Shown piece after piece: positions 1 to 64,000 of a stretch of 64,000 nt of DNA (positions within the stretch are counted from its first letter, which is position 1; the number at the start of each line of letters is the position of its first letter). The stretch covers positions 224-64,223 of the forward strand of contig CAZVWJ010000012.1 in NCBI GenBank assembly GCA_964631325.1. Reading direction: 5' to 3'. The notes below the pieces were generated by a model. It was given only the letters and a program-made list of their open reading frames with translations. It was not told where the DNA came from and made no database searches. A program made the position numbers and the translations under genes. This stretch comes from an uncultured bacterium. Lineage in GTDB: Bacteria > T1Sed10-126.

Positions 1-194
1 AAACGGAAAATTTGAGCCACTGGATAGTCGCGAGAGTTGTGAAATTTTCGTCTGTCATTATCTCTGTTTTTGCTACTTCAATCGGTCCTTGATAATTCAC
101 GCCTTCGTGATTCAAGCTGGAGGAAACGAACTTTCCTTGCGCATTTAATCTCAATCTCCATCCTGGGAAATGAATAACTTTTTCATTTTGTGTT

Positions 195-265
195 GTTGAA
201 CAACCTTATCCCCGGAAATTTTTCGATATTTGGAATAACTTAAAAACTTAAAGTACGATACCCCG
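195..265. repeat. ~60-bp direct repeat (copy A) matching 2535-2605
   Basis: ccggaaatttttcgatatttggaataacttaaaaacttaaagtacgataccccgtttta vs ccgaaaatttttcgatattttgcaataacttaaaaagtaaaagtacgagacccggtttta. Confidence 0.7.
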
Positions 266-1113
266 TTTTATCCTTCTTGTAAGGGATCAAATGAAGAAGC
301 TGACCGTCCGCCAGACCGGGAACGTCCTCGTAGAACTGAATAATCATCTGAATAACTGGCCTCCGCCTTATCCGCTACCAGAACTCAACTAAATACACAA
401 CAATCTATCCAAAATTTTGAACTACCGAATAACTAACTGTTACGCTTAAAGACTGAGTATAAGAAGATTTTGATCTTAAATAGGTTTATTTAACAACTTC
501 ACACTCGCATTTGTTCTTCAGTAGACATCTTACTCAGGAGGGGCTCAATATTCATAATTATCACATCACTAAAAAGTTTACCCTAACCCTGAATAAAAGT
601 CCAATTTTGATCCAAACTCATAGAATAGATTTTGCCCCTTCTTAAACTTCGGTCAAATTTTCATTACGTGCGCACAAACTTAAGAAAGGTGTTGACCCCG
701 GGGCAACAAAATTGGTAGGATAGGAATACAGTCAAAGAAAAATGAAGCAAGCGGGGTCACCCGCTCTTTTTTCATGTACACTTTCCTGGCCGGCCTTTTA
801 TCTTTCACTTCTCCCAATATCCCGAAAACTTCCAGCCACTGAAGATGCTAATCACACCCGGAGAACCTGGCAAACCCGTGCAGGTTTTCACAATTGTGAA
901 CAGGTGCACGGGTATAGACTGGAGGATGGGGAAATATTGGCCAATTTTTCAACGATTTGTCGGTGTAAACCTAAAACCTGGAAGGCTGGCACTGGAGTGA
1001 AGGCTGGTATTAAAGTTCAACTACGACCCAAATCTATTAGCGACATCCATTGGAATCTCAAATCTCAACCTCCGTCCCAAGAAAGAACCCGCGAGAGGAT
1101 TATCTTTCCAAAA

Positions 1114-1476
1114 TTAACTGCTTTTGTTTCTCTCTTGAAAAAAACTTCTAATAGCCCTAAAAACTTCTCCTCTATCCCTAAGCGTAAACCTATTAAAATC
1201 ATTCAATTCTAATACTGTTCTTTCAAAGGTATCTTCTTCTTTGGTTATTATCCATCCCCCATCAGGTCCACCAGACAGTTTAAATCCACCAGTTATTGAT
1301 CTCTCTACATTTTTAAAATCAATCATTTTTAAACAATTTAAATTTTTGCCAGTAAATGATATTTCCAATCTATAAAGATCTTCCGACGGTCCAGGATCAT
1401 ACCAAGTCAACTTTGTATTATTTCCTATATAAAGTTCATTTGTGCCCCAAAATTTAATTTTAGAATCCATTTTCAA
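1114..1476 (-). CDS. hypothetical small protein (AT-rich accessory segment)
   Basis: 120-aa ORF in a ~30% GC segment; no recognisable motif. Confidence 0.3.
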   Translation of the reverse strand: MKMDSKIKFWGTNELYIGNNTKLTWYDPGPSEDLYRLEISFTGKNLNCLKMIDFKNVERSITGGFKLSGGPDGGWIITKEEDTFERTVLELNDFNRFTLRDRGEVFRAIRSFFQERNKSS

Positions 1477-1493
1477 TCTCCCACTCTATTCAA

Positions 1494-2018
1494 TTAGTAC
1501 TTCCCGGCAATTAATCGATGATCACGTAAATCTTCAAGATACTTTATACATTGTTCGATATATTTGTTAAACATCCCTAATGATTCTTTTAATTTTGAAA
1601 ACTTGGCTTCTGTCTCTTCAGCAGGTAGATAAATATTTATCAACATTAAAACCGAATCCAACCATATCAATTCAATTAAATTCAGGTTCGGATATTGTGG
1701 TCCAAAAGTATTTATTACATATTGGCACCGCCTTAATGATTGATTAACTAAAATTTCAAATTTTGGCAAATCAGAGGGGGGGTCTTTCAAATAATCAAGG
1801 TACGTTTTAAGGACATTTCGATGCAAAGCAATTAATTCTTTACGCCATTCTTTCTCTTTGCCTGTTGGGGTATCTTCCAGAAAAATAATATCCGGTTTTT
1901 TCCTGGGGACATTACTATTCTTTCCATATATCCCTTGTAGATCTATAGCAAATGAAATTAATTTTTGATTATCTGACAATATTTCTTTACTTATTTCGGG
2001 GAGATCGAGTTCAGGCAC
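1494..2018 (-). CDS. hypothetical protein
   Basis: 174-aa ORF, AT-rich, no recognisable motif; 17 bp downstream of the previous ORF on the same strand. Confidence 0.35.
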   Translation of the reverse strand: MPELDLPEISKEILSDNQKLISFAIDLQGIYGKNSNVPRKKPDIIFLEDTPTGKEKEWRKELIALHRNVLKTYLDYLKDPPSDLPKFEILVNQSLRRCQYVINTFGPQYPNLNLIELIWLDSVLMLINIYLPAEETEAKFSKLKESLGMFNKYIEQCIKYLEDLRDHRLIAGKY

Positions 2019-2534
2019 ATAAGCCCCTCCTGATTGAAAATTATTAATATTTTATTTTGTTTGGCACCAGTTTTAATAGATATCACAAAAGACTCAGAGT
2101 AGTTAACCAGAACTACTGCTTGCAAGGAGACTTCTAATTGTAGAATAAAAAAAGTTAGATCCAATAACTACCAAATATCCAAACGTAGTATTCAATTCGA
2201 TGATGGATCGATTAGAAATTCTAGCATCTACAATTAATTATTCAGAACATTTTCTAAGTTCTCGTCTGCCGATATTACCCAAAGCATTAGTTTCCCCCGC
2301 GAAGCTCCCGTGTAGTATTCTTTCGTGTATTCATCTCGCAGCTTTGGATTTATTAAAAATACTACGTCTGCTTCTAAGCCTTTAAATGCTTTAATCGTTG
2401 AAAAGGGTATTTGACTTTAACTCCTAGGACGAGTCGTGAATTTGCTTAAACTTTGCTTCCCTGCAAAATCAAATTTATCATAGTTTAAGCGGGTATGCAA
2501 AACCATTGGTGATCTCCGACTCTATCTGCCAAGG

Positions 2535-2605
2535 GATAATTCACCGAAAATTTTTCGATATTTTGCAATAACTTAAAAAGTAAAAGTACGAGACCCGGTT
2601 TTAGA
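2535..2605. repeat. ~60-bp direct repeat (copy B) immediately 3' of the KAP NTPase gene
   Basis: see copy A; ~85% identity. Confidence 0.7.
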
Positions 2606-2660
2606 AACAAATTGAGATATATCTTCTAAATCCATATTTTTCTCCATTTACATAAAAACT

Positions 2661-5564
2661 TCAGTTTTCTATTCCGGTTATAGTTTTCATGTATTTCCCA
2701 AACTCTTGGACCTTCTTAATACGGCTATTTTGAAGGTCCTTTATAAACTCTCTCCATTTCTTTGTTTGTTCCCCAGACAAATCATCATAAATAATACCCA
2801 GACATTTTAAGTACCCCGCTGATCTACTGGGTATATCATCTCTTTCCATACGGTCTTTTTGGGTAGGGCTAGCGACCTTATAAATTTTTGAAGACAACTC
2901 GTTAATAGAATCTTCATCTGGATCAATCTCACTTTTCATTTGTTCGTATATCCTACCCAAATAATATACTTTCATTTCTTGTTCAGTAGCGCTATTAATT
3001 CTATTTACGGACTTGGCAAATCTTTGTGTAAAATATTGTTTGACTTCTTCAGTCAGCTTTAGTTCATCTACCATCTCGTCAGTAACGTAATCTATAACGT
3101 CTTGACTGGCATCTAAATTTGAAGAAATTGGTATTTTAAAAATGAAATCTATTAAAAACTTGGTTCTTGGTGCTCCCTTATCTCCTTTGTAAAAATGAAA
3201 GCAAGGTATTAAGAGTCTATTGTTATTCACATCCTTTAAGATTCGCGCGGTTTTACTCAGTAGCTTTTCAAACGCTTCTAAATTAATTTGGTTTTCTAAA
3301 GCTAATATCGAAGCAAAAATGTGATCTGTCTCATCTTTCTTATATCTATCATCTTCATCTTTAAACTCGTCCGCTAAATCAAGCATCTTCGAAATCATGT
3401 TTGAGCGAACTTTAACTGCTTCATCCCCTTCGAGGTAAGAATCAAGTTCCTGGTAATTGTCAAAATACTTTATTTTTCCTGGGACTGGAGCATCTGGATC
3501 AGGCTCTAACGTATCCGCATAATCCTTAAACATTACTGGCTTAACATACTTCGCAACTGCCTTTTCCTCTTCTTGTAATATTTCAATTGCCTTGTCAAAA
3601 CGGGGAGCCGGGTGATCTACGAAGAATTCACTAATACTTTTTGAAATCGTTTCAGAAACGTCGCTGTTAGGCACACTTTCGTGATGTGAAACAAATGCTC
3701 TTAGAATTTCTTCATTAAAACTATTTTCAGCTTTTTCTGAACTTATTAATCGAGCCAAATAGACAAATACCTCTTTCGAATCAACTCGATTTACTGATAG
3801 AATCTCAAAGAGGGGATTAATAGGAAAATCTGTTAAATACTCAGGATCCTGCTGAATCAAGGTGATCAGTCGATCGATTACAACTTTATAAATTTCTGTC
3901 TTCCCTTCTTTATAATCTGAAGCAAGTTTCGCTGACGAAATAAGAATATCCTTCAAATCTTCAAATCTTTCATTCTTATAACATTCGAAAAGCTCTTTCC
4001 GTAAAACCGAAGTGTATGGTTCGATATATTTGATTTCTTCAGGATGGAAATCATTCCGGAACCCTTCTGAATCATAGATAGCTTCCTGGAATACGGATAT
4101 ATTTTCCGAATCTTTATGGGATGGATCAGCGAGATCAATAAAGGGGTCAAGATCCTCCACGTCATTAACTCGGGTTTCTCTCAGAAATGACTTCAACGTG
4201 GCTCCAAGAGATTTGTTTGTAGCATGAACAGGATCATTAAGAGTCTTGTGGAGTGGCTCATACTTTTGCTCTCGCTCGTCTACATTTAAATCAAAGTAAT
4301 CCCTCAGATCTTTTAGTAGAAATTTGTTTTTTTCCAGCCTTTGATAAAAACTCGGGAAAAATTCCTGCAGAACCAAAATTTTTGCTAAAAAATCGAGATT
4401 ACTTGTCACAACATTCCTTTTAATTTCTGGTTCTTCATCATCTTCAGATGTTTCAAGCTTTTCAGCCAATTCTCTCAAAACAACAATATTGTTAAGTATT
4501 TGCTTTATTTTTCTGGGGTTTTTAATTTTTGCCTTGTATAGGACATCTAGAACCTCGTGGGGGAGTTTCACTTGGAGAGTATCGTTCTGTTCATCGATAA
4601 ATTCTTCTGTGTTTTCCGCTTCCAATTTCGGTATGCGGAGCTGAGTTTGGAACATCTTTCTTAAAAATTCTCTACCAAATTTTTCATCAGCATTTGCCTT
4701 TTGTGATATATGAGAGATGAGAGCTTCCTCATCACAAGTAATCACAAATATGCAATCTTCATTTTCCATAAAAGTTTTGACTGAGATTAAAACTTCATAA
4801 GCAATTTCTGGCTCACATCTATCTAAATTGTCAATACCTATTATCAATTTCTCGAAATTCCCTTCCCTGTTTAAGGATTTATTTACAATTGACTGAAAAA
4901 TTTTCTCGTAAGCTCCAGACCATTCTTTTCTCGGATTTAAGGCTCTAATTTGAGGCTTGGCAACATACGAAATCAATTCCTTGATAACAGATATCCCAAT
5001 AATGGTACTTATGATTCCCAGAGATTGAGCAAGACTTCCGTACCAATATGCTATACCGGCTACGACAAAACCTACCGTATAAAGTGTTACGTAAAGTATT
5101 AATTTAGGAGGATTTTTGACTAAATTTTTCCACAAAGTACTTAAATTTGACTGAATTTCCTCAGTGACATCGTATAGTTGAGAAGTAATATCGCTTTCCC
5201 CTAATATCCCATCAGATTCCCCCAATTCATCTCCAATTAATTCATCTATTTGTAAAAGTAGCTCAGTCCGAACAGAGCCCTCGGCGTGCTTCCAAGCGTC
5301 AAAGTTAACACAAATATATTCATTATTTTCTTCTTTGAGTCTATTGAATAATAATTTGACTACTGAACTTTTACCGGACCCCCAAGGACCAAAGAGACCT
5401 ATATTGAATGGAGGATCAACTTTCTCAATTATGGTTTTAAGTGTTTTGGCATATTTTTTTCTCCCAAACTCATCCTCGCCGGGTGAGCCAATTTCTTCGT
5501 CGGGTAAAAGATAATATTCCTCATTGCCGCCAACTTCATTTTGAGAGCTACTCATCAATAACAA
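2661..5564 (-). CDS. KAP-family P-loop NTPase (PifA/Kidins220-like) with transmembrane insert
   Basis: Walker A GLFGPWGSGKSS near N-terminus; hydrophobic helices (LILYVTLYTVGFVVAGIAYWY..IISTIIGISVI) inserted in the NTPase domain as in KAP NTPases; 967 aa. Confidence 0.8.
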   Translation of the reverse strand: MLLMSSSQNEVGGNEEYYLLPDEEIGSPGEDEFGRKKYAKTLKTIIEKVDPPFNIGLFGPWGSGKSSVVKLLFNRLKEENNEYICVNFDAWKHAEGSVRTELLLQIDELIGDELGESDGILGESDITSQLYDVTEEIQSNLSTLWKNLVKNPPKLILYVTLYTVGFVVAGIAYWYGSLAQSLGIISTIIGISVIKELISYVAKPQIRALNPRKEWSGAYEKIFQSIVNKSLNREGNFEKLIIGIDNLDRCEPEIAYEVLISVKTFMENEDCIFVITCDEEALISHISQKANADEKFGREFLRKMFQTQLRIPKLEAENTEEFIDEQNDTLQVKLPHEVLDVLYKAKIKNPRKIKQILNNIVVLRELAEKLETSEDDEEPEIKRNVVTSNLDFLAKILVLQEFFPSFYQRLEKNKFLLKDLRDYFDLNVDEREQKYEPLHKTLNDPVHATNKSLGATLKSFLRETRVNDVEDLDPFIDLADPSHKDSENISVFQEAIYDSEGFRNDFHPEEIKYIEPYTSVLRKELFECYKNERFEDLKDILISSAKLASDYKEGKTEIYKVVIDRLITLIQQDPEYLTDFPINPLFEILSVNRVDSKEVFVYLARLISSEKAENSFNEEILRAFVSHHESVPNSDVSETISKSISEFFVDHPAPRFDKAIEILQEEEKAVAKYVKPVMFKDYADTLEPDPDAPVPGKIKYFDNYQELDSYLEGDEAVKVRSNMISKMLDLADEFKDEDDRYKKDETDHIFASILALENQINLEAFEKLLSKTARILKDVNNNRLLIPCFHFYKGDKGAPRTKFLIDFIFKIPISSNLDASQDVIDYVTDEMVDELKLTEEVKQYFTQRFAKSVNRINSATEQEMKVYYLGRIYEQMKSEIDPDEDSINELSSKIYKVASPTQKDRMERDDIPSRSAGYLKCLGIIYDDLSGEQTKKWREFIKDLQNSRIKKVQEFGKYMKTITGIEN

Positions 5565-8500
5565 CTTCTCAGGACGAGGTTTAGGCGCCAGAGGGGGGCG
5601 GCTTGCTCAATTGGTAGGTACCAAACGAATTTATTGATACCATCCCGGAAAAGCGGAGCCATCTCAGGCCAAATTCTTACAATCTCTTCCATTCTTTCAC
5701 CGAATCGAGAAGCTGACTCTTCTGGTTCTCCTTCAGAAATTGAGGAGGATAGTAGAGCCTCAACTATTGACTCAGCTTCACCGGTTAAATTATTGTCTTC
5801 CTTTGAAGGTAATGGCTTATCAGTTTCTTCAGAAGCCTTTTCTGCTCTTTTTTTAAGATGTTTAAATAATTTCTTTCTTAGATCTTCTTCATCTAAATAC
5901 CCTATCTGTGTGCCAAAGAATTCTAACGCCAGTCGGGAATTAATATCCTCAATCTCAAAAAGTTCATCAAAATCAAATTTTTCAATAACCTCCAGCAACT
6001 TTCCCCTTAACTCTGGATACATTGACCTATGGCCGACAATGGCATTTAACAAAGTCCACGCAATATCTTTACCTGGTTCTTCAATTACATCATTAAGAGC
6101 CTGTCTTGTATATTTTTTCATTAGATCCGACGAGACTAAAAACCCCATGTCTTCTCCAAAAGTCTCTTCGACTACATCATTTCTTGCCCGACCAAGAAAT
6201 GAATTTAAAGCATTCTCCCCAAGAGATGGGTCATTCATAAATTCAGGGTGAATCGATCTTTCATCTTCCTCTCCAACCATGAAGTTTGAAACCAATTCTT
6301 CTTCTACATCCATATCTTCTATCAGGTCAATCGGGAATTTTTCATATCTTGAAAATAAGCCCATGAATAAGAAAGTTCGCTTCTTTACTTCCCTCGGATA
6401 TGCCACATCGTTCCATAACTCAAAGTCCCGATCGAATGTAAGAAGATCAGTTTGTTCCATATTAATCCTAAAATGCTTAAAAATTTGCTCATTATTTATA
6501 CCCGAACGGAGAATAATATTCTGTAATTGAGAAGCGTGTATCCAATTCGCCAGCAAGTATTCCTCTTTGGTTAGCTGTTCGTGATATTGAAGACGGTTCA
6601 GTTCTCGATTCACCCATTTAAGCGTAATCATGAATGATTCGGTATGTAGAGAATCAGGATTCAAGAGCCCGTCTAAAATTTCCTCAGCTTTCTCCAAGGT
6701 CCAGGGATCGTCTTCTTGAAATTGCATTACCAAATTAAACAGGTGAATTAATCGAACAGCCGAAGCCCATTGATCCGATAAATTCTGCAATAAATCAACG
6801 CGATCATCCGAAGACAAGTTTTGTAATTCTTGATAGAGAGGGGCAGGAAAATGTTTTGGAAGATGTGCGAACCGATGGAATGCTTCTTCAAGACCCTCTT
6901 GATTGATTAGTTTTCGTGCTGCCTCTTCTAAAGATTCGTCTATTTCAGTAGCGTCAACTTCTTCATATCGAAGGAAATTTCTGAAAGACTCGGCTTCGGG
7001 AGGGATAAAATCTTCCCTTTTTAATGTTTGCGGCTCTGTGCTGGCCTGAGATTGTAGTTCAAAGTGGTAGAACGGAAGTGATTTCTCACGATATCTATGA
7101 ACTTGTTCCATTCGTTCTTTTAACGAATCTGCTTCTAACAACTCATCTAAGACGTCTTCAAACTCTTGCCTATCTCTATCGAACCACTCCGACCAGGTTT
7201 GTTCCAGAACATCCTCGATAACTCCTTCATCCCTCGACAAAAATCCACATTCAATACTTTCAAACGTAAATTCCTCATCTGTATCTTGATCCACAAATTT
7301 AATGCTATCGCAAAATTCATATTGGGAGTCCAATTCGTTTGGAGAAATTAAAAAAGTTTTCCGACCGGTCCTATCTTGTAACTCTACCTGTTCACTCTCT
7401 CTGTTTACTATAGTTGCGAGCGTCGGCCAAATTTCATTTGGCTTAAATTCGAATCCTGCAAACTCTATGGTTCCTTGAGGCTCTAAAGCAAGTGGATCGG
7501 CTATTCCAGCTAAATTTATATTTTTTTGAATTTTGACTGGCAAATCCCGAAAGAACCGCTGAAGTTGTGCCCGCATAGTTTTCTCTCGCGATTCATCTTC
7601 TAAATCCTCGTCTAAAAAACTAATTAAAAATTCTCGTATCGCTTCCCCCACAGAATTAATGAGAACCCCTTCGTTTAATTCTCTCGGAGCTAACATCCTA
7701 TTGTACAGCCATTGTAAATAATTTTTTCGAAATTTTGACTCCACTTGTGAATCCCCGTGAGTTATTTGAATAGCGTTGCACATAACCCTTCCTATATTTT
7801 GTCCATAAAAGACAAGATCATCCTGTTCATACTTCGTGAGTTCAAGAATTCGACGTATACCAAGCATATCAACAAACAGATTCGAAAATATCCAATTACT
7901 ATATGCTCGCTTCTCATTTTTATTTAAATTACCACTCGACCATATTTCAATTAATACAGCAGATATTTCATGAAATAGATTCATCGTATATCTTACTTCC
8001 CCCATTGAATTTTCAGCTTCAGTATCACTGGGGAATTGCAAATTGTCTTTGTCAATTTGAGTCCCACTAACGTATCGTCTTAAAACTTCAAGTTCATCTG
8101 TTCCTTCCACTGATAGCCCAAATCTATTTTCTTCAAAACTACTCTCATTAAGCCAATACAATATTTCCTCTGAATCTACGGGTAGATACCGTAAATCAGC
8201 TTCCCGCATATAAATCAAGTCACGATAGTAATGCTCTTCACTATAAAAATTATCTATCGTTGATTCAGATGATTCATCTTCTTGATACCTTTCTTCATGG
8301 CTTTGTCTTATCTTCTTTAAAACCTCTGGCATGCCGACAATTGGATTGCCCTGTATGTTCCCATGCCCACTTACATATCTATCATCAGTACAAACGACAC
8401 TCTCTTCTGAAAAATCACCGGTTAAAAGATCCACAAGTACTCTATAATTTGGTTCACGCATTTGTTCATTACTTATTTTTCCTTCCTGATCTTCGGCTAG

Positions 8501-10000
8501 TTCAAGGAACTGATACTTTTCTGGCTGATTTTCCTGAATATGATCGATCAGCGTTTCAATTTCTCCAGCCAGTGATAATCCCTGTTCGATACGCTTTAAA
8601 TTTTGTTCGATTTTCTGTTTTTCATTATTCGTAATAAAAACATTTGGGAAATACTCCAAAACCGACTCCAAAATCCCTTGTCTTTCAAGTTGTTCAATAG
8701 TGTTTCCGCCAAAGTACAAATCATCTTCAAGACTGGGAAGAACATCGTGGTCAACTTCTTCTCCATAACCACCTAAATCTTCTACCTTTGTTTCATACTC
8801 TTCTTCTGACCATTCACCAGATTCATAAATAGCTTTAAGAATTGTTTTGTTATTAACTACCAATTCTTCATATTCCCCAAGTTTGATTTCAGTCAAATTA
8901 CCATGATCATCTCTGACTGGAAGATACTCCACAATAACCCCATCTTTCTTCTTTGCTGTTTCGGCCATATGGATCCAGTCAATATCTTTAACGTCTTGAA
9001 AATCATGCCCTTCATATTCACTCTCGGAAGCATCTAAAACTTTAATTTCATCCTCTTTTATCCGCTCGGATAATCTCTCAAAATTTTCCTTTTGTATCGG
9101 TTGGTGCTTTGACTCACTTTCGGCCTGCTGTTGTAAAAATAAGATTGCAGACTTTGGCAATTTGATAGTTTCAAAGATCTGTTCGATGTGTTCAATCACT
9201 TCCAATTTCCAACCAATCAGTAAACTTGTCATATCCATCACAAATTTTTCAGTTCCTCGATCAATGAATGGATCAGTTCTGTGAGTTAAATCCCTTTGAT
9301 CGGAGGTTAATGATAGCGTTCCGTGTCGATTCATGATTGGAAAAGTCTTCCAATGGCTTTTCAATTGAGTATTTTCATCAAACACTTCCCAGAAAATATA
9401 CGGAAGGGTCGTCCCCATCGCCCCAATCCAAAAATGAAGCGGCATCTTCCCCTGATAATATCGATTCAATATTTCTCTATTTCTTTCTTTTTGCTCCTCC
9501 AGCATTTCCTTTGTTTCTTCAAGGGAGACTGCTCTTAATACATCTGGATCTTCTCCGGCGGACTCTCTCATCTTCTGAAACAGTTCCTTCATCTCATCAC
9601 TATCGTCAAGCCCCAGATTTGTACCGACCGTTACAGCACTTGCGATTAATTGAGGCGTATCAATTTCAAACTCTAAAGCTTTTTCCCAAAGTCGTTTGCT
9701 AATTACTCCCTCATCACCATCTTTTGGTAATAAATGTGCCACTCGTAGTAATAAAAAGGGATCTTCTAACTCCTGAGCTTGACCAAGCAACTCTTCACCG
9801 ATCCTGACAATTTCTTCCTCATCCCCCTTGTAAAGCAGTGATTCAATGTAAAGGTGATAATTCTGGGAGGTAGGCTTATCATCAACTAAATCTTTTGCCT
9901 CACTCTCTGCCTGATCAAAGTTACCAATTTGCAAAAGGGACTTAATTTTTACCTGCCGAAGTTGATTATCCATTTGAAGTTTATTCGTCATAGTACTCAC
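5555..10000 (-). CDS. giant hypothetical protein (1481 aa), acidic, predicted helical/TPR-like N-terminus, no catalytic motif recognised
   Basis: long uninterrupted ORF overlapping both neighbours by 10-20 nt (translational coupling); no Walker A, no nuclease/protease motif found by eye. Confidence 0.6.
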   Translation of the reverse strand: MSTMTNKLQMDNQLRQVKIKSLLQIGNFDQAESEAKDLVDDKPTSQNYHLYIESLLYKGDEEEIVRIGEELLGQAQELEDPFLLLRVAHLLPKDGDEGVISKRLWEKALEFEIDTPQLIASAVTVGTNLGLDDSDEMKELFQKMRESAGEDPDVLRAVSLEETKEMLEEQKERNREILNRYYQGKMPLHFWIGAMGTTLPYIFWEVFDENTQLKSHWKTFPIMNRHGTLSLTSDQRDLTHRTDPFIDRGTEKFVMDMTSLLIGWKLEVIEHIEQIFETIKLPKSAILFLQQQAESESKHQPIQKENFERLSERIKEDEIKVLDASESEYEGHDFQDVKDIDWIHMAETAKKKDGVIVEYLPVRDDHGNLTEIKLGEYEELVVNNKTILKAIYESGEWSEEEYETKVEDLGGYGEEVDHDVLPSLEDDLYFGGNTIEQLERQGILESVLEYFPNVFITNNEKQKIEQNLKRIEQGLSLAGEIETLIDHIQENQPEKYQFLELAEDQEGKISNEQMREPNYRVLVDLLTGDFSEESVVCTDDRYVSGHGNIQGNPIVGMPEVLKKIRQSHEERYQEDESSESTIDNFYSEEHYYRDLIYMREADLRYLPVDSEEILYWLNESSFEENRFGLSVEGTDELEVLRRYVSGTQIDKDNLQFPSDTEAENSMGEVRYTMNLFHEISAVLIEIWSSGNLNKNEKRAYSNWIFSNLFVDMLGIRRILELTKYEQDDLVFYGQNIGRVMCNAIQITHGDSQVESKFRKNYLQWLYNRMLAPRELNEGVLINSVGEAIREFLISFLDEDLEDESREKTMRAQLQRFFRDLPVKIQKNINLAGIADPLALEPQGTIEFAGFEFKPNEIWPTLATIVNRESEQVELQDRTGRKTFLISPNELDSQYEFCDSIKFVDQDTDEEFTFESIECGFLSRDEGVIEDVLEQTWSEWFDRDRQEFEDVLDELLEADSLKERMEQVHRYREKSLPFYHFELQSQASTEPQTLKREDFIPPEAESFRNFLRYEEVDATEIDESLEEAARKLINQEGLEEAFHRFAHLPKHFPAPLYQELQNLSSDDRVDLLQNLSDQWASAVRLIHLFNLVMQFQEDDPWTLEKAEEILDGLLNPDSLHTESFMITLKWVNRELNRLQYHEQLTKEEYLLANWIHASQLQNIILRSGINNEQIFKHFRINMEQTDLLTFDRDFELWNDVAYPREVKKRTFLFMGLFSRYEKFPIDLIEDMDVEEELVSNFMVGEEDERSIHPEFMNDPSLGENALNSFLGRARNDVVEETFGEDMGFLVSSDLMKKYTRQALNDVIEEPGKDIAWTLLNAIVGHRSMYPELRGKLLEVIEKFDFDELFEIEDINSRLALEFFGTQIGYLDEEDLRKKLFKHLKKRAEKASEETDKPLPSKEDNNLTGEAESIVEALLSSSISEGEPEESASRFGERMEEIVRIWPEMAPLFRDGINKFVWYLPIEQAAPLWRLNLVLRSCY

Positions 10001-12182
10001 CTAGCATTCGCAACGTCTCGCGAGGCCTCCCACTGTTAAAAGCCCCCGCCACAGCCATTCTTTTAGCGCTATCAGTCATAACCTTTTCAATCAACTTTTG
10101 TTTATGATCATAAACAAATTCCCAGTCTCCCTGCTGGGCCTTCAACTCGCATAATTCATACAAAAAATCCCCTCGCTCTGTTTCTTTATATTTGGATTCG
10201 AGATATTCTTCCAAATCCTCATACTTTTCGTCTTCATAACCTTTTCGGTGATAAGACATATTTTGAATCTGTTCAAAATAACTGAGATCTTGACATGACT
10301 GGACGGTATCTAAAGCCTTTTCATATTCTCCTTGGAGCAATAGAATTCTGGCTTTCCAATATTTCCATAATTCTTTTGAATCCCCACCAAATATTTCTTT
10401 ACTTTCTTCATGCAGCCAAATGGCATCATCTATATTCCCTCTAGATAATAAAGCAACCAATAATCCAATTACTTCATTAACCCCAGGAGAATATTTTTCA
10501 AAACGCTGAATTACTTCATTAGCGGTAAGTTGGTTAACTACATTAAAATCTCTGGCTGTCCCCCAAATAAAAGCCCCATAATGAATCGAATTTTCGGAAA
10601 GCAATTTTTCAGCGTAATTATTAGCACTTTCTGTATTGCCGGGGTCTTCCAACTCATCTAAATTTGCCTTACAGGCTAATTTCCAGACTTCTAAATCTAC
10701 TGCCTCTCTTTCATTTTCAGTTGCAATATCAATCAATTCATCAAAAGTATCCTGGGCTTCCTGAAGTCTCTCTCGAATATCTTCGTCTTTGATTAGATAA
10801 TGTCTGAAGACAGGCATGGGGGGATTTAAAGGCTGATCTGGGAGAATGACAGGAGAGAAAGCTGAATGATAATAAATTATTCCTTTAGTCCGCTGAACTT
10901 CAAAATTGTCTGGCTCCTCTTCCGCAATTTTCTCGATTTGGTCATATGCCTTTCCTAAATTTTCTTGTAATAAAAATGCTATAGCTTTTAATCGCTTGGT
11001 TTCATAATTTAAGGTGAACTCATCTTCAAATTCATCAAGGCGACTCCAAAAATCTTTGATTTCATTCATTTCCAACAAACAGGCAAGTATTAAATTACCT
11101 GCTTCTATAGTGGAGGGGTCTTCTAGTTGATTTAAAACCTTGCTAGGATTTTCTTCATGGTATAGTACTACAAATTTTTCGTATTCAGTGTTTATATCAA
11201 CCTGTAATTGATCAATTTCTTCGAAAATTTTTCTTGCTTCCGGAAAATCTTCCTCAATAGTGGCTTTTAAAACAGCTTCAATTTTTAATATTTCTGCTCT
11301 AACTTCATTATCATTTAGAAATTTTTCATTTTCTCGGAGGTTTAAAATTTGTTCATATGCACGTCGTGTCCTACCTTGTTTTAGAAGATTTTTCACCTCC
11401 TGAAGTTCTTCAAAAGTCATTTCGGTAATTCTTTCGAAAGCTTGCTCGTTAACAATATTTTTCTTTTTTAATTTTTGTTTTAAGTTTCTATCTGTATTTG
11501 GATTTTCCTCACAAATTACATTAATCCAATGATCTGCCGGTTCCAAAAAACGAGCAACTATATGAGGATGGTCCATCAATTTATCTTTTAATTCTCTAGC
11601 TGACCAAACTTCAAAATCAATTCCATGTTTTTTTAATCTTTGTATTTGGTTTTCAATTACATCATGCACTTGAGTCCGTTGGATATCACTCGCTAAAAAT
11701 AAAATAATTTTCTTAACTCGCTCAAAATCCCAATGATCTTCATTTTCTTCTAATATTCGATTCACAACATTTGTAATAAGTTTTGGTTCTACTTCTACAT
11801 GAGATTTACATTCACCTAAAATAATCTGGTCTTCTGAAGTAATTGCTTTAAGATCAACTCCAAAATCAGATTGGCCTTCTATACCATATAACTCACAAAA
11901 CTCGATATGATTCTCTTTTCTAAGAATATTTAGACAAAGTTTTTCAAATCGTTTTGGAGTCAATTGATAAAAAGGGGGGGATAAATCTAGTTTTATATTC
12001 GGGGTAATAAACTCAGCTTCATCATAAATTGGAAAATCCTCAGGATTAGATTTAGAGTTCTGAAAAACTTTACTACTTGCCTTTTTGTTATAATTTTTAT
12101 CCATTTTTTTCACCTCAGGATCACTGTTATGATCTTTTCTTTTCAATTTTTTCATTGAGTTCACTAAGCGACTCACATTCAT
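9981..12182 (-). CDS. Mrr-like PD-(D/E)xK restriction-endonuclease domain fused to C-terminal TPR/helical repeats
   Basis: N-terminal FEKLCLNILRKENHIEFCELYGIEGQSDFGVDLKAI...ILGECKSHVE matches Mrr_cat (D...E-x-K) pattern; remainder TPR-like; true start may be the internal MDKNYNKK. Confidence 0.65.
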   Translation of the reverse strand: MNVSRLVNSMKKLKRKDHNSDPEVKKMDKNYNKKASSKVFQNSKSNPEDFPIYDEAEFITPNIKLDLSPPFYQLTPKRFEKLCLNILRKENHIEFCELYGIEGQSDFGVDLKAITSEDQIILGECKSHVEVEPKLITNVVNRILEENEDHWDFERVKKIILFLASDIQRTQVHDVIENQIQRLKKHGIDFEVWSARELKDKLMDHPHIVARFLEPADHWINVICEENPNTDRNLKQKLKKKNIVNEQAFERITEMTFEELQEVKNLLKQGRTRRAYEQILNLRENEKFLNDNEVRAEILKIEAVLKATIEEDFPEARKIFEEIDQLQVDINTEYEKFVVLYHEENPSKVLNQLEDPSTIEAGNLILACLLEMNEIKDFWSRLDEFEDEFTLNYETKRLKAIAFLLQENLGKAYDQIEKIAEEEPDNFEVQRTKGIIYYHSAFSPVILPDQPLNPPMPVFRHYLIKDEDIRERLQEAQDTFDELIDIATENEREAVDLEVWKLACKANLDELEDPGNTESANNYAEKLLSENSIHYGAFIWGTARDFNVVNQLTANEVIQRFEKYSPGVNEVIGLLVALLSRGNIDDAIWLHEESKEIFGGDSKELWKYWKARILLLQGEYEKALDTVQSCQDLSYFEQIQNMSYHRKGYEDEKYEDLEEYLESKYKETERGDFLYELCELKAQQGDWEFVYDHKQKLIEKVMTDSAKRMAVAGAFNSGRPRETLRMLGEYYDE

Positions 12183-12564
12183 CAGCCAATTGTTTTAATT
12201 CTTCCCAATCTGTATCTTGAACAGTCTCTTCTGTATCACTTGGATTTGAATCCGGGGTATTATCTGGAGCGAAATTCTGTCTTAGTTCTTCCCCAAACCA
12301 ATTCTCGGTAAATAAAAAAATATTTACTTGGGGTGTATCTTTTCCATCGCTTTTTAAAAAAGGTATAGAACTCCAATCTAAACGAGCTTTCCCAACTTTA
12401 CATAACCAGAAAATTAAGCAAAAAACTAATAAATGAATAAATAAATGTGAAAACCAACGAATATTGTATCCTTCTGGATAAACAAGATCGCTATAGTAAA
12501 ACCTCACCTCATCAATAAATCGAGGTAAACCAAATTGCTTATACTTAATCGTATTGATCCTCAA
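12127..12564 (-). CDS. small membrane protein (one TM helix, acidic tail)
   Basis: 145-aa ORF with hydrophobic segment HLFIHLLVFCLIFWLC; overlaps MTase stop by 20 nt and next gene start. Confidence 0.35.
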   Translation of the reverse strand: MRINTIKYKQFGLPRFIDEVRFYYSDLVYPEGYNIRWFSHLFIHLLVFCLIFWLCKVGKARLDWSSIPFLKSDGKDTPQVNIFLFTENWFGEELRQNFAPDNTPDSNPSDTEETVQDTDWEELKQLADECESLSELNEKIEKKRS

Positions 12565-15500
12565 TTATTTGAATTTCTTCATTTGTGAGTCCATATAGCT
12601 CATAAACTATCCGATCAATTTCTTGGTCGGTTTCTTCGATTTTTTTCTCAATGTTTAATTTTTCGGAGTCCGATGTTACTTGAGTAAGACTTCCATGTAA
12701 ACTGAGCATCCTATCGGCTTTTTCGGCGATTTGATCGCGCAGTTCAACTTCAGTTGAGTTCGATTCATCGATTTGTTTGATGGGGAGTTGCTCCATGTAT
12801 TGGTAGATATAGCGAAGATATCCGCCTCGGTAAGATGAACAGATGTTTTCGTAATAAAAGGCAAGTAGTTTCGAGTTGAGTAAACCCAGTAAATAAGGAT
12901 CGTCACTGGATATTATGTAAGCCGTGTTTACACAATAATAATTGCCATCTCGATCCAGTGTGAAGTTACCCCTTTCAGCAATATCTGGAACTATTAATTT
13001 GGGCTTTTCAAATTCATCGTAATAATCGCAGGCTCGAAGTTCCCACCAGTATTCTCCTTGATCGTATCGTTCCCGAGCTCTTTCCTCATATTGACTCAGG
13101 TATCCGGTAATAGCTGGATACTGTTGCTTCAACCATTGCCATTCATCCGCGTCTTTTGGAGCATTTTCATTAGTCCAACCGTTGGGGAAGAAAATTAGAT
13201 AATGTTCTGGTGACAAGGATGCATATCGCTTGATATCGCGGCCCTTCAAAAATGGTTTAAGCCGTTCATCGCTGGCTGGGTTTTTATCAATTAATTCCTG
13301 ATACTTAGCCGAGTCAATTACAAAGGCTTTGTTCAATCCTGTTTTAATCCCGTAGTGAATTCCACCATTTACGACTTTTTTTAAAGGCTTGGACTGATCC
13401 CTTACTTTACGAAGCAAATCTTGAGTTTCTTTACCTACAAGTGTCCAACTTCCTCCCGTTAGGAATTCCTTATTCATAGGAAATGAATCTTCCCGGAAGA
13501 GAACAGATAAATCTCCGAGAATATCGTCTTGTTCATTGGCAACGTCGAGGGCGGTGAATTCACCATTAAAAGAAGTCGGAGACATCATCAGAATACAGGG
13601 GTAAGTCGTGGCGGTATCGAAAACTGTATAATCGCCGAAATTGATCAGTTTTCGAATCGGTTGGTCATCGAGCCAACTGCGAAGATTCTTTCCGTATTTG
13701 GCTCGCATCCATTTGTTGGACACAATGTAGCAGAAGGTCCCCTCCTGGTTCAATAACTTGTAACCACGTTCGATGAAATAAGTGTAGAAATCCGCGGTGC
13801 CATAATAAGTTTCATAATGATTCTTAAAATATTCTTTCTGTTCTCCCAAGTCCTCCTGTCTGACGTAGGGCGGATTAGCGATAACTACATCAAACCCGTT
13901 ATTTTCCAGGAAGACTTCGGTGAAGTAGAGTTCCCAGAGGAAGAACGGGCGACGGCGGGACTGTTTTATTTCTTCGAGTTCTTTTAGTTTTTCTTCTTCG
14001 TCGTGTTCCTCCAGGGTGGCTTCAATGAGTTCCCAGTGTAGCTCTTCAATTTCTTCGCGTAATTCTCGTTTTTCGCTCTTGCGGACGGCATCCGCGAATT
14101 CTTTTTGAAGTTGATCCAATTCTTCTGCCTTTTTACGGGCCTCACTGTGGCGCTGGAAGAGGTCAGGGGTTCCATGCTGGTTTTGTTGTTCACTCTCTAA
14201 ATTTCCTATTTCTTTTTTTATCTTTTCCAATTCATTGTCCAAACGTTTCTGTTCGGCTGATGGAAGATTACCGGACTGGTGGCGGTCTATATATTGTTTT
14301 TCAAGGGACCGTTGTTTCTCTTTTAATTCTCGGCGGCGGGCTTCGGTATCGGCTTGCCGGTCACGGATAAGTTCGGAGTCAAACAGTTCAATCCCCTCGT
14401 ATTCCTCGACCAGCGAGTCGCCCTGCATAATTCGGTACTCGAGGTTGGGTAGGGGTTTAATCTCTTCATAGTCTTCCTCATCAACGACCAGGGAGAGCCA
14501 GAGGCGGAGCTTGGCGATATCAACGGAACTGGGATCAATATCAACGCCGTAGAGATTATGTAAAATAGCGTGGCGCTTGAGCTCATACTGGCTGCGATCT
14601 TCACCGGAATCAAGATAGGGAGTGAGCAGGCGGCGCAGTTTGACGATCTCCTGCATCAGGCCGACCGGGAAGGCGCCGGAACCGATTGCCGGGTCGCAGA
14701 CTTTAATCTCGGCAAGTAGCGCGTCAATTTTGTTGACCCGCTCACGGATAGAATCGGGAATTTTTTGTTGGCGTTCGGCAAGATCACCTTCCGCAACGGC
14801 CGCTTCGTGTTGAAGCAGAAGATCACCGTGTTCAACGACTAATCTTATGTCCGCTTCAGGAATGTCCCCCCCATCTGTATCTTCCCCCACCGGGGGGGAA
14901 GAGCTTTCACCCTCACCCCGGCCCTCTTCCATCGAGGGAGAGGGAGTTTGGTCCCCCTCATCCGCCCTGCGGGCACCTTCTCCCACCGGGGGAGAAGAAT
15001 CACCCCCATCTTGCTCTTCCCCCATCGAGGGGGAAGAGCTTTCACCCCCACCTGTGTCCTCCCCCGTCGAGGGGGAGGAGATGTTTTTGCTATCTGGGGA
15101 GAGATTATTTTTATTGTTCAAATGTGTGGAGAGGTAATTGACCAGGCTTTCCTGGCACATGTAGTGGACTATTTCGCGGGGGGTGTAGAAAGCGCCCTTT
15201 GATTTGCGGTCCTCGACGTCAAGCATGCGCTCGTAGACCTTGCCCAGCATCTCGGGATCAACGGCGACTTCTTTTTCCAGCGGTTCATCCTCGCGGATGG
15301 TGAAGTTGTAGCGGTCGAAGGTGTCAAAAATCTCGGCGAAGAGTTCGTCGGGGAGGGTGAGTTCAGTCTCGTCCCAGGCGTAGTTATTTATCGGTTCAAA
15401 TAAACCGCCGTTTAAAAAGGGAATGCGGCACTCCAGTTTTGAATCCATGGCGCCCCGGCCGCGGTCGACGGCAAGCGAGTTGTAGAACAGGTGTTCGAGC

Positions 15501-16402
15501 ACGTCGTTGTAAAAATTGTCGTAAGCACAGTATTCGCCCGCAAAGAGCCGGCGGAGAAAATCTTTCGGACCGGTGCCCCACTCGTGGAAAGAGCCGGAAG
15601 CATCGCGTTCGACGCCCAGCCAGCCTTTTTTCTGAATAAAATAGAGGAAGACAATCTGGCCGAGGAGCTTCTTGGCAAAACTGGTCGGGGTAATATCCTT
15701 CTTGTCAAACTCCGCCCGGATTTTATCGTCCGCCGTTAATACCTCTTCGGTGGCCTCTTTGGCTTCCAGGAACAGCTCCCGGTATTGCTCGAAGAACTCG
15801 TCGGAAACCGGTTCAACGCTAAAGGCTTCTTCAAGTTCAGCCAGGCTGGGTTTGCTCTCCTGATCAAGAACCCGGGCGAGCTGTTTCTGGGCCGTATGAT
15901 TTGGTTCGTTGGCCCCGACAAGATAGGAAAAGCGCTTGGCCGGCGATAGCTCCCGCCGGGGCCGGGTCTTCCCGGCCTCAGTTTCCTGGAGGCTGTAGTC
16001 AACCTTGACCAGGGAAAACCGCCAGTCGGGGTGGCCCTCGGTGTGAAAGGCAACCAGCGCCCCGTCCTTCTGATAGCCCCGGCTGTCCCGCAGATACCAG
16101 CCAACAAAATTACGCTGGGCGGTGCGGGCGCGGCGCAGGTTGGAAACCTGGTTGAGATGGACAACCAGCACATGGATGTATTTACCGTTTGGTTCGTCGT
16201 ATTTTCCGAGGCGGCGGTAGGACTTGACGTATTTTTTGTAGGCTTCGGGGATGTTGTAGCCGGACATACTTTTCTGGGCTTCCTCGGAATCATCAAAATC
16301 GCGCTGGAGGAGGTTATTGATAAAGTTATGGTAGCGGGCCTCGTCAAACGGTTGGTCGAAGGTGTTTTTAATAACGTTTTTCGTGGCTTCCTGAACAGTC
16401 AT
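12545..16402 (-). CDS. gamma-class N6-adenine DNA methyltransferase, PglX / Type IIG (Eco57I-MmeI)-like, with TaqI-C-like target recognition region and internal acidic tandem-repeat linker
   Basis: motif I VCDPAIGSGAFP; motif IV DVVIANPPYV; C-terminal GIHYGIKTGLNKAFVI typical of TaqI_C-type TRD; 1285 aa; repeat SPS/PVGE-D/E-GG-ESS inserted upstream of the MTase core. Confidence 0.8.
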   Translation of the reverse strand: MTVQEATKNVIKNTFDQPFDEARYHNFINNLLQRDFDDSEEAQKSMSGYNIPEAYKKYVKSYRRLGKYDEPNGKYIHVLVVHLNQVSNLRRARTAQRNFVGWYLRDSRGYQKDGALVAFHTEGHPDWRFSLVKVDYSLQETEAGKTRPRRELSPAKRFSYLVGANEPNHTAQKQLARVLDQESKPSLAELEEAFSVEPVSDEFFEQYRELFLEAKEATEEVLTADDKIRAEFDKKDITPTSFAKKLLGQIVFLYFIQKKGWLGVERDASGSFHEWGTGPKDFLRRLFAGEYCAYDNFYNDVLEHLFYNSLAVDRGRGAMDSKLECRIPFLNGGLFEPINNYAWDETELTLPDELFAEIFDTFDRYNFTIREDEPLEKEVAVDPEMLGKVYERMLDVEDRKSKGAFYTPREIVHYMCQESLVNYLSTHLNNKNNLSPDSKNISSPSTGEDTGGGESSSPSMGEEQDGGDSSPPVGEGARRADEGDQTPSPSMEEGRGEGESSSPPVGEDTDGGDIPEADIRLVVEHGDLLLQHEAAVAEGDLAERQQKIPDSIRERVNKIDALLAEIKVCDPAIGSGAFPVGLMQEIVKLRRLLTPYLDSGEDRSQYELKRHAILHNLYGVDIDPSSVDIAKLRLWLSLVVDEEDYEEIKPLPNLEYRIMQGDSLVEEYEGIELFDSELIRDRQADTEARRRELKEKQRSLEKQYIDRHQSGNLPSAEQKRLDNELEKIKKEIGNLESEQQNQHGTPDLFQRHSEARKKAEELDQLQKEFADAVRKSEKRELREEIEELHWELIEATLEEHDEEEKLKELEEIKQSRRRPFFLWELYFTEVFLENNGFDVVIANPPYVRQEDLGEQKEYFKNHYETYYGTADFYTYFIERGYKLLNQEGTFCYIVSNKWMRAKYGKNLRSWLDDQPIRKLINFGDYTVFDTATTYPCILMMSPTSFNGEFTALDVANEQDDILGDLSVLFREDSFPMNKEFLTGGSWTLVGKETQDLLRKVRDQSKPLKKVVNGGIHYGIKTGLNKAFVIDSAKYQELIDKNPASDERLKPFLKGRDIKRYASLSPEHYLIFFPNGWTNENAPKDADEWQWLKQQYPAITGYLSQYEERARERYDQGEYWWELRACDYYDEFEKPKLIVPDIAERGNFTLDRDGNYYCVNTAYIISSDDPYLLGLLNSKLLAFYYENICSSYRGGYLRYIYQYMEQLPIKQIDESNSTEVELRDQIAEKADRMLSLHGSLTQVTSDSEKLNIEKKIEETDQEIDRIVYELYGLTNEEIQIIEDQYD
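14860..15085. repeat. intragenic imperfect tandem repeat (encodes SPSxGE(D/E)xxGG(E/D)SS units) with C7 and G7 homopolymer tracts
   Basis: repeated tcttcccccatcgagggggaagagctttcaccc-like units visible in the sequence; tgtccccccc and caccggggggg tracts. Confidence 0.7.
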
Positions 16403-16454
16403 GTGAAACTCCTCAAAACCATTATTGGACAGGATTTACAGGATAAACAAGATC

Positions 16455-16540
16455 TTAATTTAACGCAAAGGCGCAGAGGCGCAAAGAAGTATCTCCGTGG
16501 GGACGGAGGTTGATTATTGATTAACTTTTTTAGCTCGCGG
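16455..16540. repeat. dispersed intergenic repeat cluster (aacgcaaaggcgcagaggcgcaaag + ggggacggaggttgattattgattaacttttttagctcgc)
   Basis: same motifs recur at ~21980-22155, 28329-28354, 28707-28750 and partially at 25558-25600. Confidence 0.75.
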
Positions 16541-16658
16541 GTGGGCGCTGATTAGAGATTAACTCCTCTGCACTATTGCGCGATTATACAAATTTTGCGT
16601 CCGAGCCTGCTGAAGTTTTTTTCGGAGACAATCATTCATTAGATTCTCAAACATGTAA

Positions 16659-16900
16659 TCAGTCAAGCTGAAGTTCCCAGTGCCCCTCTTTTCTGCCGCC
16701 AATACGTTCTAATACATCCTTTTCTCTCAATTTCCTGATATTTTTCTGCACAGCTCGCTGACTTATTCCTATATCTTCAGCAAGTTCCGAAATCGTTGTT
16801 TCTTTATTTTGTCCAATCAATCCCAGAATTTTCTTCTCACTTTTCCCGAATCTTTCCCCGTTAAGTACCCTGGCATGTATTCCATCAAGTATCCTGTATC
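16659..16900 (-). pseudogene. 3'-terminal winged-helix fragment of an AlbA_2-family gene (no start codon, upstream in-frame stop)
   Basis: translates to ..GKSEKKILGLIGQNKETTISELAEDIGISQRAVQKNIRKLREKDVLERIGGRKEGHWELQLD*, aligning with the C-terminus of the 505-aa AlbA_2 protein at 25693-27210; stop and 3' flank (~85 bp) are identical to that gene. Confidence 0.55.
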
Positions 16901-16930
16901 AATGTTTCAGTCAATATCCAGCTCACCTTT

Positions 16931-16978
16931 TACTGTGACATTACTGTGACATTACTATGACATTTACTATGACATTAT
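16931..16978. repeat. 11-bp tandem repeat x4 (tactgtgacat / tactatgacat)
   Basis: directly visible immediately 3' of the AlbA_2 gene stop (16987). Confidence 0.7.
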
Positions 16979-16986
16979 GTTCAAAA

Positions 16987-18402
16987 TTAGTTTGGAAATT
17001 GATAAAACGCAGTTGGGTCAGTTTCCGATTCTGCCTTTCTTTCCAAAACACCTTTTTCCTGTAAACTTGTTAGTTTTCTATTCACAGTTCGCTTTACTTT
17101 CCCTATCAACTCAACGGCTTCCTTAGTGGTTATTTTTTGATTTTTTTGGATGTAATTAACAATTTTTTGCTCATCCTCATCAAGATCAACCTCATTTATC
17201 CCGTCATTTATCCCGTCATCCTTCTTTGTCGGTTTCAGTGGAATAATGGTCTTAAAAATGTCATCCTCAATTAATTTCGGGGTGGCCCCGGAAGTATAGA
17301 TTCCACAGTATTTAAAGGTATTGCGGACGCCGGAACCAAGCTCATCAGCACGTCCAATCTCCTTGAAAAAACTGGCAATCACCGGGTTCTTGGGATAGGG
17401 CGAGAAATTATCCGGGTTGATTTCCCCCACGTTGCGGGTGCGGTTGGCGTTCTCCGTCAGAACTCTGTCTTCCTCAATGATCAACTTAGCTGGATAGGGA
17501 TTCGTGTATTCCCGGTGAATCAACAGGTTCCCGATGACTTCGTGAAAAATAAGATCACGGACGCTTATTCGTTGATCGCCTTCGTTGTAGTATTTATCGG
17601 GAAGATGCTTTTTCACGAAGGCCATGAGCCGATCGTAACTTTCAATTAAATTCGTCCGCACGTCATCTCTGTCGTCGTAGCGATCCTTATTTTCAACCCG
17701 CTTGATCGCATCCGTCCGGTGATGTGGACACACGTCCCGAATAACCTCGTCCTTTCCCAGCAACAGAACGGCTGCCAACGTATACCCGGATTTGTTTGAC
17801 TGGCGGTCCTCCCGGTAAAGACCGGCTGAACGAAGAAGCTCCCGGTCCTCCAATTCCAGCCACGGATGGTTCTTACGTTCACTACGGGCAAGCTTCCGTA
17901 TTCGCTCAAACAGATCGTTTTTGAAATCGCCCATTTCTACAAACGGGTAAATCTCGTTCTCCGTGTAGGTCGACTGCTTGCGCCTGTAAAGCTTACTTAC
18001 CTGCTCAGGCTGGTCCGTTATATCCAGATCCCCGTCCTCATTACGGTCATAGATTTCCCCACATGTCCGGTGGACCTGTGAGCTTTCCGGCACGAAAGTG
18101 TGGAGGACGTGCTTTCCCTCGTATTCAATGGTCTCCGGGGACAAATAAAATGGCGGATTGAGTTTTTGTGAATTGTTGGCATTGTTCACGATGCTGTTAA
18201 TGACATCCTGAACACATTGTTCCAAAACGCCCACTACTTCCTTGTCGTCATTGATTCCCAGGAACAGGTGACCTCCGTTGCGGTTAAGGAAGGCACAAAT
18301 CGTTTCAAAGGCGTTCTCATTGAGTTTCGAGCGGGATTCCTTGAACTCAACCTCAATTCCCTCGCCCGCCTGGAGATATTGCTCGAGTTCTTCCGGTTCC
18401 AT
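16987..18402 (-). CDS. AlbA_2 (Schlafen-like divergent AAA/putative DNA-binding) domain protein with HATPase_c_4-like and C-terminal wHTH regions
   Basis: N-terminal VEFKESRSKLNENAFETICAFLNRNGGHLFLGINDDKEVVGV matches AlbA_2 pattern; C-terminal HTH; abuts helicase gene (stop 18403 / start 18402). Confidence 0.7.
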   Translation of the reverse strand: MEPEELEQYLQAGEGIEVEFKESRSKLNENAFETICAFLNRNGGHLFLGINDDKEVVGVLEQCVQDVINSIVNNANNSQKLNPPFYLSPETIEYEGKHVLHTFVPESSQVHRTCGEIYDRNEDGDLDITDQPEQVSKLYRRKQSTYTENEIYPFVEMGDFKNDLFERIRKLARSERKNHPWLELEDRELLRSAGLYREDRQSNKSGYTLAAVLLLGKDEVIRDVCPHHRTDAIKRVENKDRYDDRDDVRTNLIESYDRLMAFVKKHLPDKYYNEGDQRISVRDLIFHEVIGNLLIHREYTNPYPAKLIIEEDRVLTENANRTRNVGEINPDNFSPYPKNPVIASFFKEIGRADELGSGVRNTFKYCGIYTSGATPKLIEDDIFKTIIPLKPTKKDDGINDGINEVDLDEDEQKIVNYIQKNQKITTKEAVELIGKVKRTVNRKLTSLQEKGVLERKAESETDPTAFYQFPN

Positions 18403-21400
18403 TTAATCCGCCCCCCGTTGCCCGGAATTTTCAGCGTTAACCAAATACTCGGAGAGGATTATTTCCCGGGGCTGATCCTCCCGGCTACTGCCCGGGGACT
18501 CCTTTTCCAGCAGGCCGTCCGGGATGTGACAGCGGAGAACTTCTAAAATTTTTAGGGGATTGCCGGTTGGATTATCAAGCGACTCCAATTTCTGTTTTAT
18601 TTTCCGGGTTGTCTGCCGGGCCGGACGCGCCCCCTGGACAAGATCTATTACCGAGCGAATGTATTGTTGATCGGATTCAGTAAATTTATCGTGGTTTTCC
18701 ACCGCCTGTAGATACTGGACGATGAACTGTTCATTTGTTTGCCCGCCCTGGCGCGAATGTTCAACTTCTTCCTGAAAAAGCTCCTTGAACTGCTGTTTGT
18801 TCTGATTTAATTTTGAATAATAATCGTCCGGCAAATCAAGCCGCTCGGTGCCCTGTTCACATTCCATCAGCGTGGCCGCCCTGTAAAAAGGAAGCGCCTG
18901 GGCCCCGTCCTCTTCGCAGAGGTAGAAACTCTTAACATTCCCCTTGCGAAAAAAGGACAGCAGGCCGGAAGCGGAATTGTCGCCGGTTATTTCTCGAGCT
19001 GTGCGGGCTTTCTTCGGCAACTTCTTGAGCCGGTCAAATAACTCCGGGTTTTGATCACGAACCTCGCGGATTTTGGCCAGGTAATCAAGTTCCGGCGAGG
19101 CTTGATCGCCGCCCTTCTCGTAGGTCTCGGGATCATTGAGCTTCTCATACAACTGTTCCCCGAAAAAACTGTGCGTGGTAACTTCCTCCGCTTCCGTCAG
19201 ATATTTGGCGTCCTCGCCGAGGATATCGTGGAAGGATTGCAGTTTACTGGTCACAATTGCCTCAAGGTTCAAATGTTCCTCCGCCTGGCTGGTCGGGAAG
19301 AAATTAAAAATGTGGATCTCTTCAAAAGGGGTGCCAATACGATTGACGCGGCCTGAACGCTGAAGAACCTTGGTCGGATTCCAGGGTAAATCGTAATTTA
19401 CAATTAAATTCGACTGGTGCAGATTAATTCCCTCGGAGAGAACATCAGTGGTGACAAGGAAACGGATTTCGTCCGCTCCGTTTTCCGGTTCAATACCGGG
19501 ATCAAAATTCTCCCGAATCCTGTCCCGGGCCACCCGCTTGCCCACGGTAGCACCCTGGTAAAGTCTTCGGCTGCTGGAATAAAACATCACCCGGTCCGGG
19601 TAACGCTCGTTAAGCTCCTCGTATAAATACTCCCCCGTCTCCGCGGACTCGGTAAAAATTACAGCAGGACTTTTAGAAAATAGCTCGTTTGATTCAATCT
19701 CTTCCAGCAAACTCTCCAGCTTGGGATCAGTGGTGACATTATTCCAGAGGTGTTTGATTTTCCGGAGAAGCTGGAGATCTTTATTAATGTCAGCAATGAA
19801 ATTATCCGAGAATTTTTCCGCCGCCCAGCGCTTGGCCTTATCCTCCTCAACCAGCTCCAGGAGCCGGGCTTCATTGTCTGCTTCCGCCGAATCCCAGAGT
19901 TCATTTATATTCACGTCTTTACTTACGTAGACTGCTCCCGATTCATACATATCAACAAAATTTTCGTAGGACTCAATAAACCGGCCGAGAGTATTCTTGA
20001 ACGCCAGAAAGCTGCTCTCAAGTCTTTTCACAATTAAACTTTTCATAAACCCCCGAATATTTCGCTGGGACTGCTTCTCGAACTCTTCGACCGGTTCTTC
20101 CAGGTATAAGAGGGGCACATAACGGGCATAGTCCATTTCCTTCAACAACTGAATTGTTTCCTCGAAAACTTCCTCGGTTCCGGAATCAAAATTATATAAG
20201 AGCCGGTGGGGAGGCTTGACCTCGGGGAACTGCACGCCCCGCTTTTCCAGGTCTTCCTTGTAATGTTTTTCCACGTCGGAGCGGGTCCGGCGAATCATTA
20301 CATACTTGAGAATCTTTTCCCTGACCTCTTCGGCCACTTCATCCAGGACATCCTGGTAGCCGGGATCATCGGGGTCGTAATTGCGTTTGCGTTTTTCCAA
20401 TCCTTTGAAAAATTTATGGAGATTTTTGACCCCGGGAATGGTGCTCTGCTTGGGCTCCTGGAATAACTTCAACTGCCGGTAAATATCCTGTTCCGTGTTA
20501 TTGAATGGTGTGGCGGTGACAAGGATAACATCTTTGCCCCAGCAAATCTCCAGCAATTTTTCGTATTTTTCCGTCTGTTCATTACGGAAGCGGTGCGCTT
20601 CATCAACAAGGATTGTGCTGTATTTATCGGGGTTGTTTCTGAGAACGTGATGGAGCTTACCGTGGGACTGGACTTTATAACCCCGGACGCCAAATTCCCG
20701 GAAAGTATCTTCCCAGTAATCCTCCAGCACAGGAGGACAGAGGATTAGTTTCTGCCCTTTCATTTTCTGTGCTAAGAGAGCGGCAATAAAAGTTTTACCC
20801 AAACCGACCACGTCGGCGATAAAAACTCCGCCATATTCATTTAGGATTCTTTGGGCCTGGGCAACCGCCTGTTTCTGATACTCAAGGTCGATGTAGCCCG
20901 GCGGCAGATAATCATCAAAGTCGCGGTCAAGATTGATTTCTTCCTCAAAATATTCGTATAAAAATTTGAGGTACAGCTCATAAGGAGTGATTTCATCATT
21001 CAACCAGGTCTTTCGCGGAATTTGCTCGACAAATTTTTCTGTTATTTCCGTGGATTCCTTCCAGAGCTGTTCAAACTGGTCCTCGGCAAAACGGACGTCC
21101 TCTCTATTTTTAAGCTCCACGTTAAATTCCCGCCGGCCAACCAGACCGGACTCGGAGAAATTGCTGGAACCGGTTATTACCCGACCATAATCCCGGTCAG
21201 CTTCGGAAAAACGGCTGATATAAACCTTGGCGTGGATATCTTCAGAGGGATAGACTCGGAGTTTCAATTTGCCGGACTGAAGCCAGTTGATAAAGGTCCG
21301 GATTCCCGTTTCAACTTCAGGTGCGTCCTCGGAAAGCTCCAGTTCTTGTTGGACCTGCTGTAAATACTGTTCTTCGGCCTGGGTAAAGTTCTCCATATCA

Positions 21401-21648
21401 AGTTTTCGCTGGGCCGACTGATAATGTTCAAAAGTCTTTTGGCCCACGTTGATTCCAACTAAAATATGAATTTCCTCGACGGACTCCAGGTGTTCGTAAA
21501 GGCGATGGAAACCGGAAAGACGAAAATAGCCGACGAGGACATCAAAAGTTCTGGCGTCGGGGAGTGTACTTACAAAGCGATCCAGCAGAGAGGAATGTTC
21601 CTGGTTGGTGAAGAAGGTCAGGTCAGTATCGGTTTCTGAACCGTTCAC
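18403..21648 (-). CDS. PLD-family nuclease domain fused to SNF2-family (DEAH) helicase
   Basis: HxK PLD motif DIHAKVYISRF...GSSNFSESGL; helicase motif I GLGKT, motif II VDEAHRFRN, C-terminal helicase motifs (QRSGRVNRIG); 1081 aa. Confidence 0.8.
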   Translation of the reverse strand: MNGSETDTDLTFFTNQEHSSLLDRFVSTLPDARTFDVLVGYFRLSGFHRLYEHLESVEEIHILVGINVGQKTFEHYQSAQRKLDMENFTQAEEQYLQQVQQELELSEDAPEVETGIRTFINWLQSGKLKLRVYPSEDIHAKVYISRFSEADRDYGRVITGSSNFSESGLVGRREFNVELKNREDVRFAEDQFEQLWKESTEITEKFVEQIPRKTWLNDEITPYELYLKFLYEYFEEEINLDRDFDDYLPPGYIDLEYQKQAVAQAQRILNEYGGVFIADVVGLGKTFIAALLAQKMKGQKLILCPPVLEDYWEDTFREFGVRGYKVQSHGKLHHVLRNNPDKYSTILVDEAHRFRNEQTEKYEKLLEICWGKDVILVTATPFNNTEQDIYRQLKLFQEPKQSTIPGVKNLHKFFKGLEKRKRNYDPDDPGYQDVLDEVAEEVREKILKYVMIRRTRSDVEKHYKEDLEKRGVQFPEVKPPHRLLYNFDSGTEEVFEETIQLLKEMDYARYVPLLYLEEPVEEFEKQSQRNIRGFMKSLIVKRLESSFLAFKNTLGRFIESYENFVDMYESGAVYVSKDVNINELWDSAEADNEARLLELVEEDKAKRWAAEKFSDNFIADINKDLQLLRKIKHLWNNVTTDPKLESLLEEIESNELFSKSPAVIFTESAETGEYLYEELNERYPDRVMFYSSSRRLYQGATVGKRVARDRIRENFDPGIEPENGADEIRFLVTTDVLSEGINLHQSNLIVNYDLPWNPTKVLQRSGRVNRIGTPFEEIHIFNFFPTSQAEEHLNLEAIVTSKLQSFHDILGEDAKYLTEAEEVTTHSFFGEQLYEKLNDPETYEKGGDQASPELDYLAKIREVRDQNPELFDRLKKLPKKARTAREITGDNSASGLLSFFRKGNVKSFYLCEEDGAQALPFYRAATLMECEQGTERLDLPDDYYSKLNQNKQQFKELFQEEVEHSRQGGQTNEQFIVQYLQAVENHDKFTESDQQYIRSVIDLVQGARPARQTTRKIKQKLESLDNPTGNPLKILEVLRCHIPDGLLEKESPGSSREDQPREIILSEYLVNAENSGQRGAD

Positions 21649-21733
21649 ATTTCCAACCTCAAATATATTTTTAAAATGATTAGCTCTTCATGCCTAACTC
21701 CGTAAGAACAACATTCAATATTTTAACATCGGA

Positions 21734-22160
21734 AAAAGCTAAATCGAGGATTCTGTCACGGTAAATCAATCTTACCTGATTTTTGGGGGAATTTTAATTA
21801 TTTTTATTGAGGGACAAAGGGGAGCGTGATGGGGGGACCGTCGCAGAGGCGACATAGCGCAGAGGCGGAGAGGCGAAAGAGCATTAAACCTCGTGATGAG
21901 GGAAAATCAAAGGCAACGGCAAAGTCAAAATGGATTGCCGGGTCAAGCCCGGCAATGACGTCGTTGTATGGATTTCCGTGGGGACGGAGGTTGATTATTG
22001 ATTAATTCTTTTAGCTCGCAGATTAGCGCAGAAAGTGCGGATTTATTATTTTTGTAAATCAAGTTCAAAACCTTCGGATCCTCAGATTAGTGGGATTACA
22101 CGGATTGAAGTTCAAATTCAAAGGCAAGATAACGCAAAGGCGCAGAGGCGCAAAGGAAAT
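21734..22160. repeat. composite intergenic repeat block (several repeat families, hairpin ccgggtcaagcccgg)
   Basis: 21734-21810 recurs at 27408-27482; 21860-21960 recurs at 28550-28644; 21980-22020 and 22131-22155 recur at 16461-16536 and 28329-28750. Confidence 0.75.
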
Positions 22161-22412
22161 TCAATTGAGTAATTGAAAAATTTTAACCCTTAGTTTTTCT
22201 ACTTCCAGAACATCTTGAACATTATTTTGTTGACGAATTTGTTCCAGGGAGAGCAAAGTTTCCAGTTTTCAGTTTAAAGTTTCAAGTTACAGGTTGAAAT
22301 TCAAAATCAATAAGGATTTTGTTCAGGCCGAAGAACTTATTGAAAATTTTACCGAGCATGGGTTCCCCCCAACATACTCCGATTATATTTTCCGCTTCCA
22401 AACCAAGAGCTG

Positions 22413-23171
22413 TTAACCGTTCAACTGGAGGCCTTCTTTGACGCCGAACTTCTTCTCCAGTTCCGGTTCTTTTTCGCCTTTGACGATAATGAGCAGATAG
22501 TCCCCGGTTTCCAGTGTCTCCGAACCCTCCGGATTCTTGATCAGTTCCCGCCCACCGTCACCGTTAGCCTTACTCATCCCCACACAGACACAATTTTGCT
22601 CGTTTTTAATTTCCCAGAAAGCTTCGTCGTAGGTAGAATTAAGATACTTGCATTCCTCAGAAATTAAATACTGCTGTAAATCATAATCCTCATCCCGCTG
22701 GGTACCCCGTAAGATATCATCCTCGAAGAGAGCCACGTCAGACTCATACATATAACTCGTGACCAACTTAGAAGCAACTACAAACTTGGAGACAGCGTAA
22801 GAGACACCGGCATTTTTAAAGGTCTGCTCCAGGTCGTCGTTTTCAAGCACAGCTACGTATTCCAGTTCTTTGTAGTGTTTTTTCATATTCAAAATAGCGA
22901 TCAGGCTCTCATCGTCGGTGTCAAGATTAACAAACACCCGGAGCGAAGCTTCTATGTTAAACTCGGAAAATTTTTCAAATCCGGTTAACTCCCGGTGAAC
23001 AGCGTGGACGTATTCTCCGGGAAATTCTTCTTCTATTTCATCCACGAACTCCGGCTCCTTGGCGACTACAACAACGTTACGGCGCGACGCCACTAAACGC
23101 TGGATAATCATTTCACTGAATGCATCCCAGCCTAAAATAACGACGTGATTTTCAAGTTCTTGCGGTAACAT
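22413..23171 (-). CDS. soluble RCK/TrkA-N + TrkA-C domain protein (K+ channel regulatory subunit)
   Basis: HVVILGWDAFSEMIIQRLVASRRNVVVVAKE Rossmann-like RCK start; no TM segments; 18 bp downstream of the channel gene. Confidence 0.65.
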   Translation of the reverse strand: MLPQELENHVVILGWDAFSEMIIQRLVASRRNVVVVAKEPEFVDEIEEEFPGEYVHAVHRELTGFEKFSEFNIEASLRVFVNLDTDDESLIAILNMKKHYKELEYVAVLENDDLEQTFKNAGVSYAVSKFVVASKLVTSYMYESDVALFEDDILRGTQRDEDYDLQQYLISEECKYLNSTYDEAFWEIKNEQNCVCVGMSKANGDGGRELIKNPEGSETLETGDYLLIIVKGEKEPELEKKFGVKEGLQLNG

Positions 23172-23189
23172 TGAATTCCCTCCGGAAAA

Positions 23190-24245
23190 TCAGAATTTAA
23201 TTCCCTGACTGACTCCAAAAAAAGCTTCAATTTCCTCCATGTTTTCGCCCGTAGCAATTAAAACGAGATAATCTCCCGCCTGCACCTTTACATCGTCAGG
23301 CGGGAGTTTTAACAGCCGGTTATCTTCGGGCTGATTCTTACGGAGCCCGACAACCGGTTCACCATATTCCTCGTAAAAATTTTTAAAAACTTCTCCATAA
23401 TTTCTGTCGTCAAATTCACAATTTTCCGTAACCTGGTATTGCTGGAACTCATGGTCACCATTTTGAGAAATAGAGGCCATTAAATCATTCAGATAATCCG
23501 CCACGTCCGGCTCAAAAATGTAGCTGGCAATCACGCCGGAGGCCGCATCATGTCTGGAAATAACATAGTCAGCACCATTTTCCTTCAGCGTGTCCACCAG
23601 CTCAACATTTTCAACAGTAACAACGTACTCCGGCTGAGAGAATTCGTCCCGAAGATTCAACAAGCCAACCAGAGTATCAGTATCACTATCTGGACTGATC
23701 AGGACCCGGGCCGCTTCATTGACATTGACTTTGGAATAATTATCAAAGTTGTCAAGATCCGTGAACAGGGAAAAAACTGTGTCCCGGTCGAACTCGTTGC
23801 GGATTAAATCAATACTATCCCGGCTATCAGTGATGATCGCCACTTTTTTGCCGGAAAGGACTAACTCCCGGACCACGAGCTCGGTAAAATTATTCCAGCC
23901 GATGACTACGAAATGGTTTACAAAATCAGTGCCATCGTAACCGAGCCGTTTGCGTTCCCGATACTCGGCAAACTTATCCCCGATTTTGCCAACAAGGAAG
24001 CCCAAGAAGCCAAGGCTGGCGAGCACGAAAGCGCCACCGATTATTCTACCGTAGAGCGAGACCGGAAAGTAGTCCCCGTAGCCAACCGTGGTCAGGGTGA
24101 CCAATGAATACCAGAAAGCGTCTCCAAAATTTTGGATATTGGAATCAGCATAAGGTTGTTCAACCACAACCAGCAGTTTCAACAGTAGGAAATAAGCAAC
24201 CACACCCAGAATGCAGTAAAGGGTTCTCTTTACTTTTTTATCCAT
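23190..24245 (-). CDS. RCK-gated K+ channel (2TM pore + TrkA-N/TrkA-C), MthK-like
   Basis: selectivity filter TLTTVGYGDYFP between two TM helices; RCK domain VVIGWNNFTELVVRELVLSGKKVAIITDS. Confidence 0.8.
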   Translation of the reverse strand: MDKKVKRTLYCILGVVAYFLLLKLLVVVEQPYADSNIQNFGDAFWYSLVTLTTVGYGDYFPVSLYGRIIGGAFVLASLGFLGFLVGKIGDKFAEYRERKRLGYDGTDFVNHFVVIGWNNFTELVVRELVLSGKKVAIITDSRDSIDLIRNEFDRDTVFSLFTDLDNFDNYSKVNVNEAARVLISPDSDTDTLVGLLNLRDEFSQPEYVVTVENVELVDTLKENGADYVISRHDAASGVIASYIFEPDVADYLNDLMASISQNGDHEFQQYQVTENCEFDDRNYGEVFKNFYEEYGEPVVGLRKNQPEDNRLLKLPPDDVKVQAGDYLVLIATGENMEEIEAFFGVSQGIKF

Positions 24246-24246
24246 T

Positions 24247-25323
24247 TTAGAATCGCAGCCCCTGTTCTACCTGGAAATAATTTCCAACCGCGCCCATTAT
24301 TTCATTGGTCACAATTAGAACCAAATAATCCTCCGCCTGGATCGTATCTGCGTCAGAAGGTAAAATTTCTAAATGTCGTTCTTCGTCCCCGGGCCGGCTA
24401 TAACCAACCAGCAAACAGCCAAGCTCATTGTACAAGAATTCAAATGCTTCTCCGCAATTTTCACCAACCAATTCACAGTCAGGTTTCACATAATATTGTT
24501 GCAATTCATGATCCCCTTCCGATTCTACGGAGGTCATAAGGTCATTGAGGTAAGCGGCCGCATCCGGTTCAAAAATATTACTGGCAATCAGCCCGGAAGC
24601 AGCGCGGTAACGTGAAACTACATAGTCAGCTCCATTTTCTACCAGAGTCTCCTCCAAATCCTCATTACGCACGGTAACTACGTATTCGGGGCCGTCATAG
24701 TCATCCTTCAAATTCAAAAGGGTGACCAGTGTATCGGAGTCACTGCCGGGACTGACCAGAACCCGGCTGGCAGCTGAAATATTCACCTTTTCAAATCTTT
24801 CGTAATTATCCAACTCCGTAAATAAAACAAAAACATCCTCGGTCCCGTACTCATCGTAAATAAGGTCAATATCGGCTTTGCGATTGGTGACGACTGCAAC
24901 TTGCTGATTGGATTTTAGCAGCTGTTTTACAACCAGCTCAGTAAATTGATTCCAGCCGATAATTAAATGGTGATTTTCAAAATCAGTTCCCGCGTAACCG
25001 AGCCGACGATATTCACGATACTCATTGAACATGTCACCAATTTTACCAATAAACACACCGAGCATCCCCAGACCGGTAAGGACAAAGACCACGGAAATAA
25101 TTTTGCCGAAAAAAGTCGAAGGAAAGGTCATGAAATTACCAGCGCTCCCCAAGCCGGTCGGATTAAGAACTACATACCAGAGGGAATCAACCAGAGTGGC
25201 ATCAGGCTGGGAAGGAGAGAATTGTTCGAATTGAAAATAAGTATAGACGAGTAACACGTAGACAACCAGGACAAGGACAGCATACAGACAATATTTGAGC
25301 CACTTTTTATGCTGAGGGGACAT
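24247..25323 (-). CDS. paralogous 2TM+RCK channel subunit with degenerate selectivity filter
   Basis: same architecture as neighbour but filter region reads VVLNPTGLGSAGNF instead of TVGYGD; 1-bp intergenic gap to the next gene. Confidence 0.7.
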   Translation of the reverse strand: MSPQHKKWLKYCLYAVLVLVVYVLLVYTYFQFEQFSPSQPDATLVDSLWYVVLNPTGLGSAGNFMTFPSTFFGKIISVVFVLTGLGMLGVFIGKIGDMFNEYREYRRLGYAGTDFENHHLIIGWNQFTELVVKQLLKSNQQVAVVTNRKADIDLIYDEYGTEDVFVLFTELDNYERFEKVNISAASRVLVSPGSDSDTLVTLLNLKDDYDGPEYVVTVRNEDLEETLVENGADYVVSRYRAASGLIASNIFEPDAAAYLNDLMTSVESEGDHELQQYYVKPDCELVGENCGEAFEFLYNELGCLLVGYSRPGDEERHLEILPSDADTIQAEDYLVLIVTNEIMGAVGNYFQVEQGLRF

Positions 25324-25557
25324 ATTTAATGCTCCCTTCGGAAGCCAAAATCATTCACCTATGTGAACGGTCTAGCAGACATCAGTCAAAAGGCAGACAA
25401 CTCGTGGAGCGTTCCGGTTTACAAACTGATTCCTCTTTATAGAGTCACTCTTCTTTGGATTTTATACTCTACCTGAATATTTTAGATAAAAATTCAAATA
25501 AGGAAAACACTTTCTTGGTTGGGGGATTGAGGAAAAATTTCAAATTCCTGTCAGAAG

Positions 25558-25690
25558 CTCGCAGATTGGGGCGGGTGGACGCAGATTAATGATTAATTTC
25601 TCTGCACTATTGCGGGATTATACAAATTTCGTGTTCGAGCCTGCTGAAGTTTTTTATGGAGACAATCATTCATTAGATTCTCAAACATGT
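25558..25690. repeat. intergenic repeat (ctcgcag...tctgcactattgcgggattatacaaattt...) shared with 16536-16660
   Basis: near-identical block continuing into the 3' end of the AlbA_2 gene. Confidence 0.7.
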
Positions 25691-25692
25691 AA

Positions 25693-27210
25693 TCAGTCAA
25701 GCTGAAGTTCCCAGTGCCCCTCTTTTCTGCCTCCAACTCGCTTTAAAATTTCTTCCTCCCTGAGTTTTTTAATATTCCTCTCTACTGACCGCGGGCTTAT
25801 TCCAATGTTATTTGCGAGCTTTTGAATGGTAATGTTTTCATTCTCGTATATTTCCTGGCATATCTCTCTTTGGTTTTGATTCATCCTAGCCCAATTTTTC
25901 CCAACCTTTTCCGACGCTTTTCCGACGCTTTTCCGACGCTTTTCCGAACCTGTGTCCACACCTTTAAATTCAGAATGAATGGGTAGGGTTGCAAGAAAAT
26001 AAGTGCGATTTCTGTCCGTTTCAAAGCGGGCCTCCGGAGAACCATTTTGTTGCATGTTTCTCCGGATCTTGGGGACGCCTGTGCTGCGGCCCTCGGAGAG
26101 GTCCAGTTCCTTGAGGAAATCACCAATTCTGCGATTGCGGTAGCGCCGGGCGATGACTTTTCCCTTCTCAAAATCCTCCATATTTACGGAGCGAACCGGT
26201 CCCGGAATACTCAGGACATTGATTTCGTTCGGGGATATCCGGACCTCGATCGGTTCCCGTTCCTGGTAACTCCGGTGGTAGGCCGCGTTAACGATAACCT
26301 CTTCCAGGGCGGGATAAGGATAGTTGTAGAATCGTTCGGCTTCGGCCCGGTCATCGTGCTTAATGACCCGTTCCTCGATAACGGAGTTTTTCAAGTATGA
26401 GAGGGTTTGCTGGATCTGATGGTCCAGCGGCCCCTGGAAAATCTTCTCGTCGAAGACGTCTCCGCCTTCCTGGTCGCGGAAGTGGACTACTTCAATTTGT
26501 GCTGTCGGAAAGTATTCGTGCGGTTCCGGCGTGAAGAAAAGAAGGCCAACGTTCCGGGGAGCAAGATGGGAGTTTATTTTATCGGCAATTTCCATCTGCT
26601 GACAGAGTTCACCAAACGGAACGTCATCGATGTCCTCATACAGTTCACTATTGACTTTTTTCAGAAATTGGCGGATCAGTTGCTTGTCCAATTCATCAAC
26701 GTCAACACGCTGATTAATCCGATCATCAAAAGGTATGTTGGCTGTTAACTCAATTAACTCCGTCCGAGTTTGGCCGCGAGCTCTAACCGTTTCGGCCCCC
26801 TGGCGGATATAATATTCATAGTCGGGGTTGTCACCAAAAGAATCTGGTGCCTGATAGGGACGATTCTGGCCGCCGGGAATCCAGATGACAAGGATGTTTT
26901 TGCCGTCGTAGACCTCAGGAACCGGGCGAGGTTGATACTCCGGATCGAGCCGTTTGCATTTTCCACGCAGTTCCTTCTGAATCTGCTCGATCTCGGTGGG
27001 ATTTAATCCGGCAGGAGGAAGCACCGGCTGACCGCTGTCACTGTCAATACCGAGAATTACGTAACCACCGCCCAGGTTGTGAAAATCATTAGCGAAAGCA
27101 CAGATTTCCTGGATGGTAGAAAGAGGCTGCCAGCCCTTTTTGAATTCGAGCCTTTCCGACTCCACCGCTCGGCCGTGGATAAGACCATCCAAGCTAACTG
27201 GTAAACTCAT
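25693..27210 (-). CDS. AlbA_2 (Schlafen-like) domain protein with HATPase_c_4-like and C-terminal wHTH (paralog of 16987-18402)
   Basis: LEFKKGWQPLSTIQEICAFANDFHNLGGGYVILGIDSDSGQPV; EEVIVNAAYHRSYQEREPIEVRI; C-terminal HTH ...GGRKEGHWELQLD. Confidence 0.7.
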   Translation of the reverse strand: MSLPVSLDGLIHGRAVESERLEFKKGWQPLSTIQEICAFANDFHNLGGGYVILGIDSDSGQPVLPPAGLNPTEIEQIQKELRGKCKRLDPEYQPRPVPEVYDGKNILVIWIPGGQNRPYQAPDSFGDNPDYEYYIRQGAETVRARGQTRTELIELTANIPFDDRINQRVDVDELDKQLIRQFLKKVNSELYEDIDDVPFGELCQQMEIADKINSHLAPRNVGLLFFTPEPHEYFPTAQIEVVHFRDQEGGDVFDEKIFQGPLDHQIQQTLSYLKNSVIEERVIKHDDRAEAERFYNYPYPALEEVIVNAAYHRSYQEREPIEVRISPNEINVLSIPGPVRSVNMEDFEKGKVIARRYRNRRIGDFLKELDLSEGRSTGVPKIRRNMQQNGSPEARFETDRNRTYFLATLPIHSEFKGVDTGSEKRRKSVGKASEKVGKNWARMNQNQREICQEIYENENITIQKLANNIGISPRSVERNIKKLREEEILKRVGGRKEGHWELQLD

Positions 27211-27407
27211 AAAAACCTCTTCTCAATCCTGGTGGACAATGGAATTTTTTGATCTTTTTATAGAAAGACAGAACCAACCTGGAAAATACACACACCACCA
27301 GAACTCCGGGCTCAAACAGTCTTTTAGTTCCGGATTGGCGCGTTAAAACCAACAATGACAAATCGTTAGAAGACTCCGCTTGTGAGACATCAACTATTTT
27401 AGCATTG

Positions 27408-27482
27408 AAAAAAACTAAATCGAGGATTCTGTTACGACAAACACAATATTACCTGATTTTTGGGGGAATTTTTAATTATTTC
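27408..27482. repeat. intergenic repeat (aaactaaatcgaggattctgt...acctgatttttgggggaatttttaattatt) shared with 21734-21810
   Basis: direct visual alignment, ~85% identity. Confidence 0.7.
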
Positions 27483-27582
27483 AGGGGTGCAACGGCTATT
27501 TATTTTATTGCCGCAGGCCCAGGATTTAGAAAATTCTGAGTTGAAGGTGGAAAAATTAAGAGCTAAATAGCTATAATATAAT

Positions 27583-27843
27583 TCAGGCGAGTTTTTCTGT
27601 CTGGTGAGAAATAAATCTTAGGAAAATTCTCTGTTCTCTGTCAGTTAATTCTTCGAAACGTTCCTTGAATTCAGACGGAGAGAGATTATTTAGTTTTATA
27701 TCCCCCTGCAGAGCATCCACCGGAGCCGGCAGAGTCTCCGCGGTTACTTCTTCGTAGTTTTCCTCGAAGTAATTGGTTTCAGATTCTATCTGCTCCCGCT
27801 CATTCTCCCAGTAACGCACATCCGAATCATCAATCATCATCAA
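27583..27843 (-). CDS. small acidic hypothetical protein, possible antitoxin-like partner
   Basis: 86-aa ORF overlapping upstream small ORF by 4 nt (ATGA). Confidence 0.3.
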   Translation of the reverse strand: MMMIDDSDVRYWENEREQIESETNYFEENYEEVTAETLPAPVDALQGDIKLNNLSPSEFKERFEELTDREQRIFLRFISHQTEKLA

Positions 27844-28121
27844 CTCTCCCAGGCCGTGATAAAATCACTGGAGTAAAATTCTGTCTCCGGTAATAGTTTA
27901 ACACATACTGTTAGCCTTTTTCCACTTTGTGTTTGTCCTTTAACAACATAATCCGCGGCGGCTCTTCTTTTATTCTTATAAACTGAGCGGTTTGGGTCTT
28001 GTAAAACTTCAACAATATCCTCAGGCGTAATATGACCTCGCCCTGATTTTTTCCGGACGTGTTGTATCCGTTTTTGCCGAATTTTAACCGGCATAAAATC
28101 AATTTTCAAAATTAACTCCAC
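27840..28121 (-). CDS. small basic protein, DUF4258-like (toxin-like) candidate
   Basis: 93 aa; pattern H..KK.GRGHITPEDIVEVL....V......AADYVVKG....GKRLTVCVKL resembles DUF4258 small proteins; assignment from memory only. Confidence 0.35.
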   Translation of the reverse strand: MELILKIDFMPVKIRQKRIQHVRKKSGRGHITPEDIVEVLQDPNRSVYKNKRRAAADYVVKGQTQSGKRLTVCVKLLPETEFYSSDFITAWES

Positions 28122-28328
28122 CCTTTTGATATTTTATCCCCGGAAGCTTCCACAATTCCTTCCTAATTACTTTCTAAAATCGGGGCTCCCCCTGTAGATT
28201 AATTTTACCTGACTCCCAGAAAAATTTAAATTTTCACGGAAATAAATAATTTTTTAGAGGAACGAGGGGATAAAATCGTGCTGCGGGTTCTGAGTTGCGG
28301 GGTGGAGATCAAGTTCAACACCAAGGAT

Positions 28329-28750
28329 AACGCAAAGGCGCGGAGGCGCAAAGGGGAACGTGATTGAGTGACGAGGGGAAACCGTATACCGTGACGAGGT
28401 GATGGGGGAACTGTCGAAGAGGCGAAGATGCGAGCAGGCAGAGAGGCGGAAGAGCATTGAATCTCGTAATTGAGTAATTGAGTGATTGAATAAAAGCAAA
28501 GGCAAAGGGAACGCGGAAGAACTCGGAGAGGCGAAGATGCGAGCAGGCGGAGAGGCGAAAGAGCATTAAACCTCGTGATGAGGGAAAATCAAAGGGAACG
28601 GCAAAGTCAAAATGGATTGCCGGGTCGAGCCCGGCAATGACGGTCTTTCGTATTCTGAATTCCGGGAGCAAACCCCGGAATGACGTGCTTAATGCTGGAT
28701 CTTCTCGGGGGACGGAGTTTGATTATTGACTAACTTTTTTAGCTCGCAGT
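28329..28750. repeat. composite intergenic repeat block with internal ~115-bp duplication and hairpins (ccgggtcgagcccgg, ccgggagcaaaccccgg)
   Basis: gaggcgaagatgcgagcaggc(a/g)gagaggcg... unit appears twice (28395-28460, 28508-28575); 28550-28644 matches 21860-21960; 28707-28750 matches 16497-16536. Confidence 0.75.
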
Positions 28751-28899
28751 TTGGGGCGAATAGAGACAGCTTTTGGTCGAAATTTATGACTTTTTGTAAT
28801 ATTTGTAGGTTATAGCCTATTAATTCTTGACTTTTAAGTAGGTTTTAGCCTACACTTTTAGTGATTTAATGAAAGTTATAACCTAAGGAGCTGATATAT

Positions 28900-29370
28900 A
28901 TGTCTGAAAGAATGAATAAACTAGCCCTACGGCAGATGGAAAAAAAATTAGATAAAATTAAATTTGATGCCAAAATCCCGGACAAGGGCTGGGTGCGCTC
29001 TATCCGGAAAGCCCTGGGAATGACTTTAAAGCAATTAGCAAAACGAATTGGTGTGACCAGGCCAACGGTTTCCGAATATGAAAAACGGGAGGCGGCAGGT
29101 ACGATTACGCTCAACAGTCTCAGAAAAGCGGCAGAAGGGCTGGGCTGTCGGTTCAGGTATGCCCTGGTGCCGAAGGATAGTAGCTTGAAGGAATTCCGTG
29201 AAAAAGCCGCCCGGAAAGCGGCCGCGAAGCTGGTTGAAAATACTTCCCGCTCGATGGCCCTTGAAGACCAGGAAGTTTCAGAATCGGAAAAAGAGAAGCA
29301 GGTGGAAGAACTAAAACAGGAATTTCTTAATGAGTGGGATAATTCAATCTGGGATGTTGAAGCCGAGTAA
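28900..29370 (+). CDS. XRE-family HTH protein (mobile mystery protein A-like)
   Basis: GWVRSIRKALGMTLKQLAKRIGVTRPTVSEYEKRE HTH; overall resemblance to TIGR02612-type proteins is from memory. Confidence 0.5.
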   Translation: MSERMNKLALRQMEKKLDKIKFDAKIPDKGWVRSIRKALGMTLKQLAKRIGVTRPTVSEYEKREAAGTITLNSLRKAAEGLGCRFRYALVPKDSSLKEFREKAARKAAAKLVENTSRSMALEDQEVSESEKEKQVEELKQEFLNEWDNSIWDVEAE

Positions 29371-29477
29371 TGGTTCCCCCGGACGAAGCGACGCCTTTAG
29401 CGCCGGAGGAACTCGTTTGGGCTGGTTTGTGGTCCAGATTAAAGTCCGGAAATGACAAACTTTAGAAACAAGCTGGG

Positions 29478-31880
29478 TTAGAGGGTTTCGATGGTGGAGC
29501 CCCTGGTTTCGGTGCGGGTGGTGAGCATAACATTTTCCAGGCGATCTTTGACGTCTTCAGCGTGGGTGATGAGGAAAATCTGGTCGAACAAATCATCCAG
29601 GTTTTTGAGGGCCTGGAGAATTTTCAGGCGGCGCTGTTCGTCCTGACTGCCAAAAACTTCGTCAAGGGCAATGAATTTAATTTCCCGGCCGGCCCGGCGA
29701 GCTACCAGCTCGGATACAGCGACCCGCAGGCAGAGGTTAACCAGGTCAGTTTCACCGCCGGAGAAACGGCCGAGCGAGTGCCATTCACCGGAATCTTTTA
29801 CCTGCACATCGTAGTCTTCGCCTATCTTTACTTCGCTGTAGAGACCGCCGGTTGTCCGATCCAGCAGACGGGAGGTCCGGCCGGCCAGGGCGGGACGAAT
29901 CCGCCGGAGTAAATTTTGCCGGAAATCTTCCAGGTAATTTTTGACCCGGTGAAGATGCCGGGACTCCTCACGCAGACGTTCAATCCGGCCCTGTTTTTCC
30001 CGTTCTTCTTCCAGCCGCCTGGCCGTCTGTTCAACCTCTTTAGTCGTGCCGGCAAGGGAGCTTTTTAATTCACTTAACTCCTCCGTCAGTTCTTCTTTTT
30101 GGGAACGAATTTCGTCGAGTTTTTGGCGGGATTCTTTAAATTCAGCCTCATCAAAATCCAGCTCTGTAGTTGCGGTTTTTAGTTCTTCAATTGTTTCCCG
30201 GGTTTCTTCCACTGTCTCCTCGCGGCCCTCAATCTTTTCTTCCAAATCGTCAATTCGTTCAGTTTCAGTTGCCAAATTCTGATAAGTTTCGTGAACCTCT
30301 TCAAGCTCCTCGAATTCACGGGAGACAGCCGCGTAATTTTCTTCGTCAAAATCCACCTCGCCTATTTCTTCAAGTTCAGTTTCCAGGTTTTCGATTATCT
30401 TTTTCAGTTGTTCAATATCTTCCTGGAAAGTATCACGGCGACTTTTAAGATTTTCAAATTGCTGACTTTGTTCACGCAGTTCATCCAGCTTATTATTTTC
30501 CGCTTCCAGGGACTCTTTCAGGCTGGATTTCTCAGCTTCAAGTTCTTCAATTCCTTCCTCCAGCTCGTCGATCTTAGCTTGTTTTTCCTCGATCTCTCTG
30601 TTGAAATGGCCAATCACTTCTTGATAGTCATCACCCAGTTTCTGGGTACAGACCGGACATTCTCCGTCTTCCCCAATATTTTCCACTTCTTCCCGGTCCC
30701 CCTGCAGAGTCTCGACCTGGTTTTCAAACGTTTCAATTTGCTGGCGGTTGCGACTGATTGCTTCCCGAACGTTGGCAACTTCTGTTTCCAGTTCGCCGAC
30801 GGTTGCTTCCTGGTCCTGCAATTTCTCTTCCAGTCCGGCAAAATCTTCAAGGTAATTCTCAACTTCATCCCGGTTCTTTATCTTTGCATTTAATTCCTCT
30901 TTCCGTTCTTCAAGCTGATCAATTTTGTTCTGACGCCTGTGGTAATCGTCCCGGACTTTTTCCAGCTTGTTTTTACGTTTCTTCAGTTCCCGGTAGCGTT
31001 TTTCCCGGTCCTCTAATTCCCCCATTTTTTTCCGTTTTTTCTTAAGCTTTTGCAGTTCGTCTCTTTCGCTTTGTAATTGATTGCTGGTCTCTTCGAGTCT
31101 TGTTTTCTCAGTTTTTAAATCTGCGGCCAGGTCCCGGTAGTGATCGCGAGTTTCAGCAAGCTCGTCGTGGCTTTCCTTTCGGGCTTCGAGCTTATTCTTG
31201 ACCTCCTCCAGCTCCTCTTCCCTGTTCTTTACCTTTTTCTCCTGTTTTTCCGCTTTTTCCTTGAGGGCAGTGAGCTTTTCCTCTAATTCATCAAGATCAC
31301 GCAGGTCTTCTTCCTTGCTTTCAGCGGCCTCACTTTTTGTCTTTGCGTCCCGGCGAGCCTGAAGACGGGCCTCCTTAATCTGGTCAATATCGAGCATCCG
31401 ACTGAACATCTCGCGGCGTTTTTCAGCATTAGCTTCGGAGAGAGCGGCGACTTTTTTCTGCTTGGAAAAAACGCTCTTAAAAAAAGAATCACTCTCCATG
31501 TTTAACATTTTATTTTCGACGTATTCATTCACCCCGGAGACCGACTCCGCGACTTTATTACCGGCGGAGTTTTTCACCCAGCCATGGGGAGTAAGGCTCT
31601 TACCCCGAAAGGACCGTTGGACTTCATAGGGTTCGCCGTCAATTTCAAGTTTCAAAGTGACACGACATTCCGCTGATTCCCCGGCCCCGTCGTAGCGAAT
31701 GGCCGCCTTATCCGTGCGGGAACCGGAGGAACCATACAACACCCAGGCCAGCGCCTCCAGGATTGAGGATTTCCCGGAGCCATTAGGTCCGAGAATTCCG
31801 ACCAACCCATAGGGAAACTCCAGGACTTCCTCTTCAAAACAGCGAAAGTTCTTCAATTCAAGTTCACGGATTTTCATCAA
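29478..31880 (-). CDS. sbcC: SbcC/Rad50-family ATPase (DNA double-strand break repair)
   Basis: N-terminal Walker A GILGPNGSGKSS; long coiled coil; zinc hook GECPVCTQ; C-terminal ABC signature/D-loop (FSGGETDL...LDEVFGSQD). Confidence 0.85.
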   Translation of the reverse strand: MMKIRELELKNFRCFEEEVLEFPYGLVGILGPNGSGKSSILEALAWVLYGSSGSRTDKAAIRYDGAGESAECRVTLKLEIDGEPYEVQRSFRGKSLTPHGWVKNSAGNKVAESVSGVNEYVENKMLNMESDSFFKSVFSKQKKVAALSEANAEKRREMFSRMLDIDQIKEARLQARRDAKTKSEAAESKEEDLRDLDELEEKLTALKEKAEKQEKKVKNREEELEEVKNKLEARKESHDELAETRDHYRDLAADLKTEKTRLEETSNQLQSERDELQKLKKKRKKMGELEDREKRYRELKKRKNKLEKVRDDYHRRQNKIDQLEERKEELNAKIKNRDEVENYLEDFAGLEEKLQDQEATVGELETEVANVREAISRNRQQIETFENQVETLQGDREEVENIGEDGECPVCTQKLGDDYQEVIGHFNREIEEKQAKIDELEEGIEELEAEKSSLKESLEAENNKLDELREQSQQFENLKSRRDTFQEDIEQLKKIIENLETELEEIGEVDFDEENYAAVSREFEELEEVHETYQNLATETERIDDLEEKIEGREETVEETRETIEELKTATTELDFDEAEFKESRQKLDEIRSQKEELTEELSELKSSLAGTTKEVEQTARRLEEEREKQGRIERLREESRHLHRVKNYLEDFRQNLLRRIRPALAGRTSRLLDRTTGGLYSEVKIGEDYDVQVKDSGEWHSLGRFSGGETDLVNLCLRVAVSELVARRAGREIKFIALDEVFGSQDEQRRLKILQALKNLDDLFDQIFLITHAEDVKDRLENVMLTTRTETRGSTIETL

Positions 31881-31923
31881 TAACCCTCGTTAAAAACTCA
31901 CAGATAGAGGCGAATCAAGCAGA

Positions 31924-33090
31924 TCAAACTTCGTCTTCATCACCAAGAGCCCGGCCGAGGTATTTTCGGCCGGTTTCCAGAATAGCCTCTGCTTCCTCGG
32001 CCTCGGCCAGTTCACAGTTATTAATATAATTTTCAAATTCCTGGCGCAAGTCCTGAAATTCCAGGTCCTCCCCGGTGGTCAGCTCTCCTTCTGCTCCGAT
32101 TAACCTAATTTCGCTCTCAAAGACTTGCGTTCTCAGCTCCTGAAGATACTGTTCCTCCAGCAGTGACTGGGTACTCGTATCAAGGTTTTTCACTGTTAAG
32201 GAGAGGAGAGCCTCCGCCCGGGCGATCGTTTCCGGCCACTGATTTTCAATAGTTTCGATCAGTTCATCGACGGAAGATTCAGCCGCATCGATTTGTTCTA
32301 TCCGCAGGAAAGGTCGAGTTTCGATCGGGTGCTCAGTAATTGAGATATCTTCGGCCAGGGTCAATTCCAGAAAACCGGGCTGATAATCAGATTCATTAAA
32401 AGAAAATCGTTCAGTCGCACCACAATAACGGGCATTGATCCGCTTGCTCACTGGCATTCGCTTATGATAATGGCCGAGCGCCAGATAATCCATATCCAGT
32501 GATTCCAGCAGTTCCAGGGGGACGTAGTGTTCGTTAAACTCACCGGAATAGACCTGGTCCCGGACCTGGCGGACGCCGGCGTGCAGGACGAGGAGGTTCC
32601 ATTTAGCTTCCGGGTCCGGCTGGACGGATTTTAACCGCGCCTCGAGCTGATCAGATACAGGAGCGTCAGCAACGGCGTGAACGGTTATTTCTCCCAGTTT
32701 GAAGTCCTGGTAGCCCTCTCCCCGGCTGGTCGGATCGGAAGTTACGGCATTTATTCCGGATAACTGATCAAGCGACTGCATAATTGTGCCAGTAGTGGCC
32801 ATTTTCGGGGTATCGTGGTTACCGGCAATTACGACGGTGGGAATTTCTGCCCGGGATAATCGGGCAAACTGATTAGTGGCTACATTTATTGCCCGGTTGG
32901 TGGGCCGGACCGTATCAAACAAATCGCCGGCGTGCAGAACAAGATTGGGGCCGAGACTAATAATTTGATCAACCGCCCGTCCAAATGCATTATAGACGTC
33001 CTGCTCGCGCTGGTTGACCCCGGTTTCCGGGTCTATTTTATGAAACTGTCGATAACCGAGATGGGTATCGGAGAGATGGATAACTTTCAC
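31924..33090 (-). CDS. sbcD: SbcD/Mre11-family nuclease
   Basis: calcineurin-like phosphoesterase motifs IHLSDTHLG, HAGDLFD, GNHD; immediately upstream of sbcC. Confidence 0.85.
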   Translation of the reverse strand: MKVIHLSDTHLGYRQFHKIDPETGVNQREQDVYNAFGRAVDQIISLGPNLVLHAGDLFDTVRPTNRAINVATNQFARLSRAEIPTVVIAGNHDTPKMATTGTIMQSLDQLSGINAVTSDPTSRGEGYQDFKLGEITVHAVADAPVSDQLEARLKSVQPDPEAKWNLLVLHAGVRQVRDQVYSGEFNEHYVPLELLESLDMDYLALGHYHKRMPVSKRINARYCGATERFSFNESDYQPGFLELTLAEDISITEHPIETRPFLRIEQIDAAESSVDELIETIENQWPETIARAEALLSLTVKNLDTSTQSLLEEQYLQELRTQVFESEIRLIGAEGELTTGEDLEFQDLRQEFENYINNCELAEAEEAEAILETGRKYLGRALGDEDEV

Positions 33091-33168
33091 TAAAAATCCC
33101 TCAAAAAAATCTTAAAGTTTGGCGGCTGGACTATAACCGTACAAAAAGCTTACGTTCTTTACGCAGTT

Positions 33169-33384
33169 TTAAACGGATAGATACAGATATTCTAATTGAC
33201 CCCGGGGGAAAATTAAACTGTTCCGGCAACTACAATTCTGTTTTTCTTCTTTACGGAAAGCTTCTTTACGGCGAGCTTGAAAGTCATTAGCCAGCAAATC
33301 AAAGATATAATAAGAAACTAAAAAACCGGCCAGCAGAACGAGTAAAGAATAAAAATATAGTTTAAACTTAGAAATCCGAGACAT
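33169..33384 (-). CDS. small membrane protein (single TM), uncertain
   Basis: 71-aa ORF with hydrophobic helix upstream of sbcD. Confidence 0.25.
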   Translation of the reverse strand: MSRISKFKLYFYSLLVLLAGFLVSYYIFDLLANDFQARRKEAFRKEEKQNCSCRNSLIFPRGQLEYLYLSV

Positions 33385-33538
33385 AATTTGTCACCGGAGA
33401 TATTTTTTTCTTGCTTTAAATTTGGTATAATTTGTTTATTGTTTATTGAATGAGTGGCAAGATTTAGTAATGCCTATGTTATTGATTTTATCACAGAACT
33501 TTGAGCTTTGAATAGTTTACGATATGAGGTGCTTTAAA

Positions 33539-33901
33539 ATGCAAATAGAAGTATTAAAAGGAAAAATTCACCGGGCGACGGTGACGGACGCTAATTTAAA
33601 TTATACCGGGAGTATAACTATTGATAAAAAGCTAATGGACGAAGCAAATATTTATCCCCATGAACGAGTTCAGGTAGTTAATATTACTAACGGTGAACGC
33701 CTGGAGACTTACGTGATCGAAGGAGAGAAGAACTCCGGAGTAATCTGTCTCAACGGGGCGGCCGCCCGCAAAGCTGCTGTCGACGACAAGGTTATTATTC
33801 TTTCCTATGCCTCAATTGATCCCGCCGAAGCTGAAAATTTCAATCCGAAATGCGTGTGGGTTAACGGAGCAAACGAGATTGCCGACCGGCGGAAGCTCTG
33901 A
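33539..33901 (+). CDS. panD: aspartate 1-decarboxylase (pyruvoyl-dependent)
   Basis: [29 protein letters not shown]... aligns closely with E. coli PanD including Gly-Ser self-cleavage site. Confidence 0.85.
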
Positions 33902-34110
33902 GTGAATTCTAATTCGGAAAACTGAAAGTCTTATAGATCACAGATAAACGCAATGTACGGAAAGGAAAAAGCGCGGACAAGTCTAAATACAAAAATCTCT
34001 TAAAACTAAATGAGTCCACTCTAAAAAGGTATTAAACCAATTTTTAAAATCCCAGAAGGACTTTAAAACCCGTTTCCCCCCCATCTAAATAACACGTACG
34101 CGTCACAGGT

Positions 34111-34130
34111 CTTCCCCCCTCAGGGGGGGA
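34111..34130. terminator. GC-rich hairpin (cccccc-tca-ggggggg) between convergent panD and carbamoyltransferase genes
   Basis: seen in sequence; convergent gene ends at 33901 and 34348. Confidence 0.35.
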
Positions 34131-34145
34131 TAATTTTTAGAGGGA

Positions 34146-34193
34146 GCTAATACTCTAATACTTGAAAAATTTTTCAAGTATTAGAGTATTAGC
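34146..34193. repeat. perfect 48-bp palindrome gctaatactctaatacttgaaaaa|tttttcaagtattagagtattagc
   Basis: exact inverted repeat with no spacer, in convergent intergenic region. Confidence 0.8.
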
Positions 34194-34347
34194 CCAGATC
34201 ACCCACGATATTTTAGAATTTTGTGGATGATGTGTATCTACGATACAGCACTCAAGACTGTATGAGCGAATAAATTAAGTTGTAATATTGGCCCGAAAAA
34301 TTACAGTTGTTTTTAATTATATATATTCTCTTTGCTTGAGTGCTGGT

Positions 34348-35265
34348 TTAGTCGGTAGTGACGGTTCCGAGCAGATATTCGAGGATCGCCTGCTGGCTGT
34401 GCATCCGGTTCTCGGCCTGTTCAAAGATCCGGGAGTGCGGGCCGTCCATTACCTCATCGGTCAGCTCCTCGCCTCGATTGGCCGGCAGGCAGTGCAAGAC
34501 AATACATTTCTCTTTTGCCTGTTCAAGCAGAGACGAGTTAACCTGGTAAGGGCCAAAAGTCTCGTACCTCTGCTCGGCTTCGTCCTCGTCCCCCATACTG
34601 ACCCAGACATCCGTGTAGATGGCATCGGCCCCGCTAACTGCGGCCTGCGGATCAGTAGTTACCTCGATCCCGGAATTTCTTTCCTGCATTGGTTTTAGGA
34701 CTTCGTCTTTTGGAGCAAACTGTTGGGGGGCGCAGACAGTAAGGTCAAAACCAAATATTCCGGCGGCATTAATCAGGGAATGGCAGACATTATTTCCATC
34801 GCCGATATAAGTTAATTTAGCCTCTTTCAGACTGCCGGTAACTTCTTCCTGGATAGTCATCACGTCCCCCATTGCCTGGCAGGGGTGACAGAGATCTGTC
34901 AGGCCGTTAATCACGGGAATACTGGCACCGGCGGCAAGATCCTCAACATCACTGTGCTCAAAAGTACGGATCATCATAATATCCACGTAACGGGAGAGGG
35001 TTTTACCCGTATCGCCGATAGTTTCCCCACGAGAGAGCTGAAGTGTTTCTTCGCCCAGGTACATCGACGTTCCTCCCAACCGATGCATAGCCATGCGGAA
35101 GGAAACATTGGTCCGGGTAGAAGGTTTAGTGAAAATCATGGCCAGAGCTTGATCTTCACCCCGGCGTGGAGTTGCTCCCTGTTTTAGTTCAATGGCTCGA
35201 TCAATAATTGACTGCAGGGTTTCCCGTTCATAATCGGTCAGAATAACAAGATCACGTTTACTCAT
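34348..35265 (-). CDS. argF: ornithine carbamoyltransferase-family protein
   Basis: STRTR motif (FTKPSTRTNVSF), HPCQ, HCLP motifs; 305 aa. Confidence 0.75.
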   Translation of the reverse strand: MSKRDLVILTDYERETLQSIIDRAIELKQGATPRRGEDQALAMIFTKPSTRTNVSFRMAMHRLGGTSMYLGEETLQLSRGETIGDTGKTLSRYVDIMMIRTFEHSDVEDLAAGASIPVINGLTDLCHPCQAMGDVMTIQEEVTGSLKEAKLTYIGDGNNVCHSLINAAGIFGFDLTVCAPQQFAPKDEVLKPMQERNSGIEVTTDPQAAVSGADAIYTDVWVSMGDEDEAEQRYETFGPYQVNSSLLEQAKEKCIVLHCLPANRGEELTDEVMDGPHSRIFEQAENRMHSQQAILEYLLGTVTTD

Positions 35266-36455
35266 GTTTCAAGCACCGCCTCAACGTCTTTTAATCCATT
35301 CCCGGTAACCAGACAGACAGCGGGAGTGGGTATTTCGCCTTGATTACTGCTGAATTCTTTTAAACCGGTAATACTGGTTACACCAGCCGGTTCGGCAAAA
35401 ATTCCGGTACTGCTGGCCAGTTCCGGAATCGTATCCAAAATCTCATCGTCAGAAACTGTAACAGCGTCTCCTCCGGTTTCAACCACGGAACGCACGGCCG
35501 CGACACCATCGCTGGGTGAATCTACGGCAATAGAATCGGCCCGGGTGGAAGCAGAAACAGTTTCCATTTCAAAATCCTCCGAAGTTTCCCGGCCGGAATT
35601 AATCTTTTCCACAGTCCGGGCAATTGCGGCGGAAGAATCGCTCTGAACCGCAAAGATTGCCGGGAGCGAGTCAATTAATCCCAACTGCTTGAGGTCGCGG
35701 AAACCTTTCCAGACACCGCTGATAATATTTCCATCCCCGACCGGAACAAAGACTGAGCCGGGGGCCTGGAAACCAAGCTGTTCCCAGATTTCAAAAGAAA
35801 CAGATTTTTTACCTTCGCGGGTAAAGGGATTAAACCCGGTATTCCGGTTAAAATACCCGTGTTCCTCGCATTCCTCCACACAGAGCTGGAAAGCCTCGTC
35901 ATAAGTGCCGTCAACTTTGCGCACGTCAGCGCCATACACTTCCAACTGGGCAATTTTTGCCTTCGGAGCAGAAGCGGGCACAAAAATAATCACAGGCATA
36001 CCGCAAGCGGCTCCCATGCAGGCCCAGGAACAACCGGCATTCCCGGTAGAGGCGCAGGCGACTTTATCAATCCCTTTCTCAATGGCCACAGTCATCACCA
36101 CACTGCTGGCTCGGTCTTTAAAAGAAGCAGAGGGCATTCGGGAGTCATCCTTAAGATAGACAGCACCGGTCCCGGTTTTATTTTCCAGGTCACGAGCCCG
36201 GTAAAGAGGAGTAACTTCCATGTAAAGACGCGGCACATTTTCCACGTCGGCAAAGGGAAACAGGGGACTATAGCGCCAGACCTGGCTGTTGTAGTTTTGT
36301 TTTAAGACCTCAACCGAAAATTCCTCTGAGATTCCCTGGTAATCGTAGTCAGCGTCAAGTTTACCGGAGCATTTACTGCAGATGTAGTCCGCGTAATCAG
36401 CAGGATATTCGGCTCCACATTCCAGGCAGGTAAATCCGGTGTGATAATTAGCCAT
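35262..36455 (-). CDS. threonine-synthase-family PLP-dependent enzyme with N-terminal zinc ribbon
   Basis: PLP-lysine motif SFKDRASS; ASTGNAG motif; N-terminal CLECGAEY...CSKCSG. Confidence 0.65.
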   Translation of the reverse strand: MANYHTGFTCLECGAEYPADYADYICSKCSGKLDADYDYQGISEEFSVEVLKQNYNSQVWRYSPLFPFADVENVPRLYMEVTPLYRARDLENKTGTGAVYLKDDSRMPSASFKDRASSVVMTVAIEKGIDKVACASTGNAGCSWACMGAACGMPVIIFVPASAPKAKIAQLEVYGADVRKVDGTYDEAFQLCVEECEEHGYFNRNTGFNPFTREGKKSVSFEIWEQLGFQAPGSVFVPVGDGNIISGVWKGFRDLKQLGLIDSLPAIFAVQSDSSAAIARTVEKINSGRETSEDFEMETVSASTRADSIAVDSPSDGVAAVRSVVETGGDAVTVSDDEILDTIPELASSTGIFAEPAGVTSITGLKEFSSNQGEIPTPAVCLVTGNGLKDVEAVLET

Positions 36456-36458
36456 GGG

Positions 36459-37403
36459 TTAAGGCCTCACAGTGGTTCCGGCTTCCCCTTCAAGAGCAGA
36501 TTCAATTTGTTCGGGGGAAGTAATGATAGCCTCTTTGCCGCCCTGTTCCAGGTAATCAACAGCAGCTTTAACCTTGGGTTTCATACTGCCGGGGGCAAAG
36601 TGACCTTCTTCGGTGTACTGCTTGGCCTCAGCGACGGACATTTCGTCGAGTTCTTCTTCGTCGGGCTCGCCAAAATTAAGGCAGACCTTATCGACGGCCG
36701 TAGAAATCAAGAAAAGGTCGGCGTCGATATTAGAGGCCAACACAGCCGAAGCTGCGTCTTTATCAATCACAGCTTCAATACCAGCGGTAATTCCGTCTTC
36801 CCGTTCATAGACGGGAATTCCGCCTCCGCCAACGGCAATAACCGAGTCACCGCGATCAACAAGCGCGTTAATTTGGTCTTCTTCAATTATTTCTTCAGGC
36901 TTGGGTGAAGGAACAACTCGCCGGTAGCCACGGCCAGCGTCTTCAACCACGTCCCAGCCGTCTTCTTCTTCGTGCTGGTTTGCTTCATCTTTTTCCATGA
37001 AAGGACCAATCGGCTTGGAAGGATTGGAGAAAGCCGGATCATCTTTATCGACTTTGACCCGGGTGACTACGGTGACAGCGTCCTGGTCAATATCACGGCG
37101 ATCAAATTCGTTTTTCAGAACCTGCTGAAAGGTATAACCAATTGCGCCCTGGGTATCGGCAACGCAGGAGTCCAGGGGAACCTTGTGAAGACCAGCCTGT
37201 TTCTGAGCCAGTTCAGCCCGCAGGAGAATGAAACCAACCTGGGGACCATTTCCATGGGTAACAACCACATTCCAGCCCTTCTCTATCATTCCGGCAATAT
37301 GTTTTGAAGTTGCAACCACGGCCGAATACTGGTCGGGAACACTTTCCTTACCTTCCTCGGCGATTAATGAATTTCCTCCAACTGCAATTACTGCTGTAGG
37401 CAT
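36459..37403 (-). CDS. arcC: carbamate kinase
   Basis: N-terminal AVIAVGGNSL...VVTHGNGPQVG typical of carbamate kinase; 314 aa. Confidence 0.85.
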   Translation of the reverse strand: MPTAVIAVGGNSLIAEEGKESVPDQYSAVVATSKHIAGMIEKGWNVVVTHGNGPQVGFILLRAELAQKQAGLHKVPLDSCVADTQGAIGYTFQQVLKNEFDRRDIDQDAVTVVTRVKVDKDDPAFSNPSKPIGPFMEKDEANQHEEEDGWDVVEDAGRGYRRVVPSPKPEEIIEEDQINALVDRGDSVIAVGGGGIPVYEREDGITAGIEAVIDKDAASAVLASNIDADLFLISTAVDKVCLNFGEPDEEELDEMSVAEAKQYTEEGHFAPGSMKPKVKAAVDYLEQGGKEAIITSPEQIESALEGEAGTTVRP

Positions 37404-37515
37404 TATTTTGCCTCCTTAGAATAAATTAATTTTCTTCGCACACAAATATTCAATCAAGTTAAGCATTAAGAGATTCGTTAAAACAAACCAGTAAAAGAGA
37501 TATATAAGACAATAA

Positions 37516-37557
37516 GATGGCTTGCCCGGACCGGCTGAACCGGTCGGGCAAACCATC
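37516..37557. terminator. long GC-rich hairpin between carbamate kinase and upstream carbamoyltransferase genes
   Basis: gatggcttgcccggaccggctgaaccggtcgggcaaaccatc, ~17-bp stem. Confidence 0.35.
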
Positions 37558-37594
37558 TTAGTTACACAAAAAAGGGGCAGGGTAAAATCTAAAC

Positions 37595-38632
37595 TTAACC
37601 CATCGAAAGAGCCATGTAAGCTTTCTGGACGTGAAGCCGGTTTTCGGCAATATCCAGAATAATCGAACGCGGGCCGGAAGCAACTTCATCAGTTGCTTCG
37701 TGGGTCCGGTCCACGGGCATTGGATGGGAGAAAACGCCATCGTCAGTAAGCTTCATCTTCTCCTCGTCACAGATCCAATCCGTGTATTGCATGGCCTTTT
37801 CGATCTCTTGTTCTTTCTTAAATTCACCGTCCTGGTAAGCATCTTCGCTCATCCAGTTCCGAGAATAAACAATGTCCGCGTCCTCGTAAACGTCGACGGG
37901 ATCGTGAGAAATGTCAAAACTGGTCCCGTTTTCCTTGCAGTTCTCCCGGGTCCAGCTGACAACCTCCTCGTCAAGCGCATAGCCTTTCGGGTAGGCGGTG
38001 CGGACATTCATTCCCAACCGGGAACTAATGAGCATACTTTCCTGGACGGAACAGTGGGACCGGGCAAGAGCGCCATGGCCCCAGACGTGGGCAATCGTCA
38101 AGTCCTCGAGATCTTTATCGAAGTGCTTGCGGTAGCCCATCACGTCGGCCAGGCCCTGGCAGGGATGAAACCTGTCGTGGGCAAAACTGACCAGCGGTTT
38201 ATCGAGGTACTTGTCGTATTCCCGAAGCACCTCGTCACCGCGTCCGTAGTAATCAATTTTATCCTCGAGCATGCGGATCCCGACACCGGTTCCGTAGCGG
38301 TTCATCACACCGGCGACGTCTTCAATCGTTTCTCCGCCCTGCTTTTCGGCGTCTTCGTCCAGGGATTCCAGACGCATACTGCCAGGTTCAATGTAGAGTC
38401 CGTGTCCGCCCAGCTCGGTCGCAGCAATCTCAAAGGACTGCCGGGTGCGGACGGAGGGATTGTAAAAGAACATGAGGAAGCTTCGGTCCTGGAGGACAGA
38501 ATTATACTTGTCCGAATACCGGTCCTGCTGCATTTCCTCAGCCAGTTCCACAATCTCCATAATTTCATCGCGAGAAATATCCTGAGTAGTAATCAGGGAC
38601 TTGCCGTTTAAACTGCTATCGCGCAAGGTCAT
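37595..38632 (-). CDS. YgeW-like (knotted) carbamoyltransferase paralog
   Basis: FYNPSVRTRQSFE, HPCQ motifs; 345 aa. Confidence 0.7.
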   Translation of the reverse strand: MTLRDSSLNGKSLITTQDISRDEIMEIVELAEEMQQDRYSDKYNSVLQDRSFLMFFYNPSVRTRQSFEIAATELGGHGLYIEPGSMRLESLDEDAEKQGGETIEDVAGVMNRYGTGVGIRMLEDKIDYYGRGDEVLREYDKYLDKPLVSFAHDRFHPCQGLADVMGYRKHFDKDLEDLTIAHVWGHGALARSHCSVQESMLISSRLGMNVRTAYPKGYALDEEVVSWTRENCKENGTSFDISHDPVDVYEDADIVYSRNWMSEDAYQDGEFKKEQEIEKAMQYTDWICDEEKMKLTDDGVFSHPMPVDRTHEATDEVASGPRSIILDIAENRLHVQKAYMALSMG

Positions 38633-38634
38633 CG

Positions 38635-39675
38635 TTACATCAGCGCTCCCATTACTGCTTTTTGAGCATGCAGTCGATTTTCGGCCTGGTCAAAGACAAC
38701 AGACTGATCGCCGTCCATTACTTCATCAGTGACCTCGAAGCCACGGTCAGCCGGCAGACAATGCATGTAATAGGCATTATCCTTAGCCTTGGCCATCTTC
38801 TCCTGGTCACACTTCCAGTCCTTGTTAGCTTCAAACAGTTCCGTCATCCCGGAATCATCTCCGGCGGCGACGTTCTGAAATTCGTCCTTGGCGCCCCAGC
38901 ACTTGGGATAAACCACGTCGGCGTCTTCGAAAGCCTCGTCCATGTCGTAAGAAACTTCAAAGCTACCGCCGGAATCCTCCGCGTAAGTGTCACAGGCGTC
39001 AAGAATGTCATCGTCCAGTTCGAAGCCTTTCGGCTGAGCCTGGACAACGTCCATTCCCATCTTCGAAGCGGCAATAATAGCCGACTGCGGCACACTCAGC
39101 GGTTTCTCGTAGGAAGGAGAATAGGCCCAGGACATCACAAACTTCTTGTCCTTCAAACTGCCCAGCTTCTCCTTCATTGTCATAACGTCCGTGAGTGCCT
39201 GACAGGGATGGTATTTGTCACATTCCATGTTGAGAATTGGAACGTCAGTCCAGCGAGCAAATTCTTCCATGTAGTTGCTGGCCCGGCCGTAAACCCAGCC
39301 TGTCGGGGGACCATACATCCGGATGGCAATGGCATCCCCGTAACGTTCCAGGACCCGGGCGACGTCGGAAACGCGTTCCGTAGAATACGCTTCCTCATCA
39401 CCTTCTACGGCGGGTGTGTAAATCTTGTCAGAAGCCAGGTAGTGAGCATGGCCACCGAGTTGAGTCATTCCGGACTCGAACGAATTACGGGTCCGAAGCG
39501 ACTGGTTATAAAAAATCATGTAAAGTGATTTATCCTCGAGAAGATGCGAATGCTTCTCCTCCAGGGCAAATCTCCTCTTCAGGTCAAGTCCCAGGTCAAT
39601 AAAAGTACCAATCTCTTCCTGGGAAAAATCCCTTAAGGTAAGAAAATCACGACCACGTAAACTTTTCGTTTGCAT
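38635..39675 (-). CDS. YgeW-like carbamoyltransferase paralog
   Basis: FYNQSLRTRNSFE, HPCQ, HCLPADRG motifs; 346 aa. Confidence 0.7.
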   Translation of the reverse strand: MQTKSLRGRDFLTLRDFSQEEIGTFIDLGLDLKRRFALEEKHSHLLEDKSLYMIFYNQSLRTRNSFESGMTQLGGHAHYLASDKIYTPAVEGDEEAYSTERVSDVARVLERYGDAIAIRMYGPPTGWVYGRASNYMEEFARWTDVPILNMECDKYHPCQALTDVMTMKEKLGSLKDKKFVMSWAYSPSYEKPLSVPQSAIIAASKMGMDVVQAQPKGFELDDDILDACDTYAEDSGGSFEVSYDMDEAFEDADVVYPKCWGAKDEFQNVAAGDDSGMTELFEANKDWKCDQEKMAKAKDNAYYMHCLPADRGFEVTDEVMDGDQSVVFDQAENRLHAQKAVMGALM

Positions 39676-39877
39676 ACAAAAAGCCTCCTTAAAAAAGTAA
39701 GTGTTTTAAAAATAAGATTTGGTCCAGTGTTTCGTGGGCAGTACAGGGGAAATACTGGCCAGAAGCAAACAAGAGTATAAGAAGATAGGAATAATTACTC
39801 AAACTGTCAAGCACAATCCCTGCAAAAGCCAAAAATTGTTCAATTTTCTCAATAGTAAAAAATTGAATACTAATATT

Positions 39878-41260
39878 TTAGGAAATCACCAGAATCAGAT
39901 AATCGTAAATTAAGTTTGGTAAAAATCCCAGCACCAGCACTACCCCTGCTGCGGTAAACAAAACCGCTTTATTGCTCCAGTATTTTTTTTCATCCATTTT
40001 TAGTTCTCCAGCCTCATTTTTCTCCGAAAATAGCAAAGGAGAAAGTAGTCTAAAATAGCAGGAAACCACAATTAACAGACTGACTAAAGCAAGACCGGTA
40101 AAAACAAAAAAATTAGCCCCAATGCCTGCCAGACATACGATTGTTTTTGCTGCAAAACCTGCCAGAGGCGGGAAGCCGGCCAGGGAAAGAAAAAGAATCC
40201 CCCCGGAGAAGGAGATTAATTTATTAGCTGACGGAAGTGAACTTATTGTGGCTATTGCAATTTTTTCTTCGCTTTCGGATTTAATTAACTGCAGGAGACC
40301 GGCAACCCCCATAAAAGCAGAAGTCGAGACGGTAAGGTAAAAAAGAACAGCCCGAGCGCCAGGTAAAGTCCCGGTTGCAAGTCCCAGTGTAACAAAACCG
40401 GAACGAAAAACTACCGTCCAGGCCAACAACCGTTTAAAATAATTTTGAGCAAAAGTGAAAAGACTACCTACAAGCAGTGAAATTATTGTAAAAAACAGAA
40501 ACAAATAAATCCAGGCAACGGGTATACCAGGACGTAAATAAAGCATCACTCTCAAAAGGAAACTTATTAAAGCAATTTGATAAGAGGTGGAAAGGAGAGC
40601 AAAAAGTGGCAAGGGTATCCCTTCCAGAACATCAGGTAGCCAGAAATAAAACGGTCCCAGACCAAGTTTTATCGCAACTCCGGTAACTACAATTAAAACC
40701 GAAAAGGTTACAACCGGAGACTGTGCACCGGTAAGAGCTGCTAACCCGGCCGAATGGGTGGCCAAATAAAATAAGACAATCCCCAGTAAAACAACTGCGC
40801 TGCCAATAAGATTAAAAAGATAAAATTTCAATCCAGCTTCAACAGTATGATTGCCGGGTTTATAAAGACAAAGAAAATAAAAAGCAACGGACACAAGTTC
40901 CGCTCCTACCAGGAAAACAAAAAGATTTTCAGTATAAACTACAGCAAGCAGTCCAACAGTAAGTGAAAGAACAAAAAATGACCATTCGCTATAGTTGAGT
41001 TTGTGGGTCTCCAGGTAAGGATAAGAATAGCCAAGCACCCCCAACTGAGCAACCAAAACAAGCACTCCCGCATAATTAGAGAGAGGAGAAAATTTAAATC
41101 CGGAGATGGAACCGGTAAAATTTACAAGAGTCAGACCTATTGCGATAACAATTGCAACCCCGGCCCAGACAAGAACTGTTGGAGTATCCGAGGCCACAGT
41201 TCGCCAGAGCAAAATGGCAAGAGCAGTAAAAATAATTATCCCGGGGGCAAATAAGCTCAT
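39878..41260 (-). CDS. nuoN: complex I antiporter-like subunit N
   Basis: polytopic membrane protein; position and size (460 aa) in nuo operon. Confidence 0.6.
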   Translation of the reverse strand: MSLFAPGIIIFTALAILLWRTVASDTPTVLVWAGVAIVIAIGLTLVNFTGSISGFKFSPLSNYAGVLVLVAQLGVLGYSYPYLETHKLNYSEWSFFVLSLTVGLLAVVYTENLFVFLVGAELVSVAFYFLCLYKPGNHTVEAGLKFYLFNLIGSAVVLLGIVLFYLATHSAGLAALTGAQSPVVTFSVLIVVTGVAIKLGLGPFYFWLPDVLEGIPLPLFALLSTSYQIALISFLLRVMLYLRPGIPVAWIYLFLFFTIISLLVGSLFTFAQNYFKRLLAWTVVFRSGFVTLGLATGTLPGARAVLFYLTVSTSAFMGVAGLLQLIKSESEEKIAIATISSLPSANKLISFSGGILFLSLAGFPPLAGFAAKTIVCLAGIGANFFVFTGLALVSLLIVVSCYFRLLSPLLFSEKNEAGELKMDEKKYWSNKAVLFTAAGVVLVLGFLPNLIYDYLILVIS

Positions 41261-42810
41261 AGAGTGTCCCCGCCCTTCAAACTATATCCCCGGGTAAAAT
41301 GGACCGGTCTCCGGGCCCGGGAAGGAAGCTGGTGAGGTAACTGTTGAATACTTTGATTGCGGGTAATAATCCTATTCACAACCGGTCGCAGAGGTTGGTA
41401 AAGATATTGAGGAGCAACTCCCAACCAGAGGATCAAAAAAACAAAAATGGCCAGAAGAACATATCCCAATCTGGAAACCGGTTTATCTTTAAGAATACAT
41501 TCAGAACCGGATACAAAAACCGCGTGGTGAATAAATTTTAAAGCAAAGGGAAGCGACAGAAGAACAGTCAGCAAACTGGCGCCCAGCAGGAGAGGATTTG
41601 CAGTTAAAGTCGAAAAAATTGCCACTCTCCCGATAAAACCGGAAGTGCCAATCAAACCTATAGAAGCAAATAAAAGAAAAATAAGAATAGCAGCCATTCC
41701 CGGGTGTGAGTCAGCCAGGCCCTGAAAAACCGATAAATTAGCAGGGGCGGCGCGATTTCTAAAAAATCCAACAAAGAAAAATAAACCGGTAACAATTAAA
41801 CTATAACTGAGCGCCTGATACAGGGCTCCGGTAATACTGCTGGTTGAGAGGTTGAACAGTCCCAGAAATACAACCCCCAGTTGTCCGTAAGCCGAATAAA
41901 TTATCAATTTTAAATAATTATCCTGCAACCAGGCAGCCAAGAAACAATACCCGGTCTGAAATATAGCCAGTAAACTCAGCCACCAAGTATAATCTACCAG
42001 CCAGGAATAGGTCAGGGGATATAAAAAACGGACAAAACCATAAATACCGGTATTAATAACAATACCGACGAATAAAACCGCAAAAGCCGGAGAAAGCTCT
42101 TTTAACAAAGCAGTAGTTTTACCATGCAGAGGAAACAGGGCTGACCTGAGTCCAAAGCTCAAAAGCAATCCCAAAAATATCCAGCCCGTGCCGGGCACTT
42201 CAAGGGCGGAAAGCTCAGAAAATCTCAAACCACTTCCCGCAAGCTGTTGTAAGTTCAAATAGTAGATAAACATAACTACAAAAAATAGCAAAAAGCTGCC
42301 GGCCAGTGAACGAATCAGGTAACGGTGAGCCACTTTTTCATCACTTGACCGAACAACGAGCAAGTATACAGGAATGAGCAAAAATTCCCAGAAAAAGTAA
42401 AAAAGGAATACGTCCCGGGAAAAATAAAGTCCAAACAGGGTTCCGGCAGCCAGAAGGAAAGCCGGATAAAAATAAGCGGGCTGTTCAAGTTTTTCCAGGA
42501 GAAGATAAAGGAGGACAAGTAAAAGTAAAAAAACTGTAAAAAAGAAGAAAACAGAGCTGAGCAAGTCAGCAGCCAGAAGGAATTTTGAGTCAAGTGGAGC
42601 GAGAAACCAGTTGAAATTTACCGCTGACCAGAAACCAATCAGAGGCCGCGAACTGTGGGCGGGAAGCCAGCTCCAGACCACAGCTCCAACCACTCCCGGG
42701 AGCCCAACCGCCAAAAATGTCCACCAAATTGAGTAGCGTTCCGCCGGTGAAAAATAAAAAAGAGCCGTGGCAATTAGATAGGGAAACAAAACAATAAACA
42801 AAAGTAACAT
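41257..42810 (-). CDS. nuoM: complex I antiporter-like subunit M
   Basis: 517-aa polytopic membrane protein, operon position. Confidence 0.6.
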   Translation of the reverse strand: MLLLFIVLFPYLIATALFYFSPAERYSIWWTFLAVGLPGVVGAVVWSWLPAHSSRPLIGFWSAVNFNWFLAPLDSKFLLAADLLSSVFFFFTVFLLLLVLLYLLLEKLEQPAYFYPAFLLAAGTLFGLYFSRDVFLFYFFWEFLLIPVYLLVVRSSDEKVAHRYLIRSLAGSFLLFFVVMFIYYLNLQQLAGSGLRFSELSALEVPGTGWIFLGLLLSFGLRSALFPLHGKTTALLKELSPAFAVLFVGIVINTGIYGFVRFLYPLTYSWLVDYTWWLSLLAIFQTGYCFLAAWLQDNYLKLIIYSAYGQLGVVFLGLFNLSTSSITGALYQALSYSLIVTGLFFFVGFFRNRAAPANLSVFQGLADSHPGMAAILIFLLFASIGLIGTSGFIGRVAIFSTLTANPLLLGASLLTVLLSLPFALKFIHHAVFVSGSECILKDKPVSRLGYVLLAIFVFLILWLGVAPQYLYQPLRPVVNRIITRNQSIQQLPHQLPSRARRPVHFTRGYSLKGGDTL

Positions 42811-42879
42811 TTAAGTCCTCCGAATCAGCCAGATAAATTCAACAGCCAAGTGCAACATAAAACATCAACGACTTCCACT

Positions 42880-42990
42880 ATAGCTCCCCTCCCCTGATGG
42901 GAGGTAATTAAGGGAAGGGGGATGATAACGTGAACAGTGTTCACCCCCACCTAACCTCCCTCATCAGGGTGAGGGATGTTGGAAGGGAAA
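42880..42990. repeat. GC-rich hairpin repeat in nuoM-nuoL intergenic gap (related copy at 60375-60535)
   Basis: cccctgatgggaggtaattaagggaagggggatg vs cccttgatgggggaggactaaggtgggggtgaaa; local hairpins ccctca..tgaggg. Confidence 0.5.
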
Positions 42991-43056
42991 TTGTTGCATT
43001 TGTTAATTGAATCCAAGGCTCATAATTTAACGCAGACACACATATTATTTACCACT

Positions 43057-44895
43057 CTAATACAAACAAAGTAAGTACAGGCACAGAATTATAAAAGTAA
43101 GACCGAAAACACAAAAGCGGAGATACCGGCTAAGCTGACCTGGCTGTTGAAATCGAAGCAAAGTGCTGCACACTCCGAGAATTTTTTCCACACTGTTCCA
43201 GGCCGGTTCAATAATATTTTTCTCGCTAATTTGTATACTTTTTCGAGTAAAATTTTGAACCGGATAAACGAAAATCCCAGTAATCATCTGTCGTGGGGAA
43301 AAATTAAAAATGGATATTTTCTGAGACAAACCTCTAAAACTACTTGTAAATCGAAGCCAATTTACTTCCCGAACATAAAGTAAATAAGCAATAAAAATAA
43401 TCCCAATTTCAAACATTACTTCCAACAGAAGGAAATAACCGTTTAGAGCCCAAAAATTTAAAAAAGTGAGCGGGAAATAAATAGTTCCCATCAAAAATCC
43501 CCCGAAAATAGCGAAAGGAGATAATCCCAGGATAGAATAACGAAGTAATTTTCTATCTTCATGTACGGTGCCGGGGGGACGGCGGTTACTGACAAACAAA
43601 ACAAAGATAAGCCGAAAAGAATAAAAGATAGTCAGGTAGCGAACAACCAGAAGACCAACAAAATAGATGAAATTAAGGCCGCTGAAAATTTTCCCCACGG
43701 CTGGAAACAAAGAGATGTAGGACCAGAAGCCACCAAACGGAGGAATACCGGCGAGACTGAGAGAACCAACAATTGTTCCAAAGGCAGTTACCGGAACAAT
43801 CTTTCCCAGCCCCCCCAGTTCAAATAGATCGTATTTTTGACAGGTCAAAGTTAGCACTCCAAGGGAAAGAAAAATCAATATTCTCGCAAAAGCCTGGTTT
43901 AGTAAATGAAAAATTGCGCCGGAAAACAAGCTATTTCCGACCACGGCAAACAATAAACCAAGCTGACTCAGGGAAGAAAAAGAAAGGAATTTTTTCAAAT
44001 CTCGTGCCCTGGCGGCAACCAAAGCTCCGAAAATTGCCGTTACTAATCCTACGGGAACAATTATCCTTTTAAACCACAAGAAGCCTGAGAATATAAAATC
44101 AAAACGATGCAGAAAATAAATACCGCAAATCGGCAAAATAACAGTTTGAATAAAGCCGCCGCCCGGGAGGGGTCCGGAAAGGGTATTAGAAAGCCAGGCA
44201 TAAAATGGAAACTGAGCAGTTTTAATAATTATTCCAAACAACAAAAGTGTTCCCAAGTAAAATTGAGTCGCGGGCTGAAGTTCGGAAATTAAACTGACCA
44301 GCCCATCTATTTGCGTGCTTCCACCAAGTTCAGCAAGGTAAATAAAACCGGCAAACAAGAATACTGAACCCAGTAGATTAAACGAAAAAGTTACGTTGGA
44401 ACGGGCTCCAGTCTCTTCGCTCTGATTCCAGTAGCCGGAAAACAGGTAAAGGAACACAGACAGCACTTCCCAGGTTAAAAGAAGGAGAAAAAGATCACCG
44501 GCGGCAAGAAAAAAGAGAAAATTCACGGTCAATAAATTTAAAAACGTAAAATAGGTCGAGGGACGAGAAGATTCAACAAAATCAAGTGAATAAAACTGAA
44601 CGAAAAAATTAACAGTGGTTACAACCGTGTAAAATATCAGAGTGTAAACAGTAAAAGAAAAAGTAAAGGTAAAAGTGAATTCATCGAGTTGAATCAGTTG
44701 ATAGAAGGGCCAGGGATCAGTAGCACCAACTCCAACTAATAGTGATATCCAGGCAAGGAGAGCAGCAACACAGGCTCCGGTAACTGAAAGTCGTGATTTC
44801 AACCTGAAGTCATAGGCGTTAAAATTCACCAGGTTGAACAGAGCCGGATAAACAAGAGCGAGTGTCATCAAGATAAAAAAGATTAATGTGACCAA
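43057..44895 (-). CDS. nuoL: complex I antiporter-like subunit L
   Basis: 612-aa polytopic membrane protein, operon position. Confidence 0.6.
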   Translation of the reverse strand: MVTLIFFILMTLALVYPALFNLVNFNAYDFRLKSRLSVTGACVAALLAWISLLVGVGATDPWPFYQLIQLDEFTFTFTFSFTVYTLIFYTVVTTVNFFVQFYSLDFVESSRPSTYFTFLNLLTVNFLFFLAAGDLFLLLLTWEVLSVFLYLFSGYWNQSEETGARSNVTFSFNLLGSVFLFAGFIYLAELGGSTQIDGLVSLISELQPATQFYLGTLLLFGIIIKTAQFPFYAWLSNTLSGPLPGGGFIQTVILPICGIYFLHRFDFIFSGFLWFKRIIVPVGLVTAIFGALVAARARDLKKFLSFSSLSQLGLLFAVVGNSLFSGAIFHLLNQAFARILIFLSLGVLTLTCQKYDLFELGGLGKIVPVTAFGTIVGSLSLAGIPPFGGFWSYISLFPAVGKIFSGLNFIYFVGLLVVRYLTIFYSFRLIFVLFVSNRRPPGTVHEDRKLLRYSILGLSPFAIFGGFLMGTIYFPLTFLNFWALNGYFLLLEVMFEIGIIFIAYLLYVREVNWLRFTSSFRGLSQKISIFNFSPRQMITGIFVYPVQNFTRKSIQISEKNIIEPAWNSVEKILGVCSTLLRFQQPGQLSRYLRFCVFGLTFIILCLYLLCLY

Positions 44896-44899
44896 AATA

Positions 44900-45196
44900 T
44901 CACCATTTTAACTCCGAATAACAATCCGGATCCGGGACTTCTCCAACCCGGGTTAAATACACCATCAACAGAGAACCACAAACAAAATTACAGAAAAAAG
45001 CAGTAAGAATAAAAAGGACATACCCCCGGTCAGATTCAAGGGCAAGAAACTGGGCCATGACACTGACTAAAAAACTGAGTGCAATTATCATAAGTTCGGC
45101 GGAAAGCAAAATATTCAATAAATTTTTCCGGTAAAATAGACCAAAAAAACCTATTAAAAAGAGCAACAATCCAAGCAGTAGATAATAAAAATACAT
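44900..45196 (-). CDS. nuoK: complex I subunit K
   Basis: 98 aa, 3 TM, operon position. Confidence 0.6.
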   Translation of the reverse strand: MYFYYLLLGLLLFLIGFFGLFYRKNLLNILLSAELMIIALSFLVSVMAQFLALESDRGYVLFILTAFFCNFVCGSLLMVYLTRVGEVPDPDCYSELKW

Positions 45197-45213
45197 TATT
45201 GCTTACTCCTCCC

Positions 45214-45726
45214 CTACTCTTCCCCGGAAAAATCAAGTAAATATATACTGCCCACGAGGGTGACAACCAGCAAGAGGGCAAGTAATGAAAATACGGCAAA
45301 ATAATTTTGAGCGGCTAATTCGGCTGTAAACTGTAATGCTCCGCCACCGGCCAGAGAAAAAGCAAAATCTCCAGGCAATCCGGGAGCGTAACTTAATTTC
45401 AAAAAGATAAGTAAAAGGAGCAGTCCCAGAAGTAGAACTTGGAGAAAGATAAAAAAATTCACAGCGTCTAAACGCAAAAAAGTTTCACCAGATGATTGTG
45501 AACACAAAAGTATAGCAAAAACAAAAGCACCACTGGTGCCCCCACCAAAAAATACCATCAAAAACAATCCCAGAAAAGGACGGTTCAACAGAAAAAAAAG
45601 TACCCCGAGGCCAAATAGTACTACCAGCAGACCGAGTAAATTCTGAAAAAACGAACGGCTAAAGATTACAACGGTTGCTCCAACAAGAGAAATTAAAGCC
45701 ATGAGAAAAAATAAAAGCTGTTCCAT
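45214..45726 (-). CDS. nuoJ: complex I subunit J
   Basis: 170 aa membrane protein, operon position. Confidence 0.55.
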   Translation of the reverse strand: MEQLLFFLMALISLVGATVVIFSRSFFQNLLGLLVVLFGLGVLFFLLNRPFLGLFLMVFFGGGTSGAFVFAILLCSQSSGETFLRLDAVNFFIFLQVLLLGLLLLLIFLKLSYAPGLPGDFAFSLAGGGALQFTAELAAQNYFAVFSLLALLLVVTLVGSIYLLDFSGEE

Positions 45727-46934
45727 TATTTTTCACCTGACCGTGCCCGTCGAGGTTCTATCAATTTAACAGTATTCGTATTATCAGGATAAAGTTGCCC
45801 TGAAACAAGGCTCAAAAAAATAATTACAAGCCAGACAAGTTGAACAGACACCCAGTAAAAAACTGAAACGGGAAAAATCAACTTAAGCAGCCCGGCTAAC
45901 AAAAGATTACACCAGGTCAGAGGAATTAAATACTGCCAGCACAAATTCATTAATTGAGGATATTTTAACCGGGGGTAAAAAGTAGCGAGCCGGACCAGTA
46001 AATAAATAATCAGCCCTGTTTTAAGCCCAAACCAACCAAGGTGCCAGAATAAATTAAATCCCGGAAAAAAACCATCAATGACCGGGGGAAACAAACTGCT
46101 TACCGGGGGGACCCAGCCACCGAGAAATAGAACCGTAAACAAACTGGCCTGTGCAAATAAGACAAGATACTGAGTAAACACAGTAAAAAAGCTAATTTTA
46201 CGGTTGACCGAAAATTCAGGTTCTAATCCTTCTAAATAGAAAGTAAAACGCCGGTGGAAGAAAAAAATGATAATTAAATAAAGAACAGCTAACAGAGGCT
46301 GATAAAACAATAACCACCCCTGGTTCAGTTGATATTTAACAATTTGAAACAAATTAAGGGAGCCGGAGCAAATTACCAGACCGGGGAGAACGAAAACCCA
46401 GGCAAACAAGAGGGAAAACAGTAAAGCCAACTCCCGGATTTTACTCCACCCTGACTCCGAGCTCCAGAGCCTGGGGAGCTGGCCGAGAAAAAACAGAAAC
46501 ACACAGACCACCACAATGAGCAGACCTAATTCGGGAGTGGCGACAACAAGTAGAGGAAACTCGGATAGTCCGGGATGTAGTTGTGATAGTGAGAGGCTAA
46601 CTCGACCAAACGGAAGCACAGCAAACAGAAAAAGAAAACCAGTGACTGAAATTACGTTTCCAAGTCGAACAAATAAATGGTAATTGGCCGATTTAGTTCC
46701 GGTTTCATCCAGCCTCCCCGGGTTATTCGTTCCAACTGGAGGCAACCACTTTTGAGAATTAAATGGGGATATTATAAAGTCAGTAACTTTTATTTGAGCG
46801 GAGAAAAAATAAACCAACCCCCCGATTATGACTAAAATTAAAATTAAAAAAAACAGGGATTTAGAGACCAGGGCAATGCAAAATAAAAACCAGTAATAAA
46901 TTTTAACCACTTCCCCCGGAAATCGTAAGGTCAA
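45726..46934 (-). CDS. nuoH: complex I subunit H with N-terminal extension
   Basis: C-terminal LVRLATFYPRLKYPQLMNLCWQYLIPL matches NuoH R-x-PR-x-R-x-DQL motif; 402 aa. Confidence 0.7.
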   Translation of the reverse strand: MTLRFPGEVVKIYYWFLFCIALVSKSLFFLILILVIIGGLVYFFSAQIKVTDFIISPFNSQKWLPPVGTNNPGRLDETGTKSANYHLFVRLGNVISVTGFLFLFAVLPFGRVSLSLSQLHPGLSEFPLLVVATPELGLLIVVVCVFLFFLGQLPRLWSSESGWSKIRELALLFSLLFAWVFVLPGLVICSGSLNLFQIVKYQLNQGWLLFYQPLLAVLYLIIIFFFHRRFTFYLEGLEPEFSVNRKISFFTVFTQYLVLFAQASLFTVLFLGGWVPPVSSLFPPVIDGFFPGFNLFWHLGWFGLKTGLIIYLLVRLATFYPRLKYPQLMNLCWQYLIPLTWCNLLLAGLLKLIFPVSVFYWVSVQLVWLVIIFLSLVSGQLYPDNTNTVKLIEPRRARSGEK

Positions 46935-48039
46935 AACTTGAAATTATGGCCCGACTATCGGCAAGGCTGGTAGCTTCAACTAATTTTTGTAAAACAAAGT
47001 AATTATGGGATGCCGGATTTCGTTGGTAGAACCGAAGACAATCAGATTGGGGGCGGGATTCGACAGACCAACCTAATTCTCCGGCCGGGGCTTCCAGACA
47101 ATAATAAAATTCCCCGGTCGGAAGGTCGTTATCTTTAACCTCAAGAACAAAATCGTCGGATTTTTTAATGTTGGTTAACGGCCGGAGTGCTCGACCAGAA
47201 TTCAGCGGTCCCTCCGCCTCTATATTCTCCAGACACTGCTCAAGAATATATAGGCTCTGCTGGATTTCCTTGAATCGAACCAGAAACCGATCATAACTGT
47301 CCCCGTGTTCCCCGACGGGAAGACTGAAATCAACAGAGTCAAACATAAAATAAGGTTCAGCAGAACGCAAATCCCAATTAACCCCCGTAGCCCGCAAACA
47401 TGGACCGGTTAACGACCAGTCGAGCGCCGGCTCAATCGCCAGTTCACCCACCTGCCGGGTGCGTTTTTTAAAAAAAATGGAGAAAAAGTATCTCTTTTCA
47501 AAAAACTGTAAAGAAGAAGTGAGTTGATCCAGAACAGATTGAAAAACTGAATGAAAGTTTGTGGGTAATGGTCCTTTGAAACCACCCATTCGAACCAGGT
47601 TCTTACCAAAGGGGGTGCTATTAATTTGAGCAAGTGCCCGGGAAATAACCTGGTGGGCTGAGAGAAGATTATCTGCCGGTAAAGCTGCTCCTAAATTTCG
47701 AAATCCACCGGCCAATAAACTCAGATGAGCCCGGATTCGAAACAATTCACTAAAAAATGTCCGCAGCCAACTGGCCCGGCGGGGAATTTTCCGGTCCAGA
47801 AAATTTTCAAGCGCCATAACCAGAGCCAGTTGAGACCAGGAAAACTGTTGCAGGTCCGGAGACTCAGGAGGCTGTTTTTCAGTCGACGCCGCAGTAGATA
47901 TTTCTACCGGGAGTTTAGCGGCTTCTATAAACTCAGCAGTCTTTACCCGGCCATTTTTAAGATGAAGTTTAATTGCCCCGGCTTGATTGTTTCCCGGTAA
48001 AGGAACCAGAAAAGTTGAAGCTTCAACTTGAGTAATCAT
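46903..48039 (-). CDS. nuoD: complex I 49-kDa subunit homolog (NuoD-like), divergent, lacking conserved quinone-site His/Tyr
   Basis: aligns with Nqo4 over ALENFLDRKIPRRASWLRTFFSELFRIRAHL, VRMGGFKGPLP, LTGPCLRATGVNWDLR, PTGEFYYCLEAPAGELGW; N-terminal GPQHPxxHG replaced by LPGNNQAGA. Confidence 0.7.
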   Translation of the reverse strand: MITQVEASTFLVPLPGNNQAGAIKLHLKNGRVKTAEFIEAAKLPVEISTAASTEKQPPESPDLQQFSWSQLALVMALENFLDRKIPRRASWLRTFFSELFRIRAHLSLLAGGFRNLGAALPADNLLSAHQVISRALAQINSTPFGKNLVRMGGFKGPLPTNFHSVFQSVLDQLTSSLQFFEKRYFFSIFFKKRTRQVGELAIEPALDWSLTGPCLRATGVNWDLRSAEPYFMFDSVDFSLPVGEHGDSYDRFLVRFKEIQQSLYILEQCLENIEAEGPLNSGRALRPLTNIKKSDDFVLEVKDNDLPTGEFYYCLEAPAGELGWSVESRPQSDCLRFYQRNPASHNYFVLQKLVEATSLADSRAIISSFDLTISGGSG

Positions 48040-48515
48040 TTTGATTTATTTTTTACCAGATTAATTTCGAATGGTTCAGAAGAACTCACTTTGCCAGCTT
48101 CAAGGGGAGACAATTTTTCCGTTACTTCCAGGTTGAAACGATGACTGATTTTTGCTTCGTACTGGCGGGCCCCGGGCCAGAGAGGAGAAACCGAGGGGAA
48201 CCGACCCCGGGCTTCCAACGTAGTAGAGACGACAGCTCGGCCGGCTAAATTAAACGAATAGAGCCAGTAAAAGAGTTCAATCAAGTTATTTTCGGGAACA
48301 GTTACAGCAGCACTAATAGTTGAAAGATGGAGAAAATAATAAGGTTTACCATCTTTAAGCGTCCGGCAGACCGGCAAGATATTTTCAGCAGAGACCTTAA
48401 TTTTAACTATATTTTGGGGAGTAAGAGTAGTTTTTAGGGAACCAGAGTCAGCCAGCTTTTCCTCAAGAAAATCAGCTATCCTGGTGGGGGATAAAAAATC
48501 CTCGGAAGGACACAT
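48036..48515 (-). CDS. nuoC: complex I 30-kDa subunit homolog
   Basis: PSVSPLWPGARQYEAKISHRFNLEV matches NuoC core. Confidence 0.6.
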   Translation of the reverse strand: MCPSEDFLSPTRIADFLEEKLADSGSLKTTLTPQNIVKIKVSAENILPVCRTLKDGKPYYFLHLSTISAAVTVPENNLIELFYWLYSFNLAGRAVVSTTLEARGRFPSVSPLWPGARQYEAKISHRFNLEVTEKLSPLEAGKVSSSEPFEINLVKNKSK

Positions 48516-48544
48516 TTAATTTTGCGCTAACGTTTTATTAAACT

Positions 48545-48889
48545 TCATTCCCACTGAAAGACACCATGTTTCCAGGCATAAAGATAGCCAGCCGTAAAAC
48601 TAATGGCCAGGGGGAGAAAAGCAGTGACAATGACCGGTTCAGTAAAGAGGGAGGAATTTAAGAGGAGTGCCCATCCAAAAACAAAAATTAGAGAAAAACT
48701 AAGGAGCAAGCAAACAAACCAAAATTTTAAAAAATCGCCAAAAAAATTAATGCGCGAAAGAGAGAACGTAAAACCAGGGGCCTTGCTTTCCCGGAAACAA
48801 AGCGTTACCAGTGGAAAGCAGACCAAGAATGCAACAGCAATAATAAATATAACCACTGGAAGCCAGGTGAGAATTAGTTCCTGTGTCAT
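48545..48889 (-). CDS. nuoA: complex I subunit A
   Basis: 114 aa, 3 TM, first gene of cluster. Confidence 0.55.
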   Translation of the reverse strand: MTQELILTWLPVVIFIIAVAFLVCFPLVTLCFRESKAPGFTFSLSRINFFGDFLKFWFVCLLLSFSLIFVFGWALLLNSSLFTEPVIVTAFLPLAISFTAGYLYAWKHGVFQWE

Positions 48890-50644
48890 TCACAATTTAC
48901 CGACAGTTTTTTGCCAGAATTCTGGTAAAATATCTGAGAACTTACGATCTTTTATTTCTCCAATATTGTCCGCGTCTTTGTTTGCTTCAACAATTTCCCT
49001 GGTTTTTTCTTCCCGGATATCAATATATTCTTCCAGTTCAATAATAGCCCGGAGCATTTTATCCTTGTTCCAGTTTTCCCATAAACCACGACCAAATAAT
49101 CGGCCCAGGAGAGCCACTTTTGAAGATTTAAGAACATGTAGTTCAGGGATTTTATCTTCAATACCGGCATAACTTCCCTGGACCAAACTTTTAATCAGGT
49201 GGTGAACCGGCCAGGAAGAAAGTTGATTCTGAGCAATAAATCTAACCATTTTAAAGCAGGAAAGAATATTAATCCCTCCGTGAAATTCCCTGTCTCTAAG
49301 AGCCGGGTAATTTTTAAGAGCGGGAAGCCAGTGTTCAATCAACTTGCTCTCGTCAACCGCTTCACACCGAAAATAAGGACAATCAGTTAACACTCCGTCC
49401 TCATACATTTTTTGAAACCAGCGCGAGGCAACGGGGCGATCAGCTATTTTTAACATCTCCTCGGTTATTCGTTCTTTGCTCACAGTTTCCAGGCGAGAAA
49501 TATTTGAACGAATATTTTTCTGAAGCTGTTCGGAGAAGTTCAACTTATGATCAGCCGCGAGGCGGTAAGCACGAAGGATTCGAAGAGGATCATTTTCCAG
49601 GGCATCCTCCCGGGTAAGACGGAGAACCCTCTGGTCAGCATCAGCCCGCCCCTCCACAGGATCAACCCAGGCTTCCCTGTCCATATCAAGGGCAATGCTG
49701 TTAATAGTAAAATCACGACGGCGAAGATCATCAACAACTTTTTCTTCACCTACCACGGTTAAATCCACCTGAGTTTTATCACCCGGCAACCGGTACATTT
49801 GACGCTCCTCATCAAGAGTAAACCACTTGCCGGCCAGTTCATCAGCCAATTTATTCTGCACTGATTCCGGAAATTCTGAGGCCATCAGATCGTAATCTTC
49901 CGGCTGTTTACCGGTAAGTAAATCGCGAATAGTCCCACCAACCAGAAAAACTCCAATATCCTCGTCCAGAAAGGGACGGGTAATTACTTCAATTCTTTCC
50001 CGCTCCTCACGAGCAGTCCGGTCAGCCAGGCGGAGTGGCTCAGGGAGACGGGATTTTTCAGAAAGCAGGGGCTCAATCACTTCCGGAATATAATTGGGCT
50101 CAATCATGTGGCCCGGGGAAAGAAATATGGGGGAGGCGCCTGCCTGAGACCGGACAGCAAAACCGACCGGTTCACCGTCCCAGATTGAAGTATGCTCCCC
50201 TACCTCTTCTCCCGGTTCATCGCACTCGCCCACCAGAATATTTTTTGCACAACCAATGGAGGGGGTATCAAGGAACAATCCCACGTGGGAAGCAAGGCCC
50301 ATGCGCCGGGGATGCGCGTAACCATGGCCGTCAATTAGAAAACAGTCCGGTTCCGTCTCCAAACACATTGCCGCGTCAATCATCGGGGGAGCTTCCCGAA
50401 AGGCAAGCAAACCGGAAATATAGGGGAAATTTAACTCAGAAATCAGGACAACTTTTTCGTGGATTCTATGGTCAGCGACGGAGTAGTTAATTGCCGAAGC
50501 GATGCAAATCCGGCTCTCGGGATAAAAAGAAACGTCCAGCGCAGCAATTAGATTAATATCCGGTTCACCTTTGAGGAGACAATCTTCAGCCAACTCTTCC
50601 TGCAACATGCGAGCCTCGTCTTCATTCAGGTCCCAGGGGTGCAC
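48890..50644 (-). CDS. fusion protein: N-terminal endonuclease V (Nfi) + C-terminal class II tRNA nucleotidyltransferase (CCA/poly(A) polymerase head-neck-body, no HD domain)
   Basis: DGHGYAHPRRMGLASHVGLFLDTPSIGCAK aligns with E. coli Nfi [30 protein letters not shown]; then VGGTIRDLLTGKQPEDYDLM (GGxVRD...DxD) and RRDFTINSIALDM of pol-beta-type CCA enzymes; 584 aa. Confidence 0.75.
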   Translation of the reverse strand: MHPWDLNEDEARMLQEELAEDCLLKGEPDINLIAALDVSFYPESRICIASAINYSVADHRIHEKVVLISELNFPYISGLLAFREAPPMIDAAMCLETEPDCFLIDGHGYAHPRRMGLASHVGLFLDTPSIGCAKNILVGECDEPGEEVGEHTSIWDGEPVGFAVRSQAGASPIFLSPGHMIEPNYIPEVIEPLLSEKSRLPEPLRLADRTAREERERIEVITRPFLDEDIGVFLVGGTIRDLLTGKQPEDYDLMASEFPESVQNKLADELAGKWFTLDEERQMYRLPGDKTQVDLTVVGEEKVVDDLRRRDFTINSIALDMDREAWVDPVEGRADADQRVLRLTREDALENDPLRILRAYRLAADHKLNFSEQLQKNIRSNISRLETVSKERITEEMLKIADRPVASRWFQKMYEDGVLTDCPYFRCEAVDESKLIEHWLPALKNYPALRDREFHGGINILSCFKMVRFIAQNQLSSWPVHHLIKSLVQGSYAGIEDKIPELHVLKSSKVALLGRLFGRGLWENWNKDKMLRAIIELEEYIDIREEKTREIVEANKDADNIGEIKDRKFSDILPEFWQKTVGKL

Positions 50645-50802
50645 TTTTTTTCACCTTTAAATTATAAATTTTGTTCTGAATTTAACTTTTCTACAATCAA
50701 AATAAAATAGAGAGTCAAATATTGCTTTCAAAAGATAATAAATTTTATCCTAACCAGACAAAAAAAGACAGCGGAAAATAATATTTCTCAAGACAAGTAA
50801 AA

Positions 50803-51186
50803 TTAAATTTTTAAGCTCCTGGTAGCAATCACATCCGCTCCGGTGTCGCAAACGTTGTGTATGAGTGTTTCTCCCCGCTTAACCGGTAATTCAGGCCGGT
50901 ATTTATTAATTTCTCTATATACTTCACATATTTTTTCGCGAGGAACCGGTTGACTGGTAAGGACACTGGTAACTTTGTTTCTTTGGGATTTTATGGGAAG
51001 CACGGTCATTACCGACCGACGGGGATTGAGCAATTCCTCCACGGCATAGTCTTCACCGCGGGAACAAACGCAGTTTTCTACTGTTAGAATCTCTTCTTTC
51101 TTCGGCGCGTATTTTACTTTTAAATTACAGGCGTTGGGACAAAGTGTGCAAGTTAAAGAGAGCCATTCAGGCATATTATTTTTCAT
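50803..51186 (-). CDS. DUF1667-like Cys-rich protein
   Basis: CTLCPNAC...CVCSRGEDYA Cys pattern; downstream partner of two FAD oxidoreductases; start trimmed to internal Met. Confidence 0.55.
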   Translation of the reverse strand: MKNNMPEWLSLTCTLCPNACNLKVKYAPKKEEILTVENCVCSRGEDYAVEELLNPRRSVMTVLPIKSQRNKVTSVLTSQPVPREKICEVYREINKYRPELPVKRGETLIHNVCDTGADVIATRSLKI

Positions 51187-52423
51187 CCTTTTCGAGATAA
51201 ATACTGACTTCTTCAAGCGATGAATTTGCTTCAATTTCTACCTGCTTCATTTCAGCGGGCAGGAGGGTGGAATAACTGTTTTCAAAAAGAGTTTCCGGAC
51301 CTTTACTGACAACCAGACGAACGTTGCGGCGCGGACGATCCACGCGAAATTTCAAAGTTGTGGAACGACAATCAACCCGTAAATATTGGGGAAGCACGTA
51401 TTGAATTCCCCGTCCGGCATGAAGGGGATGCTTTTGAGACTGGCTCCAAACCTGTCGGACAAAATTCACTGCCGCTTCTCCGGCTTCATAGCCTTCAAAC
51501 ACAGCATAATCGGCGACGTCGTGGATGTGGAGCACGTTGCCGGTACTGAAGATTCCGGGAACAGTAGTTTCGTAGTTATTATCAACCCGGGCGCCGCCAG
51601 TCAGCGGCGAGATCTCCACGCCCGCCTGGCGAGAGAGTTCATTTTCCGGAATCAGGCCGACGGACAGCAGCAGCGTATCACAGGAGACTGTTCGCTCAGT
51701 CTCCGGCAACGGCTGATAGTCACTATCAAGGTCGGCCACAGTTATTTCTTTCAGCCGGTGCTTGCCCTTTATCTCCGTTACCGTGCTCGAAAGATGAAGG
51801 GGAATGTCAAAATCATCGACGCACTGGACCTTGTTTCTCAACAAGCCCCCGACGTAGGCTTCCCGTTCAAAAATCCCCTTAATTTTCATCCCCTGTTCGA
51901 GCGCGACATGGCGAGCCATAATCAGACCAACGTCCCCGGAACCGAGAATTACGACCTCGTTACCCGGCTTGATATTTTTCAGGTTCATCAGATTCTGGGC
52001 CGTGCCGGCGGTAAAAATTCCGGCCGGCCGACTGCCGGGAATTTCTACGGCGCCACGGGGTCGTTCACGACAGCCCATGGCAAGAATTACCGCTCCCGCC
52101 TCGATCTCCCGCAACCCCTGCTCGGTCGCCACCCGGAGGTGCCGCTCCGGGGTTAACTCCAGCACCATGCTGTTGGTCAAAATATCAACGCCGGCCTCTC
52201 CGGCCGCTTCCGCAAGGCGGCCGGCATACTGGGGGCCGGCCAGCGATTCCCCGTAATGGTGCAGACCAAAACCATCGTGGATACACTGGGGCAAAATCCC
52301 GCCCAGCCAATCGTTGCGCTCCAGCACCAGGGCCGCCGCCCCGGCTTCGCTGGCTGCGGTAGCCGCGGCCAGGCCGGCCGGCCCGGCGCCAATAACGACT
52401 ACGTCCACTTCAATTCTGCGCAC
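51176..52423 (-). CDS. NAD(P)/FAD-dependent pyridine-nucleotide-disulfide-type oxidoreductase
   Basis: VVVIGAGPAGLAAA dinucleotide fold at N-terminus; second Rossmann VVILGSGDVG. Confidence 0.7.
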   Translation of the reverse strand: MRRIEVDVVVIGAGPAGLAAATAASEAGAAALVLERNDWLGGILPQCIHDGFGLHHYGESLAGPQYAGRLAEAAGEAGVDILTNSMVLELTPERHLRVATEQGLREIEAGAVILAMGCRERPRGAVEIPGSRPAGIFTAGTAQNLMNLKNIKPGNEVVILGSGDVGLIMARHVALEQGMKIKGIFEREAYVGGLLRNKVQCVDDFDIPLHLSSTVTEIKGKHRLKEITVADLDSDYQPLPETERTVSCDTLLLSVGLIPENELSRQAGVEISPLTGGARVDNNYETTVPGIFSTGNVLHIHDVADYAVFEGYEAGEAAVNFVRQVWSQSQKHPLHAGRGIQYVLPQYLRVDCRSTTLKFRVDRPRRNVRLVVSKGPETLFENSYSTLLPAEMKQVEIEANSSLEEVSIYLEKDEK

Positions 52424-52428
52424 TAAAA

Positions 52429-53898
52429 TCAGTCCTTAATATAGCCCCGGAAAAGTTGTGATTCCCGGTTGTTTTTAAATATTTCGGCGGGCTCCCTGTC
52501 GTATTTTTCGATTAACAGGCGGGCAATTCGCGGCCCGCAGAAGCCCCCCTGACAGCGGCCCATGGTTGGACGAGCACGACGTTTAATAGCGTCCAGGGAC
52601 TGAACCCCGAGGGGGTTTTCAATGGCCCGGATAACTTCCGCCCGGGTTACCTGTTCACAGCGGCAGTCAATTATCCCGTGTTTCTCGTTTTCCTCAATTA
52701 ACCGGACCTGTTTTTCCGGGGGAAGGTGGGCGAACCGGACCGGCTGTTCCCGCTCCGGATTAAAATCCTCCCGTAACTGGAGAGAGCGCTGTTCACCGAT
52801 TATTTCGGCCACGTCCTCGGCAATCGCCGGAGCGGCGGTAAGGCCGGGGGACTCGATCCCCAGCAGTTCGATGAACCGGCTGAACTGCGGATTTTCGCGG
52901 ATTACAAAATCAGCAGTTTCCCCGCTATCGGGCGGAGTTAACTTGGGTCGGATGCCGGCGTAGTTACGGATGAAATTAACCTCCGCAAGCGGCGGCAGGT
53001 AATGTTCTATCTCTCCCTTGATGGTCTCCATGATTTCGCGGGTACTGGCCGTATCCTCGCGTTCCTCTATGTACCGGGCCGAAGGCCCGAGCAGGATATT
53101 TCCTTCAACCGTCGGGGTAAAATGAATGCCCAACCCGGCCCCGTCCGCCGGGGGCACGGGATAGACGAGTCGCTCCAGTTTCTCGGGAGCCTTGTCGGTG
53201 ACATAGTATTCACCCCGGCAGGGGTAGTGCTGGTATTCCGTCTCCCCGAGCAAGCCGGAGACCCGGTCGGCCTGGATGCCGGCCGCATTAATCAGCCAGC
53301 GACAGCGAAAACTCGCGCCGGTTGAAGTTTGCAAACGGAACCCCTTCTCGCACTGGCTGAGCGTAGTAACTTCAGTTTCAAAGTTAAACTGGACGCCGTT
53401 GGCGTGAGCGTTCTCGGCCAGGGCAATAACAAACTTGTAGGGCTTGATAATTCCGGTTTCCGGCGAATAAAGGGCGTATTTGCCCTTGACCCCCGGTTGG
53501 AGTTTTTTAAGCTTCTTTTCCCCGATCAGCTCGAGCGGCGGACAGTCGTTTTTCTGTCCCTGCTCGTAAAGTTCTTCCAGCGTAGCCTTCTCGGCTTCAT
53601 TCTGAGCGACGACGACTTTGCCGGGTGTTTCCATACGAAAGCCAAGCTCCGCAGAAAGCTGTTCAAAACGACGCAAACCGCGGACGTTGGTTTCCGCCTT
53701 CTTGCTCCCCGGTTTTACGTTAAACCCGGCGTGCAGGACCCCGCTGTTTGCCTTGGAAATCCCGCTGGCCACGTCCTCTTCCTTCTCCAGCACGAGGATA
53801 TCTTCGGTGTAGCGGGCCAACTCCCGGGCAATCGCACAGCCAATTACCCCGCCGCCGATAATGATAAAGTCAGTTAAATTATTCTGTTCAGAAGCCAT
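52429..53898 (-). CDS. FAD-dependent oxidoreductase (GlpA / L-2-hydroxyglutarate-oxidase-like) with C-terminal BFD-like [2Fe-2S] domain
   Basis: FIIIGGGVIGCAIA; C-terminal CRCEQVTRAE...GRCQGGFCGPRI. Confidence 0.7.
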   Translation of the reverse strand: MASEQNNLTDFIIIGGGVIGCAIARELARYTEDILVLEKEEDVASGISKANSGVLHAGFNVKPGSKKAETNVRGLRRFEQLSAELGFRMETPGKVVVAQNEAEKATLEELYEQGQKNDCPPLELIGEKKLKKLQPGVKGKYALYSPETGIIKPYKFVIALAENAHANGVQFNFETEVTTLSQCEKGFRLQTSTGASFRCRWLINAAGIQADRVSGLLGETEYQHYPCRGEYYVTDKAPEKLERLVYPVPPADGAGLGIHFTPTVEGNILLGPSARYIEEREDTASTREIMETIKGEIEHYLPPLAEVNFIRNYAGIRPKLTPPDSGETADFVIRENPQFSRFIELLGIESPGLTAAPAIAEDVAEIIGEQRSLQLREDFNPEREQPVRFAHLPPEKQVRLIEENEKHGIIDCRCEQVTRAEVIRAIENPLGVQSLDAIKRRARPTMGRCQGGFCGPRIARLLIEKYDREPAEIFKNNRESQLFRGYIKD

Positions 53899-53960
53899 TT
53901 AACAGAATTCACCTTAACCAAAATATTAGTCCAAAATGCTTCTTAACATCAGTTTTACTT

Positions 53961-54392
53961 CTATTCGGGCGGGGGAATGTTTTTCAGTTTGGTTTTTAGA
54001 TACTCATGTATTCTCCGCAGCACTTTTCGGCTTTCCTGTAAAATTTCTGTTACTTCCTCAGAGGTAAAATCGTTCCGAGCAGCATAATCCGCCTGGATTC
54101 TATTCTCCATTAACTTTTGAAAAACAGCAACATAATCAGGCTCCACCTCACCGGTTTTCACAAAATGTTGACTGAACAGGTTAACACTTCCCTGGTGAGA
54201 CTTGGGATGTTTACCAATTAGCACCAGGCAGGCCTGCACAGCGTAAAAGACTGCGTAATAGGCCCGGTCAATCGCTGTTTCGAGGTGGCCACCTTCAAAG
54301 TTGAAGTGCGCCGCCGAATCAGCTTCAAGTGCCTGTTGCCAGCGACTTTGTGCTTCCCGCTTCTCGCTGGTAGAGCCGGAGGCCACGTTCAT
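53961..54392 (-). CDS. HEPN-domain protein (toxin-like)
   Basis: ENRIQADY-type HEPN motif; 143 aa; paired with MNT. Confidence 0.65.
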   Translation of the reverse strand: MNVASGSTSEKREAQSRWQQALEADSAAHFNFEGGHLETAIDRAYYAVFYAVQACLVLIGKHPKSHQGSVNLFSQHFVKTGEVEPDYVAVFQKLMENRIQADYAARNDFTSEEVTEILQESRKVLRRIHEYLKTKLKNIPPPE

Positions 54393-54954
54393 TCACCTCG
54401 CTTTTAAAATTAGAAGAGTCGCCTGCCCATTCATTCACCGTATAAACCTGCAGTGAAACATAAATGTCAGTTGATAATAAAATATCCTGCAGTTCCCGGT
54501 AGAATCGGAGCCACCAGCGCTGTTTACTGAGACGGTCTGTTCGGACAACAATCGCCAGGTCCAGGTCACTGTCTGCCCGGGCCTGAACTCGGACGGTAGA
54601 CCCATAAAGAAAAATAGTCTCGATAATTTCCGGGGCAAGCTCGGCCAGCTTTTCTGTAATTTGAGTGGCCAACTCAAGCCGTCGCAGGGCGGGCAGAAGA
54701 ATTTCTTTCTCTTTACTATCCTGATAAAAAACAAGATCACTGCTGACACCCAACACCTCCAAAAAGCGACTTAAACGGGCCAGGGTCAGTCCGCTTTCAC
54801 CACGTTCCACTTCTCCAACCGCCTGGGCGCTAATTCCCAGCCGCCTTCCCACTTCCTCCAGGGTTAAATTTTCCGCCTCTCGAATATCTCGTAGTTTTTT
54901 TCCTATATCTCCAACAGCATTGGTGGTTAGTTCTAATTTTCGCATACCTGCCAC
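54325..54954 (-). CDS. XRE-HTH fused to minimal nucleotidyltransferase (MNT antitoxin-like)
   Basis: N-terminal HTH LTLEEVGRRLGISAQAV; NTase motif LYGSTVRVQARADSDLDLAIVV. Confidence 0.7.
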   Translation of the reverse strand: MAGMRKLELTTNAVGDIGKKLRDIREAENLTLEEVGRRLGISAQAVGEVERGESGLTLARLSRFLEVLGVSSDLVFYQDSKEKEILLPALRRLELATQITEKLAELAPEIIETIFLYGSTVRVQARADSDLDLAIVVRTDRLSKQRWWLRFYRELQDILLSTDIYVSLQVYTVNEWAGDSSNFKSEVNERGLRLYQREAGSTKSLATGT

Positions 54955-55077
54955 CGCCCACTTGTTTCAGTCAGTTAAAATACTTTTTGAAACTCAAAAT
55001 AGTTTCTTACTATAAATTTAACCTACTATGCCAAAAAAATAAAGTTATAACTTTAAAAATATAGTAAAATTACTATA

Positions 55078-55495
55078 ACCTAAATTGAGCGATTCTATGG
55101 TGAGTCTGCAAGATATCACCTGTTTCTATCATTCTCGCAATTAGCCATTGAGGCTGTCTCAACTACGGTGATAGATAAGGTCAATGTTATTCTGGCCAAA
55201 AGCCGTACATTGAATACGTCACCGGGGACTCCCCGGTCGTGTCGTCTCCGAGGTATACAGCCCCTGGACCGCCTCCTGCGGCCCAATACAGGGCTGTATA
55301 AATCCAGAAACAGGACATCTTACATCCTCACCATAGCGGTGAAGAGAAGAACATATTGCTCTCCGGTGGATTTTTGTATTCCTCTGGATTCATGAGGAAT
55401 CCGAATAGAGGAATACATACCTCAGAGCAGCCCGGATGGCTGCGAGAATGAATCCGGAGAGTGATGTGTTCTTCGATAATAATCGCTCAATTTAG
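55078..55495. other. ~415-bp hairpin-rich non-coding element bounded by 13-bp terminal inverted repeats (aaattgagcgatt / aatcgctcaattt): candidate structured ncRNA or MITE
   Basis: inverted 13-mers at 55081-55093 and 55482-55494; nested stems tatacagccc..gggctgtata, attcctct..agaggaat, ggattc..gaatcc, ccggg..cccgg. Confidence 0.45.
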
Positions 55496-55555
55496 GAATA
55501 AATTAACAAAACCTGCTGATTGAACTGAAAATATAGATCTAAAGGATGGTTTCAA

Positions 55556-56515
55556 ATGCGCGAGTTAATTGAGCAGTTTAAAGAGTTAAAAGTTGCGGTG
55601 GTAGGGGATTTGATTCTTGACAAATACACCTGGGGAGAAGTGGGGCGAATCAGTCCGGAGGCCCCTGTTCCCGTCGTCCGGGTGCAACGCAAAAATGATA
55701 AATTGGGGGGAGCCGGGAACACGGCCCAGGTAATAAATGCTCTTGGTGCGAATCTTACCCTGTTTGGCCGGTTGGGAGATGACCGGGGCGGCCGGGAGTT
55801 TAAACAACTTCTGGCTGAACATGGGATTGATTTTCAGCCCCTGCCCAACGATGATCATCATCCGACCACGGTGAAAACCCGGGTGATTGCGGAAGGACAG
55901 CATGTGGTCCGGATTGATGAGGAAATCCACTCTCCGATCAAAGAAAGCAGTTTGCGAAAAAAACAGGCAGAACTTGAGGAAAACCTGGAGAATTTTGACG
56001 CCCTTCTGCTGTCCGATTATGGCAAGGGAGTCTTTTCGCCTGCTACTTTGCCACTCTGGCTTTCCGCGCTTCAACATTTAGATTTACCCACTGTGGTGGA
56101 TCCTTATACTGAACATTTCCCCAGTTACCGGGACGCAACTATTCTTACTCCAAACGAGGCTGAATTTCGCACTGGCCGCCGGCTTCGCGAGTCAGATACT
56201 ACGCCGCTCTCGGAACTGGCTGAGCACGGATTGGCTGACCTCAACCTGGAAGCTTTGTTAATCACCCGGGGCGAGGAAGGGATGACTCTGTTTGAAGCTG
56301 AACGTTCCGAGTTTCACCTGGATACTGAGGCCAGGGAAGTCTATGATGTCACCGGGGCCGGCGATACTGTTGCCGGGATCGTCGCTCTTGGTGAAGCACT
56401 GGAAGCTGATCGCCGGGAAATAGTCAAATTGGCTAATATTGCTGCCGGTCTGGTGGTTGGTCGGATGGGCACCGCGGCGGTTACTGTGGAAGAATTGGAG
56501 GAGGAACTGGACTGA
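55556..56515 (+). CDS. hldA: D-glycero-beta-D-manno-heptose 7-phosphate kinase (RfaE domain I, PfkB family)
   Basis: VAVVGDLILDKY...GGAGN; C-terminal DVTGAGDT. Confidence 0.8.
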   Translation: MRELIEQFKELKVAVVGDLILDKYTWGEVGRISPEAPVPVVRVQRKNDKLGGAGNTAQVINALGANLTLFGRLGDDRGGREFKQLLAEHGIDFQPLPNDDHHPTTVKTRVIAEGQHVVRIDEEIHSPIKESSLRKKQAELEENLENFDALLLSDYGKGVFSPATLPLWLSALQHLDLPTVVDPYTEHFPSYRDATILTPNEAEFRTGRRLRESDTTPLSELAEHGLADLNLEALLITRGEEGMTLFEAERSEFHLDTEAREVYDVTGAGDTVAGIVALGEALEADRREIVKLANIAAGLVVGRMGTAAVTVEELEEELD

Positions 56516-57012
56516 TGGCTCTTATTTCCCGGAAACAGGCCGGTGAAAAATGCGAACGGCTTCGTGAGGCAGGAGAACGAGTGGTTTTTACCAATGGTTG
56601 TTTTGATTTGCTTCACAGCGGTCACGTCCAGCTTTTTCGTCAGGCCGCCGAGCAAGGTGATTATTTGATAGTTGGTCTGAACAGCGATAGTTCGATTCGA
56701 GATTTAAAAGGTCCCCCACGGCCCCTGCTGCCGGAGACGGAGCGCGGGGAACTGCTCGATGCCCTGGGATTTGTAGACGATGTGACAATATTTTCCGAGA
56801 CAACTCCCCGGGAATTAATTGAGGCTGTAAAACCGGATGTTCTGGTGAAAGGGGAGGACTACGATAAATCTGAGATTGTCGGAGCTGATTTTGTTGAATC
56901 CCGGGGGGGAACTGTTTACCGGGCTCACCTGAAAGAAGGCCGGGGAACCACTGAATTAATTAACAAAATTTTGGCCGCCCATGACCGGAAGCAGGCAGAA
57001 ATTAATGAGTGA
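56515..57012 (+). CDS. hldC: D-glycero-beta-D-manno-heptose 1-phosphate adenylyltransferase (RfaE domain II)
   Basis: FTNGCFDLLHSGHV cytidylyltransferase-fold motif; 165 aa. Confidence 0.8.
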   Translation: MALISRKQAGEKCERLREAGERVVFTNGCFDLLHSGHVQLFRQAAEQGDYLIVGLNSDSSIRDLKGPPRPLLPETERGELLDALGFVDDVTIFSETTPRELIEAVKPDVLVKGEDYDKSEIVGADFVESRGGTVYRAHLKEGRGTTELINKILAAHDRKQAEINE

Positions 57013-57727
57013 TGTTGAGGTGCTGGGTGTTATCCCCGCCCGTTATGGATCAACCCGGTTTCCCGGCAAACCACTGGCCGAAATCAAAGGTCGGCCAATG
57101 ATCTACTGGGTGATTGAGGCGGCTGAACAGGCTGCGGAAATTGATCAGGTTGTAGTGGCTACTGATGACGAACGAATTCTTGAAGCCGTGAAGTCTACCC
57201 CGGCCCGGGGACAGATGACTTCGGCTGATCATACTTCCGGCAGTGACCGGGTGGCGGAAGTCGCTGCTGACTCAGACGCTGAAATAATTGTCAATGTCCA
57301 GGGAGATGAGCCTTTAATTAAGGGAGAACAGTTGGACCGGGGAGTGCGGGGTTTAAAACAAAATCATGGTCTTCCTGTAGCTACTTTTAAAGCTCCCTGC
57401 CCGGAATCTGAGTATGATGACCACGATGTTGTAAAAGTGGTTACTCGCTCCGACGGTCGCGCTCTCTATTTTAGTCGTTCTCTGGTTCCTTTTCCCCGGG
57501 GGGAGATAAAACACGAGGTATATAAACATATTGGTATTTATCTCTACCGGCGCTCCGCCCTGCTTGATTTTGTCAGTAATTCTCCCTCACAGCTTGAAAA
57601 AATTGAGTCGTTGGAACAGCTTCGACTGTTGGAAAATGGTCAGGAAATCCTGGTAATTGATTTACCCGAACCGACCCTCGGGGTGGATCGTCCGGATGAC
57701 ATCCCTCCTGTTGAAGAGCGGCTCTAA
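56981..57727 (+). CDS. kdsB: 3-deoxy-manno-octulosonate cytidylyltransferase (CMP-Kdo synthetase)
   Basis: VIPARYGSTRFPGKPL, NVQGDEPLI, YKHIGIYLYR, LEQLRLLENG align with E. coli KdsB; true start may be internal MSDVEV. Confidence 0.8.
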   Translation: MTGSRQKLMSDVEVLGVIPARYGSTRFPGKPLAEIKGRPMIYWVIEAAEQAAEIDQVVVATDDERILEAVKSTPARGQMTSADHTSGSDRVAEVAADSDAEIIVNVQGDEPLIKGEQLDRGVRGLKQNHGLPVATFKAPCPESEYDDHDVVKVVTRSDGRALYFSRSLVPFPRGEIKHEVYKHIGIYLYRRSALLDFVSNSPSQLEKIESLEQLRLLENGQEILVIDLPEPTLGVDRPDDIPPVEERL

Positions 57728-57731
57728 ATTT

Positions 57732-59372
57732 ATGAATTCTTTCTTTCGTCGTTATCTTTTTCCTTTTGACATAAATGAATTACCTCAGTCTACCGTTGAG
57801 GTGGCGGTGATTGGGTCCGGTGTGGCCGGTCTTCAGGCGGCTCGTAAATTAGCTGATGTGTATTCAGTCCGGGTATTTACCAAGGGCGACCCGCGGGATT
57901 CTAATACCTGGCGGGCCCAGGGGGGTGTTGCTGCTGCACTGAACGAGGACGACAGTCCCCGGCTTCATTATGAGGATACCCTGGAAGCCGGAGCCGGGCT
58001 CTGTGATCAACCGGCCGTTGACTTGCTGGTTAATGAGGCTCGGGAAAAGGTTAGAGATATTGTTCGGGCCGGGAAAGAGTTTCATTACGGCGATAATGGC
58101 CTGGAACTGAGCCGGGAAGGGGGGCACAGTAAAAATCGTGTTGCTCACGCCCGGGGAGATGCAACCGGGGAAGAAATAGAAGAGGTTCTTCTTAAAAAAG
58201 TTAAAGAAAAGCATACCGTTCAGTTCTGTCCTCGGACAATGGTGGTTGATTTTCTCGTTGACGCCGGCCGGGTTTGTGGTTTGCTGGTTTTAGCGGAAGA
58301 CAACCTTGAGGTGGTCTGGACACGGGGAGTTGTTTTGGCTACGGGGGGGCTCGGCCAGCTTTACCGGGAAACTACGAATCATCCCGTGGTTACCGGGGAT
58401 GGCCTTGCTGCGGCTCTCCGGGCGGGTCTTTCGCTGGAAGACCCGGAGTTTATTCAGTTTCATCCGACTGTGCTTTACCTGGCCGGAGCACCGCGGTTTT
58501 TAATTACTGAGGCTCTGCGTGGTGAAGGCGGTCTTCTGCGGGATATCAACGGTGAGCGGTTTATGGACTCGGTTCACCCCCGGGCTGAGCTGGCCCCCCG
58601 GGATATCGTTAGTCGGGCTATCCTGGACCGTATGATTGCCACAGATTCTTCTTACGTTTACCTGGATGTAACTGAATTGTCCCCCCGGAAATTACAACAG
58701 CAATTTCCCACTGTAACTTCTATGTGTGCCCGCTATGATATTGATGTTACCCGCGACTTTATCCCGGTTCGTCCCTGTGAACACTACTCAATGGGAGGAG
58801 TAGAAGCTACTATCCACGGTGAAACAGGACTTGATAATCTTTATTGTGCCGGAGAAGTGGCCTGTACAGGGGTCCACGGGGCCAACCGGTTGGCTTCCAA
58901 TTCCCTCCTTGAAGGACTGGTTGTCGGGGCGGAAGCGGCTGAAAAGATGAAGCAGGGCCTGCCGGAAGTAAAGAAAATAGAATTTTCAGAAACTACGGAA
59001 ATTGATCCCGATTATCAGCTTGACTTTTCAGATATGCGAAAATCATTGCAGAGCTTACTCTGGCGGAATGCCGGTATTCTGAGAGAAAAGGAAAAATTAC
59101 TGCTTGCCCGGAGCCAGATAAATAAATGGTTTTCCATGATTAACCAGGTTTTTCCCACCGACAAAACTGAGCTGGAGACGGTTAATATGGTTTACCTGGG
59201 AGCCGCAGTGATTAAAGCGGCCCTGGCCCGGGAAGAAAGTCGTGGTGCCCATTACCGTAAGGATTTTCCTGAGCCCGAGGAACAGTGGCGTAAGCACACT
59301 ATGCTTTCACTCGGTGAGGAAAGAAATTCGCTGGAAGTGGACTATAAACCGATTGCCACACTTGCTGATTAA
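57732..59372 (+). CDS. nadB: L-aspartate oxidase
   Basis: VAVIGSGVAGL, RAQGGVAAAL, LTREGGHS, ATGGLGQLY, HYSMGGV, GEVACTGVHGANRLASNSLLE align with E. coli NadB; start moved to internal Met after kdsB stop. Confidence 0.65.
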   Translation: MNSFFRRYLFPFDINELPQSTVEVAVIGSGVAGLQAARKLADVYSVRVFTKGDPRDSNTWRAQGGVAAALNEDDSPRLHYEDTLEAGAGLCDQPAVDLLVNEAREKVRDIVRAGKEFHYGDNGLELSREGGHSKNRVAHARGDATGEEIEEVLLKKVKEKHTVQFCPRTMVVDFLVDAGRVCGLLVLAEDNLEVVWTRGVVLATGGLGQLYRETTNHPVVTGDGLAAALRAGLSLEDPEFIQFHPTVLYLAGAPRFLITEALRGEGGLLRDINGERFMDSVHPRAELAPRDIVSRAILDRMIATDSSYVYLDVTELSPRKLQQQFPTVTSMCARYDIDVTRDFIPVRPCEHYSMGGVEATIHGETGLDNLYCAGEVACTGVHGANRLASNSLLEGLVVGAEAAEKMKQGLPEVKKIEFSETTEIDPDYQLDFSDMRKSLQSLLWRNAGILREKEKLLLARSQINKWFSMINQVFPTDKTELETVNMVYLGAAVIKAALAREESRGAHYRKDFPEPEEQWRKHTMLSLGEERNSLEVDYKPIATLAD

Positions 59373-60346
59373 ACTTTTCTCATTTCTTCGGCCAGTTTTA
59401 TGGCATTGTCAATGTTTCTCATTCCCGTGAAGCTTATGTTTATTCCCATGGGAATGGAAATAGAGAGTTCTTCGTTTGTTTTCTGGATTCTGGACCAGAT
59501 GTTCTTGGCGTGATCAATAGAGGCTTCGACCGGGGTGTCGCTTCCAAGAATTTTTTCTTCTACTTCATCCGGTATTTTAACTCCCAGCCAGCGCATAAAA
59601 TTCACATCTTTCTGTTTGGCAATTGGAGCAAAACTCCAGAAGAACATCGGGGGGCTCAGTTTTTCCTGCTGGAGTTCTTCCTCCAGGTCCTTAAGAAGAG
59701 TTACCGTAGACTCCGCTTCCTGCAGAATCTGAGTGGTGAAAAAATCGGTTCCCGCTTTTACTTTGTAAGAGATACGCTGGGGCTCATCGAGTATTTCCAG
59801 CCGTCGCGTGGGAATGCAGATGTTTCCAATTAAATAATCAGTGGCCGGCTGTTTTTCGTTCACTAATTCTGTTTCCCCGTAATTTAATTTCTCCTTGATT
59901 AAGCTGTCTCCTTCCGGCACGGAAAGACCGTCGTATGCATCGGCCTCTTTTTCGCCCCCCACTAACACGAGGTTGTGGATTCCGTACTCGTTTGCCGTTT
60001 CCAGGAACCATTTTTCCTGGTTTCGGGCGGAATCGTGGACAATCACCCGGCAAATTACGTATTCCGTCTCCAGGTGTTCACTGAGTTGATGAGCGTATTC
60101 TCTCGGGGCAACCCGGGGAGCAAAATCGCTTTTTCTCTCCCCCTCGTCGCTTTTAGCCGATTCCTCCCGGACTTCCGGCAGGTTGATTCCGTCCACTTCA
60201 ACTCGCGCAGTCAATTCCTTCAACTTGTTTATTCGCCGGTCAAGTACCTCGGGCTCCGCTCCCTTCTCCGGGGGGATGATCTCAAAGAGCAGAGGTTCTT
60301 CAGAAAATCTCCTTTTAACTTCCTTTATCCGCGGTTCGTTTTGCAA
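59369..60346 (-). CDS. methylenetetrahydrofolate-reductase-family protein (tentative)
   Basis: LFEIIPPEKG...LDRRINKLKEL resembles MetF N-terminal FxxFPP pattern; weak. Confidence 0.4.
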   Translation of the reverse strand: MQNEPRIKEVKRRFSEEPLLFEIIPPEKGAEPEVLDRRINKLKELTARVEVDGINLPEVREESAKSDEGERKSDFAPRVAPREYAHQLSEHLETEYVICRVIVHDSARNQEKWFLETANEYGIHNLVLVGGEKEADAYDGLSVPEGDSLIKEKLNYGETELVNEKQPATDYLIGNICIPTRRLEILDEPQRISYKVKAGTDFFTTQILQEAESTVTLLKDLEEELQQEKLSPPMFFWSFAPIAKQKDVNFMRWLGVKIPDEVEEKILGSDTPVEASIDHAKNIWSRIQKTNEELSISIPMGINISFTGMRNIDNAIKLAEEMRKV

Positions 60347-60652
60347 AATTTACAGCCTCCTTATTAAAGCTGGATAACTACTCACCTAATCTTTTCCCCC
60401 TTGATGGGGGAGGACTAAGGTGGGGGTGAAAAAGGGTTTTGAAAGGCCCTTAAACTCAGCTATTTTGTCGAAAAAGCTGGGTTGTCCCTCTCACCCTGGC
60501 CCTCTCCCACCAGGGGAGAGGGAATAGTGAGTAGTTACAAAATAGGATATTCCGTGTAAAATTACCTGTGTTATTATAAAATTTAAGTCCAGCTTCTGAA
60601 AGAGATTAACGACTGATGGTTTTACAGTTATATTTTCCGGAGGTAATTTTTT

Positions 60653-60997
60653 ATGTATTTGTTATTTGCTACTTCTGCTCATGCAATGGCCGGCGGAGAC
60701 GTTGGTGGAGGAAACAGTATTGTTTCTTACGTGTTGATGATTGGGATTATTTTTGCGATATTTTACTTTCTGGTAATCCGTCCCCAGCAAAAGCAACAGA
60801 AAGAACACCAGAATATGCTCAATCAGTTAGAGAAAGGGAATCGGGTTGTTACTGCCGGCGGTATTCACGGTAAAATAACTTCTGTTCAAGAGGATACAGT
60901 TAAGTTGCAGGTTGCCAAGGATTTTAAACTGACCATGAACAAGTCCTCAATTTCTACGGTCAAAGGAGCCACTTCAGAAGATGTGGAAGGAACTTAA
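60653..60997 (+). CDS. yajC: preprotein translocase subunit YajC
   Basis: single TM then QQKQQKEHQNMLNQLEKGNRVVTAGGIHGKI typical of YajC. Confidence 0.75.
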   Translation: MYLLFATSAHAMAGGDVGGGNSIVSYVLMIGIIFAIFYFLVIRPQQKQQKEHQNMLNQLEKGNRVVTAGGIHGKITSVQEDTVKLQVAKDFKLTMNKSSISTVKGATSEDVEGT

Positions 60998-62129
60998 TTA
61001 TTTGCTGAGGCGACCGCTATCGGTTTTGTTGGTTTGCTTTGTGCTGTCCAGTCTTTTAATGGTGCCAGCTTCGGCCTCTACTTTTCAGGAAGGACTGCAC
61101 AATTATTTTCGTGAAAATTTTGAAAAAGCTCGTCGGAAATTTCAACAGGCGGTTCAGGCAAATCCGAGAAAACCAAAGTATCATTTTTTCCTCGGGAATG
61201 TCTTTAACCGGCTGGATGATGTAAACCAGGCTGAGTTGGCCTATAAAAAGGCGCTGGAACTTGACACTACATATACGACCGCTCGCCGCCGGTTGGCTTT
61301 CCTCTATTTCAACAGCCGGCAGTGGAAGGAAGCAGCCGCTCAGTTCAAACACCTGTTGTCCTCCAATCCGCAAAATTTTGAATATCGCTTCCACTACGGG
61401 GTTGTCCTCTTCAAGCAAGGAAAATACGAGTTGGCCCGCGGGGAACTTCTTCGGGCGCGAGAAATCCGGCCTGAAGCTGCCGAGGCCCATTATTATCTGG
61501 GTCGGATAAGTCTGGACCGGGGACAGAAGTTAAACAGCATCAGTCGATTTGCCCGCGCAATTGAACTTGACCCTTCCACGGGAAAATATTACTTTTACCG
61601 GGGGGTGGCTTACTTTAGGAATGAAGATTACCGGGCCGCACCGGGGGCCCGTTTTAATTCAGCTCAAAATTTTAGGAAGGCAGTTGAACTGGAGTTTAGC
61701 CTCTCCCGATCCCGTTTTATGCTGGGGAATTCTCTGCTGAGCCGGGGGCTTTATTTGCTCCGACAGGAAAAAGCAAAAAACGGAATTGATTTTCTCAAGC
61801 GGTCTGTCCAACAGTTTCGATTTGTTCTCCTCGATGACGCCCGGGCCAGCAATGCTTACCATAATATGGGCATAGCCTACCTGGGGATTGGCAAGCTGGA
61901 GTTGGCCCGCCAGGCTTTTCGTGAAGCTATCGGAATTGAACCTTCGGTAGCTTTTTTTCACGACAGTCTTGGTCTTGCTCATTATCGGCTTGGTAACTTT
62001 AAACAGGCCCTCAGTAGCTGGACGTTTGTTCATGAAATAGACTCTGATTATTCCGGTCATCCATTCAAGAACTTGCTCGGTATAAAACCGCTTGATAAAC
62101 GCCTCCGGGAGGCCCGTATTCGGAATTGA
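60981..62129 (+). CDS. secreted TPR-repeat protein
   Basis: signal-like N-terminus; multiple TPR-like 34-aa units (AELAYKKALELD..., EAHYYLGRISLD...). Confidence 0.6.
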   Translation: MWKELNYLLRRPLSVLLVCFVLSSLLMVPASASTFQEGLHNYFRENFEKARRKFQQAVQANPRKPKYHFFLGNVFNRLDDVNQAELAYKKALELDTTYTTARRRLAFLYFNSRQWKEAAAQFKHLLSSNPQNFEYRFHYGVVLFKQGKYELARGELLRAREIRPEAAEAHYYLGRISLDRGQKLNSISRFARAIELDPSTGKYYFYRGVAYFRNEDYRAAPGARFNSAQNFRKAVELEFSLSRSRFMLGNSLLSRGLYLLRQEKAKNGIDFLKRSVQQFRFVLLDDARASNAYHNMGIAYLGIGKLELARQAFREAIGIEPSVAFFHDSLGLAHYRLGNFKQALSSWTFVHEIDSDYSGHPFKNLLGIKPLDKRLREARIRN

Positions 62130-63382
62130 TTACTCGCCGTTTTGTTGTTTCTTTTTTCGTTGTATTTCTGTTGCTGACTTTGGGGTTTTACTGCACTTTG
62201 AAACCCGTCTATGCCAGCCCACAAGGTTCCCCCTTATTTAACCTCCGTAATCAACCTGCCGGCTCCCCGGAAGATACAGTCCCTCAAGAATTGGAAGAAA
62301 AGGTTTCCTCTGTCTCTTCGGTTTCAGATACTTCTGTTACCGGCGAAACTTTGCCGGCTGATACCGCTTTTCCTTCGGATACGTCCACTATTCCGGCTAT
62401 CTCTGATACAGAAGCAAAAGGTGATACTGCTTCAGTGCCGGGGGTTGAAAAAGCTGATACGCCGGTAGGACATCAGAAACAGCCATCGTCCCAGGCCACC
62501 GGAGATACTCCGGTTACGGGTTCCGAAAAGAAATCACCAGGGGAAATAGCAGCAGAAACAATCAAACCCGATTCACCGGCAAAACTTGAAAAAACGGATC
62601 AGAAAAAAGAAATTTCGCCCGTTCAGGCAGTAGATGAATCAACCCACCCGGTCAAGGAAACAGCCCCTTCCACCACTCTATCTTCCCCCGGAAAATCCGA
62701 CAAGACCACGGCAGATAAACCGGTTCAAAAAGAGGAACCGGCCCCGCCGCCGGTGCGCGAGATAACCGGTGGAGAGACGTCTATAACTGCTCCCCCCTTA
62801 CCCGGGCCGCTCTGGGCTGATTTGGGAGATACCGTTGGGCAATTGGTAACTACCCCGGAAACGTTTAGCTGGCCAAAAGCCGGAGCTGCGGAGACTCTCC
62901 CTCCTGCGCCTGCCGCCAGCCTTGATCAGCCCACGCGAACTTCAAATTTGGGGACCTGGGGCTGGGGAGTTGGTAGTGCTTTTGGTATTGGGATATTTTT
63001 GTTTGGAATTTATCTCTGGCTCAGACTTTCACGCCCCCGGGTTTTTGACTCCTCCTTTGGAAAGAGCAGTTCAAGTTCCACTACAACAGTCTCTTCCCGG
63101 ACCTCGGTGCCGCCGTCTGCTCCTCGAAAAAAGAAGACCAAGCCGGTTCAAAGTTCGGCCAGTCAGGAGTCAGAGACAAAAGAAACTGGCCCCCGGGTAC
63201 CAATCTGGCGGTATCCTGATGAAAAATTGGAAGAGCTGGGAATTGATCCCAAATACAGGGAAGTATTTAAACTTTACTACGGCCGGGATAAATCAATAGA
63301 AGAGATCGCCGGTGAAACGGACTTTGGTGCCGGCGAAGTAGGACTGGTCCTCAATTTAAGCGATTTAATCAGCAAAACTTAA
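62126..63382 (+). CDS. membrane protein with S/T/P-rich low-complexity region, second TM and short C-terminal sigma70-region-4-like segment
   Basis: N-terminal hydrophobic helix, PT-rich stretch, TM WGWGVGSAFGIGIFLFGIYLWL, C-terminal KYREVFKLYYGRDKSIEEIAG. Confidence 0.4.
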   Translation: MITRRFVVSFFVVFLLLTLGFYCTLKPVYASPQGSPLFNLRNQPAGSPEDTVPQELEEKVSSVSSVSDTSVTGETLPADTAFPSDTSTIPAISDTEAKGDTASVPGVEKADTPVGHQKQPSSQATGDTPVTGSEKKSPGEIAAETIKPDSPAKLEKTDQKKEISPVQAVDESTHPVKETAPSTTLSSPGKSDKTTADKPVQKEEPAPPPVREITGGETSITAPPLPGPLWADLGDTVGQLVTTPETFSWPKAGAAETLPPAPAASLDQPTRTSNLGTWGWGVGSAFGIGIFLFGIYLWLRLSRPRVFDSSFGKSSSSSTTTVSSRTSVPPSAPRKKKTKPVQSSASQESETKETGPRVPIWRYPDEKLEELGIDPKYREVFKLYYGRDKSIEEIAGETDFGAGEVGLVLNLSDLISKT

Positions 63383-64000
63383 GACATGTTTTCTCGAAGA
63401 TACCGGGTTGCTTCTTCCGGGGAAGTAGGGTTAATGTAAAAGCCGGTTCCCCATTCAAAACCGGCTACCCGCGTAATTCGTGGGATAATTTCCAGGTGCC
63501 AGTGGTAATCGTTTTCTATCGTGGCGAAATATCCCGGCCGTTCACTTTTTAGATTGGGGTTGGGGGCGGTATTAATCAAGTAATTATATGGCGGGTACTG
63601 TAGAGCTTTGTTTAGCCGGTCCACGGTTGATTGTAAAACTTCTCCAAATTTTTTCCGCAACCGCTCATCAATGTTGGCAAAATCGTGGTTGTGTTTGCGG
63701 GGAAGAATCCATGTTTCAAACGGGAACCGGGCGGCAAACGGGGACCAGACCACGAAATCTCGGTCCTGATAAACTATCCTTTTTTCTTCCTCTGTTTCCT
63801 CGCTGATAATATCACAGAAGATACAGCGCTTTTTATCATAATAGTGTTTCCGGGCTCCATCTAATTGTTCTTTGACCCGCTTCGGGGTTACTGAAAGGGC
63901 TATAATCTGACTGTGGGGATGTCGGAGAGTTGCCCCGGCTTTCTGACCGTGGTTTTTGAAAATAAGTATGTATCGGAACCGGCTGTCTTTGCGTAAATCT
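63379..64000 (-). CDS. galT: galactose-1-phosphate uridylyltransferase (HIT family), 5' end beyond window
   Basis: FETWILPRKH and HWHLEIIPR motifs; reading frame continues without stop to window edge (..KRCIFCDIISEE..). Confidence 0.7.
   Translation of the reverse strand, partial: DLRKDSRFRYILIFKNHGQKAGATLRHPHSQIIALSVTPKRVKEQLDGARKHYYDKKRCIFCDIISEETEEEKRIVYQDRDFVVWSPFAARFPFETWILPRKHNHDFANIDERLRKKFGEVLQSTVDRLNKALQYPPYNYLINTAPNPNLKSERPGYFATIENDYHWHLEIIPRITRVAGFEWGTGFYINPTSPEEATRYLRENMS

Follow-up and report, generated by a model that had tools for sequence, protein, structure and literature searches.

A probable cofactor-less, degenerate relic of complex I in four genomes of extremely halophilic bacteria suggests a non-respiratory role

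Introduction

Can a respiratory complex be maintained by selection after the parts that make it a redox-driven proton pump have been lost? This question is raised by a nuo-like gene cluster in a 64-kb stretch of DNA (64,000 nucleotides, hereafter the window) from the candidate phylum T1Sed10-126. The sequence-only reading of the window described a nuoACDHJKLMN cluster lacking nuoB, nuoI and nuoEFG, with a NuoD that has lost the quinone-site His and Tyr, and proposed a redox-dead membrane module that could be an energy-converting or ion-translocating scaffold with a different partner, or a degenerate copy. To address this question, we examined the gene content, the conserved residues, the occurrence in other genomes and the selection pressure of the cluster.

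Results

Gene content and missing subunits

The observation made from the sequence alone is confirmed by our analysis. The cluster consists of nine ORFs on the minus strand, to each of which Pfam and NCBIfam profiles give the expected Nuo identity, although the nuo-like genes reach only 0.12-0.8 of their NCBIfam cutoffs while the neighboring genes pass theirs. The C/D and M/N genes overlap by 4 bp, D and H also overlap, and the only sizeable gap is the 246-bp spacer between L and M. The arrangement leaves no room for nuoB or nuoI, and no NuoE remnant is found between D and H.

Next, we searched for the missing subunits. No PF01058 (NuoB) or Fer4 (NuoI) protein is present among the neighbors, and tblastn of canonical NuoB, NuoI, NuoE, NuoF and NuoG against the whole window gives nothing above 27 bits. 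The presence of nuoB and nuoI elsewhere had been named in advance as an observation that would overturn the proposal; we looked for them in the window and in the contigs of three related genomes, where none of B, I, E, F or G was found, while the rest of these genomes was not searched. Additionally, no candidate partner gene is conserved next to the cluster.

Table 1 Features of the nuo-like cluster and its surroundings (positions in the window).
Position	Strand	Feature	Evidence
48890..50644	-	Conserved upstream neighbor, an endonuclease V + CCA/poly(A)-polymerase-head fusion (584 aa), whose stop abuts the nuoA start	PF04493 + PF01743 + PF12627. The same 584-aa gene lies 0-15 bp upstream of nuoA in all four genomes, so it may be co-transcribed with the cluster
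48545..48889	-	nuoA-like gene (114 aa, 3 TM segments)	Weak PF00507 hit (17 bits, below cutoff); NCBIfam PRK08489 17.6 vs cutoff 145. Position and three TM segments conserved in four genomes. Canonical Asp79/Glu81 replaced by Ser/Ser
48036..48515	-	nuoC-like gene (159 aa)	PF00329 at 43 bits, profile positions 1-85 of 124; NCBIfam NuoC_fam 34 bits vs cutoff 122. Follows nuoA after 29 bp
46903..48039	-	nuoD-like gene (378 aa), predicted fold kept, quinone-site motifs lost	PF00346 at 181 bits; NCBIfam NuoD 203 vs cutoff 360. AlphaFold pLDDT 87, pTM 0.89; Foldseek top hits are the 49-kDa/NuoD subunit, TM 0.77-0.79
45726..46934	-	nuoH-like gene (402 aa from a TTG start; the public call is 394 aa)	PF00146 at 99 bits; NCBIfam NuoH 87 vs cutoff 305. 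Best PDB hit only 39 bits. N-terminal ERRxxQxRxGPN and LQxxAD absent, Glu157 lost. TM5-6 loop carboxylates partly kept in the window, lost in the sisters. PRxRYDQ kept as PRLKYPQ
45214..45726	-	nuoJ-like gene (170 aa)	PF00499 at 46 bits. Starts 1 bp inside the end of nuoH. Tyr59 replaced by Phe
44900..45196	-	nuoK-like gene (98 aa)	PF00420 at 44 bits. Glu36 kept in the window only (Leu/Leu/Phe in the sisters). Glu72 replaced by Asn here and by Gln in the sisters
43057..44895	-	nuoL-like gene (612 aa, full length including the C-terminal lateral-helix region)	NCBIfam NuoL 254 vs cutoff 556, aligned over residues 17-608. Nqo12 is the best PDB hit. Glu-TM5 and Lys-TM7 kept. His-TM8 to Gln, Lys-TM11 to Arg, Lys-TM12 to Tyr, Asp400 to Ile
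42811..43056	-	L-M intergenic spacer with a long imperfect hairpin	RNA fold -82.7 kcal/mol, z = -3.3 against shuffles. No Rfam family. No ORF
41257..42810	-	nuoM-like gene (517 aa)	TIGR01972 at 208 vs cutoff 264. Nqo13 is the best PDB hit. Glu-TM5 kept. Lys-TM7 to Arg, Lys-TM8 to Asn, Glu-TM12 to Arg
39878..41260	-	nuoN-like gene (460 aa), the least degenerate membrane subunit	TIGR01770 at 217 vs cutoff 333. Glu-TM5 and Lys-TM7 invariant in all four genomes. Lys-TM12 kept in three of four. Lys-TM8 replaced by Gln or Arg, His224 by Tyr

Loss of the quinone site and of most of the charged relay

The best PDB match of the NuoD homologue is T. thermophilus Nqo4 (143 bits, query residues 63-372). 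An alignment with canonical NuoD, a comparison that had been proposed beforehand to check the His/Tyr loss and in which conserved residues would have counted against it, demonstrates that GPQHPxxHG is replaced by LPGNNQAGA, so that His38 becomes Ala, that the GYLHRGxEK block is gone, that DRxDY is replaced by PESPD, and that the C-terminal GExDR is replaced by SGGSG. One detail needs correction: the segment FSWSQLAL, which the sequence-only reading took as the replacement of the tyrosine region, aligns in the phmmer alignment with the residues just after Tyr87 (Nqo4 88-96), while the Tyr position itself falls on Asp62. The conclusion that the Tyr is lost still stands. Of the quinone-headgroup ligands (His38 and Tyr87 in T. 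thermophilus; His224 and Tyr273 in E. coli NuoCD), the His is lost in all four genomes described below and the Tyr in three, since MAFFT places a Tyr at the Tyr87-equivalent position in one sister NuoD. The GPxHPxxHG, GYLHRGxEK, DRxDY and GExDR motifs are absent from the window protein and from its three sister proteins.

To further examine the membrane arm, we audited 39 canonical quinone-site, E-channel and antiporter residues against E. coli and two canonical operons. The window keeps 13 of these positions and its sisters keep 5-7, and only NuoN Glu-TM5/Lys-TM7 and one NuoM His (His241) are kept in all four genomes. The residue calls rest on alignments at 25-35% identity, so single positions may be misaligned, and one canonical-looking NuoM (locus L008) also lacks Lys-TM7 in our alignment, so single substitutions are not decisive on their own. 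The substitutions differ between the genomes, so these positions are no longer constrained. Four-way invariant positions make up only 5-14% of each subunit and are mostly Gly, Pro, Trp or Tyr, and almost no charged residues are invariant in A, H, J, K, L or M. The numbers of transmembrane segments, however, are preserved.

Recurrence in three other genomes and purifying selection

The same layout (EndoV/CCA fusion, A-C-D-H-J-K-L-M-N, carbamoyltransferases) occurs in three other genomes, one of which is T1Sed10_126, the genome that names GTDB phylum T1Sed10-126 (Ca. Salsurabacteriota). A and C, which are separated in the window, overlap in the sisters, and H and J overlap or are adjacent in all four genomes. 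Since the same architecture and the same losses recur, the pattern is not due to chance.

The divergence is specific to this cluster. The flanking genes are 72-99% identical in protein between these genomes, while the nuo-like genes are only 21-79% identical; at the nucleotide level the flanks align at 64-80% identity, while the nuo region gives no blastn hit. The dN of the nuo-like genes is 3-30 times that of the neighbors. In the closest pair, dN/dS for the nuo-like genes is 0.17 (bootstrap interval 0.14-0.19) over 2,812 codons, against 0.04 for the upstream gene and 0.02 for the carbamoyltransferases. These values are approximate, since dS in this pair is high (pS 0.65). In the distant pairs, the codon-position identity runs pos2 > pos1 > pos3. 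The genes are under selection and are not pseudogenes.

Discussion

A proposed redox-dead derivative of complex I

Our data directly demonstrate that the nine proteins keep their lengths, their numbers of transmembrane segments, the Gly/Pro breaks of the discontinuous helices, the NuoD fold (as predicted by modeling) and their gene order, and that they are under purifying selection. What lies beyond these data is our inference: the proteins would still assemble into an L-shaped, cofactor-free complex, and what is selected would be its architecture rather than its chemistry. In this view, the cluster, conserved in Ca. Salsurabacteriota, descends from a nuo operon that has lost both Fe-S subunits of the Q module, any electron-input module, the NuoD quinone site, the NuoH quinone-tunnel motifs, most E-channel carboxylates of NuoA, H, J and K, and most of the Lys/Glu/His relay in NuoL and NuoM. 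The complex would be a redox-dead 'pseudo-enzyme' version of complex I that probably no longer pumps and acts as a membrane scaffold or docking platform, with at most one residual ion path in the NuoN-like subunit. A plausible origin, also inferred, is an ancestral split nuo arrangement in which the Fe-S subunits were encoded elsewhere; that second locus was then lost and the remaining operon was repurposed. The rest of these genomes was not searched, so nuoB and nuoI, or equally degenerate copies, could be encoded elsewhere. There is no positive evidence for assembly, expression or any scaffold function, and we consider this explanation only somewhat more likely than not. About as likely as not is the boldest form of it, a cofactor-free, nine-subunit descendant kept across a candidate phylum of extreme halophiles for a non-redox function, either a membrane scaffold or platform or a new kind of ion path through the NuoN-like subunit, with no Fe-S partners anywhere in the genome.

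The earlier interpretation is thus partly supported. The redox-dead module is supported by the absence of Fe-S subunits from the cluster, the window and three sister contigs, by the loss of the quinone-site motifs in all four NuoD homologues and by the loss of the N-terminal quinone-tunnel motifs of NuoH. The energy-converting or ion-translocating scaffold with a different partner is not supported, since most E-channel and antiporter Lys/Glu/His residues are gone and differ between the four genomes, and no candidate partner gene is conserved next to the cluster. The degenerate copy is half right: the proteins are strongly degenerate relative to complex I, but the dN/dS value and the intact ORFs in four deeply diverged genomes show a maintained, presumably functional complex rather than a decaying pseudogene cluster. 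The gene order alone is weaker evidence than the sequence-only reading assumed, because canonical split clusters without B and I also exist.

Three other explanations were weighed, each of which we regard as unlikely. The least unlikely is a secondary ion transporter, in which the membrane arm, freed from its redox module, works like an Mrp-type cation/proton antiporter or channel, which would be useful to a salt-in extreme halophile. The three antiporter-like subunits, the lateral-helix region of NuoL, the discontinuous-helix Gly/Pro motifs, the residues retained in the NuoN-like subunit and the extremely halophilic host phylum speak for it; however, Mrp and all other characterized relatives depend on the same Lys/Glu/His relay, which here is mostly lost in L and M and not conserved within the clade, besides the loss of most E-channel carboxylates. 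More doubtful is a split operon, in which nuoB and nuoI (perhaps also E, F and G) are encoded elsewhere and the complex is still a working but very divergent oxidoreductase. About 21 GTDB loci, mostly of Ca. Binatia, and several metagenome loci carry A-C-D-E-H-J-K-L(-M-N) with no B, F, G or I nearby, which proves that such splits occur, and members of the phylum are reported as probably able to respire (bioRxiv 10.1101/2024.03.10.584303). But every NuoD motif is intact in those split clusters, whereas here all are lost in four of four genomes, along with the NuoH motifs and most of the E-channel carboxylates and antiporter relay, and the variation of these positions among the four genomes is not expected for a working enzyme.

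Least likely is a non-functional remnant, decaying after respiration through complex I became dispensable, with ORFs intact only by chance or because decay began recently. The very low scores against family models, the fact that some sister subunits no longer hit Pfam at all, the loss of catalytic residues and the elevated dN agree with decay. Against this, nine ORFs (about 9 kb) are intact and keep their order and similar lengths in four genomes whose synonymous sites are saturated, the dN/dS interval is well below 1, and the translational-coupling overlaps are preserved.

Complex I relatives studied so far (Nuo, NDH-1, Fpo, Mbh/Mbx/Mbs, Ehr) all keep the NuoB/NuoD/NuoH junction with at least one Fe-S cluster, and Mrp keeps the charged relay. 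A lineage that deletes the Fe-S subunits and lets the relay decay, yet keeps all nine remaining genes under purifying selection, would show that the complex I architecture has a selectable value apart from redox-driven pumping. It would also be a natural experiment on which residues are needed for folding and assembly rather than catalysis, and on how far a large membrane complex can drift. Additionally, annotation pipelines that count nuo genes would wrongly credit these halophiles with a working complex I.

Comparison with related complexes

Compared with respiratory complex I/NDH-1, in particular the 11-subunit form that lacks NuoEFG, the cluster has the seven membrane subunits (A, H, J, K, L, M, N) plus NuoC and NuoD, in exactly the nuo order and with the family folds, as judged by profile identities, transmembrane-segment counts and the NuoD model, whereas NuoB with its [4Fe-4S] cluster N2 and NuoI with its two [4Fe-4S] clusters were not found in the window or the sister loci, and neither the NuoD quinone-headgroup ligands nor the full charged relay is retained. 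The split clusters A-C-D-E-H-J-K-L-M-N, of which we know no published description, share the gene order, with no nuoB after nuoA and no nuoI after nuoH, but they keep NuoE. In the one such cluster scanned (locus L033), NuoA, C, D, E, H and J score as canonical in Pfam (NuoD 346 bits). The NuoD motifs GPSHPATHG, GYLHRGFEK and GECDR are intact; these clusters are presumably ordinary enzymes whose Fe-S subunits are encoded elsewhere.

Ehr (energy-converting hydrogenase-related) complexes and Mbx/Mbs are likewise relatives of complex I and group 4 hydrogenases whose NuoD-like subunit has lost its catalytic ligands and whose function is unclear. Ehr and Mbx keep a NuoB-like small subunit and usually a NuoI-like ferredoxin subunit, and they derive from hydrogenases. 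An Elusimicrobia preprint mentions Ehr only in passing. Our cluster has neither subunit and is nuo-derived: NuoA and NuoJ are present as in nuo, and NuoD is closer to Nqo4 than to the MBH large subunit (59 bits). The Mrp multisubunit cation/proton antiporter is also a redox-independent membrane complex built from NuoL/M/N-like and NuoK-like subunits; however, it has MrpB, E, F and G and no NuoH, A, C or D, while the subunit set found here is of the nuo type.

Gene content of the cluster and its surroundings

To define the gene content of the cluster, we examined the ORFs of the region, and found nine consecutive ORFs that Pfam and NCBIfam identify as NuoA, C, D, H, J, K, L, M and N. The ORFs of A and C are 29 bp apart, while C/D and M/N overlap by 4 bp and H/J overlap by 1 bp, so that nuoB and nuoI cannot be hidden inside the cluster. 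The only real gap, the 246-bp L-M spacer, has no ORF and folds into a long imperfect hairpin (-82.7 kcal/mol, z = -3.3) with paired CCCTC/GAGGG-type arms, which matches no Rfam family; its conservation in the sister genomes was not checked. None of the other ORFs of the window that we scanned against Pfam is a NuoB, I, E, F or G homologue, and tblastn with the canonical subunits finds nothing above 27 bits. Every nuo-like protein scores far below its curated NCBIfam cutoff, for example NuoD 203 vs 360, NuoH 87 vs 305, NuoL 254 vs 556 and NuoA 18 vs 145, whereas the neighbouring housekeeping genes pass theirs, namely OTCase 407 vs 306, carbamate kinase 416 vs 266, NadB 545 vs 453 and KdsB 280 vs 193. 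The divergence is therefore specific to this cluster and is not a property of the genome.

The gene next to nuoA encodes a 584-aa fusion of endonuclease V with a CCA-adding/poly(A)-polymerase head and RNA-binding domain, which is conserved at the same length in all four genomes that carry the cluster and lies 0-15 bp upstream of nuoA, so it may share an operon with the nuo-like genes. On the other side lie three carbamoyltransferase paralogues, comprising one true OTCase and two that score closest to the N-acetylornithine carbamoyltransferase and OTCase models and more weakly to YgeW, together with a carbamate kinase and a PLP enzyme. Promoter and terminator scans were at background level, Rfam found nothing in the window, and there are no tRNAs. 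The first 14 kb of the window is a low-GC (34-39%) stretch, which continues into what looks like a defence island, containing a KAP P-loop NTPase (967 aa), a 1481-aa protein with an HTH-upstream-of-double-PIN domain, a 733-aa TPR protein, a type IIG Eco57I/MmeI-like restriction-modification enzyme (1285 aa), a PLD/SNF2 helicase (1081 aa) and a Schlafen/AlbA_2 regulator.

Positions of the features examined in the window and in other loci (L numbers denote loci inspected in this study)
Sequence	Position	Strand	Feature
Window	1-21650		Low-GC stretch and apparent defence island (to about 21.6 kb)
Window	34348-39675	-	Carbamoyltransferase paralogues, carbamate kinase and PLP enzyme
Window	39878-48889	-	nuoA-C-D-H-J-K-L-M-N-like cluster
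Window	42811-43056	-	nuoL-nuoM spacer with hairpin
Window	48890-50644	-	Endonuclease V/CCA-type fusion gene
L041	65-1102		ApbE flavin transferase gene, sister genome
L047	5978-7015		ApbE flavin transferase gene, sister genome
L033	8758-18557		Canonical split nuo cluster; also L016, L024, L027-L029, L034, L037-L039, L043-L046, L048, L052, L055, L061, L062 and L076, and metagenome loci L117, L121, L122, L127 and L155
L011	8-7009		nuo variant of Omnitrophica MNVS01000059.1
L002	10001-11200		Orphan nuoD on a metagenome contig

The NuoD homologue

The best PDB sequence match of the NuoD homologue is T. thermophilus Nqo4 (143 bits), against 59 bits for the MBH hydrogenase large subunit. The sequence-only reading had reported a nuo cluster without nuoB, nuoI and nuoEFG whose NuoD has lost the quinone-site His and Tyr, and had named an alignment with complex I NuoD as the way to put that loss to the proof. 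Aligned with its closest canonical relatives, the His38 loop GPQHPxxHG reads LPGNNQAGA, GYLHRGxEK is missing, DRxDY (Tyr87) reads PESPD, and the C-terminal GExDR reads SGGSG. The observation is thus confirmed, with the only correction that FSWSQLAL, which had been taken to replace the tyrosine region, aligns just after Tyr87 rather than onto it. The AlphaFold model of the protein is confident (pLDDT 87, pTM 0.89) and matches the complex I 49-kDa/NuoD subunit at TM 0.77-0.79, while the segment that would hold Tyr87 (residues 51-65) is disordered in the model.

Degeneration of the membrane subunits

Next, we audited the canonical functional residues of the membrane subunits by using the E. coli operon, two canonical 14-subunit operons and the PDB alignments. 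The key positions of the membrane subunits were verified against the E. coli sequence, and two NuoCD positions that proved wrong were left out. Of 39 audited positions, the window keeps 13.

Canonical residues kept and lost in the membrane subunits encoded in the window
Subunit	Kept	Lost or replaced
NuoL-like	Glu-TM5, Lys-TM7	His-TM8 to Gln, Lys-TM11 to Arg, Lys-TM12 to Tyr, Asp400 to Ile
NuoM-like	Glu-TM5	Lys-TM7 to Arg, Lys-TM8 to Asn, Glu-TM12 to Arg
NuoN-like	Glu-TM5, Lys-TM7, Lys-TM12	Lys-TM8 to Gln
NuoK-like	Glu36	Glu72 to Asn
NuoJ-like	none	Tyr59 to Phe
NuoA-like	none	Asp79 and Glu81
NuoH-like	part of the TM5-6 loop	N-terminal ERRxxQxRxGPN and LQxxAD motifs, Glu157, part of the TM5-6 loop carboxylates

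Sister clusters in three other genomes

To determine whether the cluster is unique to this genome, we first searched with its own proteins. Word-indexed homology searches with the NuoD-like and NuoH-like proteins returned only the query itself and canonical Nuo proteins at 34% identity or less, a scan of GTDB genomes with a single sequence found nothing, and an exact look-up of the window's proteins gave singleton clusters with no names or accessions. The closest NuoD and NuoH hits that we inspected were ordinary, being an orphan nuoD, split A-B-C-D-x-H-I clusters or 14-subunit operons. Locus L002 carries an orphan, canonical-looking nuoD (399 aa) on a 540-kb metagenome contig with no other nuo genes within 10 kb. 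A NuoH of Omnitrophica, annotated as hypothetical, lies in a different unusual variant (L011), with the order D-E-F-(23S rRNA IVP)-G-H-I followed by two small unassigned ORFs and with no antiporter-like L, M or N genes downstream, and is not a sister.

The sister clusters are too diverged to be found by such word-indexed searches, and were reached through the conserved carbamate kinase neighbour, which found relatives at 84% and 79% identity whose contigs are syntenic with the window. A scan of GTDB genomes with an alignment of the three NuoD-like proteins then added a fourth genome. The four genomes are the window's genome, CAZMIT010000027.1 (GCA_964566495.1), PWOD01000122.1 (CSSed10_354m, GCA_003557545.1) and PWHN01000062.1 (T1Sed10_126). 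All four share the same layout, in which the EndoV/CCA-type fusion gene, A-C-D-H-J-K-L-M-N and two carbamoyltransferase genes follow one another, with carbamate kinase following as well in the three contigs that extend further. A runs straight into C and H runs straight into J, and no B, I, E, F or G is detectable on any of these contigs.

T1Sed10_126 is the genome that names GTDB phylum T1Sed10-126, which has been proposed as Candidatus Salsurabacteriota, extreme halophiles with acidic proteomes (bioRxiv 10.1101/2024.03.10.584303). From the synteny and the 85-88% identity of the carbamoyltransferases, we infer that the window belongs to this lineage. The supplements of the two papers on this phylum hold no nuo information. 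A scan of JGI metagenomes added only one further contig, which gave the same tblastn scores against the canonical subunits as T1Sed10_126 and may represent the same organism, although the two sequences were not compared directly. The family is rare.

Evolution of the cluster

We then compared the evolution of the nuo-like genes with that of their neighbours. Between the window and its sisters, the carbamoyltransferase, carbamate kinase and PALP proteins are 72-88% identical, the EndoV fusion 57-67% and the nuo-like proteins 21-37%; across the four genomes, the carbamoyltransferase block is 72-99% identical in protein, in sharp contrast to the adjacent nuo-like genes. The dN is 0.7-1.1 for the nuo-like genes against 0.08-0.35 for the neighbours. 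At the DNA level the flanks align at 64-80%, while the whole nuo region gives no blastn hit. Even so, codon-position identity runs pos2 > pos1 > pos3. Because synonymous sites are saturated, dN/dS is not estimable for the distant genome pairs, and only the closest pair (T1Sed10_126 vs CAZMIT010000027.1) was used, in which the nuo-like proteins are 58-79% identical. In this pair the concatenated dN/dS is 0.17 (bootstrap 0.14-0.19; 2,812 codons), against 0.04 for the EndoV fusion and 0.02 for the carbamoyltransferases. The genes are therefore under real purifying selection, about four to eight times weaker than on their neighbours, and are not pseudogenes.

What is conserved fits this picture. 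Only 5-14% of positions are invariant across the four genomes, and these are mostly Gly, Pro, Trp or Tyr, while the TM-segment counts and the Gly/Pro breaks of TM7 and TM12 are preserved. The canonical functional residues, in contrast, differ from genome to genome; for example, NuoL Glu-TM5 reads E/L/S/S, NuoM Lys-TM7 reads R/V/V/G, and NuoK Glu36 reads E/L/L/F. Of these residues, only the NuoN Glu-TM5/Lys-TM7 pair and NuoM His241 are invariant. In CSSed10_354m the A-, K- and L-like proteins no longer hit Pfam at all.

Canonical split clusters

The scan that added the fourth genome also returned about 21 GTDB loci, mostly Ca. Binatia, and several metagenome loci with the order A-C-D-E-H-J-K-L(-M-N). 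The subunits that carry [4Fe-4S] clusters (B, F, G and I) are missing within 10 kb, while NuoE is present, NuoD keeps all quinone-site motifs and carries intact GPSHPATHG, GYLHRGFEK and GECDR, and the subunits of the one cluster scanned against Pfam (L033) score as canonical. We do not know of a published description of these clusters. Operons that leave the Fe-S subunits elsewhere therefore exist, so the absence of B and I from a cluster does not prove an Fe-S-less enzyme. What sets the Salsurabacteriota clusters apart is the simultaneous loss of the quinone site, the NuoH tunnel motifs, the E-channel and the antiporter relay, together with the lack of constraint on those positions within the clade.

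Interpretation

Our data demonstrate a nuo-derived nine-gene cluster without Fe-S subunits, which has lost the catalytic residues and most of the pump residues, is conserved in four genomes under purifying selection, and shows fast evolution specific to the cluster. Beyond this we infer, but have not observed, that the proteins still assemble into a cofactor-free complex-I-shaped particle, that its architecture is what selection maintains, as a scaffold or platform, and that at most one residual ion path remains, in the NuoN-like subunit. A split ancestor would give a simple route to the present state, by losing the second locus and keeping the first, which is inference only. The cluster clearly descends from complex I, yet it does not satisfy the defining criteria for a functional complex I, for Ehr/Mbx or for Mrp. 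We found no description of this architecture in the searchable literature, where the one hit for "nuoACDHJKLMN" is shorthand in an Acidobacteria paper.

Other explanations were weighed against this reading. The Fe-S subunits may be encoded elsewhere and the enzyme may still be active, for which the Binatia-type clusters give a precedent; a search for nuoB and nuoI elsewhere, which the sequence-only reading had named as a possible refutation, did not extend to the rest of these genomes, but we consider this explanation unlikely. A decaying remnant seems very unlikely, whereas an Mrp-like secondary transporter, which overlaps with the main reading, is doubtful but somewhat less so. In two sister genomes an ApbE flavin transferase gene lies divergently upstream of the EndoV fusion (L041 and L047), which hints that these organisms have Nqr- or Rnf-type flavoprotein complexes that could have made complex I dispensable.

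Follow-up and report, generated by a model that had tools for sequence, protein, structure and literature searches.

Endonuclease V (EndoV) of bacteria and humans cuts inosine-containing RNA in vitro. The cut is made at the second phosphodiester 3' of the inosine and produces 3'-OH and 5'-P ends. The substrates of the E. coli enzyme in vitro include an inosine-containing RNA representing the anticodon loop of tRNA-Arg (PMC3741635); in E. coli cells, loss or overexpression of EndoV left inosine-containing RNA unaltered (PMC13436118). Among the class II tRNA nucleotidyltransferases, a deleted flexible loop is characteristic of the bacterial CC-adding enzymes (PMC7014341, PMC3925840). According to the literature, this loop is required for the addition of A76 and is dispensable for the addition of C74C75, and a short loop alone is insufficient to define a CC-adding enzyme (PMC3925840).

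The gene described here joins both enzyme families in one polypeptide. It was found in a stretch of 64,000 nucleotides (the window, that is, the whole stretch of DNA that was analysed), where the following features were assigned:

48890..50644, minus strand: complete fusion gene, 584 codons and a TGA stop, a single uninterrupted ORF with homologues at 39–100% identity
50651..50656, minus strand: ribosome-binding site AGGTGA, 6 bases upstream of the GTG start, as read from the sequence
50045..50644, minus strand: Endonuclease V domain of the bacterial type, aa 1–200 (Pfam PF04493 and Foldseek)
49961..50044, minus strand: linker, aa 201–228, predicted as a single continuous alpha-helix (202–227) by AlphaFold in two members
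49610..49960, minus strand: class II nucleotidyltransferase head with motifs A to C, aa 229–345 (Pfam PF01743, 1e-18)
49889..49897, minus strand: catalytic DxD of motif A, D250-Y-D252, codons GAT TAC GAT, invariant in 28/28 members
49715..49765, minus strand: flexible-loop deletion site, aa 294–310, with 15 residues from the third catalytic carboxylate to motif B
49370..49609, minus strand: neck, aa 346–425, with the nucleotide template D352-x-x-R355 (motif D) and motif E (Pfam PF12627, 3e-10)
48893..49369, minus strand: body and tail, aa 426–584, all-alpha, recognised by fold only (Foldseek) and without a Pfam match

The strand had not been given in the initial annotation of this DNA. The GTG start corresponds to the N-terminus MHPW, which is the common start of all fusion homologues in the alignment.

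The initial annotation had named an EndoV domain and a CCA-type tRNA nucleotidyltransferase domain without an HD domain, and the motifs on which it relied were all present in the ORF (IDGHGYAHPRRMGLASHVGLFLDTPSIGCAK, VGGTIRDLLTGKQPEDYDLM and RRRDFTINS). The Pfam analysis confirmed both domains: Endonuclease_5 (PF04493) covered aa 27–209 (E 6.2e-57; 192.9 bits, cut-off 23.4), the PolyA_pol head covered aa 232–342 (1.1e-18), and PolyA_pol_RNAbd covered aa 369–420 (2.6e-10), with all three matches above the curated cut-offs. The HD domain (PF01966) was indeed absent from the protein at E<=0.1. The closest solved structures by sequence were EndoV of T. maritima (1e-39) and the Bacillus CCA-adding enzyme (2e-15). 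The scores against the two NCBIfam endonuclease V equivalogs were 183 and 172, below the respective cut-offs of 300 and 230.

Among 5.8 billion protein clusters, 28 full-length homologue clusters of 568–607 aa at 39–100% identity were detected. Both Pfam domains were present in 28/28 of them, in the same architecture and with the same junction, and the sequences came from independent NCBI, ENA, JGI, and Logan assemblies. No disruptive indel was detected at the junction in the alignment of the 28 homologues. The recurrence of the fusion in 28 clusters of independent assembly origin ruled out that adjacent genes had been merged, be it by a frameshift in sequencing, which the initial annotation had named as a possible refutation, or in a chimeric assembly; the position of the junction within a confidently predicted helix also speaks against such an artefact, and the probability that we leave to it is negligible. 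The fusion is a real protein with two enzymes, which a small lineage of uncultured anaerobic bacteria from sediments has retained. The carrier MAGs PWOD and PWHN were obtained from hypersaline soda-lake sediments, are about 2.2 Mb in size and 96.55% complete, and were tentatively placed near Candidatus Acetothermia (supplement of PMC6146748).

The fusion is also rare. Only about seven fusion loci (L001–L007, of which L007 is cut by a contig end) were found in 185,579 species-representative genomes, the other matches in that search being stand-alone EndoV. From 1.84 billion protein representatives, searched exhaustively with HMMER, two full-length fusions and one fragment (P0133) were recovered; below the fusion members the scores dropped from 671 to about 220 bits, where the proteins were stand-alone EndoV. 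None of the 28 homologues was present in UniRef or nr, and the only names given to them were “endonuclease V” or “deoxyribonuclease V.” A common or already annotated architecture was rejected on these counts (about 7/185,579 genomes, two full-length proteins in 1.84 billion, none in UniRef). The literature search returned no paper on a fusion of EndoV with a tRNA nucleotidyltransferase, in keeping with the initial annotation, which was aware of no earlier description; the combination is apparently new to the literature. No unfused ortholog of the transferase half was found among the 1.84 billion protein representatives. A database search with the tail alone returned 0 matches, though it also missed all 28 known members. 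The fragment P0133, which was the only candidate for a stand-alone tail domain, was rejected, as it proved to be a scaffold-gap piece of a fusion gene. No copy of the fusion was found on phage contigs, and 0 PADLOC families matched at E<=0.01; an origin in a defence system or a mobile element was rejected on the basis of these two results.

Comparison with EndoV of T. maritima showed that D37, E84, and D105 of the window protein align with the metal ligands D43, E89, and D110, and that the PYIS wedge and the GHGYAHPRR hypoxanthine pocket are conserved in the fusion family. The functional residues of this half were retained in most members (D37 in 27/28, E84 in 28/28, D105 in 26/28, Y75 in 27/28, and K134 in 24/28). 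The position of the fourth metal ligand (H214 in T. maritima) is occupied by Asp in the window protein and by Asp or His in 24/28 members of the family (15 D, 9 H). The catalytic aspartates were lost in two of the 28 members with the transferase intact: P0026 carries D105N, and P0028 carries D37A together with D105H. In addition, K134 is replaced by E or Q in four members. Within the family, the mean pairwise identity fell from 63% in the EndoV half through 55% in the head and 44% in the neck to 39% in the tail, so that EndoV is the most conserved portion of the fusion protein.

In the transferase half, motifs A, B, D, and E of class II and the third catalytic carboxylate were present, and only the first position of EDxxR varied. 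Residues GG..RD (236–241), D250/D252, D294, and RDFT.N (310–315) were invariant in all 28 members, as were D352, R355, R358, E391, R392, and E396 of the neck, including the pair D352/R355 and ER..E. The spacer between D294 and motif B comprised 15 residues in 28/28 fusions; of the 90 closest stand-alone relatives that were measured, 88 had a spacer of 14–15 residues. The spacer is longer in the CC-adding enzyme of Aquifex (19) and in the CCA-adding enzyme of Bacillus (at least 22). Aligned with the Bacillus enzyme, the query showed a gap exactly at the flexible loop, and its alignment with the Aquifex enzyme of 3WFO–3WFS was nearly gap-free across this region. We infer from the release date, the entry titles, and PMC3925840 that the latter is the CC-adding AaS (Yamashita et al., 2014). 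In the model, strand 292–297 passes almost directly into helix 300–308.

Because the loop is deleted in 28/28 members and is needed for A76 and not for C74C75, the transferase half is predicted, with moderate confidence, to be of the CC-adding type. The initial annotation identified both domains correctly, but its label “CCA-type” needs refining: with the loop deleted, the transferase differs from a typical CCA-adding enzyme. We regard it as rather unlikely that this half is not restricted to CC, being instead a complete CCA-adding enzyme with another solution for A76, or a polymerase of poly(A) or other tails. The insufficiency of a short loop as a definition of CC-adding activity (PMC3925840) would allow for this, and the model is closer to the open T. 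maritima CCA-adding enzyme (0.66) and the Aquifex A-adding enzyme (0.62–0.64) than to the closed Aquifex CC-adding enzyme (0.47–0.51). However, the loop deletion is common to the closest relatives, and all NCBIfam matches to CCA-adding and PcnB models lie far under their cut-offs: the best CCA-adding equivalog was PRK13299 (103.9 against 290), and the PcnB models scored 89.6 against 305.65 (TIGR01942, a subfamily match that could be counted in favour of a tail polymerase) and 60.1 against 702 (PRK11623).

The window protein and a second member, with which it shares 46% identity, were modelled with AlphaFold; the models had the same secondary structure, with a pLDDT of about 91 and a pTM of 0.85 in each, and both contained the linker helix 202–227 at a pLDDT of about 96. 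Foldseek superimposed residues 1–200 on EndoV of T. maritima (2w36/3hd0) with a TM score of 0.91, an rmsd of 1.8–2.1 Å, and 37% identity; the match to mouse and human EndoV was much poorer (0.75–0.78). The transferase half was aligned by Foldseek over 400–430 columns to whole class II tRNA nucleotidyltransferases (3h37, 4wc2, 1miv, and 5hc9), and the Pfam-silent residues 426–584 therefore correspond to the body and tail. The TM scores were 0.66 for the T. maritima CCA-adding enzyme (3h37), 0.62–0.64 for the Aquifex A-adding enzyme, 0.63 for the Bacillus enzyme, and 0.47–0.51 for the Aquifex entries 3wf*. On these models, the protein is a bacterial-type EndoV joined through one continuous helix to a complete head–neck–body–tail class II transferase.

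The head and neck were homologous to those of the closest stand-alone relatives at an hhalign probability of 100%; the tail (aa 426–584) had no detectable sequence similarity to the C-termini of the same relatives (about 1%) and no profile similarity to the HD-bearing ones. Within the 28-member alignment, its invariant residues were W439, H455, R468, W478-P479, H481, G514, G518, K565, and W577. The sequence-novel tail, together with the lack of an unfused ortholog in the protein search, could reflect specialisation after the fusion. That a rigid helical junction was predicted with high confidence in both of two distant members points to a fixed arrangement of the halves, more in line with their cooperation than with two beads on a string.

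The gene context is housekeeping and variable between subclades. The stop codon of the fusion abuts the ATG of a gene for a small membrane protein; homologues of nuoC, D, H, J, L, M, and N come next. This nuo order is retained in relatives at 57–67% identity and is lost in those at 40–49%, where the neighbours are SPFH and flavin reductase genes, with URO-D and ferrochelatase encoded on the other strand. No genes for RNA repair, RNA decay, tRNA, or a second transferase were found in the window or in the fusion loci examined; the searches returned 0 tRNA genes and 0 Rfam families in the window and 0 tRNA genes in L001–L007. A scan of promoters and terminators performed no better than on shuffled sequence. 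Descent of the fusion from an ancestral pair of neighbouring EndoV and transferase genes was unsupported, as a class II transferase gene was located near a stand-alone EndoV in only 1/73 loci.

Taken together, the data support two active enzymes in one rigid polypeptide; a common substrate is not implied. We consider a CC-adding enzyme bearing an independently acting EndoV to be the most likely reading, with a probability of about 0.5. The transferase half would then be the CC-adding enzyme of the lineage and the part under the strictest constraint. Judging from its family, it would add C74 and C75, but not A76, to tRNA 3' ends, so that a separate A-adding enzyme would be needed as a partner. 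The EndoV half probably retains its ordinary role on deaminated nucleic acid and, like other members of its family, would cut the second phosphodiester 3' of inosine and leave a 3'-OH. The halves would share the polypeptide without an obligatory common reaction pathway, and EndoV might act on a tRNA docked to the transferase. Independent roles are favoured by the loss of the EndoV aspartates in 2/28 members and the K134E/Q substitutions in four, set against transferase residues kept in all 28/28. They are likewise favoured by the EndoV–transferase linkage in only 1/73 loci, and by housekeeping neighbours that change by subclade. Unrelated domains likewise occur as fusion partners of EndoV, namely an MGMT-type DNA-binding domain, a pyrophosphatase, VanZ, and a glyoxalase. 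The lack of PADLOC matches and phage copies, and the unaltered inosine-containing RNA in E. coli cells (PMC13436118), point in the same direction. The predicted rigidity of the linker helix and the high conservation of the EndoV half count against independence.

These last two observations would be better accommodated by a coupled reaction, which we consider possible and clearly less probable than independent roles. The body and tail would dock a tRNA or a tRNA-like RNA, the rigid helix would position EndoV at an aberrant or wobble inosine, and the resulting 3'-OH, or the tRNA 3' end, would then be extended for decay or repair. Several features are consistent with such a sequence of events: EndoV leaves a 3'-OH, the primer that a nucleotidyltransferase requires; the inosine-containing anticodon loop of tRNA-Arg is cut by the E. 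coli enzyme in vitro (PMC3741635); the transferase half has a complete tRNA-binding architecture; the linker is predicted to be rigid in two distant members (pTM 0.85 each); and the fusion persists among members as little as 39% identical, while the protein search recovered no unfused ortholog. However, the two members that lack the EndoV catalytic aspartates have retained the transferase, the corresponding genes are unlinked in other bacteria (1/73 loci), and EndoV has been joined to unrelated domains as well. Partners for RNA repair or decay were absent from the contexts examined, and a loop-deleted enzyme would be expected to add only CC, at tRNA acceptor ends. A cell would be harmed if its tRNA-Arg(ICG) were cut constitutively, and an RNA role in vivo was not observed for the E. 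coli enzyme (PMC13436118). A dedicated role in inosine surveillance and 3'-end repair or tagging, as suggested in the initial annotation, gained no positive support from these analyses and is hypothetical. The more specific proposal of a tRNA-docked inosine surveillance enzyme, in which EndoV would cut tRNAs with deaminated adenines or wobble inosine and the transferase would extend the new or native 3'-OH to mark or mend them, is doubtful. It is quite unlikely that the EndoV half serves mainly as a non-cutting reader of inosine or RNA that directs the transferase towards certain RNAs, for example tRNA-Arg(ICG). The domain is 63% conserved, yet D105N, D37A/D105H, and K134E/Q are tolerated at catalytic positions in some members, and D110N is the inactivating mutation that traps T. 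maritima EndoV on its substrate (title of PDB 6ozf). Against a reader stand the retention of both catalytic aspartates in 26/28 members and the invariance of E84 (28/28); the substitutions could also stem from sequencing errors on single contigs of low coverage.

As a naturally occurring covalent union of EndoV with a tRNA 3'-end polymerase that a whole lineage has retained, the fusion offers a concrete protein for testing whether EndoV acts on tRNA. If the surveillance proposal were true, the fusion would be the first natural evidence of a tRNA-directed function of a bacterial EndoV; if the halves are independent, as we favour, it would simply be an unusual bifunctional housekeeping protein of a small-genome lineage. 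In addition, the class II nucleotidyltransferases gain a new architecture and a loop-deleted subgroup with a sequence-novel tail, which is predicted to bind tRNA.

Comparison of the fusion with known systems demonstrated that it shares the fold, metal ligands, wedge, and hypoxanthine pocket with the bacterial EndoV proteins (Nfi; T. maritima TM1865 and E. coli EndoV). Unlike in these, its C-terminal helix runs on into a 380-residue tRNA nucleotidyltransferase, the fourth ligand (H214 in T. maritima) is Asp, and the scores stay under the NCBIfam equivalog cut-offs. With the CC-adding enzymes, represented by AaS of Aquifex aeolicus, it has in common the five core motifs, the deleted flexible loop, and the head–neck–body–tail organization. 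In contrast to the Aquifex enzyme, the spacer is still shorter (15 vs 19 residues) and the model is open rather than closed (TM 0.47–0.51 to 3wf*); a body and tail without sequence similarity to stand-alone relatives and an EndoV at the N-terminus further set the fusion apart from this group. The HD-domain CCA-adding and repair enzymes of the E. coli Cca type (PRK10885) offer another parallel, in that a class II transferase and a hydrolase of nucleic-acid ends or backbones are covalently linked. There, the hydrolase is a C-terminal HD phosphohydrolase, whereas in the fusion it is an N-terminal EndoV, and the score against PRK10885 was 58.6 with a cut-off of 451. Finally, EndoV forms half of a bifunctional polypeptide in other fusions as well, for example in P0105, where it is combined with an MGMT-type DNA-binding domain, and a bifunctional EndoV/alkyltransferase repair protein of Ferroplasma has reportedly been characterised. 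The partner in those proteins is a DNA-repair or an unrelated metabolic domain, whereas here it is predicted to be an RNA polymerase that works at the 3' ends of tRNA.

The genes directly downstream of the fusion gene, which encodes endonuclease V (EndoV) joined to a class II tRNA nucleotidyltransferase, and those that lie beyond them, were as follows:

39878-48889, minus strand: operon resembling that of complex I, adjacent to the 3' end of the fusion gene
34348-39675, minus strand: cluster of three paralogous aspartate/ornithine carbamoyltransferase-family genes, grouped with an amino-acid (carbamate) kinase gene and a PLP-dependent enzyme gene

Homologues of nuoC, D, H, J, L, M, and N were present in the complex I-like operon, and no NuoB was recognisable between its first small membrane protein and NuoC. 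A comparison across the relatives showed that the proteins of the operon were far less conserved (27–35% identity) than the adjoining fusion (57–59%). One of the three carbamoyltransferases shared 80% identity with its counterpart in L001, another fusion-encoding locus.

The G+C content around the fusion gene spanned 0.38–0.63. Within the gene (window 49000-50500), it was higher in the EndoV-coding part (0.54 at 50000-50499) than in the transferase-coding part (0.42–0.47).

Among the 73 stand-alone EndoV loci, a class II nucleotidyltransferase gene was located close to EndoV in only one, L055 of an uncultured Nitrospirota, where the two genes (positions 4212-6842 of that locus) are divergent and spaced by ~670 bp. 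In other genomes, EndoV was joined to partners other than the tRNA nucleotidyltransferase, namely MGMT-type DNA-binding, inorganic pyrophosphatase, VanZ, and glyoxalase domains (P0105, P0162, P0166, and P0223). A very large protein of 1312 aa, P0239, also from another genome, contained two PolyA_pol heads and one HD domain and matched the fusion profile with 187 bits.

The minus-strand genes at 2661-33090 look like a defence island, which includes:

2661-5564, minus strand: KAP NTPase
5555-10000, minus strand: 1481-aa protein with an HTH_upstream_double_PIN domain
12545-16402, minus strand: Eco57I/MmeI-type methylase with TaqI_C
16987-18402, minus strand: first of two Schlafen AlbA_2 proteins
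18403-21648, minus strand: SNF2 helicase with a PLD domain
25693-27210, minus strand: second Schlafen AlbA_2 protein
29478-33090, minus strand: SbcC/SbcD-like pair

A 733-aa protein encoded on the minus strand of this putative island had no match in Pfam.

One further pair of overlapping genes was found:

53961-54954, minus strand: 143-aa HEPN-domain protein and overlapping 209-aa protein

The 209-aa protein is the upstream member, and its PADLOC matches were HTH-like and nucleotidyltransferase-like (PDC-M05A/B, PDC-S09); together, the two proteins probably constitute a toxin-antitoxin pair of the HEPN/MNT type.
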